A DNA stretch of 64,000 bases from a virus (lineage: Duplodnaviria > Caudoviricetes), in IMG/VR virus record IMGVR_UViG_3300030098_006079. One strand, 5' to 3'. A model generated the notes under the pieces. It was given only the letters and a program-made list of their open reading frames with translations. It did no database searches and had not been told where the DNA came from. Within the stretch, counting starts at the first letter, position 1; each line of letters opens with the position of its first letter. This document shows, piece after piece, positions 1-64,000 of this stretch. The translations under genes and the position numbers were made by a program.

Positions 1-1
1 A

Positions 2-3000
2 GTAACTAACACAACAGGTTGTAGAAATACAGCTAGTGGTAACTATTCTTTAAACTTTAACACAACAGGCTTTAATAATACTGCTCATGGTTTTCAAGCT
101 TTACTTAATAATACAACTGCGAAAGGTAATACTTCTACAGGTTATTATTCTTTAAGAGCTAACACAACAGGTTGTCATAATACTGCTAGTGGTTATTACG
201 CTTTGTACAGTAATACAACAGCTCATTATAACACAGCAGTTGGTGCGTGTGCTTTATTTGCTAACACAACAGCTGATTACAATACAGCATTTGGTTCTCA
301 ATCGTTAAAAGCTAACACAACCGGTGGAGGTAACTTAGCACTTGGTTATGCTGCTTTAACAAATAACACAACAGCTAGTTATAACACTGCAGTTGGTTAT
401 GCTGCTTTATTTGATAACACAACAGGTGGTTTGAATACTGCAGTAGGTAGACAAGCATTAGAAAATAATACAACCGGTGGTAAAAACACCGCTAGTGGTT
501 ACTTCGCTTTAGGTTCTAATACAACTGGTTCTTGTAATGATGCTTTCGGTTGGAACGCTTTATTAACTAACACTACTGGTGGTTATAATACAGCGATGGG
601 TCTTTGGGCCTTAAAACTTAACACTACTGGCTGTAAAAATGCCTCTGTAGGTTCACATTCTTTACAATCTAACACAGAGGGTTGTGTTAATACAGCAATA
701 GGTTATCAATCTTTACAAGCTAACACAACCGCGTCTTATAATACAGCAGTCGGTAGTTGTGCCTTGTTTGATAATACAACTGGTCATTCAAATACTGCAA
801 GTGGATTCTATTCATTAGCTAACAATACTACTGGTTGTAAAAACGTTGCTGCGGGTGCATGGTCGTTGGGTAAAAATACGTCTGGTTGCTCTAATACTGC
901 TAGTGGATATACCTCGTTGTGGGAGAATACAACAGGTTATGGTAATGCAGCGCATGGTACGAAGTCTCTTTGTAAAAATACTACAGGTTATAGTAATATT
1001 GCTGTAGGTTCTCAAGCTCTTACAACTAACACAACTGGTCATTCAAATACTGCTAGTGGTTACTTCGCTTTAAAATGTAACACAACAGGTGGTAAAAACA
1101 CAGCAGTAGGTTTATGTGCTTTACATTCTAATACTACAGCTGAATACAATACTGGTATTGGTTGGCGGGCTTTACTAACTAACACAACTGGTTGTAGAAA
1201 TACTGCTACTGGTATGTATGCTTTAACCAATAACTCAACAGGTGGTTGTAATACTGCTAGTGGTAGTTATTCGTTATATGCTAATACATGTGGTAGTTGG
1301 AACGCAGCAGTTGGTTATAAGGCTCTAAAATCTAATACAACAGCTAGTTTTAATACAGCAGTTGGTACATGTTCTTTACATTCTAATATATCTGGTTCTC
1401 GTGGTACCGCAGTCGGTTATCTGGCAGCAGTAAATAACACTTGTGGTCATCATACTACTGCAATAGGTAATCAAGTTTTATATTCTAATACAACAGGTCA
1501 TAGTAATACTGGTAGTGGTAGTTATGCTTTGTACAAAAACACAACTGGTGCATGTAACCAGGCATATGGTACTCTTTCCTTGTATCATAATACTACTGGT
1601 TGTTTAAACTCGGGTTTTGGTAGATCTACTTTATGTTCCAACACAACAGGTAGTTTCAACACCGCGATAGGATCCTGCGCTTTACCTAAAAATACTACTG
1701 CTTCTGATAATGTTGCTGTTGGTTATGCAGCGTTAAAAGTTAATATAATAGGCGCCAGAAATACAGCAGTTGGTAACTGTGCTTTATGTGCTAATGTATG
1801 TGGCAACGGTAACGCAGCATTTGGTCATAAAGCTATGAGAGATACCACAAGCGGTATTTATAATACTGCCAGCGGTGCATTTTCATTACATAATAACACA
1901 ACAGGTTCAACTAATGCTGCTCATGGTAATCTTGCTTTGTACAGTAACACAACAGGAGCTAATAATACTGCAAGTGGTACAAAGTCGTTATATGATAATA
2001 CAACTGGTTGTCTGAATACTGCAATTGGTTATGAGACTTTGTATGAGAATACAACATCTAATTATAATACTGCAGTTGGTGCATGTTCTTTATATGCTAA
2101 TACAACAGGAGCTAGTTTAGTCGCAGTTGGTTATAACGCTTTAAAATCAAGCACATGCGCTAATTGTAGTACAGCAGTTGGTCATCAAGCATTAATGGAT
2201 CAAACTACAGGAGGTGGTAATACTGCGGTAGGTCAAGCAGCAGGTGAAAATGTTACTACAGGTGTAGCGAATGTTATTGTAGGTGTGAAAGCTCTTTGTA
2301 CAGCAACAGTAGCTCATTATAATACAGCTATAGGTTATCAAGCACAAAGACAAACTACTACCGGGCATTGTAATATTGCAATTGGTTATAATAGCTTACT
2401 TAATAACACAACTGCTTGTAATAATGTTGGAGTTGGTTTAGATGCTCTATACACGGGTACAACTGGTAGTCACAATACTGCTATAGGTACAAGAACATTA
2501 TATGCTAATACCACCGGCTCTAAAAATGTAGCCTTAGGTTTTAGAACTTTGTGTTCTAACACTGAAGGTTTAAACAATGTTGCTTTAGGTGCGTTTGTTC
2601 TAGATGCAAACACTACAGGTCGTTGTAATACCGCTAGTGGTTATGCAGCAATGTATAATAACACAACGGGTTGTCGTAATACTGCAGTCGGTGATTGTGC
2701 TCTACATGATAATACAACTGGTCACGATAATGTTGCTATTGGTAGACACGCTTTAGTTAACAGCACAACAGCTGGTGCTAACACAGCAGTAGGTTCATGC
2801 GCATTACTTAGTAATACCACAGGAGCATCTCTTGTAGGTATTGGTTATCTAGCACTTGCAGCTAATACTACAGGAATTAGAAATACAGCTTTAGGAGTAT
2901 ATTCTCAAAGATATACTAGTACAGGCAACTTTAATACCTCTAGTGGTTATATGTCGTTGTGCTCTAACTCTACTGGTTGTAACAATACAGCTTTTGGTGA

Positions 3001-6000
3001 TCTAGCTTTAAGAACTAATACAACAGCTAGTTATGCTACTGCAGTAGGTGGCTGCGCTTTACATAGTAACACTACAGGGTCATATAATACCGCTGTTGGT
3101 TTTCATGCTGCATCCTCTAATACAACAGCATTTGGTCAAACAGCTATAGGTTACCATGCATTAATTTGTAACCAGACTGGTTGCCGTAATACTGCTTTAG
3201 GTGTTTTCGCATTGTGTTGTAACGTATCTGGTTGTGATAATACAGCAAGTGGTGTATATGCTCTATATAAAAATACAGGGTCAAATAACTCTGCATATGG
3301 TTTCGCATCATTAATAACTAACAGCTCTGGTGAGTATAACACAGCAGTTGGTGGTTGTTCTTTATATGCTAATACTACTTCTTGTAACAATACTGGTATT
3401 GGTTGGATGTCCTTAAAGAGTAATACAACCGGAGCTAGTAATACAGGAGTAGGAGCTAATACATTACAGAGCAATACTACTGGTGGTAATAATGTTGCTA
3501 TAGGTGACTGTGCTTTACTTTGCAATACAACTGGTGGTCACAATATTGGTATTGGTCATGGTGCTTTATGTGATGCAACGACAGCGGGTGGTAATGTTGC
3601 GATCGGTGGTGTTGCTATGGAGAACACTACAACAGGAGAATATAATATTGCTCAAGGTAAGTATGCTCTTAATGCTAATACAACAGGTTGTCGAAATGTA
3701 GGTTTAGGTTACGCCGCTTTAATTGCTAACACAACTGCTAGTAAAAATACCGCGGTTGGTACTTGTGCTATGTATGATACCTCAACAGGTATTCTTAATA
3801 CTGCAGTTGGAAATGAAACTTTAGTAAACAACACTACAGGAAGCTACAGTACAGCAGTTGGTGCTTGTGCTTTGAAGACTAATACTACCTCTAGTTATAA
3901 CGACGCTTTTGGTATGGGTGCGTTGTGTACTAATAACGGTGGTACCCATAATGTAGCGGTAGGTGGTGTTGCTTTACGATTTAATACTACTGGTTGCAGA
4001 AACACAGCAAGTGGTCATTACGTGATGGGTAAGAACACTACAGGTTGTATGAATGTAGCTTACGGTTATTATGCATTAGTATGTAATACAACAGCTAATA
4101 GTAATACAGCGGTTGGTGCATGTTCTTTATATGCTAATACAACAGGTGCTAATAATACTGCTAGTGGTTATAGATCTTTAGCAAATAATACAACAGGTAG
4201 TGATAACACCGCCGTTGGGTGGTCTGCTATAAAGTCTAATACAACAGGTAGTCATAATGCTGCATTAGGTTATCAAAGTATGCAAGCTACCACAACAGGC
4301 CATTCGAATGCTGCGATTGGTAAACAAACTTTATATGCTAATACATGCGGACAAAGAAACACAGCAAGTGGTTATAGAGCTTTATTTAATAACACTTCCG
4401 GTTCTGGTTCTGTCGCACTTGGTGCATGTGCTTTATGTGGTAATACAACTGCTGGTAATAATATTGCTATAGGTAGAGGTGCTATGAGAAACAATACTAC
4501 TGGTAGTATTAATAGTGCAAGTGGTTATAAATCCTTGTACGCTAACACAACCGGTACACACAATGCCGTTCATGGTTATGAAGCTATGTGTAAGAATACA
4601 ACCGGTGGTTATAATACTGCAATCGGTACATGCGCTTTATTTAATAATACTGGTAATGATAATGTTGCATTAGGATATGCTGCTGGTATTAATAATACTT
4701 CGGGTTGTAATAATGTATTTTTAGGAACAAACTCTTGTGCATGTGATGCTACTTTATGTAATGTTGTTGCTATTGGTAAGTCAGCAGTTGCAACAGCTAC
4801 TAATCAAATCGCATTAGGTGGCTCGAGTCATACAGTAGACTTAGCTGCTTGTAAGTTAACAATTGGTGGTAGCGGTGGTACTGCAGGTTATGTAATGTGT
4901 ACTGATGGTTCTGGTAATGTTGGTTGGACGTCAATCGCTGGTGCTTCTGGAGGTGTTACTTGTGTTGCTACAGCCAATACTCATGTTGGCGATGGTTCAA
5001 TGTCTAATGTAGTTGCTCTTTCAGCTGTACATAACACAGCATATGGTTATCAATCTTTAAAAGAGCTAACATGCGGAGATTATAATACAGCCATTGGGTC
5101 ATGTTCTTTAGGTAAAACAACTACTGGGCTTAGAAATACAGCAAGTGGTTATGCAGCTTTATGGAAAAATACAACTGGTTGTGAAAATACAGCGAGTGGT
5201 ATATATGCTTTAATGAACAATACAACTGCTTCAGAGAATACAGCAGTTGGTAATAGAGCGCTTCTCACTAATAGTACAGGTTGTGCTAATACAGCAGTTG
5301 GTTCAAGCGCTCTTAGAGTCAATACAACAGGTTTAAGACATACGGCGTTTGGTGTAGAGGCTTTAAAGAACAATACAACAGGTAGCTATAATAATGCTCA
5401 AGGTTATGGTGCTCTGTTTACTAACACAACAGGTCAAACCAACGATGCATTTGGTTATGCTGCTCTGTACGCTAATACAACTGGAGGATGTAATGCCGCA
5501 TTTGGTCATGCACCCTTAGCTAAGAATACAACTGGTAATCAAAACACTGCTGTTGGTAATCTTGCTTTATGCTCTAATACAACTGGTAATTATAGTACAG
5601 CGGTAGGTACAAAATCATTATATACAAACACAACTGGTAACAACCAAGCATTTGGTTCATTTTCATTAAAGAAAAACACAACTGGTACTCTTAATAATGC
5701 ATTTGGTTATGCAGCAATGGAAGAGAATACAACAGGTGATTGTAATACTGCAATGGGTCATGCTGTATTAAACAAAAATACAACAGGTTGTAATAATACT
5801 GCCCTTGGCGTACAAGCTTTATACTGTAATACAACAGGTTGTAATAATACTGCAATTGGACGTTCGGCCTTAGAATGTCACACTTCAGGTAAGAATAATA
5901 CAGCCATGGGAACCTGGGCTTTATATAAAACTACAACCGGGCAAAGAAACATTGCTATAGGTAATAGTTCTTTAGAAAAAAATACATGTGGTTGTTGGAA

Positions 6001-9000
6001 TGTTGCAATCGGTTCTCGTTCTTTATATTGTAACACAACAGCTTGTGGTAACACAGCAGTCGGTGGTTGTACTTTACACACTAATTCAACAGGAACTCAG
6101 AACACAGCAAGTGGTTATGTAGCTTTAGCAAAAAACACAACTGGCGCTAATAACACAGCTAGTGGTTATAGTGCCTTACAAAAAAATACAACTGGTCATT
6201 CAAATACTGCAGCTGGTTCATGCGCATTACTTAATAACACAACTGGTTGTTTTAATAATGCTTTCGGTAAGAGAGCCTTACGATCTAACACAACAGGTAA
6301 TCATAATCTTGCTATAGGTAATGATGCTCTTTATGGAAACACAACAGGTAATTATAATACTGCTAGTGGTTATTATGCATTAGGACTTGGAGCAGCTGGT
6401 TGTGAAAATGCCGCGTTTGGTTATAAAGCAGGTATGGGTGTTAATGGTGGTAAGCATAACACTGCTGTTGGTTACGAAGCCTTATTAGCTACAGGAACAA
6501 AATGTCTTAATACTGCTATTGGTCATAAGTCTCTGACATCCCTCACAACTGGCTGTAATAATACTGGTGTTGGTTATGGTTCATTATGTAATGCTACAAC
6601 TGCTTGTGATAATACTGCGCTAGGATATGGAGCGTTTGGTGCTCTTACAACTGGTTGTAGAAACGTAGCTGTCGGTCATGGTGCTGGTAATGCAACTACC
6701 ACCGGAGCGTGCAACTTCTTTGGTGGTCATGGTGCTGGGGAGGACAACACTACCGGTCATAGTAATGTAGCAATTGGCAGACAAGCTATGAATAAAAATA
6801 CAACTGCTGCTTATAATACAGTAGTTGGTGCATGTGCTCTTTTCTGTAATACGACAACTGGTATGGCGATGGAAGCATTTGGTTTTCGAGCACTACATAG
6901 TAACACAACAGGTTCTTGTAATACGGGTATAGGTTTTTGTGCTTTATATAGTAATACAAGCGGTTGTTTTAATACCGCGAGTGGTTACAGATCGCTAGCA
7001 ACTAACACTACAGGATGTAACAACGCGTCATATGGTTCATTTACTTTAGCGGCTAATGAATGTGGTTGTTATAATACAGCAATTGGCTTTAACTCGATGA
7101 AGTGTAATGCATCGGGTAATCAAAACACCGCGAGTGGCTCGTATTCTTTAATGTGTACCTCCTCTGGTAATTATAATACAGCTTTTGGTTATTCAGCTGC
7201 CCTTAACAATACTACTGGAGGATTTAATACTGCAGTAGGTAGAACGTCGCTGTATAATAATACAACAGGTATTGCTAACACAGCTATAGGTATGGAAGCA
7301 TTGTACTGTAATACAACTGCTTCTTATAATGTAGCAGTAGGTTATTGCACATTAAGGACTAATAGTACTGGAGCTAAGAATACTGCCGTTGGTCAAAGCG
7401 CATTAAAATCTAGTACAACTTCCAACTACAACGCCGCATTTGGTTATCAAACATTATTCTCTAATACAACTGGTATTCAAAATACTGCAAGTGGTTCATA
7501 TTCAATGTATGATAATACTACAGGTAGTTATAATGTTGCGTATGGTCTGAATTCATTAGCTAATAACATTACAGGTTGTGCTAATACAGCTATTGGTAAC
7601 AAGACTTTAGAGACTAATACTGCTGGTCATCGTAACGTTGCAATAGGTTGTCTCGCAGGTACGACTATGACTGGTAGTGATAATACTTTCATTGGTACTG
7701 AAGCAGGAAGATATACGACATCTAGTAAGTGTCATGTAGCGATAGGTCGTAACGCAATGAGACATAATTCGACTGGTTGTCGTAATAATGTTATTGGTGC
7801 TTGGGCTTTATATAGAAACACTACAGGAACAAATAATACTGCTAGCGGTTATTATTCTCTTAATTGTAATACAACTGGTAGTAATAATAATGCTGTAGGT
7901 TTGTTTGCTTTACAATGTAGCTGTACAGCTAGTAATAATAACGCAGTAGGTTATGCAGCTTTAATGAAAAATAACGCTGCAGATAATAATGCGTTTGGCT
8001 ACGGTGCTCTACAATATAATACAACTGGTACAAAGAACACCGCTATGGGTTGTCGAGTTATGAATACTAATACAGTTGGTTCTTGTAATACAGCAATGGG
8101 TAGTGAAGCTCTATTTTATAATGAATGTGGTATTTTTAATTCGGCGTTTGGTATAGCTGGTATGTCTTCAAATACAACAGGTTGTCATAATGTTGCAGTT
8201 GGTGGTTGTGCTTTAGCTGGTAACACTACAGCGAATGATAATGTTGCAGTTGGCTTTAAAACGTTATTAGTTTCAACAACTGGTTGTGAAAACGTTGCAA
8301 TTGGTCAGCGCACATTGTGTAGTAATACTACCGGATCAACAAACACAGCTGTCGGTCAACAAGCTCTCGTAAAAAATACTACAGCTCACGACAATACAGC
8401 TGTTGGTAAGAGTAGTATGCATGACAATACAACAGGTACTCTTAATACTGCAGTAGGTAGAAACTCTCTAAATTCTAATACAACAGCTTCTTATAACACA
8501 GCAATTGGTGGTTGTGCGTTATTGACTAATACTACTGGTGCTGCTAATACAGCAAATGGTTTTCGTGCACTAGCATCTAACACTACTGCTTCAGAGAATA
8601 CTGCAAGTGGTTATGCTGCTATGCAATTAAACACAACTGGTTGTGAAAATAGTGCATTTGGTAGAAAAGCAATGTGCTGCAATACAACAGGATTTAATAA
8701 TACAGCAGTTGGAGTAGTTGCGTTAGCTAATAACTCTACCGGTTGTTATAATACTGCAGTAGGTAATAGGGCGATGCTCCTTACTACGTCTAGCTTAAAT
8801 ACAGCAGTTGGTTATGTTGCTTTATGTAAAAATACAACTGGTAATAGTCAGGTCGCTGTTGGAGCATGTGCTTTACATACTAATACAACAGGAGGTGATA
8901 ATGTTGCAATTGGTGTAGAGTCGCTAAGATTTAACACCACCGGTGCTAGTAATGTAGTAGTTGGTAAAGATGCTGCACAATGTAATACGACGGCTAATAA

Positions 9001-11338
9001 TAATGTAGCAATAGGTTTGAAAGCTAATGCGCTTAATAAAACCGGATTCGGTAACGTAAGTGTAGGTGCCTGCGCAGCGTATAATTCCATATGTGGTAAA
9101 AACACTGCTATTGGTACAAGTGCTTTAGTTACTAATACAACCGGTGTTTGTAATGTAGTAGTTGGTTGGGATGCAGGTTATAGCACTACTACTGGTGGGT
9201 ACAACGTATTCATGGGCTCAAGAGCTGGTTTTAGTAATACTACAGGTGCTTCAAATACATTTATTGGTAAGGATTCTGGTTACTATACAACAACTGCTAG
9301 TCATAACACTGCTGTTGGTAATGGATCTCTTCTTGTTAACTCAACTGGTAGTTATAATACTGCAAGTGGTAGTTATGCTATGTATGCAACCACAACTGGG
9401 GCACAAAATACAGCGACGGGTTATGCAGCTATGTATTGTAATACAACTGGTAATTACAACGTCGCCGTCGGTCAGAGTTCCATGTACAAAAATGTATCCG
9501 GTAGTTGGAATACAGCGTTAGGTTTTGACAGCATGTCCTGCAACGTAGGTGGTTGTTATAACACAGCGTTAGGTAGAAAAGCAATGTGCTGCAATACATA
9601 TGGTAACTGTAACGCCGCAGGCGGTAATCATGCTTTAAGCTCTAACACAACTGGTTGTGAGAATGTAGCATTTGGTTATGCACCGATGTTGAACAATACA
9701 ACAGGTAAGTGGAATACTGCAATGGGTAGTTTTTCTTTATATAATAACACAACTGCTTGTTACAACACATCGGTTGGTAGACAATCTCTTTTTAGTACTA
9801 CAACAGGTAAACAAAATACAGCTATAGGTAATAGATCTTTATATAGTAACACAACAGCTAGTTATAATACAGGTCTTGGAGATCATGCTGGTTTTGGTAT
9901 TACAAGCGGTACAAGAAACACTACTGTAGGTCATGCGTCGATGCAATGTACATCTACTGGTGATGATAACGTTGCAGTAGGTCATTATTCCTTACATTGT
10001 AACACAACAGCTAACCAGAACGTTGCAGTCGGTGCTTGTACATTAATGAACAACTTAACAGGATCTAATAATACTGCAGTTGGTCATGGTGCTTTACATT
10101 CTAATACTACCGCGGCTAATAACGTTGCTGTAGGTCAATGCGCTTTGAGAAATAACTGCTGTAGTGGTGCAAAAGAAAATGTCGCGGTAGGTGCAACAGC
10201 TTTGCTTGCTAACTGTTCTGGTTGTAGAAATAATGCTCTTGGTACATCCGCTTTACAATGTAATACAAGCGGTGTTAGAAACCAAGCATTTGGTGGTTGG
10301 GCGTTACGTAGAAATACAACAGGTAGTAACAATACTGCTAGTGGTTATTATTCTCTTAATTGTAATACTGGTGGTAGTCAGAATACAGCTTATGGACATT
10401 ATACTCTTAGAAGTAATGTTACTGGAAATTGTAACACTGCGATGGGTTCATGTGCTGGTTGTGGTACGACAACAGGATCCGTGGTAGCAATAGGCGCTGC
10501 GGCTCTTAAAGACAATACAAGCGGAGTTAACTTGGCGGTCGGTTATTGTGCTGCTGGTAGAACCACCTCAGGTGGTCAGAATACTGTTGTGGGTACTCGC
10601 GCCATGGAATTGAATACAACTGGTGGTTGTAACACAGTAATGGGTGACCACGCCATGCATTATAATACAGGTAATTATAATACAGCCATGGGTCGTTTAG
10701 CTGGTTATTGTAGCATTGGTACAGAAAACGTTTATATAGGTTATAAAACTGCATGTATATCTACTAGCGCTAATTACAACACATTTGTTGGATCAGGAGC
10801 TGCTGCTAATAATACTGTTGGAGATTGTCATACTAGTCTTGGAGCAGGTACAGGACCAACTGCTTGTAACTTAACTAACACTATTTCAATTGGTTACAAT
10901 GTAACGGTTGCAGCTAACAACTATACATGCATTGGTAACAGTGCAACGGTCTGCTCAGTTGTCCCGAACATTTCTACTAACTGCTTTACGACTGGTGCGT
11001 TCATGGAAAGTAACCTCAGCTCCTTTGAGATAAAGGGCAATCCTACAGGAACGGTATTGATATGGAAAGATGGTAAAGCTATACCTTGTGAAGAAGAATA
11101 CGATGTAACAGTATTAGGTGTAGCTGCAGATAATAATGAATCTCCTATTATAATTGGAGCAGAGCCAGTGTTAGTAACTGGACCAATTAACGAAGGAGAC
11201 TTTATTGTTACATCTGACAAGAGAGGACATGGAAAGAAAGGATTTAGTAACAACTTGTTTGGTAAAGTTATTGCTCAGGCATTAGAGTCTGGAGATGGTG
11301 ATAGCTATACTATCAAGGCTATGATTAGGAAAATGTAA
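2..11338 (+). CDS. Giant tail fibre/adhesin-like protein (>3778 aa, 5'-truncated) of ~14-aa NTAVG-x-x-AL-x-x-NTTG beta-roll repeats with a C-terminal chaperone/Peptidase_G2-like domain
   Basis: The frame is open from nt 2 (VTNTTGCRNTASG...), so the track start at 203 is internal. Hundreds of YadA-head-like repeats; linker GGSGGTAGYVMCTDGSGNVGW near nt 4870-4930; C-terminus VLVTGPINEGDFIVTS...GKVIAQALE resembles tail-spike intramolecular chaperone ends. Confidence 0.8.
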   Translation, partial: VTNTTGCRNTASGNYSLNFNTTGFNNTAHGFQALLNNTTAKGNTSTGYYSLRANTTGCHNTASGYYALYSNTTAHYNTAVGACALFANTTADYNTAFGSQSLKANTTGGGNLALGYAALTNNTTASYNTAVGYAALFDNTTGGLNTAVGRQALENNTTGGKNTASGYFALGSNTTGSCNDAFGWNALLTNTTGGYNTAMGLWALKLNTTGCKNASVGSHSLQSNTEGCVNTAIGYQSLQANTTASYNTAVGSCALFDNTTGHSNTASGFYSLANNTTGCKNVAAGAWSLGKNTSGCSNTASGYTSLWENTTGYGNAAHGTKSLCKNTTGYSNIAVGSQALTTNTTGHSNTASGYFALKCNTTGGKNTAVGLCALHSNTTAEYNTGIGWRALLTNTTGCRNTATGMYALTNNSTGGCNTASGSYSLYANTCGSWNAAVGYKALKSNTTASFNTAVGTCSLHSNISGSRGTAVGYLAAVNNTCGHHTTAIGNQVLYSNTTGHSNTGSGSYALYKNTTGACNQAYGTLSLYHNTTGCLNSGFGRSTLCSNTTGSFNTAIGSCALPKNTTASDNVAVGYAALKVNIIGARNTAVGNCALCANVCGNGNAAFGHKAMRDTTSGIYNTASGAFSLHNNTTGSTNAAHGNLALYSNTTGANNTASGTKSLYDNTTGCLNTAIGYETLYENTTSNYNTAVGACSLYANTTGASLVAVGYNALKSSTCANCSTAVGHQALMDQTTGGGNTAVGQAAGENVTTGVANVIVGVKALCTATVAHYNTAIGYQAQRQTTTGHCNIAIGYNSLLNNTTACNNVGVGLDALYTGTTGSHNTAIGTRTLYANTTGSKNVALGFRTLCSNTEGLNNVALGAFVLDANTTGRCNTASGYAAMYNNTTGCRNTAVGDCALHDNTTGHDNVAIGRHALVNSTTAGANTAVGSCALLSNTTGASLVGIGYLALAANTTGIRNTALGVYSQRYTSTGNFNTSSGYMSLCSNSTGCNNTAFGDLALRTNTTASYATAVGGCALHSNTTGSYNTAVGFHAASSNTTAFGQTAIGYHALICNQTGCRNTALGVFALCCNVSGCDNTASGVYALYKNTGSNNSAYGFASLITNSSGEYNTAVGGCSLYANTTSCNNTGIGWMSLKSNTTGASNTGVGANTLQSNTTGGNNVAIGDCALLCNTTGGHNIGIGHGALCDATTAGGNVAIGGVAMENTTTGEYNIAQGKYALNANTTGCRNVGLGYAALIANTTASKNTAVGTCAMYDTSTGILNTAVGNETLVNNTTGSYSTAVGACALKTNTTSSYNDAFGMGALCTNNGGTHNVAVGGVALRFNTTGCRNTASGHYVMGKNTTGCMNVAYGYYALVCNTTANSNTAVGACSLYANTTGANNTASGYRSLANNTTGSDNTAVGWSAIKSNTTGSHNAALGYQSMQATTTGHSNAAIGKQTLYANTCGQRNTASGYRALFNNTSGSGSVALGACALCGNTTAGNNIAIGRGAMRNNTTGSINSASGYKSLYANTTGTHNAVHGYEAMCKNTTGGYNTAIGTCALFNNTGNDNVALGYAAGINNTSGCNNVFLGTNSCACDATLCNVVAIGKSAVATATNQIALGGSSHTVDLAACKLTIGGSGGTAGYVMCTDGSGNVGWTSIAGASGGVTCVATANTHVGDGSMSNVVALSAVHNTAYGYQSLKELTCGDYNTAIGSCSLGKTTTGLRNTASGYAALWKNTTGCENTASGIYALMNNTTASENTAVGNRALLTNSTGCANTAVGSSALRVNTTGLRHTAFGVEALKNNTTGSYNNAQGYGALFTNTTGQTNDAFGYAALYANTTGGCNAAFGHAPLAKNTTGNQNTAVGNLALCSNTTGNYSTAVGTKSLYTNTTGNNQAFGSFSLKKNTTGTLNNAFGYAAMEENTTGDCNTAMGHAVLNKNTTGCNNTALGVQALYCNTTGCNNTAIGRSALECHTSGKNNTAMGTWALYKTTTGQRNIAIGNSSLEKNTCGCWNVAIGSRSLYCNTTACGNTAVGGCTLHTNSTGTQNTASGYVALAKNTTGANNTASGYSALQKNTTGHSNTAAGSCALLNNTTGCFNNAFGKRALRSNTTGNHNLAIGNDALYGNTTGNYNTASGYYALGLGAAGCENAAFGYKAGMGVNGGKHNTAVGYEALLATGTKCLNTAIGHKSLTSLTTGCNNTGVGYGSLCNATTACDNTALGYGAFGALTTGCRNVAVGHGAGNATTTGACNFFGGHGAGEDNTTGHSNVAIGRQAMNKNTTAAYNTVVGACALFCNTTTGMAMEAFGFRALHSNTTGSCNTGIGFCALYSNTSGCFNTASGYRSLATNTTGCNNASYGSFTLAANECGCYNTAIGFNSMKCNASGNQNTASGSYSLMCTSSGNYNTAFGYSAALNNTTGGFNTAVGRTSLYNNTTGIANTAIGMEALYCNTTASYNVAVGYCTLRTNSTGAKNTAVGQSALKSSTTSNYNAAFGYQTLFSNTTGIQNTASGSYSMYDNTTGSYNVAYGLNSLANNITGCANTAIGNKTLETNTAGHRNVAIGCLAGTTMTGSDNTFIGTEAGRYTTSSKCHVAIGRNAMRHNSTGCRNNVIGAWALYRNTTGTNNTASGYYSLNCNTTGSNNNAVGLFALQCSCTASNNNAVGYAALMKNNAADNNAFGYGALQYNTTGTKNTAMGCRVMNTNTVGSCNTAMGSEALFYNECGIFNSAFGIAGMSSNTTGCHNVAVGGCALAGNTTANDNVAVGFKTLLVSTTGCENVAIGQRTLCSNTTGSTNTAVGQQALVKNTTAHDNTAVGKSSMHDNTTGTLNTAVGRNSLNSNTTASYNTAIGGCALLTNTTGAANTANGFRALASNTTASENTASGYAAMQLNTTGCENSAFGRKAMCCNTTGFNNTAVGVVALANNSTGCYNTAVGNRAMLLTTSSLNTAVGYVALCKNTTGNSQVAVGACALHTNTTGGDNVAIGVESLRFNTTGASNVVVGKDAAQCNTTANNNVAIGLKANALNKTGFGNVSVGACAAYNSICGKNTAIGTSALVTNTTGVCNVVVGWDAGYSTTTGGYNVFMGSRAGFSNTTGASNTFIGKDSGYYTTTASHNTAVGNGSLLVNSTGSYNTASGSYAMYATTTGAQNTATGYAAMYCNTTGNYNVAVGQSSMYKNVSGSWNTALGFDSMSCNVGGCYNTALGRKAMCCNTYGNCNAAGGNHALSSNTTGCENVAFGYAPMLNNTTGKWNTAMGSFSLYNNTTACYNTSVGRQSLFSTTTGKQNTAIGNRSLYSNTTASYNTGLGDHAGFGITSGTRNTTVGHASMQCTSTGDDNVAVGHYSLHCNTTANQNVAVGACTLMNNLTGSNNTAVGHGALHSNTTAANNVAVGQCALRNNCCSGAKENVAVGATALLANCSGCRNNALGTSALQCNTSGVRNQAFGGWALRRNTTGSNNTASGYYSLNCNTGGSQNTAYGHYTLRSNVTGNCNTAMGSCAGCGTTTGSVVAIGAAALKDNTSGVNLAVGYCAAGRTTSGGQNTVVGTRAMELNTTGGCNTVMGDHAMHYNTGNYNTAMGRLAGYCSIGTENVYIGYKTACISTSANYNTFVGSGAAANNTVGDCHTSLGAGTGPTACNLTNTISIGYNVTVAANNYTCIGNSATVCSVVPNISTNCFTTGAFMESNLSSFEIKGNPTGTVLIWKDGKAIPCEEEYDVTVLGVAADNNESPIIIGAEPVLVTGPINEGDFIVTSDKRGHGKKGFSNNLFGKVIAQALESGDGDSYTIKAMIRKM

Positions 11339-11421
11339 CTAGAGATCTCGAGAAAAATTTTTTTGCAAAACTCGGGGAGATTTTACATTAAGGGGTTTAA
11401 AAAATAAATAATTAAAGTTAT

Positions 11422-14400
11422 ATGGCGAAAATTGTTATAACTAACGGTACTATTCACTCAGATGATGATTTTAACTTAACATCTGGATCGGATGCGAATA
11501 CACGTAATAACTTCCGGATATGTAAGCAAAAAGATTCACATACCCGATTACGTTCATTATCATCCTTTAGAATAAAAACGCACGATTTACTCAATACTGG
11601 TAATGCAGAGATTTGTGGAAATCTTACTGTACATGGTACCTGTACTGTTCTTAATACTACCTTATGTTTAACAGATACAACTGCGACTGATAACTTTACT
11701 CTTGTATCTACTGATGCGGGTGCGTCTGCTGCTCCTGATTTTAAACTGTATAGAAACTCAGCCAGCCCAGCTAATAACGATTCTTTAGGCCATATTAAAT
11801 TTAGTGGTAAGGATGCTGCCGGCAATGAAACTGAGTATGCAAGTATAAAGGGTTGTATCCAATCTGTTGGTTCTGGTAGTGAGTGTGGCGCAATGTTAGG
11901 TAATGTTGTTATTAATGGGTCATCAACTGATATAATCAGAGTTGATTATGCAGGTTTGTGGACTCAAAACAACAAAAATTTGTATCTTAATGGAAGTGGT
12001 CAACTTCGAAATTACGGGGCTTGTTTAAGACTATCTACAGGAGGAGGAGACTATAAAATAACATTCGAGCCAGACTCTACTGTTAAAATGTGTTTACATG
12101 GAGGAGAGTTAACAGTTTGTAATAAAGTTTATACACCAATATTAAGAGCTACTGCTTGTACATTTTATGGTGCTTGTGGTTCTAGTAAATTATCCTCTGA
12201 TGGAGATAATATGCGCCATACTACACAGTATGGTTGTATTAATTTTGGTCCAGGTAATGCTAGTTATGCTCATATAACAACTGATAGAAGTCAATTTTAT
12301 TTTAATAAACAGCTTGTAGTCGATTCTGGCGTTGTAATGTCTTACAATGAAGATCTTAAACTTTCACGTGCTGGTAATAGTGTAAATGCTATTTATATAT
12401 GTAGCGCTCTAACAACTAGTTGTAATCCAACTAAACTATTTTCACAACAAGGACATACCATACCGCAGACTGGTAATGCTGTGTGTTGGTTGAAATTTGG
12501 ATCTTTATGTATACCGCAACACGGTTATAAGATGCGCATGAAAGTTGTTGCGAGTAATGGTTACGGTTCTAGTACAACTGACACTACTCAAGAAACAACA
12601 CTTTTATTTCAAACTGCAAACACCGGTGAAGCTAGTTCCGGTTCAAGTGTGTGTGCGTGTGTACATTCATTTATAGAAGGTAGTACGAAACGTGAATCAG
12701 ATGCTCCTTACTGTTTTATTGTACACGAAGTTAATTCCGCATTATTTGAAATATTTGGTAAATTTAACACTTATACAGGAACCGGTAGTTATTATACAAT
12801 AGAATCTGGACCTACTACATGTTGGATTGCATGTAACTCTTTTGTAGATCCTGATTCTTGTTCAGGTTCTTGTATAGTATCTATACCTAATAGAGGTACT
12901 ATATTTTGTACATCTTCCTCTACTACATGTATATGTGGTTCTGCTATTGTTCAGGGCGATATATGCATGAATAACAATTCGCGTGGTTATAAATTAGGTA
13001 CTGATACCGGTGGTTCTGGTAGTAGAGCTTTTCTAGCATTAGATTCTGACGGTTCTGATGGTATTGGAGCTGGTTCTGATTATTTCTTCGTTGCTAATGA
13101 TGGTTCTGATACCAGATTTTATAATGAAGGCCCGGAACATATAAGACTATGTGGTAGTTCGTGTGTTGCTTTTTGTAAACCGATAGCAGTTCACTGTTGC
13201 GCAAGAATAGCTACTATTAGAAACTTTACCAATACTACATACATGTGTCTTTGTGGTGGTTGTTGTTTGATAGGTGGTATACAGTTTAAAGACTGTCAAG
13301 GTTGTGACCGTGGCTGGGTGTATCATGATGGTGCTGCTAATTTTGGTTTATTATCATGTGCTGGATCTTGGGCTATTAAAATAACAGGTACTAGTAATAT
13401 ACAAAGCTCTTACACTCATTGTTTTTCCGGAAATATTGGTCTTGCTGGTGGATCTGCTAGTCGGGTGTGTATAGCTGGTAAGCGCGCTATAGAAGGTAAT
13501 AGTTGTATATTATCTTTAGGAGAAGATTGGGATTGTATATGTTTACGAGCTACTTGTACATATTCTACAGGAAACATATGTACTACTGCATGTTTACAAT
13601 CATCTGTGGTTTGTTCTACAGGTTGTGTAAAAACTCCGTTGATACAAGCGCAAGGCGGTGGAAGTTGTTTTGGTGCGCCTGCAGGTTGCGATGACTGGGA
13701 ATGTAGTCCTATTAGCATTAGAGAAAGAGGAGCAGTTTCTTCTAATCAAAGTCATGATTGTTATGCTCCTAACTTAAACTTTCATTGGGCTGGTAGAGTT
13801 TCAAACTCTTTGTATATGGCGGCGAACGGTCACTTAAAGTTTGGTTCTTATAATAGCAGCGGTTGTCCTGATGGTCCGAACGGTGTTTTCTGGGCTGGTA
13901 CTCTGTGTGGTAATACTTGTGTAAAATCTCCTATTGTTTGTGGTACAACATGTTTAGCTACTAATGTTATTTCTAGTAGTGGTAGTGCACCATCTGATTA
14001 CGGTGCATTGGCGATTGAAGGAGCCAAAGGAGGTTATGGTGGTGTTCATTTCTGTGGGTATACATTTATGGCAGCATCAGATTGCGGTGGCGGTGGTATT
14101 TATAACGATACTCACAATCAATGGGCTATATGGAATGGTGCAAATGCTGCTACTTACATTTATCATGCTGGTAATGCGAAATTACATACTATCACCAATG
14201 GTGTACGAGTATGCAAAGAATCAAACGCCGGGTATATAGACATTTGCCCATCAGGTGGTTGGGGTCATCTTATAACTAGTAACAATTGTTTCTACATGAA
14301 CGTACCATTGATGGTCAATGGAGGTAGTATTGGTTCTTATGACGAAGATTTAACGCTACAAAGAGGTTATTCCCTTACTGCTGCTGAAAGTATAAAGATT

Positions 14401-15147
14401 ACATCAGGTACTACTCATATATGTCAGCTTACAAAAGTTCATGGTTGTATATGCGCTACCTCTAACATTCAAACTGCAGGTAAGATTCATATTTGTTCTG
14501 CTCATAATTGTCTTCATATGGCGTCTATCTGTGATGCCACGAACTATAACTTTACCATATGCTCAATGTATAATTGGGCTTGCTCTCTCCGTATTACAAA
14601 CAGGGGCGTACCCATATTAAAGGTATGCTCTGGAAATTGTATTACTTCACTATGGGGTAATAATACCGAAAGGATTTGCCTTCATCCTACGGGTACAAAA
14701 ATAGTTGGAGATTTATGCGTTACAGGTCAGGTTTGTGCAGATGGTATGGAGGGAGATACTCTCACAAGCCAGACTGTATGTACAGGTACTATTTGTTTTA
14801 ATACTAGTTGTGTAACAGGGTTGGATGCGGTATATGATGTGTATGTTTCAGCTAACCCAAATTGTGGTGGTTCAACACTATATAGAGATATAGTACATAT
14901 GTCAGTATATGTTACCACAGGTTGGAGTGGTTCAGCAGTGACTAAGTACATTAACCACGTAAATAATTTTGTTAGAGGAGCTGTACATGGTTCTGGCGCC
15001 GGTTCGGTAACTGCCGTTCCTAAATTATTAGTCGGAACAACAGGTTGTGAGTGTTATGCTGCTGCTTGTGCGACTTGTTTGCAAATTCAAGTAGCGGGTG
15101 GGTCAAATAAATATGACACGTGTGTGAAAATTAAAAGAGTTTTATAA
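11422..15147 (+). CDS. Cys-rich tail fibre-like protein (1241 aa)
   Basis: Long Gly/Ser/Thr/Cys-rich ORF in the fibre cluster; segment DAGASAAPDFKLYRNSASPANNDSLGHIKFSG is typical of marine phage fibres; late-promoter-like AATAAATA upstream. Confidence 0.7.
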   Translation: MAKIVITNGTIHSDDDFNLTSGSDANTRNNFRICKQKDSHTRLRSLSSFRIKTHDLLNTGNAEICGNLTVHGTCTVLNTTLCLTDTTATDNFTLVSTDAGASAAPDFKLYRNSASPANNDSLGHIKFSGKDAAGNETEYASIKGCIQSVGSGSECGAMLGNVVINGSSTDIIRVDYAGLWTQNNKNLYLNGSGQLRNYGACLRLSTGGGDYKITFEPDSTVKMCLHGGELTVCNKVYTPILRATACTFYGACGSSKLSSDGDNMRHTTQYGCINFGPGNASYAHITTDRSQFYFNKQLVVDSGVVMSYNEDLKLSRAGNSVNAIYICSALTTSCNPTKLFSQQGHTIPQTGNAVCWLKFGSLCIPQHGYKMRMKVVASNGYGSSTTDTTQETTLLFQTANTGEASSGSSVCACVHSFIEGSTKRESDAPYCFIVHEVNSALFEIFGKFNTYTGTGSYYTIESGPTTCWIACNSFVDPDSCSGSCIVSIPNRGTIFCTSSSTTCICGSAIVQGDICMNNNSRGYKLGTDTGGSGSRAFLALDSDGSDGIGAGSDYFFVANDGSDTRFYNEGPEHIRLCGSSCVAFCKPIAVHCCARIATIRNFTNTTYMCLCGGCCLIGGIQFKDCQGCDRGWVYHDGAANFGLLSCAGSWAIKITGTSNIQSSYTHCFSGNIGLAGGSASRVCIAGKRAIEGNSCILSLGEDWDCICLRATCTYSTGNICTTACLQSSVVCSTGCVKTPLIQAQGGGSCFGAPAGCDDWECSPISIRERGAVSSNQSHDCYAPNLNFHWAGRVSNSLYMAANGHLKFGSYNSSGCPDGPNGVFWAGTLCGNTCVKSPIVCGTTCLATNVISSSGSAPSDYGALAIEGAKGGYGGVHFCGYTFMAASDCGGGGIYNDTHNQWAIWNGANAATYIYHAGNAKLHTITNGVRVCKESNAGYIDICPSGGWGHLITSNNCFYMNVPLMVNGGSIGSYDEDLTLQRGYSLTAAESIKITSGTTHICQLTKVHGCICATSNIQTAGKIHICSAHNCLHMASICDATNYNFTICSMYNWACSLRITNRGVPILKVCSGNCITSLWGNNTERICLHPTGTKIVGDLCVTGQVCADGMEGDTLTSQTVCTGTICFNTSCVTGLDAVYDVYVSANPNCGGSTLYRDIVHMSVYVTTGWSGSAVTKYINHVNNFVRGAVHGSGAGSVTAVPKLLVGTTGCECYAAACATCLQIQVAGGSNKYDTCVKIKRVL

Positions 15148-15153
15148 AATACT

Positions 15154-18100
15154 ATGGGATTATTAAGTCAACAATACGGAAAACTAGTCGAGCTTACTGC
15201 AGGAAGTACTTTATGTACCCCTACTATTCGCGCGAATGCGGATAACGGTAGTGGGTGTGTACGGTTTGGTAATATATGTGTGGGTTCCGAAAACCTGTAC
15301 AACACAATACAGAGTTGCACTAACCTCCACTTTCGCGCAGCGGGTAACTGTCCTATTATTGTAGGAGACTCTGGCTCTACTCATACTAAAATCTGTAATG
15401 CAGTATGTTCTCCTATACTTTGTGGTACAACATGTCTATCTACCGCGCAAGTCATTGGTACAAAAGTTTCTGTTGGTTCTCTTAATACGAATTATGATCT
15501 TTACAATAATGGTACGAGTTATTTAAATGGTCATGTCACAATAGATGATAGTTTAGCCATTACAGGCGCGAAGATAATGAAAACTGGTGGTTATAATAAA
15601 CCAGGTATTCAAATGTGCGGTACAGGAAATTATAGTTTTTGCGACCTAAACGTTTTTCTTAAAAATACAGGTGCTGCTAACTCTGCTATATTCTCTGATT
15701 ATGAACCACATGGAGAGTGGGGATTATTTCATGATAATAATGATGACGCATTTTATATTACTGCAGGGTCATCATGTCATAATGTAGGCAGTTTTAATAT
15801 GAAAAACTGCGCTGGTACAGTTAGAACAGCGTACATTAAACAAAAATTTGTTCAAGGTAATGGTAATGCGGAGATCGGAGGGAGTCTTTCTGTAAGCCCT
15901 GATTGTTCAAATAATTATAATGGTATGGCGATTGGTTGTACTTATACTAATATTGGTGGTTGGCACACTCAGCTTAGTATGTATGGAGGCTCTCATGCAG
16001 TTGCAAGATGGAATCATGGCGCTGGTACAGATGGGGCTAATAACTCTCGGCATAACTGTATATATGCACACGTAGACAATCCATTTGTAATCTGTAGTTC
16101 TGGTAATATTAGGTTAAAACCCGGTACTGGTACGACAGTTTCGTGTGGTATGTTTTGCGCCGGTTGTGTATGTGGTGTTACTTGCGTATATTCAAATTGT
16201 GTATACGCCAACAAACTTCAGGCTGATACATGTGTTGTAACTGGTGATTTGTGTTTAACCGAAGACTATAGTGGAGACATGTCTAACGGAATACAGTTAG
16301 GTCGTAGTATTGGTATACCGCAGGCAGCATGGGGAGAGTCTGGTGTGAAAACCGGTAGAATTGAGATTGGGTTACCAACTAAAGATGGTGAAGGAGGTAG
16401 TAGTCATTTAGGTATGATTCATATGACTGTTGATGTATATGAATACGACGGTAATGATGTCTCGACTTTTATTATCGGTGGTCACAACTGGAGTTGTCGT
16501 TGGTACAATTGCGGTGCTCATATCACGGGAGGCTGCACAAACAAAACTATAAAATTAGCCTATCATGCTTGTGGTGGTACTTGTAACGGAAGGTATGTTG
16601 TTCTAATTGGAGAGTGTGATAGCTCTTGGAACTATGGTTCGGTACATGTGAGAAGAATTAATAACGGACTGTATTACAATGGTAATATGGATATGGGTAC
16701 TCCTATGTATGTTAAGAGAGTTACTTGCTCTGATAGTTATTATAATTGTACTACTAGTGATTTAAGATCAGATTCAAAAAGTATGGCAGCATACCAATAC
16801 GCTACGACCTGTGTTCACACTCCTAGGGTTTGTGCTACTACTTGTGTAAGGTCGTCTTATTTATACTCTACAGGTAATATATGTGGTACTGAAATTTGCT
16901 CTGGTTCGTGGTTTAGAAATGCTAATTCAGGTCAAGGGTTGTATAATTCAGCTACAGGGTTTCATTTTTATTCCACAGCAGCAAATATTGTTCGGATTTA
17001 TGGTGCTAGCGCTGATAATATCGGTCTACAAGGATATAGTTGTGGTGCTGCTCGTGGTTGTTTAAATTGGAATTGTTATAATCAACTCAATGTGTACGAC
17101 TCTGGTGGTAATGTTAGATTTTTAATAAACTCTAATACTGATATTAGACTGTGTAATACAACCTGTTTACATTGTAATATATATGTTGGTGGCCGAATAT
17201 TTGCTTGTACCCAGAGCGAAAGTCTCAACTTTAAAGGAGCTCGTGGTTGTTTTACTAATGAGTATATGCACCTATACAATAAAGTAGGTATAGGTCATCC
17301 ATCTGGCTGGGGGTGTGGTGAAACAAATACTCCTGATAAAGGACTTTCTACATATGGTAAAGCATGTATAGGTTATGGTGTATCTGCTTCGACTGATACA
17401 TTGAAGGTTGCAGGAGGAGTTTCAACTCTCGGTGCAAAAGCTTTATATAGTGAGAGTTATGCAAATTCTTTTTATCCTGATGCGGTTGGTACATGGAACC
17501 TTAAATCTGCATCTGGTCAGACTCACAGTAGCTTAAGATTTAGACGAGGGGATGGGAATATTGATGGTTATGTATATTCAAGTACAGGTGGGTATATAGG
17601 TTTTCTTGATTCAGCATCTTATTGGGCGTATGGTCATCAAACTAACGCGTGTCATTGGTGGAATATAAGCAATACTACGCATATGAAACTGTGTGGTAAT
17701 TGTCTTTGTCATTGTCATACTATATGTGCTCAACATTGTTTACGCGCTGATAAAGTAGAAGGCGTTTCGTGCGTGCAAAGTTGTAGATATCAACATCATT
17801 GGCGCACTATAGCTATAGGAGGAGATTATGATAAGTTCTATCCTATTGGATTTACTGTGAAAGGTGGTAATAACTCTGAAGATATATTAGAAATAGCTCA
17901 ACCTAGTGTTCACGCTCCGACCACTAGTTGCGGTGCTATGTATCTTAAATTAGGTGTTAATATTACAGGTTGGGGTCATATTAGTAATCATTATATAGTA
18001 CACAAGTATGCAACTGGTGGTACTAATTCATTAGTATCCAAGGTTAGAGCAATCGACCATTCAACATGTAGAGTTGGTGTATGGTTACGAGGTGGTCTCA

Positions 18101-19941
18101 CTTATTACTATAGATCTAGAGAAGGTACTATTGCTTGTAATATTACTGGTGGTACTACTGCGAGTTGTTTATCCTACGATAATGCAAATAACGCTTATGA
18201 TGTATCCGTACAGTATACTAGCTCTGTAGAGGATAACAATTTTGGTAATACAGGTGGTTGTAATGCTGGAAATGCTTATTTAACTCACCATAGTAGTCTA
18301 GGTACAAGTGTAGTTCTAACTACCGATAACTTACAACAGGCTTTGTGTTGTGGGTGTTGTACAAACACAGTTTGTTTAGGAAATTGTGGTGTTATAAAAA
18401 ATACAAACTTTACTACAGGGGTTGTTTGTGGTAATGATTGTGTAAGAGGTGGTAAGTTATGCTCTTCTGCATGGATATGCGCCAACACAGAAATATATCT
18501 CACTAATTGGGTAAGATTTAATACAGCGAATAAAGGTCTTTATTGGGCTGGTGCATGTCAGACACATCTTTACCCGGCGCAATCTAATTCAACTTTGTAT
18601 TTGAGATCGTGTCACTCTAATACTAGTTTAGCAATAACTACAAGCAACAATACTACTATACGTGGTTATCTTTATGGTGACTCGAGTAATAACTTTGGTT
18701 TCTTAGACTCTGATGGACAATGGGCTATAAGACACCTAGGTAATAATTGCACTGAATTTAGAATAGACAATGGAATAAAAGCAACTATATTCTCTTCATG
18801 TTTTTGTAGTAATAATGTTATATGCGCTGCTACATGTGTACATAGCGCAAAAATTTGCGGTACTCATTACGGAGATGGATCTAACTTAACTGGTGTTGGT
18901 GGTGGTTACTGTACTTGTTGTAATACCACAATAAAAACTGGCGGTACAGATTGTGGTAATATATATTTAGGTAAAGATGTGTTCGCTTGTGGTGTTGCTC
19001 AGGGTAAAACAACAGGGCATTTTAGGAACGTTGCTATAGGTGATTTTGCAATGGGTGCTCTTGGGTGTGACCCACATAGTAACGTAGTTATTGGATATAG
19101 CGCCGGCTCAACTGCTGGAACAACTTGTTGTCGAGGCTGTAACGGCTATTGTTATAATGTATACATAGGTCGTAATGCTGGGGACGGTACTTTTAATGGA
19201 TCAATCGGTGGTACCTCTAATACCGGTTCATGTAATGTGTTTGTTGGAGCATATACTGGCGGTGGTCCGCATAATGGGAAAAATAATGTTCTTATTGGAA
19301 CTAACTCTGGTTACAATATGCAGTGCGGCGCGTCTTGTAATTTGTTTTTAGGTCATGGATCTGGCGGTCATGTAACTACTGGTTGTAAGTGTGTTGTAAT
19401 TGGTTATGGTAGTGGTCAGTGTTACGACAACGCATCAATTTGCGCTGCGTGTACTCATGTAGCAACGTTAAATAAAAGCTCTGGTTCTTTTATTATTCCG
19501 CATCCTGATCCAGCAAAAACAGCGACAACTGACTTACGACATAGTTATGTCGAATCTCCTACGAGAGGTGATAATATTTATAGATGGCAAGTGGATGTTA
19601 CTAATTGTTGTAACGTTATTACGTTGCCAAGCTATTATCAATTTTTAAATGAAAATGATATGGTATGGGTATCACCTGTAGAGCATTTCGGTTCAGCATA
19701 TGGCAAAGTCACAGAAGATCAATGTTGTGCAATTATATGTACAAATGCTGACGGTAAATATAATGTTTTATTAGTAGGTACAAGATGTGACTGTATGGCT
19801 TTAAATCATTGGAAGGGTGTTGAACCACCAATGGAGAGTACATCTCCAGCACTTAGCGCTATTACTGAAGAAAATCCTAATGGGCCAGATTTTCCTCGTA
19901 GATTTGTATGTAATGTCAGAAAGCCAATGTCTGAATGGTAA
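15154..19941 (+). CDS. Cys-rich tail fibre-like protein (1595 aa) with C-terminal chaperone-like domain
   Basis: Beta-rich fibre composition; NVxIGxxAG repeats near the C-terminus; ends with SFIIPHPDP...LRHSYVESPTRGDNIYRW, a recurrent phage fibre C-terminal domain. Confidence 0.72.
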   Translation: MGLLSQQYGKLVELTAGSTLCTPTIRANADNGSGCVRFGNICVGSENLYNTIQSCTNLHFRAAGNCPIIVGDSGSTHTKICNAVCSPILCGTTCLSTAQVIGTKVSVGSLNTNYDLYNNGTSYLNGHVTIDDSLAITGAKIMKTGGYNKPGIQMCGTGNYSFCDLNVFLKNTGAANSAIFSDYEPHGEWGLFHDNNDDAFYITAGSSCHNVGSFNMKNCAGTVRTAYIKQKFVQGNGNAEIGGSLSVSPDCSNNYNGMAIGCTYTNIGGWHTQLSMYGGSHAVARWNHGAGTDGANNSRHNCIYAHVDNPFVICSSGNIRLKPGTGTTVSCGMFCAGCVCGVTCVYSNCVYANKLQADTCVVTGDLCLTEDYSGDMSNGIQLGRSIGIPQAAWGESGVKTGRIEIGLPTKDGEGGSSHLGMIHMTVDVYEYDGNDVSTFIIGGHNWSCRWYNCGAHITGGCTNKTIKLAYHACGGTCNGRYVVLIGECDSSWNYGSVHVRRINNGLYYNGNMDMGTPMYVKRVTCSDSYYNCTTSDLRSDSKSMAAYQYATTCVHTPRVCATTCVRSSYLYSTGNICGTEICSGSWFRNANSGQGLYNSATGFHFYSTAANIVRIYGASADNIGLQGYSCGAARGCLNWNCYNQLNVYDSGGNVRFLINSNTDIRLCNTTCLHCNIYVGGRIFACTQSESLNFKGARGCFTNEYMHLYNKVGIGHPSGWGCGETNTPDKGLSTYGKACIGYGVSASTDTLKVAGGVSTLGAKALYSESYANSFYPDAVGTWNLKSASGQTHSSLRFRRGDGNIDGYVYSSTGGYIGFLDSASYWAYGHQTNACHWWNISNTTHMKLCGNCLCHCHTICAQHCLRADKVEGVSCVQSCRYQHHWRTIAIGGDYDKFYPIGFTVKGGNNSEDILEIAQPSVHAPTTSCGAMYLKLGVNITGWGHISNHYIVHKYATGGTNSLVSKVRAIDHSTCRVGVWLRGGLTYYYRSREGTIACNITGGTTASCLSYDNANNAYDVSVQYTSSVEDNNFGNTGGCNAGNAYLTHHSSLGTSVVLTTDNLQQALCCGCCTNTVCLGNCGVIKNTNFTTGVVCGNDCVRGGKLCSSAWICANTEIYLTNWVRFNTANKGLYWAGACQTHLYPAQSNSTLYLRSCHSNTSLAITTSNNTTIRGYLYGDSSNNFGFLDSDGQWAIRHLGNNCTEFRIDNGIKATIFSSCFCSNNVICAATCVHSAKICGTHYGDGSNLTGVGGGYCTCCNTTIKTGGTDCGNIYLGKDVFACGVAQGKTTGHFRNVAIGDFAMGALGCDPHSNVVIGYSAGSTAGTTCCRGCNGYCYNVYIGRNAGDGTFNGSIGGTSNTGSCNVFVGAYTGGGPHNGKNNVLIGTNSGYNMQCGASCNLFLGHGSGGHVTTGCKCVVIGYGSGQCYDNASICAACTHVATLNKSSGSFIIPHPDPAKTATTDLRHSYVESPTRGDNIYRWQVDVTNCCNVITLPSYYQFLNENDMVWVSPVEHFGSAYGKVTEDQCCAIICTNADGKYNVLLVGTRCDCMALNHWKGVEPPMESTSPALSAITEENPNGPDFPRRFVCNVRKPMSEW

Positions 19942-19977
19942 TACTTGAATTTTATCTATAACTAGATAAATTTTTAC

Positions 19978-21045
19978 GTGGACAAACATATTATCTTTCA
20001 CGTAGAAGGCGGTATCGGTAAGAACATTATGGCTACGGCCGTAGCTGAAGCTATATCAAAAGCACATCCTGATAGAAAATTAATCGTAGTAGCTGCATGG
20101 GCAGCAGTATGGGTAAATAATCCTCATATTGAACGTTTTTATATGCTGGGCGCTACTCCATACTTTTTTGAAGATTTTATTAAAGGTAAAGATACTTGGA
20201 TCTTTAAGTCTGAACCATACCACCATCATGACTTTTTAAACGGTAAGAGATACCTTGCAGATATTTGGTGTGAGCAACTAGGCGTACCATACAACGGAGA
20301 ATTACCCACAATAGTTCTATCTAAAAATGAGAAAGATAATATGGATAGAAAGCTCCGTGGTTTTGGTAAGCCTATATTTGCTCTACAAACTAACGGAGGT
20401 GGTCCACAAGACTACCCAGTATCATGGGTAAGAGATGTACCTCTATCTAATCTTAAAGAAGTACTAAACGAAGTTAATAAAGAATATAAGATTATTCATA
20501 TTAGGAGGAAAGATCAGTTAGAGATTAAAGGTATTGATTATATCGAAACTCCAAATGTAAGAGACCTATTTGCTCTTGTAGAATATTCTCATAACAGATT
20601 ATTAATTGATAGCTTTGCTCAACACGCAGCAGTTGCATTAGATAGACCATCTACTGTATTATGGCCTATTGATAACGTTAAGACATTAGGTTATCCTGAT
20701 TTTCATAACAATATTGTATCTAATGCTGATACTCGTAAAGTACATTTAATTGATAGTTACTTAGGTGCTCATCCGATCAATGGAGAGTTCTTACATGAGT
20801 GTCCATTTGATAATGACAATATATTTGAATCCCAACCAATCTTCGACAGTCTCGAAGAATTAGAAGAGAAAGAATTTTACGAAGCTCCTGCAGGGGTGAG
20901 AGTAAGTAACAAGCAAGAGAAGAACTTATTTGATACCGCTAAGCCGTTACCTCCAGAGCCTATGTTAGCTCAAATGAACAATCCATTCCCTCCTGCACCA
21001 GGTAAACGTACTAATAGACAAAAACCTAAGAAACGTAGAAAGTAA
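19978..21045 (+). CDS. Glycosyltransferase, GT9/heptosyltransferase-like
   Basis: N-terminal IIFHVEGGIGKNIMATAVAEAISKAHPDRKLIVV and downstream LLIDSFAQHAAVALDRPSTVLW match GT9 patterns; GTG start. Confidence 0.7.
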   Translation: MDKHIIFHVEGGIGKNIMATAVAEAISKAHPDRKLIVVAAWAAVWVNNPHIERFYMLGATPYFFEDFIKGKDTWIFKSEPYHHHDFLNGKRYLADIWCEQLGVPYNGELPTIVLSKNEKDNMDRKLRGFGKPIFALQTNGGGPQDYPVSWVRDVPLSNLKEVLNEVNKEYKIIHIRRKDQLEIKGIDYIETPNVRDLFALVEYSHNRLLIDSFAQHAAVALDRPSTVLWPIDNVKTLGYPDFHNNIVSNADTRKVHLIDSYLGAHPINGEFLHECPFDNDNIFESQPIFDSLEELEEKEFYEAPAGVRVSNKQEKNLFDTAKPLPPEPMLAQMNNPFPPAPGKRTNRQKPKKRRK

Positions 21046-21863
21046 TGTCAACAATCTTTTTTCAGTCCTCTATGCCGAGGGCAGGTAGTACATTATTACA
21101 AAATGTACTTGCTCAAAATCCTGACATATATGCTACACCTACCTCAGGTGTATTAGAGTTAACATTCGCGGCTCGTCATATGTTTAACGAATCTAATGAG
21201 TTTAAAGCTCAAGACTCTAAAACTATGGAGGAAGGTCTTATTGGTTTCCTCAATGAAGGTATACATGGTTGGTATGATAATATTACTGACAAACCATATG
21301 TAGTGGATAAGAGTAGAGGTTGGGGTATACATTATGACTTCTTAGATGCTTTCTTAGAATATGAACCTAAGATTATCTGTATGGTAAGAGATCTTAGACA
21401 GATTATTGCCTCTATGGAAAAGAAATTTAGAGAGAATCCTCTCGACCATGACCCTATAGTTAATTGGTCAGAAATGTCGGGCACAACTGTTGAGAAAAGA
21501 GCGGACGTATGGTTACAAACACAGCCTGTAGGCTTAGCATTAGAGCGTTTTGGTGAGATAATTAAACGCGGGTGGGATAAACATATGTTGTTTGTAAAGT
21601 TTGAGGACTTCACAAAGTATCCAGATGAAGAAATGGATAGGATATATGACTATCTAGAACTTGATTCTTATACTGGACACGACTTCAATAAGGTAGAACA
21701 GACTACAAAAGAAGATGACACCATATACGGAATATACGGTGATCATAAAATTAATCCTGTAGTAAGCGAGTTACCACAGGATTATATCGACGTACTTGGT
21801 GTTAAAACTTGCGACCATATAAAAGATGTCGGTCAGTTTTATTTCAAGTATTTTAATTATTAA
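21045..21863 (+). CDS. PAPS-dependent sulfotransferase
   Basis: 5'-PSB motif SMPRAGSTLL, DKSR, 3'-PB motif MVRDLRQIIAS, VKFEDF; overlaps the GT stop codon (coupled translation). Confidence 0.85.
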   Translation: MSTIFFQSSMPRAGSTLLQNVLAQNPDIYATPTSGVLELTFAARHMFNESNEFKAQDSKTMEEGLIGFLNEGIHGWYDNITDKPYVVDKSRGWGIHYDFLDAFLEYEPKIICMVRDLRQIIASMEKKFRENPLDHDPIVNWSEMSGTTVEKRADVWLQTQPVGLALERFGEIIKRGWDKHMLFVKFEDFTKYPDEEMDRIYDYLELDSYTGHDFNKVEQTTKEDDTIYGIYGDHKINPVVSELPQDYIDVLGVKTCDHIKDVGQFYFKYFNY

Positions 21864-22144
21864 GCAGCGCTGTTAGACTGATAATAAGTCCTACCCTCTG
21901 TAATAGCGGTATTGAACTTACTCTTCTGAGCTGTTGTAGCAGTTCCAGTAAACCAATCTTTATCCATCATAAGTTCGATGTGTCGATAGTTTCTGTCTGC
22001 ATCATCAGCTTTCTCAGCTGTAGTTTGTCCTGCTACTGCTTCTGTATTATCTACGATATTATCAATAACTGTAACAGAATCTAACGCGGCTGTTACTGCT
22101 GCCTGCGCTTCCGTCGAATTTGCTGTTGGATCACCTTCTGGCAT
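21860..22144 (-). CDS. Hypothetical late protein (94 aa)
   Basis: Intact ORF preceded by TAAATA-cttac-ATG on the minus strand. Confidence 0.6.
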   Translation of the reverse strand: MPEGDPTANSTEAQAAVTAALDSVTVIDNIVDNTEAVAGQTTAEKADDADRNYRHIELMMDKDWFTGTATTAQKSKFNTAITEGRTYYQSNSAA

Positions 22145-22182
22145 GTAAGTATTTAATCAAAGTTGACTAAATTCCACATAGG

Positions 22183-22190
22183 TATAAATA
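22183..22190 (+). promoter_or_regulatory. T4-type late promoter TATAAATA
   Basis: Exact box 9 nt before ATG 22200; the same box recurs at 34820, 38117, 44617, 45514, 52393, 56360 and 57157, each just upstream of an ATG. Confidence 0.75.
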
Positions 22191-22199
22191 ATTTTCGTT

Positions 22200-22445
22200 A
22201 TGGATCCGATACAAGCATTAGATATGTTAAATCAGGTTGTAAAAGGTATCAAGCTACCTTACAATGAACACGTCTTACTTGAAAGATCTGTAGATGTTCT
22301 TAAAGACGCACTACAAAGTGGTGGTGGTCAAGAACCTGCAGAGCTTCTAGACACAGATGAACCTGTTGTACTAGAAGATGAAGCCCCTAAAGCAACGAAG
22401 GCGAAGGCTAAAACCCCTCGTCGTGGCGGAAGGAGGAAGAAGTAG
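22200..22445 (+). CDS. Hypothetical protein with basic C-terminal tail (81 aa)
   Basis: ORF follows a late promoter; similar helix to the next ORF (YNEHVLLE vs YMEHVQLE). Confidence 0.6.
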   Translation: MDPIQALDMLNQVVKGIKLPYNEHVLLERSVDVLKDALQSGGGQEPAELLDTDEPVVLEDEAPKATKAKAKTPRRGGRRKK

Positions 22446-22446
22446 T

Positions 22447-22680
22447 ATGGCGAACATTAGTCAAGGTACCAAAGCACCCGCTGAAGCCCAAGCACAACCT
22501 CAGCAAGAAGGTGGGCAAGAGATTAATCTAGATGAGCTCAGTACTGAGCAAGCATTTGGGTTTATTACAAGCGCTGTAAGATCACAGCCGTTCACATATA
22601 TGGAGCATGTTCAATTAGAGCAAGCTAGAGCGGCAGTAGGAACAGCAATTGGACTCACTCAACCCGCTGGACAAGTTTAA
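22447..22680 (+). CDS. Hypothetical protein (77 aa), probable paralog of the upstream ORF
   Basis: ATG 1 nt after the previous stop; the track start at 22378 overlaps the upstream gene. Confidence 0.55.
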   Translation: MANISQGTKAPAEAQAQPQQEGGQEINLDELSTEQAFGFITSAVRSQPFTYMEHVQLEQARAAVGTAIGLTQPAGQV

Positions 22681-22702
22681 CATAGATTAAACATAATAAA
22701 TC

Positions 22703-22728
22703 AAAGGCTCCGAAAGGAGTCTTTTTTT
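22703..22728. terminator. Intrinsic terminator between convergent genes
   Basis: aaaggctcc-gaaa-ggagtcttt followed by a T run; A run on the other side. Confidence 0.8.
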
Positions 22729-23716
22729 ATGCTTCTTGATAAATTTCACTCGCTTCAAACTCAGTCATAAATGTTTTGATATCGAGTCTAGACTTATCCA
22801 TATTTTTAAGATATAGATGAGTCTCTTTTATTAGCTCAATATCATTTATTTTTTTATTAGCAGTCTCTAGCGAGTTATAATAGAAGGGATAATCTTCCCC
22901 TAGGTATTGTACTACAGCTGGGTGACAATTAACTAGAAGTGGAATGTTTCTTGATATACAATCAGTAACACCATTATTAGCGCTTGTGTCTATTAGATAT
23001 AAGAAACCAATTGTGTCAGTCATAAACTTATCAAACTCTTTATTCTCTAAATGCTTATGTACTATAACATTACCTTTAATTTGTTCACCAGTATACTCTT
23101 GCTTACGCTTAAACTCTTTCATTTGCTCATCATATATTTGATGTGCATAAGGTAATCTGCCTAACAAAACATTCTTAGGCATTTGAGTATCTAACAGCCA
23201 ATACTTTTCAAAGTCTCTCAACCAGTAACCTAAACAAGTAACTTGAGGTTTCGCTAAGAACGCATTCAAATTAAATTCATCTACATCTAATGGTGTTGGG
23301 TGTAGTAAATTTTCTACTAAAATATGATCAAATCCGTATTGTGTAAAAATGTATCTTATATGATCTTCTAAATCATCTGATAAGGTGAATATACCTTTAC
23401 AGTTTCGCATAGCTAATACAAACGGTAACCGGGCACACATATTAATAGGTGTTTGTTTGATGTCAAACGGTTTTGGTATAATCATTGGATTGTGAATAAA
23501 ACCAATCCAATCTTTTTTATGGTGAGGGAGTACTTGAGGCTTGTCGTTGTTAAAGCAATAGTCCCAATCAAACGTTCTTTCTATAAATTCATCTATTAGT
23601 ATATCTGCGTTATCATTATGGTATCGTTTTACCATACACGCATTGACCCAATTCCAGCCCGCTCGATGTATTTCTTCTTTAAATGTTTTTTTCCTTAGAA
23701 AGTTAAATTGCTTCAC
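22727..23716 (-). CDS. Putative GT-B-fold glycosyltransferase-like protein
   Basis: HRAGWNWV and FIHNP N-terminal motifs; C-terminal ANNGVTDCISRNIPLLVNCHPAVVQYLGEDYPFY resembles a GT-B donor-binding domain. Confidence 0.4.
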   Translation of the reverse strand: MKQFNFLRKKTFKEEIHRAGWNWVNACMVKRYHNDNADILIDEFIERTFDWDYCFNNDKPQVLPHHKKDWIGFIHNPMIIPKPFDIKQTPINMCARLPFVLAMRNCKGIFTLSDDLEDHIRYIFTQYGFDHILVENLLHPTPLDVDEFNLNAFLAKPQVTCLGYWLRDFEKYWLLDTQMPKNVLLGRLPYAHQIYDEQMKEFKRKQEYTGEQIKGNVIVHKHLENKEFDKFMTDTIGFLYLIDTSANNGVTDCISRNIPLLVNCHPAVVQYLGEDYPFYYNSLETANKKINDIELIKETHLYLKNMDKSRLDIKTFMTEFEASEIYQEA

Positions 23717-24105
23717 AATAACTCTTTATCGCGTCTTACACAATAATATGTATCTTTTTTTGTTTTATTAACAAGTGAACAATTATAATATAAACGCTCG
23801 ATTTTCTTCCACACTGCAGTACTATTTTCGTTGAGTAGATGAGAAGATCTAAATTCAGTAGCGCCAAGATCTAAACATTTTGATATTGTAGCAGTATAAA
23901 ATTGGAAGCCAAGATTTAATCCATGCAGCGCTGCATGTACATCAGAGTTAGTAACTGTAAATATTCTCCGACCATCTATTTTTTCAATATCTCCTTTTAG
24001 CTCTCCTTGTTCTTTTCCGCCTATTATTTCTATCAATTTTGATTCAAATGTCTGGTCATGTAGTTCGACATAAACTTCAAACTTAATTGTGGCTTGAATT
24101 ATCAT
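23713..24105 (-). CDS. Putative GNAT-like protein
   Basis: VHAALHGLNLGFQFY ... SSHLLNENSTAVWKK resembles GNAT motifs A/B in phage proteins. Confidence 0.4.
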   Translation of the reverse strand: MIIQATIKFEVYVELHDQTFESKLIEIIGGKEQGELKGDIEKIDGRRIFTVTNSDVHAALHGLNLGFQFYTATISKCLDLGATEFRSSHLLNENSTAVWKKIERLYYNCSLVNKTKKDTYYCVRRDKELL

Positions 24106-24127
24106 CGGCTGATACTAAAATTATTTA

Positions 24128-24358
24128 ATGATTCATTCCGACATACTCAACTCTTTATCTGACGAAGAAAAGGCTATGCTATTAGCTTGTGTCAATCACC
24201 ATACAGGCAAAGAGTATGATTATCCAGACTTGCAATATTTTAGGAGAAATGTTTTTAAAGAAATCCTGCAAAGCTATTACAAGATTATAAACGAGAAGTT
24301 TAAACCAGAATATAAAAAAATGGTTGATAATATTAACACAGCATTTAAATCATTATAA
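24128..24358 (+). CDS. Hypothetical protein
   Basis: 76-aa ORF, coupled to the next gene. Confidence 0.55.
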   Translation: MIHSDILNSLSDEEKAMLLACVNHHTGKEYDYPDLQYFRRNVFKEILQSYYKIINEKFKPEYKKMVDNINTAFKSL

Positions 24359-24873
24359 TGGCTTTTAGATTATTTGTTCTATTGGTATTATTGTTGTGTG
24401 GGTGTCAATCTAGTGATATTAATCAAGGTAAGGTTATACATCATGATGATTATAAACATTATTATGTTGTAAAAGAAGAAGGCCCAGATAAGGATATAGG
24501 TGAAAAGGTTGATACTGTTGCAGATAAAATAAAGAAGGTATTTAAAAAAGATCCTCCTGTTAAGTCAGCTACACCTACTAAGCCTAAAACAATTACCACA
24601 AATAAACCTAAAGCTGTTAAACCTATACAATTACCGAAAAGAAGAGTTAGAGAAGTTCAAGAAGTAACTAAACTACCTATTATTGTAGATGATACCAAAC
24701 TTATGCCTATGACAGAAGAGCAAGTTGAGATAGTTGATCTAAAGAATAATTTTGTTACTTCTGTTGCATATATTCAAGCAATTTTTATATTAGGGTTAGC
24801 TGGTTTTATATTTTATATCTATCATAAGAATAAAAAGAAGAAAATAGTTTCCGACAAAGTGTTGAAATTATAA
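24358..24873 (+). CDS. Putative lipoprotein/membrane protein
   Basis: Signal with lipobox-like LLCGC; C-terminal TM helix followed by a Lys run. Confidence 0.55.
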   Translation: MAFRLFVLLVLLLCGCQSSDINQGKVIHHDDYKHYYVVKEEGPDKDIGEKVDTVADKIKKVFKKDPPVKSATPTKPKTITTNKPKAVKPIQLPKRRVREVQEVTKLPIIVDDTKLMPMTEEQVEIVDLKNNFVTSVAYIQAIFILGLAGFIFYIYHKNKKKKIVSDKVLKL

Positions 24874-24899
24874 CCTAACTTTATCAATAAGAATATTAT

Positions 24900-25058
24900 A
24901 TGACCTACCTTGATCTTTTAGAGAAACTTCAAGCCTTAGACGAAGACCAGCTAGAACAAGACGTTGAAGTAGTTGGCGACTGTATTAGAGATGAATATTA
25001 CGACATCGATGTCCGGTTAGATGATGATGGATACACTGTCCAGATAAGCCTCACCTAA
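24900..25058 (+). CDS. Small acidic protein (52 aa, not in the ORF track)
   Basis: MTYLDLLEKLQALDEDQLEQDVEVVGD... fills the gap between flanking ORFs. Confidence 0.5.
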   Translation: MTYLDLLEKLQALDEDQLEQDVEVVGDCIRDEYYDIDVRLDDDGYTVQISLT

Positions 25059-25090
25059 GTTCTTGCATACCTCTGCAGATAAATTATTAT

Positions 25091-25324
25091 ATGCGTATGA
25101 ATGAATTCGAGTCCCTTGATGATATGTTAAATTATGTTTCTGATAATGCAGACACAATTCTTAAAAATGTTGATTACGACTCAGATGATCCAGAAGGTAT
25201 GAAAAAAGCACTAGAAATAAAAGCAATGCAAGAATTGCTAGATGAAATGGTTGCCGAAGGTTTGCTTAAAATCGTTGGTAAGAATGAGAATGGTGATGAT
25301 CTGTATCAATGCGCTGACGAATAA
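25091..25324 (+). CDS. Hypothetical acidic protein
   Basis: 77-aa ORF, coupled to the next gene. Confidence 0.55.
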   Translation: MRMNEFESLDDMLNYVSDNADTILKNVDYDSDDPEGMKKALEIKAMQELLDEMVAEGLLKIVGKNENGDDLYQCADE

Positions 25325-25560
25325 TGTACGTTGAATCTATTCTAATAAAAGATAAAGAACAACTCATCCCATTTGTAAATCTAATAAATGAAATTTGCGC
25401 GACGGGGCTAATAGAAGATGAATACGTTAGTGATTGGATAACTACTCATCACAACTTCTTAAATAAAACCCCTTTGGAAGAGTTTAATGATAATGGTATG
25501 GATAGAGTTTTAGATTTATTATCCCTAATTCATCTCGATGAAGCAGATGTAATTGATTAA
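25324..25560 (+). CDS. Xre/MbcA/ParS antitoxin C-terminal (DUF2384)-like protein
   Basis: DWITTHHNFLNKTPLEEFNDNGMDRVLDLLSLI fits the W-L-x7-(T)PL-x6-G-x2-V-x2-LL pattern. Confidence 0.45.
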   Translation: MYVESILIKDKEQLIPFVNLINEICATGLIEDEYVSDWITTHHNFLNKTPLEEFNDNGMDRVLDLLSLIHLDEADVID

Positions 25561-25987
25561 TATGGAAGTAGAAACGTTAAATAAAACATGGTTCGTAGAT
25601 GTAGATGGAACAATCCTACATCATCACACAAATGATAGCTTGGATAAACTTATCGAGGAGTATGGAGAAGATAGTTTTAAATATGAACAGCCTATTGTTA
25701 GTGCTGTAGAGTTTTTTCAAGATCTACCGGAAACAGATATCATTGTTATTGCAACTGCTCGCGAAAAGAGACACACCGATCATACATTAAATGTATTAGA
25801 ATATATTGGTATGCCTTTTGATCAATGGATATTCGAGTTAGGTGCTGGTCCTAGAGTTGTGGTAAACGACATCAAACCACCGGGCGCGGCTGGCAATAAA
25901 AGAGCTCTCAAGACAGCTTACGGAATTAATCTAGATCGAGATGGAGGAATTACATCAAAGCATCGTGCGATTGCAGCAAAAATTTAA
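25553..25987 (+). CDS. HAD-superfamily phosphatase
   Basis: Motif I WFVDVDGT, motif II IATAR, C-terminal [11 protein letters not shown]. Confidence 0.75.
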
Positions 25988-25988
25988 A

Positions 25989-27170
25989 ATGGTAACAAAA
26001 ATAGGAACCCCGTTTACGAAGACTTCTACTTTAGTAATGCTATGTGGAAGTGGAGAGTTAGGTAAAGAAGTTGTAATTGAATTGCAGCGTTTAGGTGCTG
26101 AAGTAGTTGCAGTAGACTCATATGAGAACGCTCCAGCGCATCAAGTAGCAGATCATTCGGCTGTTATTGATATGCTCGACGAAAAACAATTGAGGGATGT
26201 CATCGTTAAATACAATCCTAATATTATTGTTCCAGAGATTGAAGCTATTGCTACAAATGTCCTGAAAGAAGCAGAAGAATGTGATCGTACAGTCATACCA
26301 AATGCTAGAGCAGTTCAACTTACTATGAACCGAGAAGGTATTCGGTCTCTTGTAGCTGAAGAGCTAGGTTTAAAGACTTCTAATTATAAATTCGCTTCTA
26401 CTAAAGAAGAGTTCACCGCAGCTGTTGAAGAAATCTCTTTACCTTGTGTAGTTAAGCCTATTATGTCTTCTAGCGGTAAAGGACAGAGTGTAATTAGATC
26501 GTTTGACGATGTACATACTGCCTGGGAATACGCTCAAACTGGAGGTCGAGCTGGAGCTGGTCGAGTTATTGTAGAAGAGTTTATTGAATTTGATTATGAA
26601 ATTACTTTACTCACAGTAAAGCATAACGACGGTATCTCTTTTTGTGAACCTATCGGGCATGAGCAAGTAGATGGAGATTATATTAAATCCTGGCAACCTC
26701 ATCCAATGTCTGGTACCGCGAGACAAAAAGCTGAAGATATTGCTAGAAGCGTAGTAAGCAATCTTGGTGGGTATGGTGTGTTTGGAGTAGAGTTATTTGT
26801 AAAGGGTGATGAAGTTTATTTTTCTGAAGTATCTCCACGCCCACATGATACTGGTTTAGTGACTATGATCTCTCAAGATCTATCAGAATTTGCTCTACAT
26901 GCAAGAGCTATATTAGGTTTACCAATCCCTAATATTCTACAGCTAGGTTTTGGAGCATCTCATGTTATTAAGCTAGAAGGTAAGAGTGATAATGTAACAT
27001 TCTCTGGCTTCGACGGTTTAAAAGAAACAGGTACTCAAGTGAGACTGTTTGGAAAACCTGGAGTAAATGGTTCGCGTCGTATGGGTGTTGCTTTAGCAAT
27101 TGATAATGGTTTAGGATATGCAAAAGAAAAAGCCGAACGAGTCGCACTCAGCGTTAAGTCCGAATTGTAA
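25989..27170 (+). CDS. purT: Formate-dependent phosphoribosylglycinamide formyltransferase (ATP-grasp)
   Basis: IGTP...[65 protein letters not shown]; start assigned to ATG 25989. Confidence 0.95.
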
Positions 27171-27388
27171 GATTATAGCAATTACTTGGAAAGACGAGAG
27201 ATGGTCTGCATCCCTAAAAGAGCTACAAGAAATAAACAAGCTGCTAAGAAAAAACGGCGAGCTAAAACGACCATCTCTCTTTCGTCGAATTATCAATATG
27301 ATATCCTCCCTGAAGAAGTAGATGGTCAAGATTATTTCGTATGGTTTTGGTAGTTGCTATATTCTCTAGAATCCTTATTATTTAAACA

Positions 27389-27832
27389 ATGACTTGGTAC
27401 GCAAATTCAGAAGGCCGACACGGAGCAAATGGTCGTAAAGGAGATCAAGGTGAAAAACTAGTAGAAGAATATTTTCTGCATAATAGTATAACTTATGAAC
27501 ATAAAACTGATATTGAAAGTCAAGTCCATAAAAAGATTGACTTTAGTGTTGGAGATAGAACCATTGATGTAAAGAACAATGTTTATAAAGGTTGGCATTG
27601 TGTCGAAGTAGGTAAGAAAAATGGATCTCCAGGTTGGTTATTTACATCGAGTGCTGATAGTATTTACGCAGTAGATTATGAGAACAAAAACATCTACTCA
27701 TATGATCTACTTGAGATGCGTAATCATATTAACGTAATTCGATGGGAGAAGAAGTCAGCTAAAATTACGAAGAATGGAGATCAAGTTATTTGGGTTAGCG
27801 TAAATGAACCTTTCTTTACTAAGCTACAATAG
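27389..27832 (+). CDS. PD-(D/E)XK nuclease-like protein
   Basis: GEKLVEEYF ... IDF ... IDVKN catalytic pattern; ends 1 nt before tRNA-Leu. Confidence 0.55.
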   Translation: MTWYANSEGRHGANGRKGDQGEKLVEEYFLHNSITYEHKTDIESQVHKKIDFSVGDRTIDVKNNVYKGWHCVEVGKKNGSPGWLFTSSADSIYAVDYENKNIYSYDLLEMRNHINVIRWEKKSAKITKNGDQVIWVSVNEPFFTKLQ

Positions 27833-27833
27833 A

Positions 27834-27920
27834 GCCAGTGTGGTGAAATTGGCAAACACAACAGACTTAAAATCTGTCGCCCTTTTGGGCTTGTCGGTTC
27901 GAGTCCGACCACTGGTACCA
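27834..27920 (+). tRNA. tRNA-Leu(UAA)
   Basis: Acceptor gccagtg/cactggt, anticodon arm acaga-CTTAAAA-tctgt, long variable arm, GTTCGAGTC T-loop, encoded CCA. Confidence 0.95.
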
Positions 27921-28023
27921 TTTTATGACAAAGAAACAATTAGTAGGAGTTTGGATATTAATACTATTAATAGTGATACTTAATTGCGTACTAGCAGCAA
28001 AGTATTTAGTATAACAAATAATT

Positions 28024-28968
28024 ATGGAACTAGTAACAATATGGATGGCGATAGGCTTCTTTCTAGCAGCTTATTCGGTAATAGCAAACGATTCAGTACA
28101 AACACTCGGAACTTGGATAGCATCTAATAACGAGAAGTTTAAATGGACTACAATGTGGGCTGGAGCCTCTATTGTCCTTCTATTCACTCTGTGGTATGGT
28201 TGGGCAGTTAATGGAGGAGATATCTCATATGGTAGGTTAACTAAGATACCTTTTGTAGATATACAATGGTATCATGCATTAGCACCAGCAATACTAGTAT
28301 TACTTACTCGTATAGGTGTGCCTGTTAGTACTTCATTTTTAGTATTATCGGCATTCGCTTCTACGGTTGTATTAGAGAAGATGCTTTTAAAATCTATTGC
28401 TGGTTATGCAGTAGCTGCAGTAGCTGCTTATTCTATTTGGCTTGTGTTGTCTAAGCTTCTTGATGAGAGTAAAGATGTTAACATTAAACATGAAACATTT
28501 TGGAGAGTAGCTCAATGGGCTACAACTGGCTTTTTATGGTTTACTTGGCTGTCTCATGATATGGCTAACATTGCAGTATTTCTACCTAGAGAAGTACCCG
28601 CTGATCTAATGATCCTTATTTCCATTATCTTTGTAGCAGGGTTAGCATTTATGTTCAAAGAGAAGGGTGGTAAGATTCAAGAGATTGTTCTTAACAAAAG
28701 CAGTACGAAGTTTATTAGGTCAGCTTGTATTATTGATACAGTTTATTGGATCATATTATTCATCTTTAAAGAAATTAATAATATACCGATGAGTACTACA
28801 TGGGTGTTTGTTGGTTTGTTGACTGGAAGAGAGTTAGCGATTGCAGCTGCATCTAAAAAGAGAAAAGCAAAACAAGTCTTTCCTCTTGTAGCAAAAGACT
28901 TCGGTAGAATGATGATTGGTTTATGCGCATCCGTAGTTGTAGTTATTGTTGTGCATCATTTGAAATAA
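28024..28968 (+). CDS. PiT-family-like phosphate/anion permease
   Basis: Multi-TM protein; AYSVIANDSVQTLGT and SHDMANIA (paired ND motifs), PVSTSF and PMSTTW repeats. Confidence 0.65.
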   Translation: MELVTIWMAIGFFLAAYSVIANDSVQTLGTWIASNNEKFKWTTMWAGASIVLLFTLWYGWAVNGGDISYGRLTKIPFVDIQWYHALAPAILVLLTRIGVPVSTSFLVLSAFASTVVLEKMLLKSIAGYAVAAVAAYSIWLVLSKLLDESKDVNIKHETFWRVAQWATTGFLWFTWLSHDMANIAVFLPREVPADLMILISIIFVAGLAFMFKEKGGKIQEIVLNKSSTKFIRSACIIDTVYWIILFIFKEINNIPMSTTWVFVGLLTGRELAIAAASKKRKAKQVFPLVAKDFGRMMIGLCASVVVVIVVHHLK

Positions 28969-28993
28969 AAGACAACGTACATAATTAATTAAA

Positions 28994-29365
28994 ATGAAAG
29001 TAAGACATAAGAGATATGGAGCTGTAACAAATAAAAATTGGGGTAATGTTATTAAGATTGTTGATAATGAAGAAAATAATTACAGCGGTAGAATTATAAA
29101 TTTGAATCAAAATCAAATGACCTCTACTCATTTTCATTCTAAGAAACATAAAACAATATATGTCTTGCAAGGTACTCTTACAATTGAAATTATTGAACCT
29201 ACAAACGGAGAAACTATTTCATTTGATGTAGACTCGGAAGAGTGTTTTGATATTGAACAAAATGTTGCGCATCGTTTAATGGCTAAAGATGGTGGAGTTA
29301 CCGCCATTGAAATTAGTACTTTTCATCATGATGAAGATGTATACAGAGTATCTCCTGCACTGTAA
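28994..29365 (+). CDS. Cupin-domain protein (sugar isomerase-like)
   Basis: KNWG ... TSTHFHSKKHKTIYVLQG ... HRL ... EISTFH; paralog at 49086. Confidence 0.75.
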   Translation: MKVRHKRYGAVTNKNWGNVIKIVDNEENNYSGRIINLNQNQMTSTHFHSKKHKTIYVLQGTLTIEIIEPTNGETISFDVDSEECFDIEQNVAHRLMAKDGGVTAIEISTFHHDEDVYRVSPAL

Positions 29366-29370
29366 TACAG

Positions 29371-29446
29371 GCCAGTTTAGCTCAGTTGGTAGAGCACTCG
29401 ATTTGTAATCGAACGGTCGTCAGTTCGAATCTGACAACTGGCTCCA
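29371..29446 (+). tRNA. tRNA-Thr(UGU)
   Basis: Acceptor gccagtt/aactggc, D-arm TAGCTCAGTTGGTAGAGC, anticodon loop TTTGTAA, GTTCGAAT, encoded CCA. Confidence 0.95.
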
Positions 29447-29465
29447 TTAAATAATTAAAATTAAT

Positions 29466-29780
29466 ATGGAAGTATTGTTACCGTATTCTTTTGGTGTTGT
29501 GTTTGGTTGCTTCTTTATGTGGTCCTGGTTTAAGTGTCGAAAAAAACCAGCCATACCAAACCTCACCCATGTTGGTCACACATCGAAATTAAAACAGTTA
29601 TGGCTAATATGGTGCCGAACTGTTGATCATCGGATAGGTAAAACAGATGATGATGAGCCTCAAATACCTATCTTATCCCTAGAACAAGCTAACGTTAGTT
29701 TAATATTCCGCACGACTATTATCCTAATTAATGTTATAACTTGTATTTTTATTGTAGCTAATATAATACACAAATGGTAA
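29466..29780 (+). CDS. Hypothetical membrane protein
   Basis: Two hydrophobic segments. Confidence 0.5.
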   Translation: MEVLLPYSFGVVFGCFFMWSWFKCRKKPAIPNLTHVGHTSKLKQLWLIWCRTVDHRIGKTDDDEPQIPILSLEQANVSLIFRTTIILINVITCIFIVANIIHKW

Positions 29781-29786
29781 AAATTT

Positions 29787-29924
29787 ATGGCAAAGAAAAC
29801 TAATCCTACTAAACTAAGATTAAATGAAAAGAAAAGAATGAATGGTCGCCATTCTAAAAATAAAACTAGCAACCAAAAGAGCTCTAAACTTTATGTAAAG
29901 AAATATAGAGGGCAAGGGCGTTAA
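29787..29924 (+). CDS. Small basic protein ending KYRGQGR (45 aa, not in track)
   Basis: Intact ORF; the terminal motif is recurrent in T4-like phages. Confidence 0.55.
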   Translation: MAKKTNPTKLRLNEKKRMNGRHSKNKTSNQKSSKLYVKKYRGQGR

Positions 29925-29926
29925 TA

Positions 29927-30127
29927 ATGATAACCCGTCATAATCAAAAGCATATGAAAGTAAAACCAGTAGAAGAACTAAGACAATATGTAATCGAAAA
30001 GATGAGATCCGCAGACGATACATCTCTCGTTTGTAAAGCATATGAATCCTTATCCGGAAACATTGTAACAGATGAAGCTGAAGTCGAAGGAACTGGAGAG
30101 GATTGGGTTTATGTTTACGAGTCATAG
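29927..30127 (+). CDS. Hypothetical protein
   Basis: 66-aa ORF; weak resemblance to 33238..33438 (EELxxxxIxxxxxxxxxxxxVxxAxE). Confidence 0.5.
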   Translation: MITRHNQKHMKVKPVEELRQYVIEKMRSADDTSLVCKAYESLSGNIVTDEAEVEGTGEDWVYVYES

Positions 30128-30139
30128 TCGAGTTTAGAC

Positions 30140-30167
30140 TTGACTAGCTCTCTGGCTACGCTATAAT
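30140..30167 (+). promoter_or_regulatory. Sigma70-type early promoter
   Basis: TTGACT-16-TATAAT followed by the conserved leader tggtgttgtcagagATG. Confidence 0.75.
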
Positions 30168-30183
30168 CTTGGTGTTGTCAGAG

Positions 30184-31107
30184 ATGAAACTAAACATAAA
30201 CAAAACTAAGTTCGAAAAGATATCGAATATCGATGTCCCTGATATCTTTTACAATCGTCTAAAGTCTGGAATCGACGTAGTAGATAATGCTTTTGGTGAT
30301 GGGTTTCTCCCTTCTAGCACTGTTGTTATGAGCGGGGAACCTGGCACCGGTAAGACTACATTCCTGTTACAAGTACTCGAGGAGCTCGCCATTCGGAAAT
30401 ACAATGTAGGTTATGTTTCTGGAGAAGAATGCATAGAGCTGCTTAAGGTCAATTGTGACCGGATTGGTGTCAAGAATGTTCTGGCTTGTAATGAGACTAA
30501 CCTCAACTCCATCCTCAAACATATCCCGAGCTTCGATGCATTAGTCATAGATAGCTTCCAGTCACTGAATACAAACAAGCGCGGCTTGGCTCATGAGAAA
30601 GAATGTGTCGAGAAGATTTGCGCTGCAGCTAAGAAGCATCAGACTACTGTATTCATTATCTCTCATATTACTAAGACTGGTAAGATGAAGGGTAGTACGT
30701 TGTTGCCTCACTCTGTGGATGTGGTGTGTCATTTGACTCGTCATGATGACTTCGACGAGATGGAAGATAAGTCAGTGGTGCTAAATATTACTAAGAATAG
30801 ATTCGGCCCTACATTAGTTCGAGAGCTAAACTTCACTGCGCGCGGTTATGATTGGACTACAGTCAAGGAAGTAAAAGCAGAGAATACAGCAGCACCGAAG
30901 AGTCAGCGTATCAAGTCTGAGACAACTACGATCAAGCAACTTGCAGAAAAGATTAAGGATGGTAAGTTTAGCATTGACGAAGTGACCAAGAAGATCAAAA
31001 ACAAACCTCGCGCATATTATGTGTTGAAAAAACTTCGGGATGATGGTATAATTGTTGAAGCTAATAAAGCTGGTAAGAGTAAGACTCACTACACATTCAA
31101 GAAGTAA
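30184..31107 (+). CDS. RadA/Sms-like RecA-fold ATPase with C-terminal HTH-like domain
   Basis: Walker A GEPGTGKT, YVSGEE, Walker B VIDSFQ, HITKxG...GSTLLPHxVD, KNRFGP; start moved to ATG 30184 after the promoter. Confidence 0.8.
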   Translation: MKLNINKTKFEKISNIDVPDIFYNRLKSGIDVVDNAFGDGFLPSSTVVMSGEPGTGKTTFLLQVLEELAIRKYNVGYVSGEECIELLKVNCDRIGVKNVLACNETNLNSILKHIPSFDALVIDSFQSLNTNKRGLAHEKECVEKICAAAKKHQTTVFIISHITKTGKMKGSTLLPHSVDVVCHLTRHDDFDEMEDKSVVLNITKNRFGPTLVRELNFTARGYDWTTVKEVKAENTAAPKSQRIKSETTTIKQLAEKIKDGKFSIDEVTKKIKNKPRAYYVLKKLRDDGIIVEANKAGKSKTHYTFKK

Positions 31108-31550
31108 TGCAAACGTTTCTACCATATAACAATTTCTATCAGAGTGCAAAAGTACTAGACCAGAAGCGTCTAGGGAAGCAGAGAGTAGAAGTACTTCAAT
31201 TGCTTAACTCTATCAAAGCATCGAAAGAAGATAGACCGTATAGAGGTTGGAAGAATCATCCATGTCGCAATATGTGGTACCTCAAAGGTAAACATGACTA
31301 CGCTAACGCATTAGTCTACTACGGCCAAGCAGTATGTAAAGCTTGGAAAGAGCGCGGGTATAAAGATACTTGCTATGAGAAAATATCTGCTCTTTATGAT
31401 CATTCGAAAAAGTTAGTATTTCCTCCGTGGTTAGGTGTTCATAAACTTCATGAGTCCCATCGTAGTATGTTGACTCAGAAAGATAGTAGCTGGTACAGAA
31501 AGTTATGGCCTTCTACTCCAGATAATCTAGAATATTACTGGCCCGTATGA
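31107..31550 (+). CDS. Pyrimidine-dimer DNA glycosylase-like protein (Pyr_excise/MSMEG_6728 type)
   Basis: MQTFLPY...LDQKRLGKQRVE...HP...W...HxSHRSxL...YYWP. Confidence 0.85.
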   Translation: MQTFLPYNNFYQSAKVLDQKRLGKQRVEVLQLLNSIKASKEDRPYRGWKNHPCRNMWYLKGKHDYANALVYYGQAVCKAWKERGYKDTCYEKISALYDHSKKLVFPPWLGVHKLHESHRSMLTQKDSSWYRKLWPSTPDNLEYYWPV

Positions 31551-31561
31551 TAAAGAATTTA

Positions 31562-31713
31562 AAAGTCGGTGAGTGTAACGCCTCCATAGCCTCCTCTCGA
31601 ATCTAGATACAGAGATGCGATGTTATACCGCAATGGACAAGGATGGTAAGACATCTTACACTTGATAACCAACTAGAGGGTTATCGTATCGCAGGTGGCG
31701 CTGCGACGACTTT
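31562..31713 (+). ncRNA. Putative structured non-coding RNA (152 nt, multibranched)
   Basis: Nested complementary pairs: aaagtcg/cgacttt, cgcctcc/ggtggcg, tgcgat/atcgca, gataacc/ggttatc, gtaag/cttac, ctct/agag; GC-richer than the flanks; fills the intergenic gap. Confidence 0.5.
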
Positions 31714-31718
31714 AATTT

Positions 31719-32525
31719 ATGTTAATAATAAACGTTACAGGAATAATGAAAGTATTAATACGTGTTGCAATAATAGGTAGTTTAGCTTATTTTGCTGGGT
31801 ATGCGGTAGGTGCACCAATGACACCTTCTCCAACTATACAAAAATACAATGGCTTATTCATGCCAATATCAGAAAAAAAACCTCATTTATTTTATTTTTT
31901 AATGAGAGGAGAGGTCGTCGTTGGAGATGACAAAAAAATTCAACTAGATGATGATGCATTTATTCAAGCAGTTAAAGAAACAGAAGGTCATAAAATATAT
32001 CAATTGAGGATAAGAGGTAGCGCAGTTAGTCATATAGGTATTGAAGCTCTTAAAGGACAAAATGAATTACGATATTTAGATTTATCTAACAACAAACTTA
32101 TAACAGATGTTGCTTGTAAAAAAATAGCAGAATATTTTCCACGACTAGAACGGCTTAATTTATTTAACACCTTTGTATCTGATAAAGGGTTATCTCATCT
32201 CATTAATCTACAGGAACTTAGACAACTACATATAGGAGAGACTAATGTGACATGGGATGCTGCAAATAAGTTTAGAGGTAAAATGGAAGCTATAGGTGGT
32301 AACGACGACTTAGAAATTACAACAGGGTATCATGCCCAACCGCTTGGAAGTATTAAACGCAATAAGTGGCTAAGATCTAATTATCAAAAAAATGCAGAGT
32401 TAAGTATTATAGATGAAGAAGCTATACTCAAAAAACACTTGCTTATATCTCCAGATAGTATAAAATCTAACAAGACGTATGAGGACGATACAAAAAAAGA
32501 AGCAGACGGTCCAATTTTAGAATAA
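31719..32525 (+). CDS. Leucine-rich-repeat protein with N-terminal TM/signal segment
   Basis: LRYLDLSNNKLITD, LERLNLFNTFVSDKGL, LRQLHIGETNVT. Confidence 0.8.
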   Translation: MLIINVTGIMKVLIRVAIIGSLAYFAGYAVGAPMTPSPTIQKYNGLFMPISEKKPHLFYFLMRGEVVVGDDKKIQLDDDAFIQAVKETEGHKIYQLRIRGSAVSHIGIEALKGQNELRYLDLSNNKLITDVACKKIAEYFPRLERLNLFNTFVSDKGLSHLINLQELRQLHIGETNVTWDAANKFRGKMEAIGGNDDLEITTGYHAQPLGSIKRNKWLRSNYQKNAELSIIDEEAILKKHLLISPDSIKSNKTYEDDTKKEADGPILE

Positions 32526-33241
32526 TGAAACTTACATTAGCCCTATTACTGGCAGTTGGGTCTGTTGTAGCAGATGAAACTGATGGCATAAAGATCAGAG
32601 AAGATATATTCAATCAAAAAACTAATATAGATTATTATATCATAAATGATTTCTTCAGCGAAAAAACAATTTTTGTTCCGCAAAAAAAAGCAAATGAATA
32701 TTTTTTGAAATCTTTAAATTATTATAACCGTAATCTTTCTACCGTAACAAAAAAAGCGATTGGTAAGGCAAAAGAAGAAAATAAAACAATCTTTGTTAAT
32801 ATAGTAGCAGGGGATAACATTCCAGCTCATGCATGGAAAGGAAGAAAACCTACTTACAAAGTAGATGAATACACAAACGGTCAATGGACTATTTTTAAGA
32901 TAGATCCAAAAGGTAATATAGATATGGATCATTATACTGCTGGACAATACGGTCAAGTAGGTAGAGATGGAGTCTCATACGAACATGCAGTAAAGGTGTT
33001 TGGTGGTGTTAGTATTCGTAACGCTATAGAGCGTGCTAAGAAAAATGATAAAGAGTATGATTGGTTTATAACTGTTAAGCTTCCCGATATACCTCCAAGT
33101 TATATACAATTAGATACGTTTGTTGAGTATGAAGCTTGGTATAATTCTACAAGATTTCAACCTCAGCATTATACGGTTGAGAAAGTTAAACGAGAAAGAT
33201 CTTTACCTACTCTCCCTACTTTACAAAATAATAACAAATGA
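32525..33241 (+). CDS. Hypothetical exported protein
   Basis: Signal peptide MKLTLALLLAVGSVVA. Confidence 0.55.
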   Translation: MKLTLALLLAVGSVVADETDGIKIREDIFNQKTNIDYYIINDFFSEKTIFVPQKKANEYFLKSLNYYNRNLSTVTKKAIGKAKEENKTIFVNIVAGDNIPAHAWKGRKPTYKVDEYTNGQWTIFKIDPKGNIDMDHYTAGQYGQVGRDGVSYEHAVKVFGGVSIRNAIERAKKNDKEYDWFITVKLPDIPPSYIQLDTFVEYEAWYNSTRFQPQHYTVEKVKRERSLPTLPTLQNNNK

Positions 33242-33438
33242 AAAATCAGATCGCGTATAGAACGTTAGAGGAGCTAAAGAAGCATATTATAGACAGGTTA
33301 AACGACCCTAAAGGTAATCCATTAAGTGTAACGAGAGCGCACGAAGCTATGTTTGGAACTCTAATACCGCGCGCAGTTGGAGAAGATGCTCCAGAGGGAA
33401 AATATAAAGTGGTACTTAGTACTCCTTTACCTAATTAA
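33238..33438 (+). CDS. Hypothetical protein
   Basis: 66-aa ORF in operon. Confidence 0.5.
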   Translation: MKNQIAYRTLEELKKHIIDRLNDPKGNPLSVTRAHEAMFGTLIPRAVGEDAPEGKYKVVLSTPLPN

Positions 33439-33443
33439 TTAAT

Positions 33444-34010
33444 ATGGGAATGTTCGACGATATTAAAGTACCGGTAGCTTATTTAAGAGGTATCTTAGAT
33501 AAGAAAACAGAAAAACTATTTGATGATGACGTAGTCTTTCAAACTAAAAGCTTAGAGAACGCGATGTTTACTTATAAAGTCCATCGAAGACAATTATATA
33601 AAGCATCAGTGCTAAGCGAAGACAAATGGGAGAAGGACACCCATACAGGTACGATTGATTTTTATACATCTGTAAAAGATGAGAAGGAGACTGAGCATTG
33701 GTTTGATTTTAGATTTGTTTTTAAACATGGTAAGTTAGACTCAAAAGAGTTTGTAGGTACTCATGTTCTTGAGACAAAGAAAGAGAAGCAAGAGAGAGAA
33801 ACTATGTTCAAGATTGAGCAACAATATTTTGATGAGCATAGAAACAAACCTCTCGTTAAAATGTGGGATAAGTTAGCTTGTTTATTTTCTCGCTTATCAA
33901 GTTACGCGCAATTAAAAACTCAAATACCATACAAGGTAAGAGAACAAGCATACAAAGTTTCAGAGCGTTTAAAGAAAGATCCATCCGCTCTAGATCAATA
34001 TAAAAAATAA
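33444..34010 (+). CDS. Conserved phage hypothetical protein (MGMFD...FQTKSL family)
   Basis: MGMFDDIK, FQTKSL, IDFY, F.F..G.L motifs. Confidence 0.6.
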   Translation: MGMFDDIKVPVAYLRGILDKKTEKLFDDDVVFQTKSLENAMFTYKVHRRQLYKASVLSEDKWEKDTHTGTIDFYTSVKDEKETEHWFDFRFVFKHGKLDSKEFVGTHVLETKKEKQERETMFKIEQQYFDEHRNKPLVKMWDKLACLFSRLSSYAQLKTQIPYKVREQAYKVSERLKKDPSALDQYKK

Positions 34011-34219
34011 TGGCACACTTCATTAAACTACACGGCTCAGATAATGCTGAGATGTTATTCAATCTTGATACTGTTGTAAGTATTGATCCAATGCCTGAAG
34101 GTACAGTCATTTGTACCAGATGGGGCAGCACTAAAGTAAAAGAAGACTTAGACACAATATTAAGACTGTCTAACTCTCCTTCTGGTGCAAGTCCGAACGA
34201 AATGCTTATTACTGAGTAA
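34010..34219 (+). CDS. Small beta-rich hypothetical protein
   Basis: FIKL...NLDTVVSI...VKEDLDTI; similar to 49654..49845. Confidence 0.55.
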   Translation: MAHFIKLHGSDNAEMLFNLDTVVSIDPMPEGTVICTRWGSTKVKEDLDTILRLSNSPSGASPNEMLITE

Positions 34220-34638
34220 TGCCGTCTCAATTAGAATTAGATAAAACCTATTTGAGGATGGCTGCTGTGTGGGCTAATCTATCAAAAGCTACTCGTAAGA
34301 AGGTAGGTTGTCTAGTTGTTAAAGACGGTCAAATTATTTCCGACGGGTATAATGGTACTCCTTCTGGTTTTGATAATGAGTGTGAACATTTTGTATCGGG
34401 TACTCTAACGACAAAGCGAGAGGTATTACACGCTGAGTCTAATGCTCTAATGAAACTAGCTAAAGGCACTAACAGTAGTAAAGGAAGCACAATCTATCTA
34501 ACTTTGAGCCCATGCTTTGATTGTGCTAAGTTAATTGTTCAAGCAGAGATAGAGAGAGTTGTATGTGCTGAAGCATATAGAATTACCGATGGTATCGACT
34601 TTCTACGTAAAAATAATATCCAAGTGGATATAATCTAA
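34219..34638 (+). CDS. dCMP deaminase
   Basis: KVGCLVV, GYNGTPSG, HAESNA, LSPCFDC zinc motifs. Confidence 0.92.
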   Translation: MPSQLELDKTYLRMAAVWANLSKATRKKVGCLVVKDGQIISDGYNGTPSGFDNECEHFVSGTLTTKREVLHAESNALMKLAKGTNSSKGSTIYLTLSPCFDCAKLIVQAEIERVVCAEAYRITDGIDFLRKNNIQVDII

Positions 34639-34817
34639 TCATGGCACCCACATCCGCTACCGCAACATTCGTCTTGTTCAGTATTTTGTTCTTGTATCTG
34701 TGGCTCCTGAGCCGAAGTCGCTCCAGTAAATGAAGTATTCAAATAATTATGTCCAAGTTCGTTTTCCATATGATTAAGCACTTCACTATTCAAAGGCCAT
34801 TGTGGTTTGTCAACCAT
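34635..34817 (-). CDS. Small protein with Cys-rich tail CCGSGCGCH
   Basis: 60-aa ORF; the metal-binding-like terminus is only suggestive. Confidence 0.4.
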   Translation of the reverse strand: MVDKPQWPLNSEVLNHMENELGHNYLNTSFTGATSAQEPQIQEQNTEQDECCGSGCGCHD

Positions 34818-34832
34818 CGTATAAATATATTT

Positions 34833-35513
34833 ATGAAATACCTATTGTTCTTCTTACTGTGTAGTTCCGTTGTTGCTCAAGATCGTTATAAAGCCATTAC
34901 TGATAGAAATGCTTTTGCATTATTAGATGCAGTTCCTACACGAACTACTACTCCTCCTATTATTGTTCAATCCCCTATCAAATTAAACTTAACAGGTATT
35001 ATTGCTCGCCGTGGAGTTACTAATGTGTATTTGTTTACAAAAGATATACCTAAAAGGTTTCTTACTCTTTCTACTTTACGTAGAACTGATAGTGGTGTTA
35101 CATTACTGAGTGTAGAAAAGGGTTTAGTTGAAGTTAATAACAATGGTACAGTAGAATTGCTTTCGTTCGAGACTCACAAACTGCCTAACGTAGTAACCTT
35201 ACCTGCTCTCAAAGCAACACCTACAATAGTTAAAAAGAAAGAGAAGAAAGACAGTAAAGGTAAAGAGATTAAAATTCTACCAGCAGCTCCTAAACCAAAT
35301 ATAGTTACTGTCCCGTCTAGAATGCCTAAAGTTGATCCTAGAATAATTCAAAAAGGATTAGAGTATATAGACAGAATAGAAGATAAAGAAAAGAGAGAAT
35401 ATATTCTTCAGCGACTTGAAAGACTTCAATCTGGGCAACAAAAGCTTGATAGTAAAATAGATAATAATGAGCGTCGTCGCCAATATGATGAGCGTCGCCG
35501 ACGCGATGACTAA
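34833..35513 (+). CDS. Type II secretion GspC/PilP-like exported protein
   Basis: Signal peptide; YKAITDRNAFAL; LNLTGII...GVTLLSVEKGLVEVNNNGTVELLSF matches the HR beta-domain pattern; late promoter at 34820. Confidence 0.5.
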   Translation: MKYLLFFLLCSSVVAQDRYKAITDRNAFALLDAVPTRTTTPPIIVQSPIKLNLTGIIARRGVTNVYLFTKDIPKRFLTLSTLRRTDSGVTLLSVEKGLVEVNNNGTVELLSFETHKLPNVVTLPALKATPTIVKKKEKKDSKGKEIKILPAAPKPNIVTVPSRMPKVDPRIIQKGLEYIDRIEDKEKREYILQRLERLQSGQQKLDSKIDNNERRRQYDERRRRDD

Positions 35514-35518
35514 AAACA

Positions 35519-36172
35519 ATGAGTAACAAAGTTAAACTTATATCCCTCACCCAGCCGTTCGATCATGAAGCAACTGAATCTCCAGAAGACTTAATTGCAT
35601 ATTGTGCTCGAGTAAGTAATCCTGAAAATCAAAACAATACTCAAACAGCTCCTAGACTACTTAAGTTTCTAATAAAGCACAAACATTGGTCACCATTTGA
35701 AATGGTTGACATGTGTGTAGAGATTAAAACATCAAGAGCTATTGCAGCTCAAATATTAAGACACAGAAGCTTTTCTTTTCAAGAATTCTCTCAACGTTAT
35801 AGTGCTGCTACAGATATAGAGCCAATCGAATTAAGATCTAAAGCAGAGACTAATAGACAGAGTAGTTCGGATGTAATAGATGATCCTGTACTTAAAAATG
35901 TCGTCCAGCATTCTATAGATACAGCAATGATGACTTATGATAAACTTATTACACAAGGTGTTGCTAAAGAGCAGGCTCGTATGGTGTTGCCATTAACAAC
36001 TCAAACTACTATGTATATGAAAGGAAGTATTAGAAGCTGGATACATTATATTGATTTGAGAACAGAAGAAAACACACAGAAAGAGCATAGAGATATAGCA
36101 GAGGAGTGTAAGAGTATTCTTAAAGATCATTTCCCTAATGTTGCCGAAGCTCTCTGGAGTAAGGATGATTGA
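35519..36172 (+). CDS. thyX: Flavin-dependent thymidylate synthase
   Basis: IAYCARVSNP, HWSPFEM, QILRHRSFSFQEFSQRY, ARMVLP, TQKEHR. Confidence 0.97.
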   Translation: MSNKVKLISLTQPFDHEATESPEDLIAYCARVSNPENQNNTQTAPRLLKFLIKHKHWSPFEMVDMCVEIKTSRAIAAQILRHRSFSFQEFSQRYSAATDIEPIELRSKAETNRQSSSDVIDDPVLKNVVQHSIDTAMMTYDKLITQGVAKEQARMVLPLTTQTTMYMKGSIRSWIHYIDLRTEENTQKEHRDIAEECKSILKDHFPNVAEALWSKDD

Positions 36173-36294
36173 ACTAGTATTACAAGTTGCATCGGGATTA
36201 ATAATCTTTATAGCATTCATGTTCGCTTGGTCGTCTACCAGACTAGTAGAAGAGAAAAAGAAGAGACAAAGAGAGAGAAAGAATAAATAGTTTT

Positions 36295-36765
36295 ATGAAA
36301 CGTATTATATTAATACTAGGGTTGGTTTTCTCTATGGTTGCTGTTGATGCTAAACCACAGAAAGGACCAAAGGGCAAAGGCAAGGCACTCAAAGAGCGGT
36401 TCGAAGCTGCTAAGAAGAAGCGAGATGCTAAACGCGGTGATGCTAAAAAGAAAGGTCACAAGCATAAAGGACCTCGAGGTGAATTCGGAAAGCTAGTTCG
36501 TAATGATGAAAAGATTAAAGAACTAAAAAAAGAATTCGCTGCAGCTAGTGAAAAGCTTAAAGGCAAATTTGATCGTAAGAAGTTCAAAGATGCTACTGAC
36601 GAAGAGAAAGCTGCATTGAGAGATAAGCTTAGAGCTTCTCGCAAAGAGTGGGAAACAGCTATGAAAGCTCATAGAGTCGAAGTTGGTAAACGTATCAAAG
36701 AGATTCGAGAAGAGTTTAAAAACAATCGCGATAAGGTGATTGAAGGTAATAAACCTGGCGAATAA
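36295..36765 (+). CDS. Exported Lys/Glu-rich helical protein
   Basis: Signal peptide followed by a charged coiled-coil. Confidence 0.55.
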   Translation: MKRIILILGLVFSMVAVDAKPQKGPKGKGKALKERFEAAKKKRDAKRGDAKKKGHKHKGPRGEFGKLVRNDEKIKELKKEFAAASEKLKGKFDRKKFKDATDEEKAALRDKLRASRKEWETAMKAHRVEVGKRIKEIREEFKNNRDKVIEGNKPGE

Positions 36766-36789
36766 TCTACCGTGTGAAGATAGTGTGCT

Positions 36790-36815
36790 AAAGGTGGCTT
36801 CGGCCACCTTTTTTT
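36790..36815 (+). terminator. Intrinsic terminator
   Basis: aaaggtggc-ttcg-gccaccttt plus T run. Confidence 0.88.
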
Positions 36816-36853
36816 ATAGTTGCATATTATTCGGCTTATGTTAAAATAACGTT

Positions 36854-37351
36854 GTGCCAAAATATTCATACGGTAAAGATGGTGATGAGAGTAGTGTTGG
36901 TTTTGGAGGAACAAAACCTAAGCAAACTAAATCTAAAGCTGCAAAGACGTTTAATCAGTTAGTACGTTCTATCTATCGCTCGACTATTATGGCGCAGCGT
37001 AAAGTAGACGAGCAGGTTGTAGAGCATTTTCTAGAAAGATTCTTTGATAAAGATGGTCATCCTAATTTGTTTAGGTTAAGTCTCCCGACACACGACGGAG
37101 CACCTGTAGAAGTAGATGTACCTCTTATTACATTAACTCATGGTAATCATCTCAATATCAAAGAATTAGAGATTGATTTTGAAGTTGAGCTAGGTCACTT
37201 AGAAGATATTGACAATGATGATATTAGTGCTGCAGTTACATCAGTTAATGGTAAGCGGATGGCTAAAGTCCGAATGAAACTTGACTCTACAGAGCCGCCT
37301 GAGGGTATAGCTCGCATACGACAAGAGATGATTAAACAGCTCCCATCTTAA
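36854..37351 (+). CDS. DUF2589-family protein (short partner)
   Basis: AQRKVDEQ...F...VDVPLITL...LNIKELEIDFEVEL. Confidence 0.6.
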   Translation: MPKYSYGKDGDESSVGFGGTKPKQTKSKAAKTFNQLVRSIYRSTIMAQRKVDEQVVEHFLERFFDKDGHPNLFRLSLPTHDGAPVEVDVPLITLTHGNHLNIKELEIDFEVELGHLEDIDNDDISAAVTSVNGKRMAKVRMKLDSTEPPEGIARIRQEMIKQLPS

Positions 37352-37401
37352 TTGCTCTGGATACATAGATTAAAATAATATCGTAGATAAATAATTTCGT
37401 T

Positions 37402-38070
37402 ATGGCAGGTATCGCAGATCAATTTAAAGGACTTCCAATGTCCGACCTTATTAGTCAACCCCTTATTGCTGCAGCAAAAGCACAAGGTCAACTATCAAAC
37501 ATTACGCAACAGTTCATTAAAGACGTAGGTCTTCAAGAAACTGGAGAAAAAGACGCAAGTGGTAATCCGAAATACTCAGCTCGTTCTGTTGATTTTGGAT
37601 TTAAATCACCTGTTACCGATGGTAAAGGTAAAACAGAGCTTAAAGATGATAATCTTTCAGTTCCATTACTGTCTATTGTAAATGTTCCTAACCTTTCAGT
37701 TAAGAAAGCTACAGTAGATTTTTCTATGGAAGTAAAGGCTTCAAGCTCTGATACATCTTCATCTAAAACTGATGCTAACATCAGCACTAGTGCTAAGTAT
37801 TCAGCATGGTGGTCACCAGTTAGTGTTGAGATGAAAGCATCAGTAAGTACTAGTAACAAGCACGAGAGTGTACGTAAAACAGATAACTCTGCTAAGTATG
37901 ATGTTCATGTTGAAGCTAGAGATGATGGTGCTCCTGAAGGTTTAATGAAAGTGTTAGATATTCTTAACGCAGCAATTATTCCAAATGGTGAATCGACTCC
38001 TGCACCAGCTGCGGCTCCAGCAGGTGGTGGTAGTGGTGGTAGTGGTGGTAGTGGTAATAGTGGAGGTTAA
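37402..38070 (+). CDS. DUF2589-family protein
   Basis: QFKGLPMSDLISQPLIAAAKAQ..., LSVPLLSIVNVPNL, VDFSMEVK, SAKYDVHVEA, PEGLMKVLDIL. Confidence 0.75.
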   Translation: MAGIADQFKGLPMSDLISQPLIAAAKAQGQLSNITQQFIKDVGLQETGEKDASGNPKYSARSVDFGFKSPVTDGKGKTELKDDNLSVPLLSIVNVPNLSVKKATVDFSMEVKASSSDTSSSKTDANISTSAKYSAWWSPVSVEMKASVSTSNKHESVRKTDNSAKYDVHVEARDDGAPEGLMKVLDILNAAIIPNGESTPAPAAAPAGGGSGGSGGSGNSGG

Positions 38071-38090
38071 TCCGGAATTACATATTAAAG

Positions 38091-38117
38091 AAAAGGTGGC
38101 TTCGGTCACCTTTTTTT
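38091..38117 (+). terminator. Intrinsic terminator
   Basis: aaaaggtggc-ttcg-gtcaccttt, near-identical to 36790; overlaps a late promoter. Confidence 0.85.
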
Positions 38118-38132
38118 ATAAATACTTTTGTT

Positions 38133-38585
38133 ATGAGTATTCCCCGTAGACGAAGAAGATCAATTAGGACAGTTATTGCTGATTTACAGAGTGCAATTGC
38201 TGATTTAGATGCACGTGTAGATGCATTAGAAGAAGAAGATGAATGGCTTTTAGAAGCTCCAACTGGAACAACATTCACACAACCAGATACCACAGTAGAT
38301 GGTGGACAATCTATTGGTGTTGGAAGTACTGCTCCGACAGTTACTATCCCGGCCGCTACATTAGTTAATTTAATCCAGGCTCAGCCTATAAATACTTCTA
38401 TGAGTGATAATGTAGGTATTGGAAGTTCTGCTCCACCCGTTGGAGTTGGAAGTACAAGTGATGGTGTTGGAGTTGGAAGTACTGCTCCAACAGGAACAAC
38501 ATTCACCCAACCTGACACTACTGTTGACGGTGGACAAGTTGGTATTGGTAGCACGACAGATGTCGGTATTGGAACTTCTTCTTAA
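38133..38585 (+). CDS. Low-complexity protein with coiled-coil and internal repeats
   Basis: APTGTTFTQPDTTVDGGQ twice; multiple GVGST/GIGS motifs. Confidence 0.6.
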   Translation: MSIPRRRRRSIRTVIADLQSAIADLDARVDALEEEDEWLLEAPTGTTFTQPDTTVDGGQSIGVGSTAPTVTIPAATLVNLIQAQPINTSMSDNVGIGSSAPPVGVGSTSDGVGVGSTAPTGTTFTQPDTTVDGGQVGIGSTTDVGIGTSS

Positions 38586-38606
38586 TTAAAAAAGAGTCAA
38601 CACACA

Positions 38607-38633
38607 AAAGCCTCCTAACGGAGGCTTTTTTTT
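38607..38633. terminator. Bidirectional intrinsic terminator
   Basis: aaaagcctcc-taac-ggaggctttt between convergent genes. Confidence 0.85.
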
Positions 38634-38977
38634 CCCCAAAATTTATGCTCGTAGTCTGGGGTATTTTCTTCTATCAAAGCATCTCTCCATTCTGTCTTAG
38701 AGGCATCAGATAATAATATGTGATTGGTGGTGTTAGTATCAGGAGATGGTTCCCATCTCCTTGCTAGCTCATGCAATTGAGCTTCTTCGTAACTTAACAT
38801 ATGAGTCAAGTTAGCAAAGCGTTTAAGTAATGAACGTTTAGGAGGAGGATTAATACCTCTTTCCACTTTACGCCACATTCTCTTTTCTACTCCAAGTATC
38901 TTACTAAACTTAGTTAAGTCTTTGAAGTATTTTAATCTTATTTCTTTTATGTAAGTATTAAATTTCATTTTTACCAA
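38615..38977 (-). CDS. XRE-type helix-turn-helix protein
   Basis: IKEIRLK...TKFSKILGVEKRMWRKVERGINPPP...LKRFA. Confidence 0.6.
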   Translation of the reverse strand: MVKMKFNTYIKEIRLKYFKDLTKFSKILGVEKRMWRKVERGINPPPKRSLLKRFANLTHMLSYEEAQLHELARRWEPSPDTNTTNHILLSDASKTEWRDALIEENTPDYEHKFWGKKSLR

Positions 38978-39177
38978 CTGCTCCCAACTCCAACATTACC
39001 GAAGCTATTAAATTCTGTTATTTCATTTACACTATAGAAGTCAAAATACGAATAATGATAACTATCTAATGATATAATATCAAGAGGATCTGGCGCGACT
39101 ACATTAGTGTTTGTTTGAGTACTGCTTGTTGCTGTATTATAATTAACTGGTCCGGTAAATGAAAACTGACCAGGCAT
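38971..39177 (-). CDS. Hypothetical protein
   Basis: 68-aa ORF in the minus-strand operon. Confidence 0.45.
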   Translation of the reverse strand: MPGQFSFTGPVNYNTATSSTQTNTNVVAPDPLDIISLDSYHYSYFDFYSVNEITEFNSFGNVGVGSSW

Positions 39178-39423
39178 TTATTCTTCCTTTTTTATTTTTA
39201 TTGGTACATGTTGTTGAGTTGACCATGCGTGATGTAGACTATCATACGCTTCATCATAGTTCCATCGCGGACACTTAAAAGACATTGTTCTATGCTTAGG
39301 ATAGTCTTCTTGCCATACCCATGTTCCTGAACACCCGCATAGAGTTATCACAATACAGCTATACAGTAAAGTAAAAACAAACCTACGAAAGGCGCTACGG
39401 CCACAATTAAATATTCTTTCCAT
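39178..39423 (-). CDS. Putative lipoprotein
   Basis: Hydrophobic segment ending LCGC. Confidence 0.45.
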   Translation of the reverse strand: MERIFNCGRSAFRRFVFTLLYSCIVITLCGCSGTWVWQEDYPKHRTMSFKCPRWNYDEAYDSLHHAWSTQQHVPIKIKKEE

Positions 39424-39653
39424 TGTTTTTTAAAATCGTATCTACATATATTATAGACGCAAATTATATGCTCTTTAAAAGTTAGCTTCTTGAGTAATCG
39501 CGCCATTACCTAACTCCTGACCCAACTCTTATTGGGAAGTATTGTTTTTTAACCTCTAAGTCACCTCTACCTTCGCAAGATGAAACTGCTATTGCTATCA
39601 TAAAAACTGTTAGCAATACCGTTATAAAAAATTCTTTTCTTTTTTGACTCATT

Positions 39654-41231
39654 CTACTCATCAGTTTTAAACTCCGCTTTTTTTGTTCCTCGCCAATGAG
39701 GAAATTCTCTTCTACCAAAATTGTTACCATATGCGGTCCACATATGAACAGTAGTTCCGTGTTTAACTATAACAGGTCCCCAATCATCAAACTGTAAGCC
39801 AGGTATATCCATTTCACATACATACTGGTGTACATCGTTTGATATTAATAAGTGATCATTATCCCCTGCATCCATACAACGTTGAGCCATATTAATACCT
39901 GTACCGCTTACGTTAGGGTTATCATTTATATCTTTTACAGGGACTACTGGACCAGAATACAATCCATTCCTTAAACCAATACTAGAATGTTTATAAGTCA
40001 TACGCCCTACATCGACCATACACTTAAATGCAGCATTAACGCTATTAAAAAATACTAACGCCATACCATCTCCAGTAGGTAATATAATTAATTTACCTTG
40101 TCTGTCTGCTTGTTGATATCCTTGTGTACCTTTAACACAATCAATTAACTCATCTGTAACTTTCTTTTGCTCAGCTGTAGTCTTTTTAGAATAACCTACT
40201 ATATCCATAAAGTAGGTATGAGCTCGACATGGAGAGTCGTATTGAATTCCTTCTCCTTTTAACTTAAATGGATCTTGTCCCCACTTCCATTTTATAACTC
40301 TTTGTTTCTTTTTATCTTCTTCTTCTTTTTGTATTTTCTCAGCTGCTTCTCTTCTTGCTTTAGCTTGTTCGCCTGCTATTCTATTCTTTACAGCTTCTCT
40401 TTTCTCTTTTTTATCTTTTGATTCAAATAGTTTACCTAACAGCGTATCAGGTTCTTGTAATGCTTTTCTATCTTCATCTTGTTCTCTACGTTCTTTTCTT
40501 ATGCGATCTAAAGCTTCGTCGGCAGCTTTATTATCAAAAACTTGATTATTGACTCTTGGTTTGTATTTAGGATTATCCCTACTAGGGTGTTTACATGCTC
40601 CTCTTTTAACTAAGTAGTCAAGCATTACATTACTATTATTAGCATTAGCTATTTCCCAGGCATTATAATGGAATTGATCATTAGGATTGTAAGTTGATCC
40701 GTTTATGTTCGCTTTAGCATCTAATAAAATTTTAACTATATTAATATTGTTAATATCTACTGCGTAGTGTAAGGCCATCCACCCTCTATGGTCTCTTGCA
40801 TTAATTTTTAAACTATCATCTTCTAATAGACCTTCTATTTCATCTATATCTTCTAACTGTACGCATTGATGTAAAGTAAGTTCTTTATTATAAAACATAC
40901 CCCCTGCGTCTCTTAATGAACCTACAATTTTATGACGATTAGGTCCATCAGCTACATCCATAGCGGTAACTATAGGACATTCTTTGTCCTCCATTATCGC
41001 TAAGTTCCAACTACTCTGTCTAACACTTACTGGTTTACTTGGAGTGTTTGGATCTACTCCAGCTTCAAGAATAACGCTTACTATTTTTACTTTACTTTTA
41101 TTAGACGCGTAGTGAAGTGGAGTCCATCCGTTATCTTCATCTGTAGAATAAAATAAATTAGGAGTTTCTAAAGCCCTTTTTATACATCTTAAGTTCCCCG
41201 TCGCAGCTAATTGATGCAAACTCTCATCCAT
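39654..41231 (-). CDS. Ankyrin-repeat + coiled-coil + class III nucleotide cyclase fusion
   Basis: Ankyrins GWTPLHYAS and GWMALHYAV; cyclase FMDIVGYS, PTGDGMALVF, LRNGLYSGPV, GINMAQRCMD. Confidence 0.85.
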   Translation of the reverse strand: MDESLHQLAATGNLRCIKRALETPNLFYSTDEDNGWTPLHYASNKSKVKIVSVILEAGVDPNTPSKPVSVRQSSWNLAIMEDKECPIVTAMDVADGPNRHKIVGSLRDAGGMFYNKELTLHQCVQLEDIDEIEGLLEDDSLKINARDHRGWMALHYAVDINNINIVKILLDAKANINGSTYNPNDQFHYNAWEIANANNSNVMLDYLVKRGACKHPSRDNPKYKPRVNNQVFDNKAADEALDRIRKERREQDEDRKALQEPDTLLGKLFESKDKKEKREAVKNRIAGEQAKARREAAEKIQKEEEDKKKQRVIKWKWGQDPFKLKGEGIQYDSPCRAHTYFMDIVGYSKKTTAEQKKVTDELIDCVKGTQGYQQADRQGKLIILPTGDGMALVFFNSVNAAFKCMVDVGRMTYKHSSIGLRNGLYSGPVVPVKDINDNPNVSGTGINMAQRCMDAGDNDHLLISNDVHQYVCEMDIPGLQFDDWGPVIVKHGTTVHMWTAYGNNFGRREFPHWRGTKKAEFKTDE

Positions 41232-41239
41232 ATAATTAT

Positions 41240-41524
41240 TTATTCAGCATAGTAGAAGGGAATACTAGCCGAAGCGTGACATTCATAACACCTATCATAA
41301 GTTTTTACCAATAATTGTATATCATCTGCATGAATATTAACTGAATTATATTCAGGCATAGCCTTTAGTATGTCAACTTGTCTTTTATATGTTTGACAGG
41401 CAGCTATTTGAGCTCTTCTCTTAGCGTTACTGTAGGATTGAACGGCGAGAGCTGTCAATAGCGCTATAATTGTTATAGTGAGTAATAATTCTAGTAGAGT
41501 ATATCCTTTATTCCCATGCGTCAT
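41240..41524 (-). CDS. Small type IV pilin/pseudopilin-like protein
   Basis: Prepilin site KG-YTLLELLLTITIIALL; C-terminal CYECH. Confidence 0.8.
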   Translation of the reverse strand: MTHGNKGYTLLELLLTITIIALLTALAVQSYSNAKRRAQIAACQTYKRQVDILKAMPEYNSVNIHADDIQLLVKTYDRCYECHASASIPFYYAE

Positions 41525-42488
41525 CCCAATACCATCCCCATGAGTCGAAAGTTTTTCCTGATATATCTCTTAAATTCCACTCTCTTACATATCGTCCAAT
41601 ACCTCCACCCATCCAACCTTTCCATGGATGATTGTTAGGATAAGGGACAATAGCTCTTTCTTGTAACCACTGCAAATCTCTATTACCCGGGCTTACTACT
41701 TGTTCTAGACTAGTGTTAGGGTTCTTTACATGTTCTGGTATGTTTTTAGTGAGCTCTTCTAACCATCTTCTAAACTCAACATGCCCATCAGTAAATGATA
41801 CCACTGATCCATTTATATGATATATACCAGGCCAATCCATAGAAAATATAGACTCCTTATCTTTTAGTACAGGAACTACTCTAAAGTTACCTGCGTTAAT
41901 TGATTCTGCTGGCATCTCAATAAATGTAAACATGTTACTCGGGTCAGTTATATCTGCATATTTGTGATGTACTTTATATTGATTGTCATATAAAAAAGGC
42001 CATCCTGACCATCCACCTACAAATATATTCATACTGTATGATCTTGCTCGTTGTACAGTAGTAACTTTATTTGTACCAGAAGAGGGAGGAGGGACCATTC
42101 CCCATCTTCCACCATCCCAAGTTACAGTAGACTTATCTTGAGGACAACGATAGATACCTTTACCGGCATACTGGAACAAAGGAGACCAAATTAAAGACCT
42201 TTCCGTTTGAGCCCATTTGCTCCACTTACTACCACCTGACATACTATCAGCTACCCAGGCTCTTGGTGCAGTAGGTTCGTTGTGCCAAGCAGATGCGTAT
42301 GCTATTTTATCATCAGAGTCTAATGCTAGCTGACTCATAGCATAGTTTAGTTGCTTATGATTAGAAATACAAAGAGCTTTAGATGCAGACTGCTTTGACT
42401 TAGATAAAGCAGGTAATAATAAGGCAGCAAGTATAGCTATTATAGCTATTACTACAAGTAGTTCTATTAAAGAAAAGGCTTTTTTCAT
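41508..42488 (-). CDS. Prepilin N-methylation + H-X9-DG domain protein (PVC-type pseudopilin)
   Basis: KA-FSLIELLVVIAIIAILAALLLPAL; CPQD; HINGSVVSFTDGHVE = H-X9-DG. Confidence 0.88.
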   Translation of the reverse strand: MKKAFSLIELLVVIAIIAILAALLLPALSKSKQSASKALCISNHKQLNYAMSQLALDSDDKIAYASAWHNEPTAPRAWVADSMSGGSKWSKWAQTERSLIWSPLFQYAGKGIYRCPQDKSTVTWDGGRWGMVPPPSSGTNKVTTVQRARSYSMNIFVGGWSGWPFLYDNQYKVHHKYADITDPSNMFTFIEMPAESINAGNFRVVPVLKDKESIFSMDWPGIYHINGSVVSFTDGHVEFRRWLEELTKNIPEHVKNPNTSLEQVVSPGNRDLQWLQERAIVPYPNNHPWKGWMGGGIGRYVREWNLRDISGKTFDSWGWYWDDAWE

Positions 42489-42513
42489 CTCTTTAACTAT
42501 TTAGAGTTAAATA

Positions 42514-42753
42514 TTACTTACTCAAATAAGATGATAATAAAGAAGTTGCGAAACCAATCACAGAAGCTCCTATAGCACCATACATAATTATTTTAGTACT
42601 TAGTGTAGCTAATTGCACTTCTATTTTCTTTTGGTTCTTTTGAAGCTCTTCGATATCTGAGTTTAGACGACTTAACTCACTGAGTACCAAACGTCTCCAC
42701 TCAGCCCAGGAACCGTTCTCTAATTTATTTGGATCATTACTCATGCGGGACAA
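42514..42753 (-). CDS. Small coiled-coil protein with C-terminal TM helix
   Basis: Heptad pattern followed by IIMYGAIGASVIGFATSLL. Confidence 0.55.
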   Translation of the reverse strand: MSRMSNDPNKLENGSWAEWRRLVLSELSRLNSDIEELQKNQKKIEVQLATLSTKIIMYGAIGASVIGFATSLLSSYLSK

Positions 42754-43078
42754 GGGTTACTTTTTTATGTATTAATTTGCCATTTCTGTTTAGATCTCTT
42801 ATCTTTACTGTGTGAGTGGCACCATTGATATCTACTGTGACTGTCTTTCTAGACCATTTTGAAATATCTACACCAATAATACTTTTTAGACCCTTGTTGT
42901 GGATTTCTGTACTATCCACTTCAAATGACTGTTGAAAGAATTCATTGCACCATTTAATTCTGCCTGCTTCGGATACCAGCACGATGGAATAATCCGCTTC
43001 AGTAACATAATTAATAAAGTCGTTTTCATGCAGCTCTAGCTGATGTGTCAACTTTTCTAATTTCTTCAAATTAGTCAC
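42737..43078 (-). CDS. Stand-alone PAS-domain protein
   Basis: SIVLVSEAGRIKWCNEFF...EIHNKGLKSII; TAAATA box upstream on the minus strand. Confidence 0.6.
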   Translation of the reverse strand: MTNLKKLEKLTHQLELHENDFINYVTEADYSIVLVSEAGRIKWCNEFFQQSFEVDSTEIHNKGLKSIIGVDISKWSRKTVTVDINGATHTVKIRDLNRNGKLIHKKVTLVPHE

Positions 43079-43112
43079 TTGTAATTATTTATGGAAAAGC
43101 TACAATAAAAGT

Positions 43113-43874
43113 ATGAAATTTGATAAGCCAAGAATTTTGGTCATTGGTGATAAGTGCGCTGATCAGTACGTTTATGGTAATGTGACGCGTCTTTGCCCGG
43201 ATGTTCCTGCGCCTGTCTTCAAACCTGTTAAGACTGTCCAGACAGATGGTATGGCTGGAAACGTAGCCCGACAGTTAAGAGAGTGGGACTGTTATGTTGA
43301 TACTAAGTTTAACGAGGAATTTATTTGTAAGAGAAAATACATCGATGAGAAGACTAATCATACTATCATTAGAGTAGATACTGAAAAACCTGTTAGTCGG
43401 ATACAATCTGATAATTTAAATGAATTATTACATAATGCTAACGAAAAATGGGATGGTATTATTGTATCAGATTATGGTAAAGGATTCTTACATCAACAAG
43501 ATATTAGAAAGATTTGTGAGGCACACCCATTAGTGTTTGTTGATACTAAAAAGACTTTAGATCATAATTTTAAGTCATGTGCTTTTATTAAGATAAACGA
43601 ACCCGAATGGAACGCTACAAAAGATAATGTATCATCTGAAGTAAAAAATAAAGTTATTGTGACGCTAGGGGGTAAAGGTTGTATGTATAATGGTAAGACA
43701 TATCCTGTTAACCCTGTAGACGTTTTCGACTTATCTGGAGCTGGTGATACCTTTATGTGCGGATTAGTCACATCTTATATTCACGAACAAGATATTGATA
43801 CAGCTTTATTTTGCGCTAATGATTGCGCTGTTCGTGTAGTCCAGAAAAAAGGTGTTGCAACAATCGAGATTTGA
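43113..43874 (+). CDS. HldE/RfaE domain I-like PfkB sugar (heptose-7-phosphate) kinase
   Basis: ILVIGD..DQYVYG...RLCPDVPAPV, GMAGNVA, SDYGKG, VDTK, DLSGAGDTF. Confidence 0.85.
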   Translation: MKFDKPRILVIGDKCADQYVYGNVTRLCPDVPAPVFKPVKTVQTDGMAGNVARQLREWDCYVDTKFNEEFICKRKYIDEKTNHTIIRVDTEKPVSRIQSDNLNELLHNANEKWDGIIVSDYGKGFLHQQDIRKICEAHPLVFVDTKKTLDHNFKSCAFIKINEPEWNATKDNVSSEVKNKVIVTLGGKGCMYNGKTYPVNPVDVFDLSGAGDTFMCGLVTSYIHEQDIDTALFCANDCAVRVVQKKGVATIEI

Positions 43875-43888
43875 TATATAATAATGAT

Positions 43889-44140
43889 ATGGGTTATCAA
43901 GACTTAAAACTACTCAAGCGGCCTAAAGGTACAACTCATGCACGGATTGTAACTGATCAAGGTAAGAAAGCTAAATGTCCTATCAAAGACTTCGAAGTAT
44001 TTGAAGGTGTTGAAGGTGAAGTAACATTCTTAAAAGAAGAACGTAAAGGTAGTGTACGAAAATATAAAGAATTAGGTAAGATGCATTTTGATGGCGTATG
44101 GCCCATTAGGGTCGATGAAGAGGAAACTGTAGGAAATTGA
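43889..44140 (+). CDS. Hypothetical protein
   Basis: ATG 43889 follows the kinase; the longer track ORF overlaps it. Confidence 0.55.
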   Translation: MGYQDLKLLKRPKGTTHARIVTDQGKKAKCPIKDFEVFEGVEGEVTFLKEERKGSVRKYKELGKMHFDGVWPIRVDEEETVGN

Positions 44141-44159
44141 ATAAATTATAATAAATATT

Positions 44160-44522
44160 ATGAGTATGAAGAAAATCATATTGACAGTAGCCTTAATCGG
44201 CTTAATGAGTAGTCCAGTCCAAGCGGGCTGGTTCGGTGCGAAGTTCGGAGAAACATCTAGTGTTACTCTTTTCGGTCAAACACTTCAAGTGTCTGTTCCA
44301 AGTGTAACATTGGGGAGCGCAGCTGGTACGAAAGTATCTGCATCAGCAGATTCTGGTAGTGCTAGTGTTTCACTTCCGTTCATCAAAATAGGAGCTAAAA
44401 CTCCTAAACTGACTGTAGGAGTACCTGGTACCCAAAAGGTATCTGTTTCTACAGAAGGTATCAAAACAGTAGGAGCTAAAAAGGCGGGTCCAGCTAAGAA
44501 GAAAGCTGGTAAAAAGAAGTAA
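44160..44522 (+). CDS. Exported protein with Lys/Ala-rich tail
   Basis: Signal peptide; beta-rich body; AKKAGPAKKKAGKKK end. Confidence 0.55.
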   Translation: MSMKKIILTVALIGLMSSPVQAGWFGAKFGETSSVTLFGQTLQVSVPSVTLGSAAGTKVSASADSGSASVSLPFIKIGAKTPKLTVGVPGTQKVSVSTEGIKTVGAKKAGPAKKKAGKKK

Positions 44523-44546
44523 GCTTCTATCTTAAAAATGGGGATT

Positions 44547-44579
44547 GAAGAGTCAGTCTTTCGAGGCTGGCTCTTTTTT
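44547..44579 (+). terminator. Intrinsic terminator
   Basis: gaagagtcagtc-tttcga-ggctggctcttt plus T run. Confidence 0.7.
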
Positions 44580-44629
44580 CTCTAAAATAAAAGGTTGAAA
44601 TTTAAATTTCGTATGCTATAAATAATGTT

Positions 44630-44863
44630 ATGAAAGCATTCTTAAATTATGAGTACATGATTACTCCTGGTGTTCTTAAGATTCTATCTTATATCGGAAT
44701 GGTGTTAGCAATTATTGCTGGCTTGTTTACCGCGTTCACAGCTGACTTATGGACTGGACTCGGTACAGCAGTACTTGGACCAATCATTGTACGTATCTAC
44801 GCTGAGCTGATGCTCATCATCTTTGAACTACATAAAGAGTTAAAGAAGATATCATCTAAGTAG
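44630..44863 (+). CDS. DUF4282-family membrane protein
   Basis: FLNYEYMITPGVLKILSYIG...GPIIVRIYAELMLIIF. Confidence 0.75.
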   Translation: MKAFLNYEYMITPGVLKILSYIGMVLAIIAGLFTAFTADLWTGLGTAVLGPIIVRIYAELMLIIFELHKELKKISSK

Positions 44864-45233
44864 ATAACAAATATATAATCTGTTGAAGATTATCTAGAGA
44901 GACCCTGTCAAATATAAGGCAGGGTCTCTTCATTATCTCATCTCCGATTCTTAGTCCATATACTTCTTCCTCGACTTCGACTAGATCAGTTATAAAGTCA
45001 GTTAGATACAATTGCTTTATCCATTTGTAATAGATGTCCTTATTGTGTTTGTGCGTTTCTAAAAGGAACTCAGCGTCTTTCTTAACAAAAGTAGATATGT
45101 ACAAACAAACTGATCGAATAGCGAGAGGCTCAGAAGGTGGACACACAATCCCTTCTCTGAATATTATTGGCTTAGTGCTTGCCATCCCTCTGGAAATATT
45201 TATAATCTTTGGTATGGGAATGATAGATAACAT
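44856..45233 (-). CDS. Hypothetical protein
   Basis: 125-aa ORF convergent with DUF4282. Confidence 0.45.
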   Translation of the reverse strand: MLSIIPIPKIINISRGMASTKPIIFREGIVCPPSEPLAIRSVCLYISTFVKKDAEFLLETHKHNKDIYYKWIKQLYLTDFITDLVEVEEEVYGLRIGDEIMKRPCLIFDRVSLDNLQQIIYLLST

Positions 45234-45405
45234 TCGATCAGCTAAAGACGTAAAGAGCGCTCAAGAGTTCTTAGATGCATTAAAAGGCTACGGACAAGCT
45301 TCTGAGAAGACATTGCGCCGAGCTCAAAGAGCTCTTTCTTCAAAGGAACAGGAACTTAACGCTCCGAAGAAAGAGAAGAAATCAAAGAAGACGAAGAAGA
45401 AATAG
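45214..45405 (+). CDS. Small basic hypothetical protein
   Basis: ATG after TATAAT; K-rich tail. Confidence 0.45.
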   Translation: MGMIDNIRSAKDVKSAQEFLDALKGYGQASEKTLRRAQRALSSKEQELNAPKKEKKSKKTKKK

Positions 45406-45524
45406 TTTCTTCTTCACGACAATTGTCACACAATAGTTTGAGTGTGTGGTTAATATTCGTCCATGTTAGCTCTTGTTCTTTGTATCTTTGCTTACAATTT
45501 TCACACTCACACATATAAATACTT

Positions 45525-46142
45525 ATGAACATGCAGTCATTTAAAAAGTTCTTCGAAGATCAGGAAACAGCGTTAGTTCCTTCTGCTGGTGAACCTCTCT
45601 CTTCTTTCTTACAGAAGCTTGAAGGGTCAACTATCAAACAAATACTCGACAAGACTTCTTTCCTTAATTTGTATTTCATGAACAAGCATGGCCTTGGAGG
45701 AGCAGCTCAAGGTTCTGATAAAGCTATACAAGACTTCTCTGAAGATTTAACTCGATTTGTCAACAGAGATGAAAAGGGTAGAGGACCTAGTTCGTTTAGA
45801 CCTAGAGTGTATGAGACAGATGAGTTCAAAGCTAAGCATAATTACGATGAGTATAAAGAGTTAGATAGACAATATCGACAAGCATTTAAGAAAGTGTTTA
45901 TGGCTCGTCGAGAGGATGATAAGAAAGCGCTTGCTGCTGCTGAGAAAGAAAAAGAACAATTCTCTGCTGCAATGGCAAATTCAGAGTTCGGTAAAGCTGA
46001 AAAGGCTGCTCGTAATGCAGAAGATGAGTATGTAGAAACTTTACACAATACTCCATTAAGTTCCGAACAACTATCTGATGATGGTAGTGAAGAATATAAA
46101 GAGCTAGAACAATCTTACAATAGAGTACTTGAGTACTTATAA
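45525..46142 (+). CDS. Hypothetical late protein with capsid-targeting-like leader
   Basis: Late promoter at 45514; N-terminus MQSFKKFFE. Confidence 0.55.
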   Translation: MNMQSFKKFFEDQETALVPSAGEPLSSFLQKLEGSTIKQILDKTSFLNLYFMNKHGLGGAAQGSDKAIQDFSEDLTRFVNRDEKGRGPSSFRPRVYETDEFKAKHNYDEYKELDRQYRQAFKKVFMARREDDKKALAAAEKEKEQFSAAMANSEFGKAEKAARNAEDEYVETLHNTPLSSEQLSDDGSEEYKELEQSYNRVLEYL

Positions 46143-46154
46143 TATAATAACAAC

Positions 46155-46337
46155 ATGAGTCCTGATACATTACCTAAGAGGATCTTTTTTTGCTTACTAA
46201 TCATAATATTAGTATTTGGCGCGATGGGTTGTAGCACAACCAAGTATGAATGGTTACCAGAAGACCAACCACCGTTACATATTCACGAAAAAGAAACTGG
46301 TGTAATAAAAGGTACAATTGTAAAGTTATCCTTTTAA
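46155..46337 (+). CDS. Putative small lipoprotein
   Basis: Hydrophobic segment ending AMGC. Confidence 0.45.
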   Translation: MSPDTLPKRIFFCLLIIILVFGAMGCSTTKYEWLPEDQPPLHIHEKETGVIKGTIVKLSF

Positions 46338-46338
46338 T

Positions 46339-46725
46339 ATGGATGTATTTGAACAAATAACTCATAAGTGGTTCATTAGATGGTGGGCTACTATTTGTTT
46401 CTTTCTTGGTATAGGAGTAGTATTTGTTGCTCATTCAGCTCCTATGAAACCAATTGATGCTGACATGGAAGTAAAGATACCTGGCTTAGTTTGCTCATCA
46501 TGTGCAATTGGTATTAAAAACTATTTCAAAAAAGAAATCAATGTAAAAGATATTACATTTGATATTAAAAAAGAACTTGCGCTCATTGACTTTGTAGAGT
46601 CGAATGGGATAGTTCAGTTCCTGAGAAATAGCAAAGTTGTTGAGCTAGTAAAAAAAGCTGGCTATGAGGTGAAAAGTATCAAAAGACTTGACAAAAGTTC
46701 TCCAAATCGATACAATAAACCATAA
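46339..46725 (+). CDS. Exported heavy-metal-associated (HMA) domain protein
   Basis: TM/signal then IPGLVCSSC...KKAGYEV. Confidence 0.75.
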   Translation: MDVFEQITHKWFIRWWATICFFLGIGVVFVAHSAPMKPIDADMEVKIPGLVCSSCAIGIKNYFKKEINVKDITFDIKKELALIDFVESNGIVQFLRNSKVVELVKKAGYEVKSIKRLDKSSPNRYNKP

Positions 46726-46736
46726 ATAATTTTAGT

Positions 46737-47114
46737 ATGTCACACAAAACAGAACTTAGAAATTACTTATCAGCCGCTGGCGATGATGGTTTCGGTAGCC
46801 CGGGAAATAATAGTAACACACCATTCCGCGCTATTGAACAGGCTAAGTGGAAGCTAGAACAGACTGAGCAGGCGGCTCGCGACTTATTTAAATTTTTAGA
46901 TGAGACATGTGAGATTGATGGTCTTGATGTTGCTCGTACAACAGCAGCTACTCAAGTCAAAAAGGTTACTGATTCATTAACCGCAGCTAAATCTGCTGTT
47001 GCAGCTCTTTCATGGACTGATTTAGATGATCATTGGCCAACCGCAAAAGCAGCTGTCTCAGATTTAACTGATTACGTCGAACCAGAAGAATCTCCAGCAA
47101 GCCCTGCTGAGTAA
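46737..47114 (+). CDS. Hypothetical late protein
   Basis: CATAAATA upstream; 125 aa. Confidence 0.55.
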   Translation: MSHKTELRNYLSAAGDDGFGSPGNNSNTPFRAIEQAKWKLEQTEQAARDLFKFLDETCEIDGLDVARTTAATQVKKVTDSLTAAKSAVAALSWTDLDDHWPTAKAAVSDLTDYVEPEESPASPAE

Positions 47115-47139
47115 TTTTTTGAATAAAAAGTTTAATTTA

Positions 47140-47330
47140 AGAGAAAGCATACGGTCTCGTAATGAGAAACTGTATGCTTTCTCTATATTATTCCCTATTG
47201 CTTTTATACTTCACGAGCAACCTTCCGACTTCCCTTTAGATAAATACGCTTCTCCAATAACTGAAGAGCAAGAACACGAATATCGCAAATCTTTATCGGT
47301 AAAGTAATCCTACCTTTACTGAGTAAAGAT
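47140..47330. other. Pair of long intergenic hairpins
   Basis: agagaaagcatac/gtatgctttctct (47140-47184) and atcttta..ggtaaag/ctttact..taaagat (47289-47330). Confidence 0.6.
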
Positions 47331-47351
47331 AAAAATATCCCGAGAAAGTAG

Positions 47352-47380
47352 TTGACGTTTAGCTTCGGATACGCTATAAT
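47352..47380 (+). promoter_or_regulatory. Sigma70-type early promoter
   Basis: TTGACG-17-TATAAT, leader ggcgttgttagagATG. Confidence 0.8.
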
Positions 47381-47396
47381 ATTGGCGTTGTTAGAG

Positions 47397-47771
47397 ATGA
47401 TAGCGAATGACTACAAAAACCTCGCGGCTGAGAGCACAAGCTCCAGATTTGCTTCAGTAAGTTCAGAAGAAGCTTTTATGAAAGATCCAGTTGAAAAGAA
47501 AGGACTCCTTAAATGGGGTGATCGTAAATTCATCGAGCATAAGAATTTTGCTTACGGAGATGTGACAGTTTATTCTGTTCCTGTTAAAGGTAAAATTGAC
47601 AAGGATAGGATTAGAAAAGCTCTTGATAAGAAGTTCCCTCGTCAATCTTCATATGGTAAATTGAGATGGTTTACTGGTCATGCAGTTCTTAATGAAGGTG
47701 ATATTGGATTTAAGAAAACCAATATAAAGAATACAGTTACTGTTGAGCAGCATTTCGGAATTGCAGACTAA
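47397..47771 (+). CDS. Hypothetical early protein
   Basis: ATG follows the promoter leader; the track start lies in the -35 box. Confidence 0.6.
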   Translation: MIANDYKNLAAESTSSRFASVSSEEAFMKDPVEKKGLLKWGDRKFIEHKNFAYGDVTVYSVPVKGKIDKDRIRKALDKKFPRQSSYGKLRWFTGHAVLNEGDIGFKKTNIKNTVTVEQHFGIAD

Positions 47772-47772
47772 T

Positions 47773-48024
47773 ATGAAATTAGAATACGATAATACTCTCG
47801 ACCGTCGCAGAGATCCAAGAGGTCCTCTTGCAAAGAAAAAAGTTTATGTGCATGGTATTGCTGAACCAGTTGAACTTAAGTTCGAAGAATGGGAAAAACT
47901 TCCTAGTGATATTAAATTAACTAGAGGTGAGTGCAATCAGCTTTATAATATTCTCACTTATAATCTAACCAGCCCTACAGCTAGCGTCAAGCAATTGATC
48001 GCTAAGCTCGAGAAGCAAATCTAA
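47773..48024 (+). CDS. Hypothetical protein
   Basis: ATG 1 nt after the upstream stop. Confidence 0.5.
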   Translation: MKLEYDNTLDRRRDPRGPLAKKKVYVHGIAEPVELKFEEWEKLPSDIKLTRGECNQLYNILTYNLTSPTASVKQLIAKLEKQI

Positions 48025-48026
48025 GC

Positions 48027-48054
48027 TTGACGTTCTCTCCAGATAAGATATAAT
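48027..48054 (+). promoter_or_regulatory. Sigma70-type early promoter
   Basis: TTGACG-16-TATAAT, leader tgtgttgttagagATG. Confidence 0.8.
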
Positions 48055-48070
48055 TATTGTGTTGTTAGAG

Positions 48071-48298
48071 ATGAAAGTTAAAACTGAAAGAACTGATAGG
48101 GGGCATGGAAGCCCATATGATCGAGGAACAGCTGATAGTTGGTATAGCCGTACTCCAAAACCTCATTACTTCGAAGGTGATACATATTACTCTCCTAAAG
48201 TAGAAGAGAAGGATATGAGTAAAAAGCAGATTTCTGAGTACTGGGCTGGTTATGATGATAACGAAGCTGATACTTCTATGAGAAAGGATTGGGAATAA
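48071..48298 (+). CDS. Conserved small phage protein
   Basis: RGHGSPYDRGTADSWYSR...YWAGY...KDW. Confidence 0.65.
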   Translation: MKVKTERTDRGHGSPYDRGTADSWYSRTPKPHYFEGDTYYSPKVEEKDMSKKQISEYWAGYDDNEADTSMRKDWE

Positions 48299-57074: not shown

Positions 57075-57150
57075 GCACGTCGACCGAGCAAGTGAACGGA
57101 GTGGTCTGCAAAACCATCTATGCAGGGGGCGGTACCCTGGGCGTGCTCCA
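57075..57150 (+). tRNA. tRNA-Cys(GCA), non-canonical D- and T-loops
   Basis: Acceptor gcacgtc/ggcgtgc, U73, CCA; anticodon arm gtggt-CTGCAAA-accat; T-stem caggg/ccctg with loop GGCGGTA; TTGCAA-16-TATAAT promoter just upstream. Confidence 0.8.
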
Positions 57151-57169
57151 ATTTCTTATAAATACTTAC

Positions 57170-57397
57170 ATGGCTGATCGTGATGAAAAGAACAAAGAGA
57201 ATGTAGAAGGTAAGTATTATGTAGATGAGCAGTGTATTGACTGTGATTTATGTAGAGAGGAGGCTCCGAATAATTTTACTAGAGAAGATAATGAAGGTTA
57301 TTCCTATGTATATAAGCAGCCAGAGAATGATCTAGAGGAAGAGATGTGTCAGAGTGCATTAGACAATTGTCCCGTTGAAGCTATAGGTAATGACTGA
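57170..57397 (+). CDS. Single-cluster ferredoxin (75 aa)
   Basis: GKYYVDEQCIDCDLCREEAP...CPVEAIG; late promoter at 57157. Confidence 0.9.
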   Translation: MADRDEKNKENVEGKYYVDEQCIDCDLCREEAPNNFTREDNEGYSYVYKQPENDLEEEMCQSALDNCPVEAIGND

Positions 57398-57572
57398 GAT
57401 ATTAAATTGTGAAGAAGAAGATTGTCCTAAGGATTTTTATGAGCTAGAGAGCTGTGGAGAGACCCATTTAAAGACATGTATGAATTGTTTTAAGCGTGTA
57501 ATGTTAGTAGCTACAAAAGACATGGCGAATGCTTTGATAGAAGAAGGAGAAAGGTGTGCATTAGACCAATGA
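57390..57572 (+). CDS. Small Cys-containing protein
   Basis: CxxxxC...C...CxxC pattern; overlaps the ferredoxin stop. Confidence 0.45.
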   Translation: MTEILNCEEEDCPKDFYELESCGETHLKTCMNCFKRVMLVATKDMANALIEEGERCALDQ

Positions 57573-57677
57573 AGCCTCCTAGTCCAGATAAGCCAGTAAG
57601 TCCATTTGTTATATTAATAGCATTACCAATAGCGTTAATATGTACGTTATTTATGTATTTGAGTAATTTAAAATTTT

Positions 57678-57911
57678 ATGGTACGAGTGTTAAAAGAGAC
57701 GAGTAAGTTACTTACTATAATGATAGTTATAGTATTCTTTTCTATCTTATTATCTGAAGAGCCAATAGAGGCTAGAGCTAATAAGATAGTAGAAGATAAG
57801 TTAAGTTTACATAACACCCTTACGAGAGAAGAGAGAGATGAATACATGTTATATTTGCGTAGCTTAAACGCAGAGACAAAGGATTCAATCTATAGTATAG
57901 AGTTACCGTGA
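57678..57911 (+). CDS. Small membrane protein
   Basis: One TM segment. Confidence 0.45.
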   Translation: MVRVLKETSKLLTIMIVIVFFSILLSEEPIEARANKIVEDKLSLHNTLTREERDEYMLYLRSLNAETKDSIYSIELP

Positions 57912-58025
57912 ACTTATTCGTACAATTAGCTATTAATAGGTGGAGGTTTAGGAAAAAAAATTGGAGATTGTATATTAGTTATTATTATCGTTGGATTAAG
58001 AATCGACGAACGATTAAATATTTAC

Positions 58026-58529
58026 GTGACCTTCGAAGAAAAGATTCTCAAAGAGTCGAAGAGTAAAGAAGCCAAGCTCTTAAGAGCAGCTAAGAAAGCT
58101 GCAAAAGAACCCGATACAGGAGTTAAGATACTCAAAAAGTCCGCTTATTACGTTATTCGTGATTGCGCCAAGATTGCGGAACTTTATTTACCTCACTTAA
58201 TATATTCACAGATTAAGAACCCCATACAGATGTTAGAGGGTGTGTTTACTAGGTCAGAGGTTTCAGGATTTGTATCCAGAGCCAAGAAGGATTTAGTTAC
58301 TAATCAATTATTAAATCTAATAGTATTAGATATAAAGAAGCAAAATTTACTAGAGTCTGCCACTACTGCTCCTCCACAGATTCTAGAGTTCGAAGATGTA
58401 GATGAAGATGATATATATGGTGACTACGACTCTGAGACGGTATCGGGTGATATCGAAACTGATGTTGTAGTTGAAGTTGAAAAAGATACACTACAATTAT
58501 TGCTCGATGCCTTCAAAGTCACTCAATAA
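58026..58529 (+). CDS. Hypothetical protein with acidic tail
   Basis: GTG start after TAAATA. Confidence 0.55.
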   Translation: MTFEEKILKESKSKEAKLLRAAKKAAKEPDTGVKILKKSAYYVIRDCAKIAELYLPHLIYSQIKNPIQMLEGVFTRSEVSGFVSRAKKDLVTNQLLNLIVLDIKKQNLLESATTAPPQILEFEDVDEDDIYGDYDSETVSGDIETDVVVEVEKDTLQLLLDAFKVTQ

Positions 58530-59014
58530 GTACGATTACAAATGTCATTATATGACCTTAGCAAACATGCTAATATATCACGGTTCAGAACTATGCCGCG
58601 CTGAAGGGCCGGAAGCTGTCCGGAAGTTAAACGAGCAAGCTATTGCGCGGGCTAGGGAGTTTATAAATAAGTTAGAGCCGCCTAAATCTCCGCCGGATTT
58701 ATCAAATGTCAAAGAATACAGATCAGCCTAAAATATGTAAAAACCCCTATTGCTTTGACGATACTTGTCGAGGTGAATGTCTAGAATGTGTACCTGTAAC
58801 AAGAACTGAGACATGTTTATCCGAAGACGGAGAATTCACACAATACATAGAGCATAGTCCTCTCCGGTCTAAGTACTTCTATGAAACGACTATTGGTGCA
58901 AGCTAGAGAAAAAGCTTGACTGTTTCTCATAAATAGCTATAATGATTGAAGTTATGGCAGTCAAAATGCGAATAATGGTTAATCGGAACAAATTCGAGAT
59001 TAAAGTGAGAAACT

Positions 59015-59131
59015 ATGAAAAATCTAAAACCAAGAGTTTTAATAAAATTCAACACCGGGACACGGGTTCACAATCCGCGAAAGGGTAAAGGATCATATAA
59101 AAGAAAGGAAAAATATGGCAGCAAAAACTAG
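59015..59131 (+). CDS. ArfA-like micro-protein (38 aa, not in track)
   Basis: MKNLKPRVLIKFNTGTRVHNPRKGKGSYKRKEKYGSKN contains RVxxxxKGKGSYxRKxK. Confidence 0.6.
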   Translation: MKNLKPRVLIKFNTGTRVHNPRKGKGSYKRKEKYGSKN

Positions 59132-59225
59132 ACGCACGACAGTCAGAGAAACCACACGAAAAGGTATCAAGACTCGTAAGACAGTGACTATCACTAAACA
59201 GCGTGTATCCCGAAAGAAAAAGTAG
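59115..59225 (+). CDS. Small Arg/Lys/Thr-rich protein (36 aa, not in track)
   Basis: MAAKTRRTTVRETTRKGIKTRKTVTITKQRVSRKKK, overlapping the previous ORF end. Confidence 0.45.
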   Translation: MAAKTRRTTVRETTRKGIKTRKTVTITKQRVSRKKK

Positions 59226-59263
59226 TTGATTAAAAATCTTAGACAGTCTATAATAAACGAGTT

Positions 59264-60289
59264 ATGAGAATAAACGATAAAAACGTAGCCCTCCAAGACA
59301 TTAACGAACACTCAGCAATTGCAGTAGAAGGTGTTCATCAGATTTCGAGCAAAGATGAGCTTTATACAAAGGCTGGTCTAGATTTCGAAGTAGAGCAGGT
59401 CAATCTCGGTGAAGCAACCGGTGATGATAACTTTGATAGGTTTTACGGGCTACGTAATAATAAGACTGGTCAAGTCTATGCAGTTACAGGTCGTAAGTAT
59501 GCACCAATTCAGAATCATGAATTGATTGATGCATTTGATGAAGTTCGCAAAATGTATGGCGCAGATTATAAAGCTGCCGGAGTTATGCGAGGAGGTAGTC
59601 GAATTTGGGTTCAAGCTGAGCTTCCAAAGGACTATACGTTTGAGATCCCTAATCGTAAGGGTGATAAGATCAATTCAATGCTCACTATGTTGATTGGTCA
59701 AGATGGTATTGTGTCTAATTGTATCTTCCCGACGTCGATGCGAGGTGCATGTAATAATCAGTTTGTAGCTATGACTAAAGAGTCTACTCGTGATTATCGA
59801 ATCCAGCATTTTTCAAATTGGGGTAAACGCTTGGATACTGTTAAGGCAATCTTCGCTAAGAATATTGACAGCTTGAAGAACATGTATACCGATTTCGCGA
59901 AACTTGATAGTAGGGCGATTTCAAAAGAAGAGTTATATAACTTTCTTGGTCATTTATACCCGATGCGTGATACTGAAGATGAGAAGACTACTCGAGTGCA
60001 TAACGATGTTGCAGCTCTCTTTTCACGCGGTGCTGGTAATCTTGGTAAGTCGCGATGGGATGCGTTTAACGCGGTGACTGAGTATGTTGATCATCATCAG
60101 CATGCAACTCGGATGGCTAATGCGATTGAGAATAAGAATCATGAATACATCCAGAACCGGATTGGTAGTTTGAATACTCCAGGTGGTCAGATGGATCGCT
60201 TCAAGCGTAAAGCGTTAAACCTGCTAACTGGTACTGTAATGTTCGATAAGCCAGTTGTAAAAGAGCCTGAAATCGTGCTAGTAGGTTAA
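59264..60289 (+). CDS. DUF932 / phage-plasmid LGT (TIGR03299-like) protein
   Basis: AGLDFEV, YAPIQNHE, GGSRIWVQAELP, RGACNNQ, WDAFNAVTEYVDH. Confidence 0.85.
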   Translation: MRINDKNVALQDINEHSAIAVEGVHQISSKDELYTKAGLDFEVEQVNLGEATGDDNFDRFYGLRNNKTGQVYAVTGRKYAPIQNHELIDAFDEVRKMYGADYKAAGVMRGGSRIWVQAELPKDYTFEIPNRKGDKINSMLTMLIGQDGIVSNCIFPTSMRGACNNQFVAMTKESTRDYRIQHFSNWGKRLDTVKAIFAKNIDSLKNMYTDFAKLDSRAISKEELYNFLGHLYPMRDTEDEKTTRVHNDVAALFSRGAGNLGKSRWDAFNAVTEYVDHHQHATRMANAIENKNHEYIQNRIGSLNTPGGQMDRFKRKALNLLTGTVMFDKPVVKEPEIVLVG

Positions 60290-60312
60290 TTTCTCCTCAT
60301 CCAACAACAACA

Positions 60313-60345
60313 TAGAGAACCCATGGGAAACCATGGGTTTTTCTA
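60313..60345 (+). terminator. Intrinsic terminator
   Basis: aacccatgg-gaaa-ccatgggtt plus T run. Confidence 0.8.
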
Positions 60346-60426
60346 TCACCAAATCTTATATTCCTTGTATGAACAAATAGGAGAGAACCGTTCGGATAAG
60401 CTGTCTTTTTATGTTCCTTCGTGTGA

Positions 60427-60939
60427 TTGACTCGACTAAATAATTATATGCTATCGATACAATTGCATGCAAAACAAACCGTGAAAAAATGGTTGCGTGA
60501 TAATGAAATCGATATTCGTATCATCCAAAAATGTACAAACATAATTCTCAATCAAATTCGGCGACACAACAAGTGGGTCTTTCCTGAGATTGAGATTAAG
60601 AGATATAAGAACGCAAACAGCAGTGGATATTATTTTGGTTTCGACGAGCTTTACTTGACTGGAAATCTAGATCAGAATGGTTGGAGTAAAGAGAAGAGGT
60701 TTGATACATTTGTAAGTCATTATCTTCATGAGCTTAGACATTGGATACAGGATAACATGCTGGGGGTATCTGAAGAGAAGTTGAACTACACAGATGAAGA
60801 TGTTGATAAAGAGAGACCTACATACTGTCAAAATAAATGGGAAGTAGATGCTCGACGATTCGAAAGACGATATAAGAAAGAATTCATTCAACTGTATCAC
60901 ATTCTAGAGAAGTTATCCGAGAAAAAAGATTTGCGTTAA
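60427..60939 (+). CDS. Zincin-like metallopeptidase
   Basis: HELRHWIQ (HExxH) and downstream WEVDAR. Confidence 0.65.
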   Translation: MTRLNNYMLSIQLHAKQTVKKWLRDNEIDIRIIQKCTNIILNQIRRHNKWVFPEIEIKRYKNANSSGYYFGFDELYLTGNLDQNGWSKEKRFDTFVSHYLHELRHWIQDNMLGVSEEKLNYTDEDVDKERPTYCQNKWEVDARRFERRYKKEFIQLYHILEKLSEKKDLR

Positions 60940-60985
60940 TTTCAATTATACTATTGCTCTAATTTTTATAAGGGTAAATAATATT

Positions 60986-61336
60986 ATGAGATTCAATCAA
61001 CAAGTACTTTTAAAGCATGAGCATGGAATTACTGCTCAATGGATGGCGTCAGATTATTCTAACATGGCGATTGCAACCTATCAACAAGAAAAAGGGACAG
61101 GGACAGATATTGATGGTAACCAAGTAGTGACGAATAAATGGGTGATGGTAAATTGCTCTGGACCTTGGACAGGTTTAAGTGAGGATGGAAAGTCGTTAAT
61201 TATTAATGAGATGTTTGAGGCAGAGAGAAAAAATATTTCGGGGGAAGCGACTGTTATTCTTACCTGTCTTAATGCTACGTTAGGTGGAGAAAAAGCTCTA
61301 GATGGTTTTTGGCAGGCCCAAAAGATAGGTTTTTAA
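60986..61336 (+). CDS. Hypothetical protein
   Basis: GTAAATA upstream; 116 aa. Confidence 0.55.
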   Translation: MRFNQQVLLKHEHGITAQWMASDYSNMAIATYQQEKGTGTDIDGNQVVTNKWVMVNCSGPWTGLSEDGKSLIINEMFEAERKNISGEATVILTCLNATLGGEKALDGFWQAQKIGF

Positions 61337-61373
61337 ACTTGACGTTTTCTCTCGCTTTCCTATTATATTGAAT

Positions 61374-61625
61374 ATGGATTGCATTTGTGGTAATACTATC
61401 GAACCTGCAAGGGTTGAATTCGGTTTTAAGATCTGTAAGTCATGTGCCTTTAATGGGCGAGGTCCTTCTCGTAAGAAAGGTATTATGGTATTTGGTCATA
61501 AGACTGGCGGTGATTGTCAGATTGTGAGTCAAGAGAACTTCGCTGATTATCGCCGCCTCAACCCTTATGGTAAGTTATCCGGTCGTGGTTCTGGCGTGCA
61601 TGTTGTATCACCTAAAGCTAAATAA
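61374..61625 (+). CDS. Zinc-finger early protein, probably leaderless mRNA
   Basis: CICG...CKSC; TTGACG-..-TATTAT ends 7 nt before the ATG. Confidence 0.6.
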   Translation: MDCICGNTIEPARVEFGFKICKSCAFNGRGPSRKKGIMVFGHKTGGDCQIVSQENFADYRRLNPYGKLSGRGSGVHVVSPKAK

Positions 61626-61629
61626 TTAT

Positions 61630-61842
61630 ATGAACCCATCAGAATTCGAAAGAACAAAACCAAGAGAAACTTACGCAGCATTAGATAGTATGATTAGTAA
61701 GTATCGACGTATTGTAAATGAGCACACCTATAACGGTCAATCGTTAATTATGGAAGGTACAGATAGTGCTCAATTACATTTAGCTCAACAAGTTGTCGCA
61801 GAGTTAGAAAATGTTAAAGCGTTGTTTGTTTCTGGTAGATGA
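61630..61842 (+). CDS. Hypothetical protein
   Basis: ATG after TAAATA. Confidence 0.5.
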   Translation: MNPSEFERTKPRETYAALDSMISKYRRIVNEHTYNGQSLIMEGTDSAQLHLAQQVVAELENVKALFVSGR

Positions 61843-61936
61843 GAAATATATATGTTTATATGACCCTAGGTTTAATTAGCTGGGGAGTTATATTTGTTTT
61901 TGTATATGCTTTTATATGGCTTCTTAGACAATATCT

Positions 61937-64000
61937 CTAGTCGATAATTATATTTTCTAATTCATCATAATAAGGAGTAATTTTTTTCAATTCTAAAGTT
62001 ACTCTTTCTTTTATTTTCTCTTTTAACTTATTATCTTCAATACCTGTGTTTTTTATCTCGACTCGATACTTATTACTAATCTTTTCAGGATAATTAAACT
62101 TAGTTAATTTATCAATTGTCTCTACATATGTGCGTTGGCCAATTGGGTAAGACCATATAACATTTTTCTCAGGGTAGTGATATTTTAAATGCGCTTGTAT
62201 GTCATAGTATGACATAGTTTTATTATATAATTTAAACCCTTTTATCTTCGCGTTATTGATAAAGTATTTTGTTGGTTGTAACAGTCTATTAGCTAATGTG
62301 AGATAGAATGGAGTACTTACAGCTCCTAAGTAAGAACCAGTACCTAAAATATTATCATGCACATATTTTCCTGCTCGGAATATTTGACGACCAGCTTTAC
62401 GACCATTGACAAATAATTCCATATACCCATGACGTACAGATACATTAACAAAGAAATGATTATAACCTGGTGTTAAATCTTTTACGTCAAATGACAATGT
62501 AGTCTTATCTCTTGGTATAACACCACTAGAAGAAAACTTAGGTTTCGTCTTAAGGAATATTTTAAATCTATTTTTTTCTGCGCCTGTCTTTTTCAAATAA
62601 GAATAAGACGTAACTGATTTTGTTAATTTTAAATCTAATAAATCTTCTCCATGGAACTTCTTCGAAGATATAATTTTTAAATTGTTGTTTAATTTTGTTA
62701 ATCTAAAACCGTCGTTAAATTCTTGTATTAATAGAATGTATTTTTTATACACCCCTTCTTCAAAGTCACAAATAATATCTATATATGATGTATGTATTTT
62801 AATAGCATTATCTAAATTACAAAACTGTCTAGTGCGAATTAATTTACGATCAGTATCTAGTATTGATATAATATTGTTATCATGTAGCACTATTAATTGT
62901 TCTATATCATCTACAAGCACACCGTTAATAACCGAATCTTTATCTAAGCCCGAAATTACTTTTTCATTTTGATCACTACGTAAGCCTTTCTGTAAGTAGT
63001 TTTTAATAATAGATTTATTGTTAGGAAAATCTTGTTTAATTATATATGGGGTGTTGTTTTTATCTAATGCTATTTCATTACCGAACCCATTATAATCATC
63101 AACCTCATATACTGTTATCTCATTATTAACGTCTAATATTTTACCTTTTATACCTTTTGTCTCTGATGATAAGACGGTAGTAAAGTTAGTATTTTTTGGT
63201 CTTACAACATTATTTTTAAAGTTATAAGTAAATCGTCTTTTCTGATGCGCAGGATTGAATAAAACATGAACAGCTTCTTCACCAACCTCCAAGTCTTCTA
63301 TTATTGCGTTAGAATCTTTTAAATCTTCAATCTTACTTATTAAGTTATTATTTGAATTATAAACGTATATAATATTGTTTGCACCTAACACATAAAACTC
63401 AGAGAAGTTATCTTTACGTGCAATGCCTTTGATCGTAACTGGTTCGTTACCTTCTAACACTAACACTTCATCATAAACTTCAAAATCATTATTTAAAAAT
63501 AACAATCTATTTAAGTGACCAGTGAGTGGGTTTGCTGTTGGTAAAATTATATTTGGTGTTACTAAATCAGTATTAAATATACCAAACCCTTCTTCGAAAT
63601 AATTACCAAATATTTGATACCCTAAAGGCTGAGTATAATCATTATTGTGAAGCCAAAAACCAACACTAAAGTCTCCTGTTACATCGGTTTTTAATCTACC
63701 GAAATTCTCTCCATTTAAAATTAACTCATCATCATTGTTAACTTTATTAACAGTAATAGGTACGCCTTTGAAATTTATATATTCAATATCTTTACCTATA
63801 TTATATTTTGAATACGCAATAAATAAATTTTCATAGTCTTGATGACCTACATGATAATAAATATAATCATTATTAGGTTCGAATGTTAAGCTTGACGACA
63901 CATCAAATGTTTCTGTAGTTTGAGCACCTGCACCTGTTACTACTTTATAATATGATGTACCGGTCAACGCAGTTACAAAATTTGAAACAAGAGGATTATA
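61937..64000 (-). CDS. Virion structural protein with LamG/ConA-like segments (5'-truncated)
   Basis: Frame open to the window edge; FSVGFW, NHFFVNVSVRHGYMELFVNG, IKGFKLYNKTM patterns. Confidence 0.6.
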   Translation of the reverse strand, partial: YNPLVSNFVTALTGTSYYKVVTGAGAQTTETFDVSSSLTFEPNNDYIYYHVGHQDYENLFIAYSKYNIGKDIEYINFKGVPITVNKVNNDDELILNGENFGRLKTDVTGDFSVGFWLHNNDYTQPLGYQIFGNYFEEGFGIFNTDLVTPNIILPTANPLTGHLNRLLFLNNDFEVYDEVLVLEGNEPVTIKGIARKDNFSEFYVLGANNIIYVYNSNNNLISKIEDLKDSNAIIEDLEVGEEAVHVLFNPAHQKRRFTYNFKNNVVRPKNTNFTTVLSSETKGIKGKILDVNNEITVYEVDDYNGFGNEIALDKNNTPYIIKQDFPNNKSIIKNYLQKGLRSDQNEKVISGLDKDSVINGVLVDDIEQLIVLHDNNIISILDTDRKLIRTRQFCNLDNAIKIHTSYIDIICDFEEGVYKKYILLIQEFNDGFRLTKLNNNLKIISSKKFHGEDLLDLKLTKSVTSYSYLKKTGAEKNRFKIFLKTKPKFSSSGVIPRDKTTLSFDVKDLTPGYNHFFVNVSVRHGYMELFVNGRKAGRQIFRAGKYVHDNILGTGSYLGAVSTPFYLTLANRLLQPTKYFINNAKIKGFKLYNKTMSYYDIQAHLKYHYPEKNVIWSYPIGQRTYVETIDKLTKFNYPEKISNKYRVEIKNTGIEDNKLKEKIKERVTLELKKITPYYDELENIIID

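Follow-up and report, generated by a model that had tools for sequence, protein, structure and literature searches.

A conserved ankyrin-class III cyclase fusion of large marine phages with a Leu/Asn base-selecting pair

What does a tailed phage do with a nucleotide cyclase whose base-selecting residues are those of neither textbook adenylate nor textbook guanylate cyclases? The question is raised by one gene in a 64,000-nucleotide stretch of phage DNA (IMG/VR record IMGVR_UViG_3300030098_006079; below, the window), the product of which joins ankyrin repeats to a class III cyclase-homology domain. The initial annotation predicted an active enzyme of unproven product, gated by ankyrin sensing, and entertained both Pycsar-like synthesis of cyclic pyrimidine nucleotides and interference with cyclic-nucleotide immunity. 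That reading is partly supported by the analysis reported here.

Domain architecture and catalytic residues

The open reading frame is uninterrupted on the minus strand and its key codons were confirmed by direct check. The protein of 525 amino acids is divided as follows.

39654-41231, minus strand: ankyrin-cyclase gene (P0001), 525 aa; open reading frame and translation, orthologues, dN/dS
40575-41231, minus strand: ankyrin-repeat region, residues 1-219, with two repeat clusters; Pfam, AF2
40230-40574, minus strand: charged helical linker, residues 220-334; AF2 secondary structure, conservation track
39687-40229, minus strand: class III cyclase-homology domain, residues 335-515; profile matches to 3mr7, 1ybt and Ma1120, AF2 pLDDT 93

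The ankyrin part is matched by the Pfam families Ank_2 (1.2e-17, 64.7 bits, cut-off 27.3) and Ank (3.8e-15, 55.6 bits, cut-off 21.1), forms two clusters, one spanning residues 5-64 and the other residues 120-213, and is modelled by AF2 as helical repeats with pLDDT mostly 80-97. Its first helix forms the N-terminus of the protein, and neither the sequence nor the model has a signal peptide. In the linker, helices 234-258 and 272-308 (pLDDT 70-80) are followed by a conserved WKWGxDPF stretch, and pLDDT falls under 50 at residues 220-233 and 307-321. The full-length model has a pTM of 0.43, at which the orientation of the ankyrin region relative to the cyclase domain is not confidently predicted.

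The score of the window protein against PF00211 (E 0.024, 14.7 bits) lies below the 21.9-bit cut-off, so its cyclase domain is divergent. Several relatives from the same subfamily exceed that cut-off, at 22-30 bits, and the subfamily profile, when compared with PDB, retrieves the solved cyclases 3mr7 (5e-14), Rv1900c (1ybt, 4e-11) and Ma1120 (7e-10); we are thus dealing with a divergent member of the family, not with a non-member. The AF2 model of the domain has the β-α-β-β-α-β core of the cyclase-homology fold and is matched by Foldseek, with probability 1.0, to Rv1900c and other adenylate and guanylate cyclase structures; of the 189 PDB matches at E<=0.001, the best 50 are all class III adenylate or guanylate cyclases. 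The domain is a class III cyclase, and the resemblance goes far beyond chance. Its best structural match is Rv1900c (LipJ; PDB 1ybt/1ybu, class IIIc; Foldseek E 4e-11, TM 0.71-0.80), which is also the second-best match by sequence and has the same compact fold, but is only about 18-22% identical and is fused to an α/β-hydrolase instead of ankyrin repeats. The core of the M. avium enzyme Ma1120 (PDB 4wp8) likewise aligns, with the metal-binding Asp residues common to both proteins.

The residues expected to carry out and direct the reaction are found at the following positions.

40203-40205, minus strand: Asp343, first metal-binding Asp (FMDIVGYS); codon check, 96/96 phage-family representatives
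40068-40082, minus strand: Leu384-Pro-Thr-Gly-Asp388 (ILPTGDG), with Leu at the Lys position and the second metal-binding Asp; codon check, 96/96
39969-39971, minus strand: Arg421, phosphate-binding, in the RxGxxxG strand; unchanged in A1, A2 and all 96 representatives
39879-39914, minus strand: Asn440, Asn447 and Arg451 in NVSGTGINMAQR; codon check, alignment to Ma1120 and Rv1900c
39762-39764, minus strand: Lys490 (VKHG), likely γ-phosphate Lys; no substitution in the phage family or the subfamily alignment

Asp343 and Asp388 align to the metal-binding Asp residues of solved cyclases, and Asn447 aligns with the transition-state Asn, a site occupied by His402 in Rv1900c; together with Arg451 it forms the N-x-x-x-R motif. 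Arg421 and Lys490 occupy the positions of the phosphate-binding residues, and we take their roles, phosphate binding for the former and probable γ-phosphate contact for the latter, from general knowledge of class III cyclases. The codon check also covers Thr386, Arg421, Lys490, and Asn440, Asn447 and Arg451 (NPNVSGTGINMAQR). Among the representatives of 96 phage-family clusters, Asp343, Asp388, Arg421, Asn447 and Lys490 are invariant and Arg451 is found in 95; the catalytic residues are also invariant, or nearly so, in an alignment of 58 subfamily members. The earlier statement that both metal-binding Asp residues and the transition-state Asn and Arg are intact is therefore confirmed, by the codons, by the alignment to PDB structures and by conservation in 95-96 of the 96 representatives.

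Pseudo-enzymes usually lose metal or transition-state residues. A scaffold of this kind, in which the cyclase-like domain would bind a nucleotide or a partner without turnover while the ankyrin repeats sequester a host protein, could account for the non-canonical base-contacting pair (see below) and for the rapid evolution of bona fide ankyrin repeats, as for an adapting binding surface: dN is 0.36 in the ankyrin region vs 0.04 in the cyclase domain, when compared with the relative L003. We nonetheless regard it as unlikely, given that all residues of the chemistry are conserved in the 96 representatives and that no part of the protein is more constrained than the cyclase domain, with dN/dS of 0.042 (dS about 0.9) and 0.071 for the whole gene (against the relative L002). 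The phage family is under strong purifying selection, and since the catalytic residues are also intact, an active cyclase of unproven product was the right prediction.

The base-selecting pair and the probable product

In Ma1120, ATP is specified by Lys101 and Asp157 (PMC4215837). Profile-to-PDB alignment places Leu384 opposite Lys101 (in KSQGDG) and Asn342 of Rv1900c, and Asn440 opposite Asp157 and Asp395 of the same two proteins; the textbook Lys/Asp pair is thus replaced by Leu/Asn, and the Glu/Cys pair of guanylate cyclases is absent as well. In this the initial annotation, upheld by the codons and by the alignment to both enzymes, was accurate. The pair defines the substrate class and not membership in the family, and Rv1900c also deviates: it lacks the Lys, keeps the Asp and has His at the transition-state site, where the phage protein has Asn440 and Asn447, respectively. 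Two M. tuberculosis proteins without Lys/Asp, Rv1900c (Asn/Asp) and Rv0386 (Gln/Asn), are reportedly adenylate cyclases nevertheless, with guanylate cyclase side activity.

Both Leu384 and Asn440 are found in 96 of 96 phage-family representatives, and among 136 relatives that could be parsed at these sites the pair is Leu/Asn in 112 and Ile/Asn in 18 (aliphatic/Asn in 130/136). A basic first residue, Arg, occurs in two subfamily members only, and, because both have Asp at the second position, the two positions may work as a pair. An aliphatic residue paired with Asn is the usual state in a large and uncharacterised subfamily, mostly of cellular proteins, and not a phage invention; Leu/Asn itself recurs in hundreds of signalling proteins from cells, in company with TPR or kinase domains. 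These cellular xPTGDG / N-V-A-G proteins combine the cyclase with TolB-like and TPR domains, or with a Ser/Thr kinase and TPR domains, as exemplified by a Blastocatellia protein. They have 40-46% identity to the phage protein in the cyclase domain (E down to 1e-39), with the same invariant motifs and the same pair, but differ in their partner domains and their cellular origin, and are, in the tree, sister to the ankyrin-cyclases as a whole (SH-aLRT 100). On present evidence, the odd specificity residues give no sign of new chemistry.

Our literature searches retrieved no paper with the motif PTGDGM, and none on ankyrin plus cyclase in phages. To our knowledge, the product is established for no member of the aliphatic/Asn subfamily, so that the case for cAMP is one of prior expectation. 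Leu is unable to form a hydrogen bond with the base, and selection must therefore differ from that in the textbook enzymes. As Leu384/Asn440 is the standard state of the subfamily, we would expect a purine cyclase with relaxed selectivity, making most likely cAMP, perhaps with cGMP as a side activity, and not an enzyme dedicated to pyrimidines.

Could the enzyme make cCMP, cUMP or another non-canonical product and so interfere with Pycsar or CBASS immunity, as had been proposed? Both purine-specifying pairs are missing, and the fold can evidently be retuned, to pyrimidines in the class III-like PycC enzymes and to cGMP in Pucsar. With these two groups the phage domain has in common a distant class III-type fold, two-metal chemistry and a base pocket without Lys/Asp, but it has no detectable sequence match to them, does not find them among its best 50 folds and has other base-selecting residues. 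PADLOC models of PycC do not match the whole protein or residues 300-525 at E<=10; PycC structures are likewise missing from the PDB profile search at E<=10 and from the best 50 fold matches. The published pyrimidine-selecting sets (Y50/D94/R97, F100/R142/Q144 and F60/K104/F109; PMC11224242) are bulky or charged, unlike F341/L384/T386/N440 here, where Leu and Thr stand four and two residues before the second metal-binding Asp. The TIR or TM effector partner that belongs to Pycsar and Pucsar is absent: no PycTM/PycTIR-type partner or CNBD gene (PF00027) is found in four related phage records, 22-59% complete, and the neighbours of the cyclase gene (pilin-like, two small lipoprotein-like and HTH genes, see below) include no cNMP-activated effector such as PycTM or CNBD-TIR. 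Moreover, the occurrence of Leu/Asn in so many TPR and kinase proteins is a physiological, not an immune-type, context, and producing a trigger of abortive infection would harm the phage. Pyrimidine chemistry thus finds no backing in these comparisons and we consider it improbable; an anti-defence role is not indicated on present evidence.

Phage context, kinship and probable host

The gene is phage-borne, as its surroundings and its IMG/VR orthologues show, and the fusion recognised in the initial annotation is upheld by the domain matches. The window contains PHROG virion and tail-spike repeats, a DnaB-like helicase, thymidylate synthase and tRNAs, and the contigs with orthologues also carry terminase, PhoH and a sigma-like gene. 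Orthologues at 62-97% identity are found in 10 IMG/VR contigs; the phage family comprises about 100 clusters at 90% identity in large marine and freshwater phages, on contigs that reach 162 kb, and near-identical DNA occurs in marine metagenomes from at least six studies. The carrier is a large marine tailed phage of about 200 kb by estimate (the related record G001 has 119 kb at 59% estimated completeness). Searching 50,697 GenBank phage records (INPHARED, tblastn) with the whole protein gave no match, and hence no cultured or annotated phage relative is available for comparison. The T4 hallmarks Gp23 and Portal_T4 have no match in the four related IMG/VR records, which are too incomplete (22-59%) for this absence to bear on the phage type, and T4-likeness is shown for one more distant ankyrin-cyclase contig only, that of P0278.

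The neighbours on the minus strand are these.

42514-43078, minus strand: genes of a 113-aa protein and a 79-aa membrane protein, the first two of the operon; open reading frames, both conserved in L001
41240-42488, minus strand: two prepilin-type (N-methyl) pilin-like genes, directly upstream of the cyclase; Pfam N_methyl, NCBIfam TIGR02532
39506-39661, minus strand: small lipoprotein-like gene, family F4, start likely at 39661 or 39652, in overlap with the cyclase stop or directly against it; 7/12 loci
39178-39423, minus strand: small lipoprotein-like gene, 81 aa, family F3, downstream on the same strand; 8/12 loci
38615-38977, minus strand: XRE/Cro-type HTH protein, 120 aa, family F2, at the operon end; near the cyclase in 8/12 loci

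The 113-aa protein has a weak PAS-like match (PAS_GdpP, E 0.0064, below cut-off). The stop of the second pilin-like gene lies 8 nt before the cyclase start, as read from the junction sequence; the gene of the 326-aa pilin-like protein is missing from the 97%-identical L001 and is therefore not an obligate partner. The F4 gene, 3' of the cyclase on the same strand, has a lipobox-like AVSSC in its sequence; the F3 protein has no Pfam, NCBIfam or PHROG match; and the look-alikes of the F2 protein in ESM Atlas are viral HTH cro/C1 clusters at 0.98. Locus comparison places the cyclase gene in a variable minus-strand island. The T4 late promoter TATAAATA is not enriched (17 sites vs 12 expected) and does not occur before the operon. 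Two marine metatranscriptome libraries contain contigs, 90-97% alike, that span parts of the cyclase frame, a weak hint of expression, with DNA carry-over possible in both. These contigs, which are no measure of absence, leave parts of the island uncovered, including the pilin-like genes, which vary among relatives.

A precedent for a cyclase beside genes of cell-surface structures in marine phages is provided by uncultivated Pelagiphages, in which adenylate cyclase genes lie inside curli (T8SS) clusters (PMC9599517). The likeness is one of gene context, the gene here following pilin-like genes; ankyrin is unmentioned in that report, and the host and the gene cluster differ.

In the phylogenetic tree, all ankyrin-cyclases form one clade (SH-aLRT 100), within which the phage family of the window is sister to a clade that unites one copy from a T4-like phage with copies on Verrucomicrobiota chromosomes. 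The Verrucomicrobiota protein P0120 (594 aa) and the T4-like phage protein P0124/P0278 (593 aa) are 70% identical to each other over the full length, and have the same architecture, motifs and C-terminal tail as the window protein, to which their identity is 32-33% over the full length and 44-46% within the cyclase domain; their ankyrin clusters number three, against two in the window protein. The Verrucomicrobiota copy is flanked by ligA, his and flagellar genes on the chromosome. In the free tree the copy of the T4-like phage joins the cellular clade; a tree in which all phage copies stand together is not rejected (p-AU 0.54), and transfer from phage to cell is accordingly as possible as the reverse.

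These relationships bear on the caveat, made from the start, that the LPTGDG variant may be host-derived. Its core is sound, in that the xPTGDG/Asn pattern is the rule in the cellular subfamily and the nearest cellular copies with this architecture lie on Verrucomicrobiota chromosomes; the accompanying remark that the variant is common in that phylum was overstated, as the subfamily occurs in 3 of 151 sampled Verrucomicrobiota genomes, one of which was picked for having the gene. A passenger, i.e., a housekeeping cyclase lately acquired from the host and without phage-specific role, would fit the existence of those chromosomal genes and the other host-like cargo (pilin-like genes) of the island. 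It fits poorly with the age and diversity of the many-clustered phage family, whose internal branches reach 0.37 substitutions per site while the cellular ankyrin-cyclase clade is shallow and, among the 151 genomes, is seen only in the one picked for having the gene. The possibility of transfer from phage to cell, the strong purifying selection and the GC content also speak against it: the gene, at 0.35, matches the phage at 0.37. The cellular ankyrin-cyclases, beside ligA and flagellar genes, are GC-rich (0.61). We hold recent acquisition of a passenger to be a minor possibility, if a slightly more credible one than the pyrimidine and pseudo-enzyme alternatives.

The host most likely belongs to Verrucomicrobiota, on the basis of this gene kinship and of one neighbouring gene family: the 326-aa pilin-like protein has a match in 105 of the 151 Verrucomicrobiota genomes and in none of 151 from Bacteroidota, a distribution that points to a verrucomicrobial host. 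Flavobacteriales, suggested as host by two MAG labels, were rejected; in the MAG in question, Gp23 capsid genes occur five times, each on a contig of its own, and the absence of the pilin-like gene from Bacteroidota is a second objection. Each of four Verrucomicrobiota genomes encodes 7-12 cNMP-binding domains.

Proposed role in infection

Eukaryotic cells are a frequent target of the ankyrin proteins that bacteria and 'ankyphages' encode; there are also cyclase toxins that raise cAMP in phagocytes, and raised cAMP blocks phagocytosis. An effector that shields infected cells from grazers in this way would be in line with the NCBIfam comparison, in which the ankyrin part most resembles Legionella Dot/Icm Ank effectors, far below cut-off. 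We find it hard to credit: the protein has no signal peptide, the window shows no secretion system, the ankyrin matches are generic, and the same architecture is encoded by chromosomes of free-living Verrucomicrobiota next to housekeeping and flagellar genes.

The reading that we favour, and hold to be somewhat better than an even bet, is that of a cytoplasmic, catalytically competent cyclase of a large marine phage in a verrucomicrobial host, feeding the cNMP receptors of that host. Its C-terminal domains would pair head to tail in the usual homodimer, in which Asp343 and Asp388 bind two metals, Arg421 and Lys490 hold the triphosphate, and Asn447 and Arg451 stabilise the transition state that leads to a 3',5'-cyclic nucleotide, probably cAMP made with relaxed purine selectivity. 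The ankyrin repeats and the linker may bind proteins and help the enzyme to dimerise, and a bacterial partner may in this way tether or regulate it. During infection, cNMP-binding proteins of the host itself would respond to the product, which would thereby re-programme the cell; with no cNMP-binding gene in the four incomplete records of related phages, any receptor must be the host's.

A bolder and, in our opinion, rather doubtful proposal is that the aliphatic/Asn subfamily yields a product beyond cAMP and cGMP, such as a cyclic pyrimidine or a mixture, and that large marine and freshwater phages keep this product as a signal of their own. Small phage proteins co-transcribed with the cyclase, or a host receptor caught by the ankyrin repeats, would read it, for takeover of Verrucomicrobiota cells or to block superinfection.

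Second-messenger enzymes borne by phages are little explored, and the ankyrin-cyclases are a large, strongly conserved family of them. If active, these proteins would mean that phages make a cyclic nucleotide in a poorly studied, ecologically important host phylum that is rich in cNMP receptors. The family also draws attention to a class III subfamily with thousands of cellular members, in which the base-selecting pair is aliphatic/Asn.

Domain organisation and active site

The 525-aa ankyrin-cyclase (39654-41231, minus strand) carries ankyrin repeats at residues 5-215 according to Pfam, and lacks a signal peptide. Its C-terminal 200 residues match PF00211 weakly (14.7 bits, cut-off 21.9) and the solved cyclase domain of Rv1900c with an E-value of 6e-4. 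A profile derived from a 58-sequence alignment of the cyclase domain and its relatives matched the solved class III cyclases 3mr7 (5e-14), Rv1900c (4e-11) and Ma1120 (7e-10). In structure, the AF2 model of the cyclase domain (pLDDT 93) matches Rv1900c best, and further adenylate and guanylate cyclases after it. The model of the whole protein (pLDDT 82, pTM 0.43) is divided as follows.

Regions of the full-length model
residues 1-219: two ankyrin clusters
residues 234-258 and 272-308: two long helices
residues 309-334: a low-confidence yet conserved stretch
residues 335-515: cyclase domain

In the profile alignments to solved cyclases, D343 and D388 form the metal-binding Asp pair, N447 and R451 the transition-state pair, and R421 and K490 fill the phosphate-binding positions. 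At the base pocket, L384 is aligned with K101 of Ma1120 and N342 of Rv1900c, and N440 with D157 and D395, respectively; in Ma1120, K101 and D157 specify ATP (PMC4215837). The codons of all these key residues were confirmed directly in the window DNA. Thus, the initial annotation was right that the catalytic set is intact, as judged by the profile alignments, the codons and the AF2 fold matches, and the alignment to solved cyclases together with the codons bears out its statement that both the Lys/Asp and the Glu/Cys pairs are missing.

We read the protein as a cytoplasmic cyclase that would dimerise via its catalytic domain and probably also via the helical linker, and the ankyrin surface may serve for tethering or regulation by a bacterial partner. 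We expect the product to be a purine cyclic nucleotide, because Asn can read the N6 amino group of adenine or the O6 of guanine, with Leu giving packing only, and because the mycobacterial enzymes Rv1900c and Rv0386 deviate at these positions and yet are adenylate cyclases with guanylate side activity. A Pycsar-like enzyme, which had been suggested from the unusual pocket, finds no support in any of the comparisons made. The PADLOC models of PycC did not match the protein at E<=10, no PycC chain came up in the PDB profile search at the same threshold, no PycC structure was among the 50 best fold matches, and no Pycsar effector partner was found near the phage cyclase. The published pyrimidine-selecting residues of PycC are bulky or charged sets (PMC11224242), of another kind than the residues seen here.

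The aliphatic/Asn cyclase subfamily

Among 1.84 billion cluster representatives, the cyclase domain has 3,492 relatives, 294 of them at E <1e-30 with 40-46% identity. Their architectures are many and include cyclase fused to TolB-like and TPR domains, Ser/Thr kinase followed by cyclase and TPR, and tandem cyclase domains. One 438-aa relative, P0110, consists of two tandem subfamily cyclase domains followed by a membrane segment, reminiscent of pseudo-heterodimeric cyclases. The base-pocket positions are Leu/Asn in 112 and Ile/Asn in 18 of the 136 parsable top representatives; judged from these sequences, the odd Leu/Asn pair is a trait of the subfamily. Arg replaces the Lys equivalent in just two of the 136 (P0152 and P0163), both of which have Asp rather than Asn at the partner position. 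This small covariation would fit the two positions cooperating at the base pocket, and makes the two proteins a candidate natural specificity switch.

The distribution of the subfamily is patchy. One named member comes from Blastocatellia (Acidobacteriota). At E<=1e-25, 3 of the 151 Verrucomicrobiota genomes sampled have subfamily cyclases, nine paralogues in one case, as do 2 of 151 Bacteroidota genomes; one positive genome in each sample is the search centre itself. For the sampled Verrucomicrobiota, the suspicion that the motif is common in this phylum is overstated. The PDB profile search revealed no solved structure within the subfamily, and its motif was not found in the literature searched.

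The cyclase gene in its phage setting

The window DNA is that of a phage, with GC content of about 37%. It encodes a DnaB-like helicase, a thymidylate synthase and a DUF932 protein, along with the following.

Features of the window
2-11338, plus strand: giant ORF (3,778 aa or more), overrunning the window start; PHROG families of virion structural and tail-spike type match 28-41 repeated stretches in it
25941-27170, plus strand: PurT-like ATP-grasp enzyme (ATP-grasp 6e-59, PurT_C 1e-19)
27834-27920 and 29371-29446: two tRNA genes, Leu(taa) and Thr(tgt)
38615-39661, minus strand: two small lipoprotein-like genes and an XRE/Cro-type HTH gene, downstream of the cyclase
41240-42488, minus strand: pair of pilin-like genes of the prepilin (N-methyl) type, immediately upstream of the cyclase
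43113-43874, plus strand: PfkB-family kinase gene, transcribed divergently from the minus-strand operon; the kinase is similar to domain I of HldE/RfaE (heptose-7-phosphate kinase; 1.6e-36, under the NCBIfam cut-off)

Two ORFs without a family match, of 1,241 and 1,595 aa, come after the giant ORF. The PfkB-family kinase may be an AMG for cell-envelope sugars. L001, a 119-kb IMG/VR contig, is syntenic to the window with 97% protein identity; as it is estimated to be 59% complete, the phage should be roughly 200 kb in size.

A closely packed minus-strand operon runs from 43078 to 38615; the cyclase, its fifth gene, starts 8 nt past the stop of the small prepilin-type gene. L001 lacks the pilin-like gene that encodes a 326-aa protein, so the pilin-like genes are no obligate partners of the cyclase. 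On the other side, the first small lipoprotein-like gene overlaps or abuts the cyclase stop codon; such paired genes lie directly downstream on the same strand in 7 and 8 of 12 loci, and an XRE/Cro-type HTH gene is near the cyclase in 8 of the 12. One idea is that these genes act in superinfection exclusion. The lipoprotein-like proteins are too small for cNMP-binding domains, and no PF00027 domain was found in four related phage records, which are incomplete. Four Verrucomicrobiota genomes with subfamily cyclases have 7-12 cNMP-binding domains each, so that a cyclic nucleotide made by the phage enzyme would meet ready host receptors.

A word-indexed search recovered about 100 ankyrin-cyclase clusters (at the 90% identity level) that are 60-98% identical to the window's cyclase domain; they stem from marine metagenomes, on contigs of up to 162 kb. 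Orthologues are encoded on ten IMG/VR contigs, where genes for a large terminase, PhoH, a nuclease and a sigma-like protein also turn up. D343, L384, D388, R421, N440, N447 and K490 are invariant in 96 of 96 cluster representatives, and R451 in 95. Compared with its orthologue on contig L002, the window gene as a whole has a dN/dS of 0.071, with values of 0.042 for the cyclase domain, 0.070 for the ankyrin part and 0.097 for the linker. When more distant pairs are compared, dN is three to ten times as high in the ankyrin part as in the cyclase domain. Marine metagenomes from at least six studies contain near-identical DNA. Two metatranscriptome libraries have contigs, 90-97% alike, that span parts of the ORF; since DNA can be present in such libraries, this hints only weakly at expression.

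Kinship with Verrucomicrobiota

A maximum-likelihood tree built from the cyclase domain groups all ankyrin-cyclases in a single clade (SH-aLRT 100), apart from other architectures, and places the marine phage family (support 98) as sister to a clade (95) of genes from Verrucomicrobiota MAGs and the phage protein P0124. The bacterial representative P0120 (594 aa) has an ordinary chromosomal setting, with ligA, histidine biosynthesis, HDOD protein and flagellar genes as neighbours and the same synteny in two samples. Its phage counterpart P0124/P0278 (593 aa), 70% identical over the full length, is encoded on a T4-like contig between gp13/gp15-like genes and Gp23, near portal and prohead protease. 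That contig, L034 (JGI 3300045062, 54.7 kb, 37% GC, T4-like by Gp23, Portal_T4, gp13 and prohead protease), represents a second phage lineage with an ankyrin-cyclase:

10001-11782 of L034: ankyrin-cyclase gene, inside the structural gene block and adjoining a Mom-like gene

A 3.7-kb contig labelled Gammaproteobacteria bacterium CCP3-SC1AL1 also carries a P0124-type ankyrin-cyclase; with 34.5% GC, resembling L034, it is probably phage DNA within a bacterial assembly.

The Verrucomicrobiota bearing the chromosomal relative of the L034 protein have a GC content of 64%, and the gene tracks its own genome (0.35 in the phage copies, 0.61 in the bacterial copy), indicating that the exchange was not very recent. 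The AU test does not reject a tree that groups all phage copies (p-AU 0.54), so that one transfer, in either direction, is sufficient. The phage side of the clade is deep and diverse and the cellular ankyrin side shallow and rare, which speaks against a housekeeping gene of the host having simply been acquired by chance.

Evidence on the host comes also from the 326-aa pilin-like protein, which has counterparts, often in many copies, in 105 of the 151 Verrucomicrobiota genomes sampled and in none of 151 Bacteroidota genomes. The strongest of these (1e-33, over almost the full length) come from the same genome that carries the chromosomal ankyrin-cyclase, and there are weak matches to the "Verru_Chthon cassette" and H-X9-DG models; as host-like cargo of variable presence, the gene makes a useful marker of the host. 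Two MAGs bear a Flavobacteriales label. One of these, Flavobacteriales bacterium NAT55 (2.0 Mb), has five contigs that each contain a separate T4 major-capsid (Gp23) gene; most of the bin consists of T4-like phage contigs, its taxonomic label is unfit for host inference, and we read the Flavobacteriales labels as binning artefacts. The evidence best supports a verrucomicrobial host, short of proof.

A phage cyclase as such is not new: adenylate cyclase genes are reported within curli gene clusters of marine Pelagiphage genomes (PMC9599517), and BFVD contains a few giant-virus proteins with the cyclase fold as well as two such proteins of uncultured tailed phages. We found no earlier description, in GenBank phages and the literature, of the ankyrin fusion or its breadth in large phages, nor of the tie between ankyrin-cyclases and Verrucomicrobiota or of the aliphatic/Asn subfamily as a whole. 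Through the phage domain, a large cyclase subfamily that lacks annotation could be approached biochemically at low cost, as could phage manipulation of second messengers in an understudied host phylum.

Follow-up and report, generated by a model that had tools for sequence, protein, structure and literature searches.

A probable tRNA-Cys(GCA) gene of an uncultured marine phage carries an alternative elbow shared by a wider family of viral tRNA genes

In a 64,000-nt stretch of viral DNA (hereafter the window, meaning this stretch at its full length), we found a 76-base gene for a complete cloverleaf with the anticodon GCA, and we consider it probable, from sequence and comparative evidence, that this gene encodes a working elongator tRNA-Cys with an elbow of a second, co-adapted design. 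Its phage is marine and uncultured, and probably has a genome well above 100 kb. Of the universal elbow bases, the gene retains G19 and C56 alone; the other positions are A18, G54, G55, G58, G8 and G14. Few bases in biology are as conserved as G18, T54, Psi55 and A58, and every tRNA finder has them built in. Genes with the odd elbow occur in at least 206 loci among viral and metagenome stretches, and the elbow would most simply be an alternative structure whose parts have come to depend on one another, so that it is locked in and hard to revert.

The coordinates of the gene, its parts and its neighbours are collected in Table 1. The original prediction for this DNA had described an intact cloverleaf with an encoded CCA and the cysteine identity elements GCA and U73, and all of these could be read at the locus, where the cloverleaf is also the minimum-free-energy fold. 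G8 and A9 lie between the acceptor and D stems, the D stem is made of C10-G25, C11-G24 and G12-C23 together with the A13.A22 mismatch, the anticodon stem (GUGGU/ACCAU) has 5 bp, and the variable loop, CUAUG, has 5 nt. The unusual T-loop, the absence of GG from the D-loop and the retention of C56 had likewise been predicted, and were confirmed. The T-loop occupies 57128–57134 and reads G54 G55 C56 G57 G58 U59 A60, and the 8-nt D-loop is GCAAGUGA, or G14 C15 A16 A18 G19 U20 G20a A21 in structural numbering; G55 is thereby found with an AG rather than a GG D-loop while C56 is kept. The fold energy was ordinary for the composition (z = −0.17 against shuffled sequence), so for a GC-rich 76-mer such as this one, fold stability alone is no proof of a tRNA.

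Standard searches passed over the gene. ARAGORN, which had been proposed as a check along with the prediction, called a tRNA-Leu(UAA) and a tRNA-Thr(UGU) in the window, with no call at the variant tRNA-Cys and no tmRNA, and Rfam at gathering thresholds returned the same two tRNAs only, the variant falling below the RF00005 threshold of 29 bits. Its best match in a permissive Rfam search was tRNA-Sec (RF01852), with a score of 21.7 bits where the cut-off is 47, and its D arm can be drawn in the manner of tRNA-Sec, with six pairs closing a loop of 4 nt. A tRNA-Sec identity was nevertheless rejected on the basis of the 7/5 stems, where tRNA-Sec has an acceptor/T helix of 13 bp, the 5-nt variable loop in place of a long variable arm, the anticodon GCA in place of UCA, and this sub-threshold score; tRNA-Sec and the selC*-type tRNA-Cys have 8/5, 8/4 or 9/4 stems, compared with 7/5 here (Mukai et al., 2017, as cited in PMC7609411). 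With covariance model R1, the gene scored 93.7 bits, compared with approximately 20 bits for the two other tRNAs of the window, both of which have ordinary loops. Exactly one odd tRNA was found in the window, and one in each of five related contigs.

The closest relatives were found beside the same ferredoxin gene. This ferredoxin is encoded in eight viral contigs, two of which (L001 and L002) have the same tRNA just upstream, as a direct neighbour in L002 and with a small ORF in between in L001. Their tRNA differs from that of the window at 1 of 76 bases, a change of G67 to A that turns U6.G67 into U6-A67, and the flanks and the ferredoxin itself diverge. In both contigs (L001:337–486 and L002:2830–2979), the CCA of an ordinary tRNA-Met(CAU) is followed at once, with no spacer, by G1 of the odd tRNA-Cys, so that a single RNase P cut at the odd 5′ end would also make the 3′ end of the tRNA-Met.

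A pattern requiring both odd loops exactly had matches listed in 12 viral contigs and 98 metagenome stretches. All of the matches with tRNA spacing were cloverleaves, comprising 24 distinct 76-base variants and two with a 6-base variable loop. In these type-1 variants the acceptor stem is paired at 7 of 7 positions and the T stem at 5 of 5, the 3-bp D stem is the same throughout, and the anticodon stem is paired at 5 of 5 positions, or at 4 of 5 in a few Asn variants. The exact loops were also found with GUU and G73 (Asn) and with GAC and A73 (Val), while U73 accompanies the anticodon GCA in 17 of 17 type-1 Cys variants. A second odd type has the D-loop AUCAGCAA and the T-loop GGCAGCA; across both, U73 is present in all Cys-type relatives, and CCA is encoded in all of those of type 1 and in most of those of the second loop type. 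When single genomes representing 185,579 species were searched with the exact-loop pattern, 9 matches came up, none with tRNA spacing or a cloverleaf. A looser scan (AGCAAGTGAA...GGGCGGTAC) was discarded, as it added only false positives, namely a protein-coding family (L021–L026 and L028) and L027.

Table 1. Coordinates of the variant tRNA-Cys gene, its parts and associated features, counted from the first base of the window.
Feature	Position	Strand	Basis
tRNA-Cys(GCA) gene, alternative elbow, U73 and encoded CCA; probably functional	57075–57150	+	sequence, fold, comparative evidence
Acceptor stem, 7 bp, GCACGUC/GGCGUGC, including U6.G67	57075–57081 with 57140–57146	+	
D arm, CCG/CGG, A13.A22 mismatch	57084–57099	+	identical in 26/26 type-1 variants
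Anticodon GCA (Cys) in loop CUGCAAA	57108–57110	+	
T arm, CAGGG / GGCGGUA / CCCUG	57123–57139	+	T stem covaries in 4/5 pairs
Discriminator U73 (57147) and encoded CCA (57148–57150)	57147–57150	+	sequence
Sigma-70-type promoter TTGCAA-16-TATAAT (predicted)	57037–57064	+	consensus scan, 10/12 matches
4Fe-4S ferredoxin, 75 aa	57170–57397	+	Pfam Fer4_13, E = 2.3e-21
Three giant Cys-rich ORFs	203–11338, 11422–15147, 15154–19941	+	4.4, 6.9, 6.7% Cys

Across 29 distinct sequences, 99% of the stem cells were paired, and 19 of the 21 pairs showed compensatory changes; none of 500 shuffles reached any of the measures, and slid controls gave 30–46% pairing. Covariation in relatives had been proposed as a check, on the understanding that the loops of a pseudogene would vary randomly, and we observed that the loops were fixed while the stems changed. 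Together with identity elements that match for six amino acids (see below), the covarying stems argue for a functional variant and not a pseudogene, as had been suggested. A scan anchored in the anticodon arm only returned ordinary tRNA-Cys, the type with unchanged loops, or the second odd type, with no intermediates, and ordinary phage tRNA-Cys genes were found to share an identical anticodon arm with the odd tRNA-Cys. That the whole cloverleaf is conserved and covarying also ruled out an attP or integration-site remnant.

To describe the wider family, we used a general pattern, GA-NNN-AG-NN-AAC ... U33 ... A37 ... GGGCNGNAC, in viral contigs, with the spacing fixed to class I tRNAs, as in all of our pattern scans; the counts it gives are lower bounds. 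Perfect cloverleaves made up 83 of the 84 distinct matches listed. The general scan fixes A18, G19, G53-C56, G58, A60 and C61, so the invariance of these bases in the 83 sequences is partly built in, and only the anticodon-arm scan and a blind cloverleaf scan (described below) are free of that bias. The anticodons and discriminators recovered with the general scan formed the sets Cys/U73, Asn/G73, Asp/G73, Val/A73, His/C73, and Gln with G73 or A73, and for each of these six amino acids the discriminator is the matching bacterial one; the His-type odd gene also encodes the bacterial G-1. At least ten D-loop/T-loop combinations were present among the matches listed, and four Val(UAC) genes, with GCUAGUGA/GGCGGAA, lie just outside the general pattern.

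Many of these genes stand within tRNA arrays. Among 65 distinct loci with at least five ARAGORN tRNAs, an ordinary tRNA with the anticodon of the odd one was present in only 2, and in the other 63 clusters the odd tRNA is the sole bearer of its anticodon. One array (L263) has 26 tRNAs for 19 amino acids, with Asn alone missing, and its odd tRNA is an Asn tRNA; another, with 24 tRNAs on an 87-kb viral contig (L012), is likewise without Asn. In this latter array, ARAGORN also called a tRNA with a two-base anticodon, “aa” (L012:6748–6818, minus strand). That the odd tRNA is the array's only one for its amino acid, and that its discriminator is matched, is the strongest argument that these tRNAs are charged and used. 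Each array has one or two tRNAs of the odd design, and their 5–26 neighbours are ordinary.

Outside viral contigs and metagenome stretches, the design was not encountered. Using blastn against 50,697 phage records, we obtained no match with the region, with the tRNA alone or with the commonest Asn relative, and the general pattern had 0 matches in 401 sampled Pseudomonadota genomes. None of the window proteins tested against cultured phages was near a cultured phage. The window DNA is present in marine metagenomes of several studies; assembled contigs from four libraries, one of them truly RNA and the other three doubtful, leave 56409–57721 uncovered.

Compared with canonical tRNA-Cys (RF00005), the variant has the same 7/5 acceptor and T stems, 5-bp anticodon stem, U33, GCA, A37, U73 and CCA, and differs in having no G18, T54, Psi55, A58, U8 or A14, and Y15-R48 in place of R15-Y48. 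The A13.A22 mismatch is a feature of E. coli tRNA-Cys that the odd tRNA shares. As a point against the reading as a working tRNA, E. coli CysRS also reads G15.G48, an element that is not universal among bacteria; set against this E. coli-type combination of A13.A22 and G15.G48, the odd tRNA has A13.A22 and a C-G at 15-48.

We compared the tertiary positions of 56 distinct family members. At 8-14, G.G was found in 44 and U.A in 12, at 15-48, C-G in 46 and U-A in 10, and at 16-59, A/U in 48 and C/C in 8, with no exceptions to the covariation at any of the three pairs; the four Val(UAC) relatives have U/A at 16-59. As 8-14, 15-48 and 16-59 are standard tertiary positions, the core is probably built as usual. 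In tRNA-Sec, the 16-59 contact is C16:C59 or U16:U59 (PMC7609411). A Sec-like D arm of 6 pairs and a tetraloop would account for the Rfam match, and its 15-20 pair does covary (C-G in 46, U-A in 9 and U-U in 1), but it has less support than a normal core, which is preferred on the strength of the exceptionless 8-14 and 15-48 pairs. The base that follows the D-loop G (naive position 19) varies among U, A and C, and a purine occupies position 57, a feature common to all tRNAs. With a free base after the G and a constant A-G, the D-loop A-G would correspond to positions 18-19, such that A18 faces G55 and G19-C56 is kept. An earlier proposal of a U18/G55 swap does not agree with this, since the proposed U18 is free (U, A or C) in the relatives; the likely partner of G55 is the A on the 5′ side of the D-loop G, giving A18.G55.

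As a check independent of the family, a blind cloverleaf search was made over all fetched phage loci, with the family's own GGCRGYA T-loops set aside. Of 531 distinct tRNAs with U55, 522 have a GG D-loop, and of 15 with G55, 13 have an AG-only D-loop; in a first, smaller table, the 18-55 association gave a Fisher p of 1e-6. The 54-58 pair outside the family was U.A in 524, A.U in 9, A.A in 9 and G.G in 8, while inside the family it is always G.G. Based on these counts at 54-58 and 18-55, each deviation is found singly elsewhere, and the family combines them all. Phage tRNAs in L123:5078, L214, L020:5267, L256:5693 and others have A54.U58 for T54.A58 (AUCGUAA, AUCGUUA and AGCGUUA), and G54.G58 with an ordinary U55 was seen as GUCGGAA in two tRNA-Phe. 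The elbow of phage tRNAs is more plastic than the textbook view.

The T-loop GGCGGUA is identical, letter for letter, to that of alphaproteobacterial tmRNA (RF01849), in which it is likewise closed by a G-C-rich 5-bp stem. In 10 of 10 alphaproteobacterial two-piece tmRNAs fetched (L359–L368), the T arm reads CCGGG-GGCGGUA-CCCGG, with the alanine acceptor and ACCA coming next, and U-to-G changes at these T-loop positions have been described in the tmRNA of Caulobacter and Reclinomonas (Burks et al., 2005; PMC1168896). This tmRNA differs from the odd tRNA in having no anticodon arm or D stem, in its alanine acceptor and ACCA, and in a D-loop analogue with GG (AAAYAGGAUCGAC). With its full anticodon arm and U73, the odd tRNA departs from the RF01849 type, which is recognized by an alanine acceptor with G3.U70 and ACCA, the lack of an anticodon arm and a tag frame. 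An RF01849 search of the window gave no match, and no tmRNA-type 3′ ends with a GGCGGUA T-loop were found in the fetched phage loci; among sampled Pseudomonadota genomes, 31 of 121 had an RF01849 match above the cut-off. As GGCGGUA works in tmRNA, bacterial RNase P, EF-Tu and ribosomes should, by analogy, be able to handle the loop, and the identity of the two T-loops may hint at an alphaproteobacterial host. The D-loop analogue of tmRNA keeps its GG in 10 of 10 cases, so G55 is not always tied to A18.

The tRNA-Cys gene lies in the gap between an ORF at 56381–57031 and the ferredoxin gene, 19 nt upstream of the latter. A sigma-70 promoter had been predicted for it, and the consensus scan is in agreement with this, placing the end of the −10 box 10 nt before the tRNA 5′ end. 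A 35-nt element around the putative promoter, TTGCAAAACTCTGCGGAGTTCYTATAATAGG, occurs once in the window and is nearly identical in L001 and L002, where it precedes either the tRNA-Met and the odd tRNA, or a small ORF and both. The prediction had also placed the tRNA under a spurious extension of the ferredoxin ORF, and here too the comparison bore it out: eight viral ferredoxin homologues align from residue 1 of the product starting at ATG-57170, and the extension from GTG-57092, which overlaps the tRNA, is therefore spurious. In most relatives, the ferredoxin gene is not adjacent to the odd tRNA. The upstream ORF (plus strand, 216 aa) has a weak protein-kinase match (E = 6e-4), and a search for its relatives in viral contigs found none. 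L001 and L002 hold other genes at its place, and a contig of run X18/X19, whose library type is doubtful, goes from approximately 56358 straight into the promoter element. The ORF seems to be absent in relatives, and may have been inserted recently between two copies of a duplicated promoter. Other genes of the window encode an ankyrin-repeat protein (525 aa; 39654–41231, minus strand), a PurT-like ATP-grasp enzyme (409 aa; 25941–27170, plus strand), and a protein with a pilin-like N-terminus (41508–42488, minus strand).

The window also encodes a likely demand for cysteine. Typical bacterial Cys content is roughly 1%, and that of the products of three giant ORFs (3711, 1241 and 1595 aa) is several times higher; their Asn content reaches 13%, and Pfam assigned none of the three to a family. 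In window ORFs of at least 100 aa, the codon TGT is used 388 times and TGC 80 times. A homologue of the giant ORFs in the nearest relative (a 119-kb contig, estimated to be 59% complete) has 6.7–8.8% Cys, and a 1720-aa Cys-rich homologue was located in L369–L372, from the same relative. The giant ORFs probably encode structural or fibre proteins and are likely the main consumers of Cys-tRNA. A link between the tRNA and Cys-rich proteins had been part of the original prediction, and the values in the window (4.4–6.9%) and in the relative fit it; the simplest purpose of the odd tRNA would be to provide extra tRNA-Cys for these proteins, a demand argument that draws on two genomes.

We propose the following course for the tRNA-Cys. 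The gene would be transcribed from its own promoter, and in relatives together with the abutting tRNA-Met; RNase P would cut at G1, with CCA already encoded; host CysRS would charge the tRNA through U73 and GCA; and the tRNA would decode UGU and UGC, which are heavily used by the phage's giant proteins of 4–7% Cys. Within the elbow, A18.G55 would stand in for G18.Psi55 with G19-C56 kept, G54.G58 would replace T54.A58, and G8.G14 and C15-G48 would take the places of U8.A14 and R15-Y48, with A16-U59 present and the A13.A22 mismatch kept. As these pairs fall at standard tertiary positions, the tRNA probably retains the L-shape as well as the outer stacking face of G19-C56, in a geometry whose exact form we infer. 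The T-loop GGCGGUA cannot receive m5U54, Psi55 or m1A58. A reading as a co-adapted structure is favoured by there being only one or two odd tRNAs per phage, by the lack of a partner gene, and by the fact that known escapes act via the anticodon loop; an added benefit of the elbow design is possible.

One such benefit would be protection. According to this explanation, which accepts the same working tRNA and which we hold to be unlikely, though the most plausible of the alternatives, the elbow is kept because it shields the tRNA from enzymes or nucleases that read the T-Psi-C/GG corner, whether these are tRNA-targeting toxins of the host or of rival elements, or a function of the phage that clears away host tRNAs, and the phage could then decode Cys (or Asn, in relatives) while ordinary tRNAs are under attack. 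We regard it as equally doubtful that the GGCRGYA/A18-G19 corner is a second elbow solution kept on purpose, with the shape required by RNase P, EF-Tu and the ribosome preserved and every base read by T-loop enzymes and nucleases gone. In line with protection, the design was found, among everything searched, only in viral and metagenome contigs (for the exact loops, 0 cloverleaves in 185,579 species genomes; for the general pattern, 0 of 401 Pseudomonadota genomes; and 0 matches in 50,697 phage records), the loops are fixed while the stems drift, and G54, G55 and G58 exclude the usual T-loop modifications and leave T-loop enzymes no base to act on. Escape of phage tRNAs from tRNA-cleaving defences is also established, to date by way of changes in the anticodon loop (van den Berg et al., 2023; PMC10264068; and, for the T5 tRNA-Lys against PARIS, Burman et al., 2024; PMC11464382). 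Like the odd tRNA, these escape tRNAs are phage-encoded and differ from host tRNAs at conserved positions; there, however, the changes are in the anticodon loop and their effect was tested, whereas the change in the window tRNA is in the elbow and is known from its sequence. Against protection, only one or two tRNAs per array are odd, and their 5–26 neighbours, like the tRNA-Leu and tRNA-Thr of the window, are ordinary; no nuclease or partner gene is consistently found alongside; and in the literature consulted, defence nucleases attack a tRNA at its anticodon loop, CCA tail or T-arm backbone, and not at the T-loop bases.

Neighbouring genes bear on a second alternative, in which the tRNA is orthogonal and its elbow is a handle by which a partner encoded by the phage (for instance an enzyme that modifies tRNAs, a transferase or a protein resembling a synthetase) would act on these tRNAs alone, perhaps in a non-ribosomal role. 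The only neighbour genes that recur across loop types encode an HNH endonuclease and a DUF2828/DUF7788 protein. The former, of the homing type, is the most widely shared (L252:4112–5032, plus strand, and 62 other loci), and may help to spread odd tRNA genes between phages; the latter (511 aa; L180:1501–3033, minus strand, and 10 other loci) is encoded no more than 10 kb from odd tRNAs that represent five loop types. This DUF2828/DUF7788 association, in 11 loci, would suit an orthogonal tRNA, as would the extreme conservation of the loops over six identities. Yet both recurring neighbours are absent from the 64-kb window, the tRNA has no gene family that stays with it from lineage to lineage, and the odd tRNAs as a group have ordinary bacterial identity sets and fill gaps in otherwise ordinary arrays, all of which lead us to judge an orthogonal tRNA very unlikely. 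More broadly, no nuclease or partner gene consistently travelled with the odd tRNA among the fetched loci, and no pattern emerged in the share of Cys or Asn encoded by the short flanking loci.

Slightly less probable again is a role outside translation, either as a processing signal, with RNase P punctuation before the ferredoxin mRNA, or as a decoy that acts as a sponge for a host factor. The position of the gene 19 nt upstream of the ferredoxin gene, under a common promoter, and its rejection by gene finders would both be expected of such an element. It would, however, have no need for six matched sets of discriminator and anticodon, for the G-1 of the His type or for an encoded CCA; the ferredoxin gene is not adjacent in most relatives; and 63 of 65 arrays have no other tRNA for the amino acid of the odd one. 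The decoy, which had been offered as an option in the original prediction, is made unlikely by the retention of U73, G73, A73, and C73 with G-1, and by the filling in of the missing amino acid. Finally, a decaying pseudogene or a chance cloverleaf, to which the unremarkable fold energy (z = −0.17) and the sub-threshold Rfam tRNA score might point, is refuted to near certainty by approximately 200 loci with fixed loops and by compensatory change in every stem.

In the literature, we found no description of tRNAs with a GGCRGYA / A18-G55 elbow, including in a 2020 review of non-canonical tRNAs (PMC7609411), and a paper on long tRNA arrays holds nothing on T-loops or D-loops (Santamaria-Gomez et al., 2021; PMC8421152). 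If protection were the true explanation, the hidden tRNAs, for Cys in this phage and for Asn, Asp, His, Gln and Val in other loci, would be a means of counter-defence, or a shut-off-proof supply, that works via the elbow and not the anticodon loop, and the odd tRNA is a testable candidate for elbow-level evasion of tRNA-targeting defences. If the reading as a working tRNA with a co-adapted elbow is true, the family would offer a natural scaffold for dissecting each elbow contact and for making tRNAs that evade T-loop-modifying enzymes. Phage tRNA inventories would also have been under-counted, with many arrays that were scored as lacking Asn or Cys being complete, and a widespread, selected family of this kind would mean that bacterial translation tolerates another elbow in ordinary tRNAs, beyond tmRNA.
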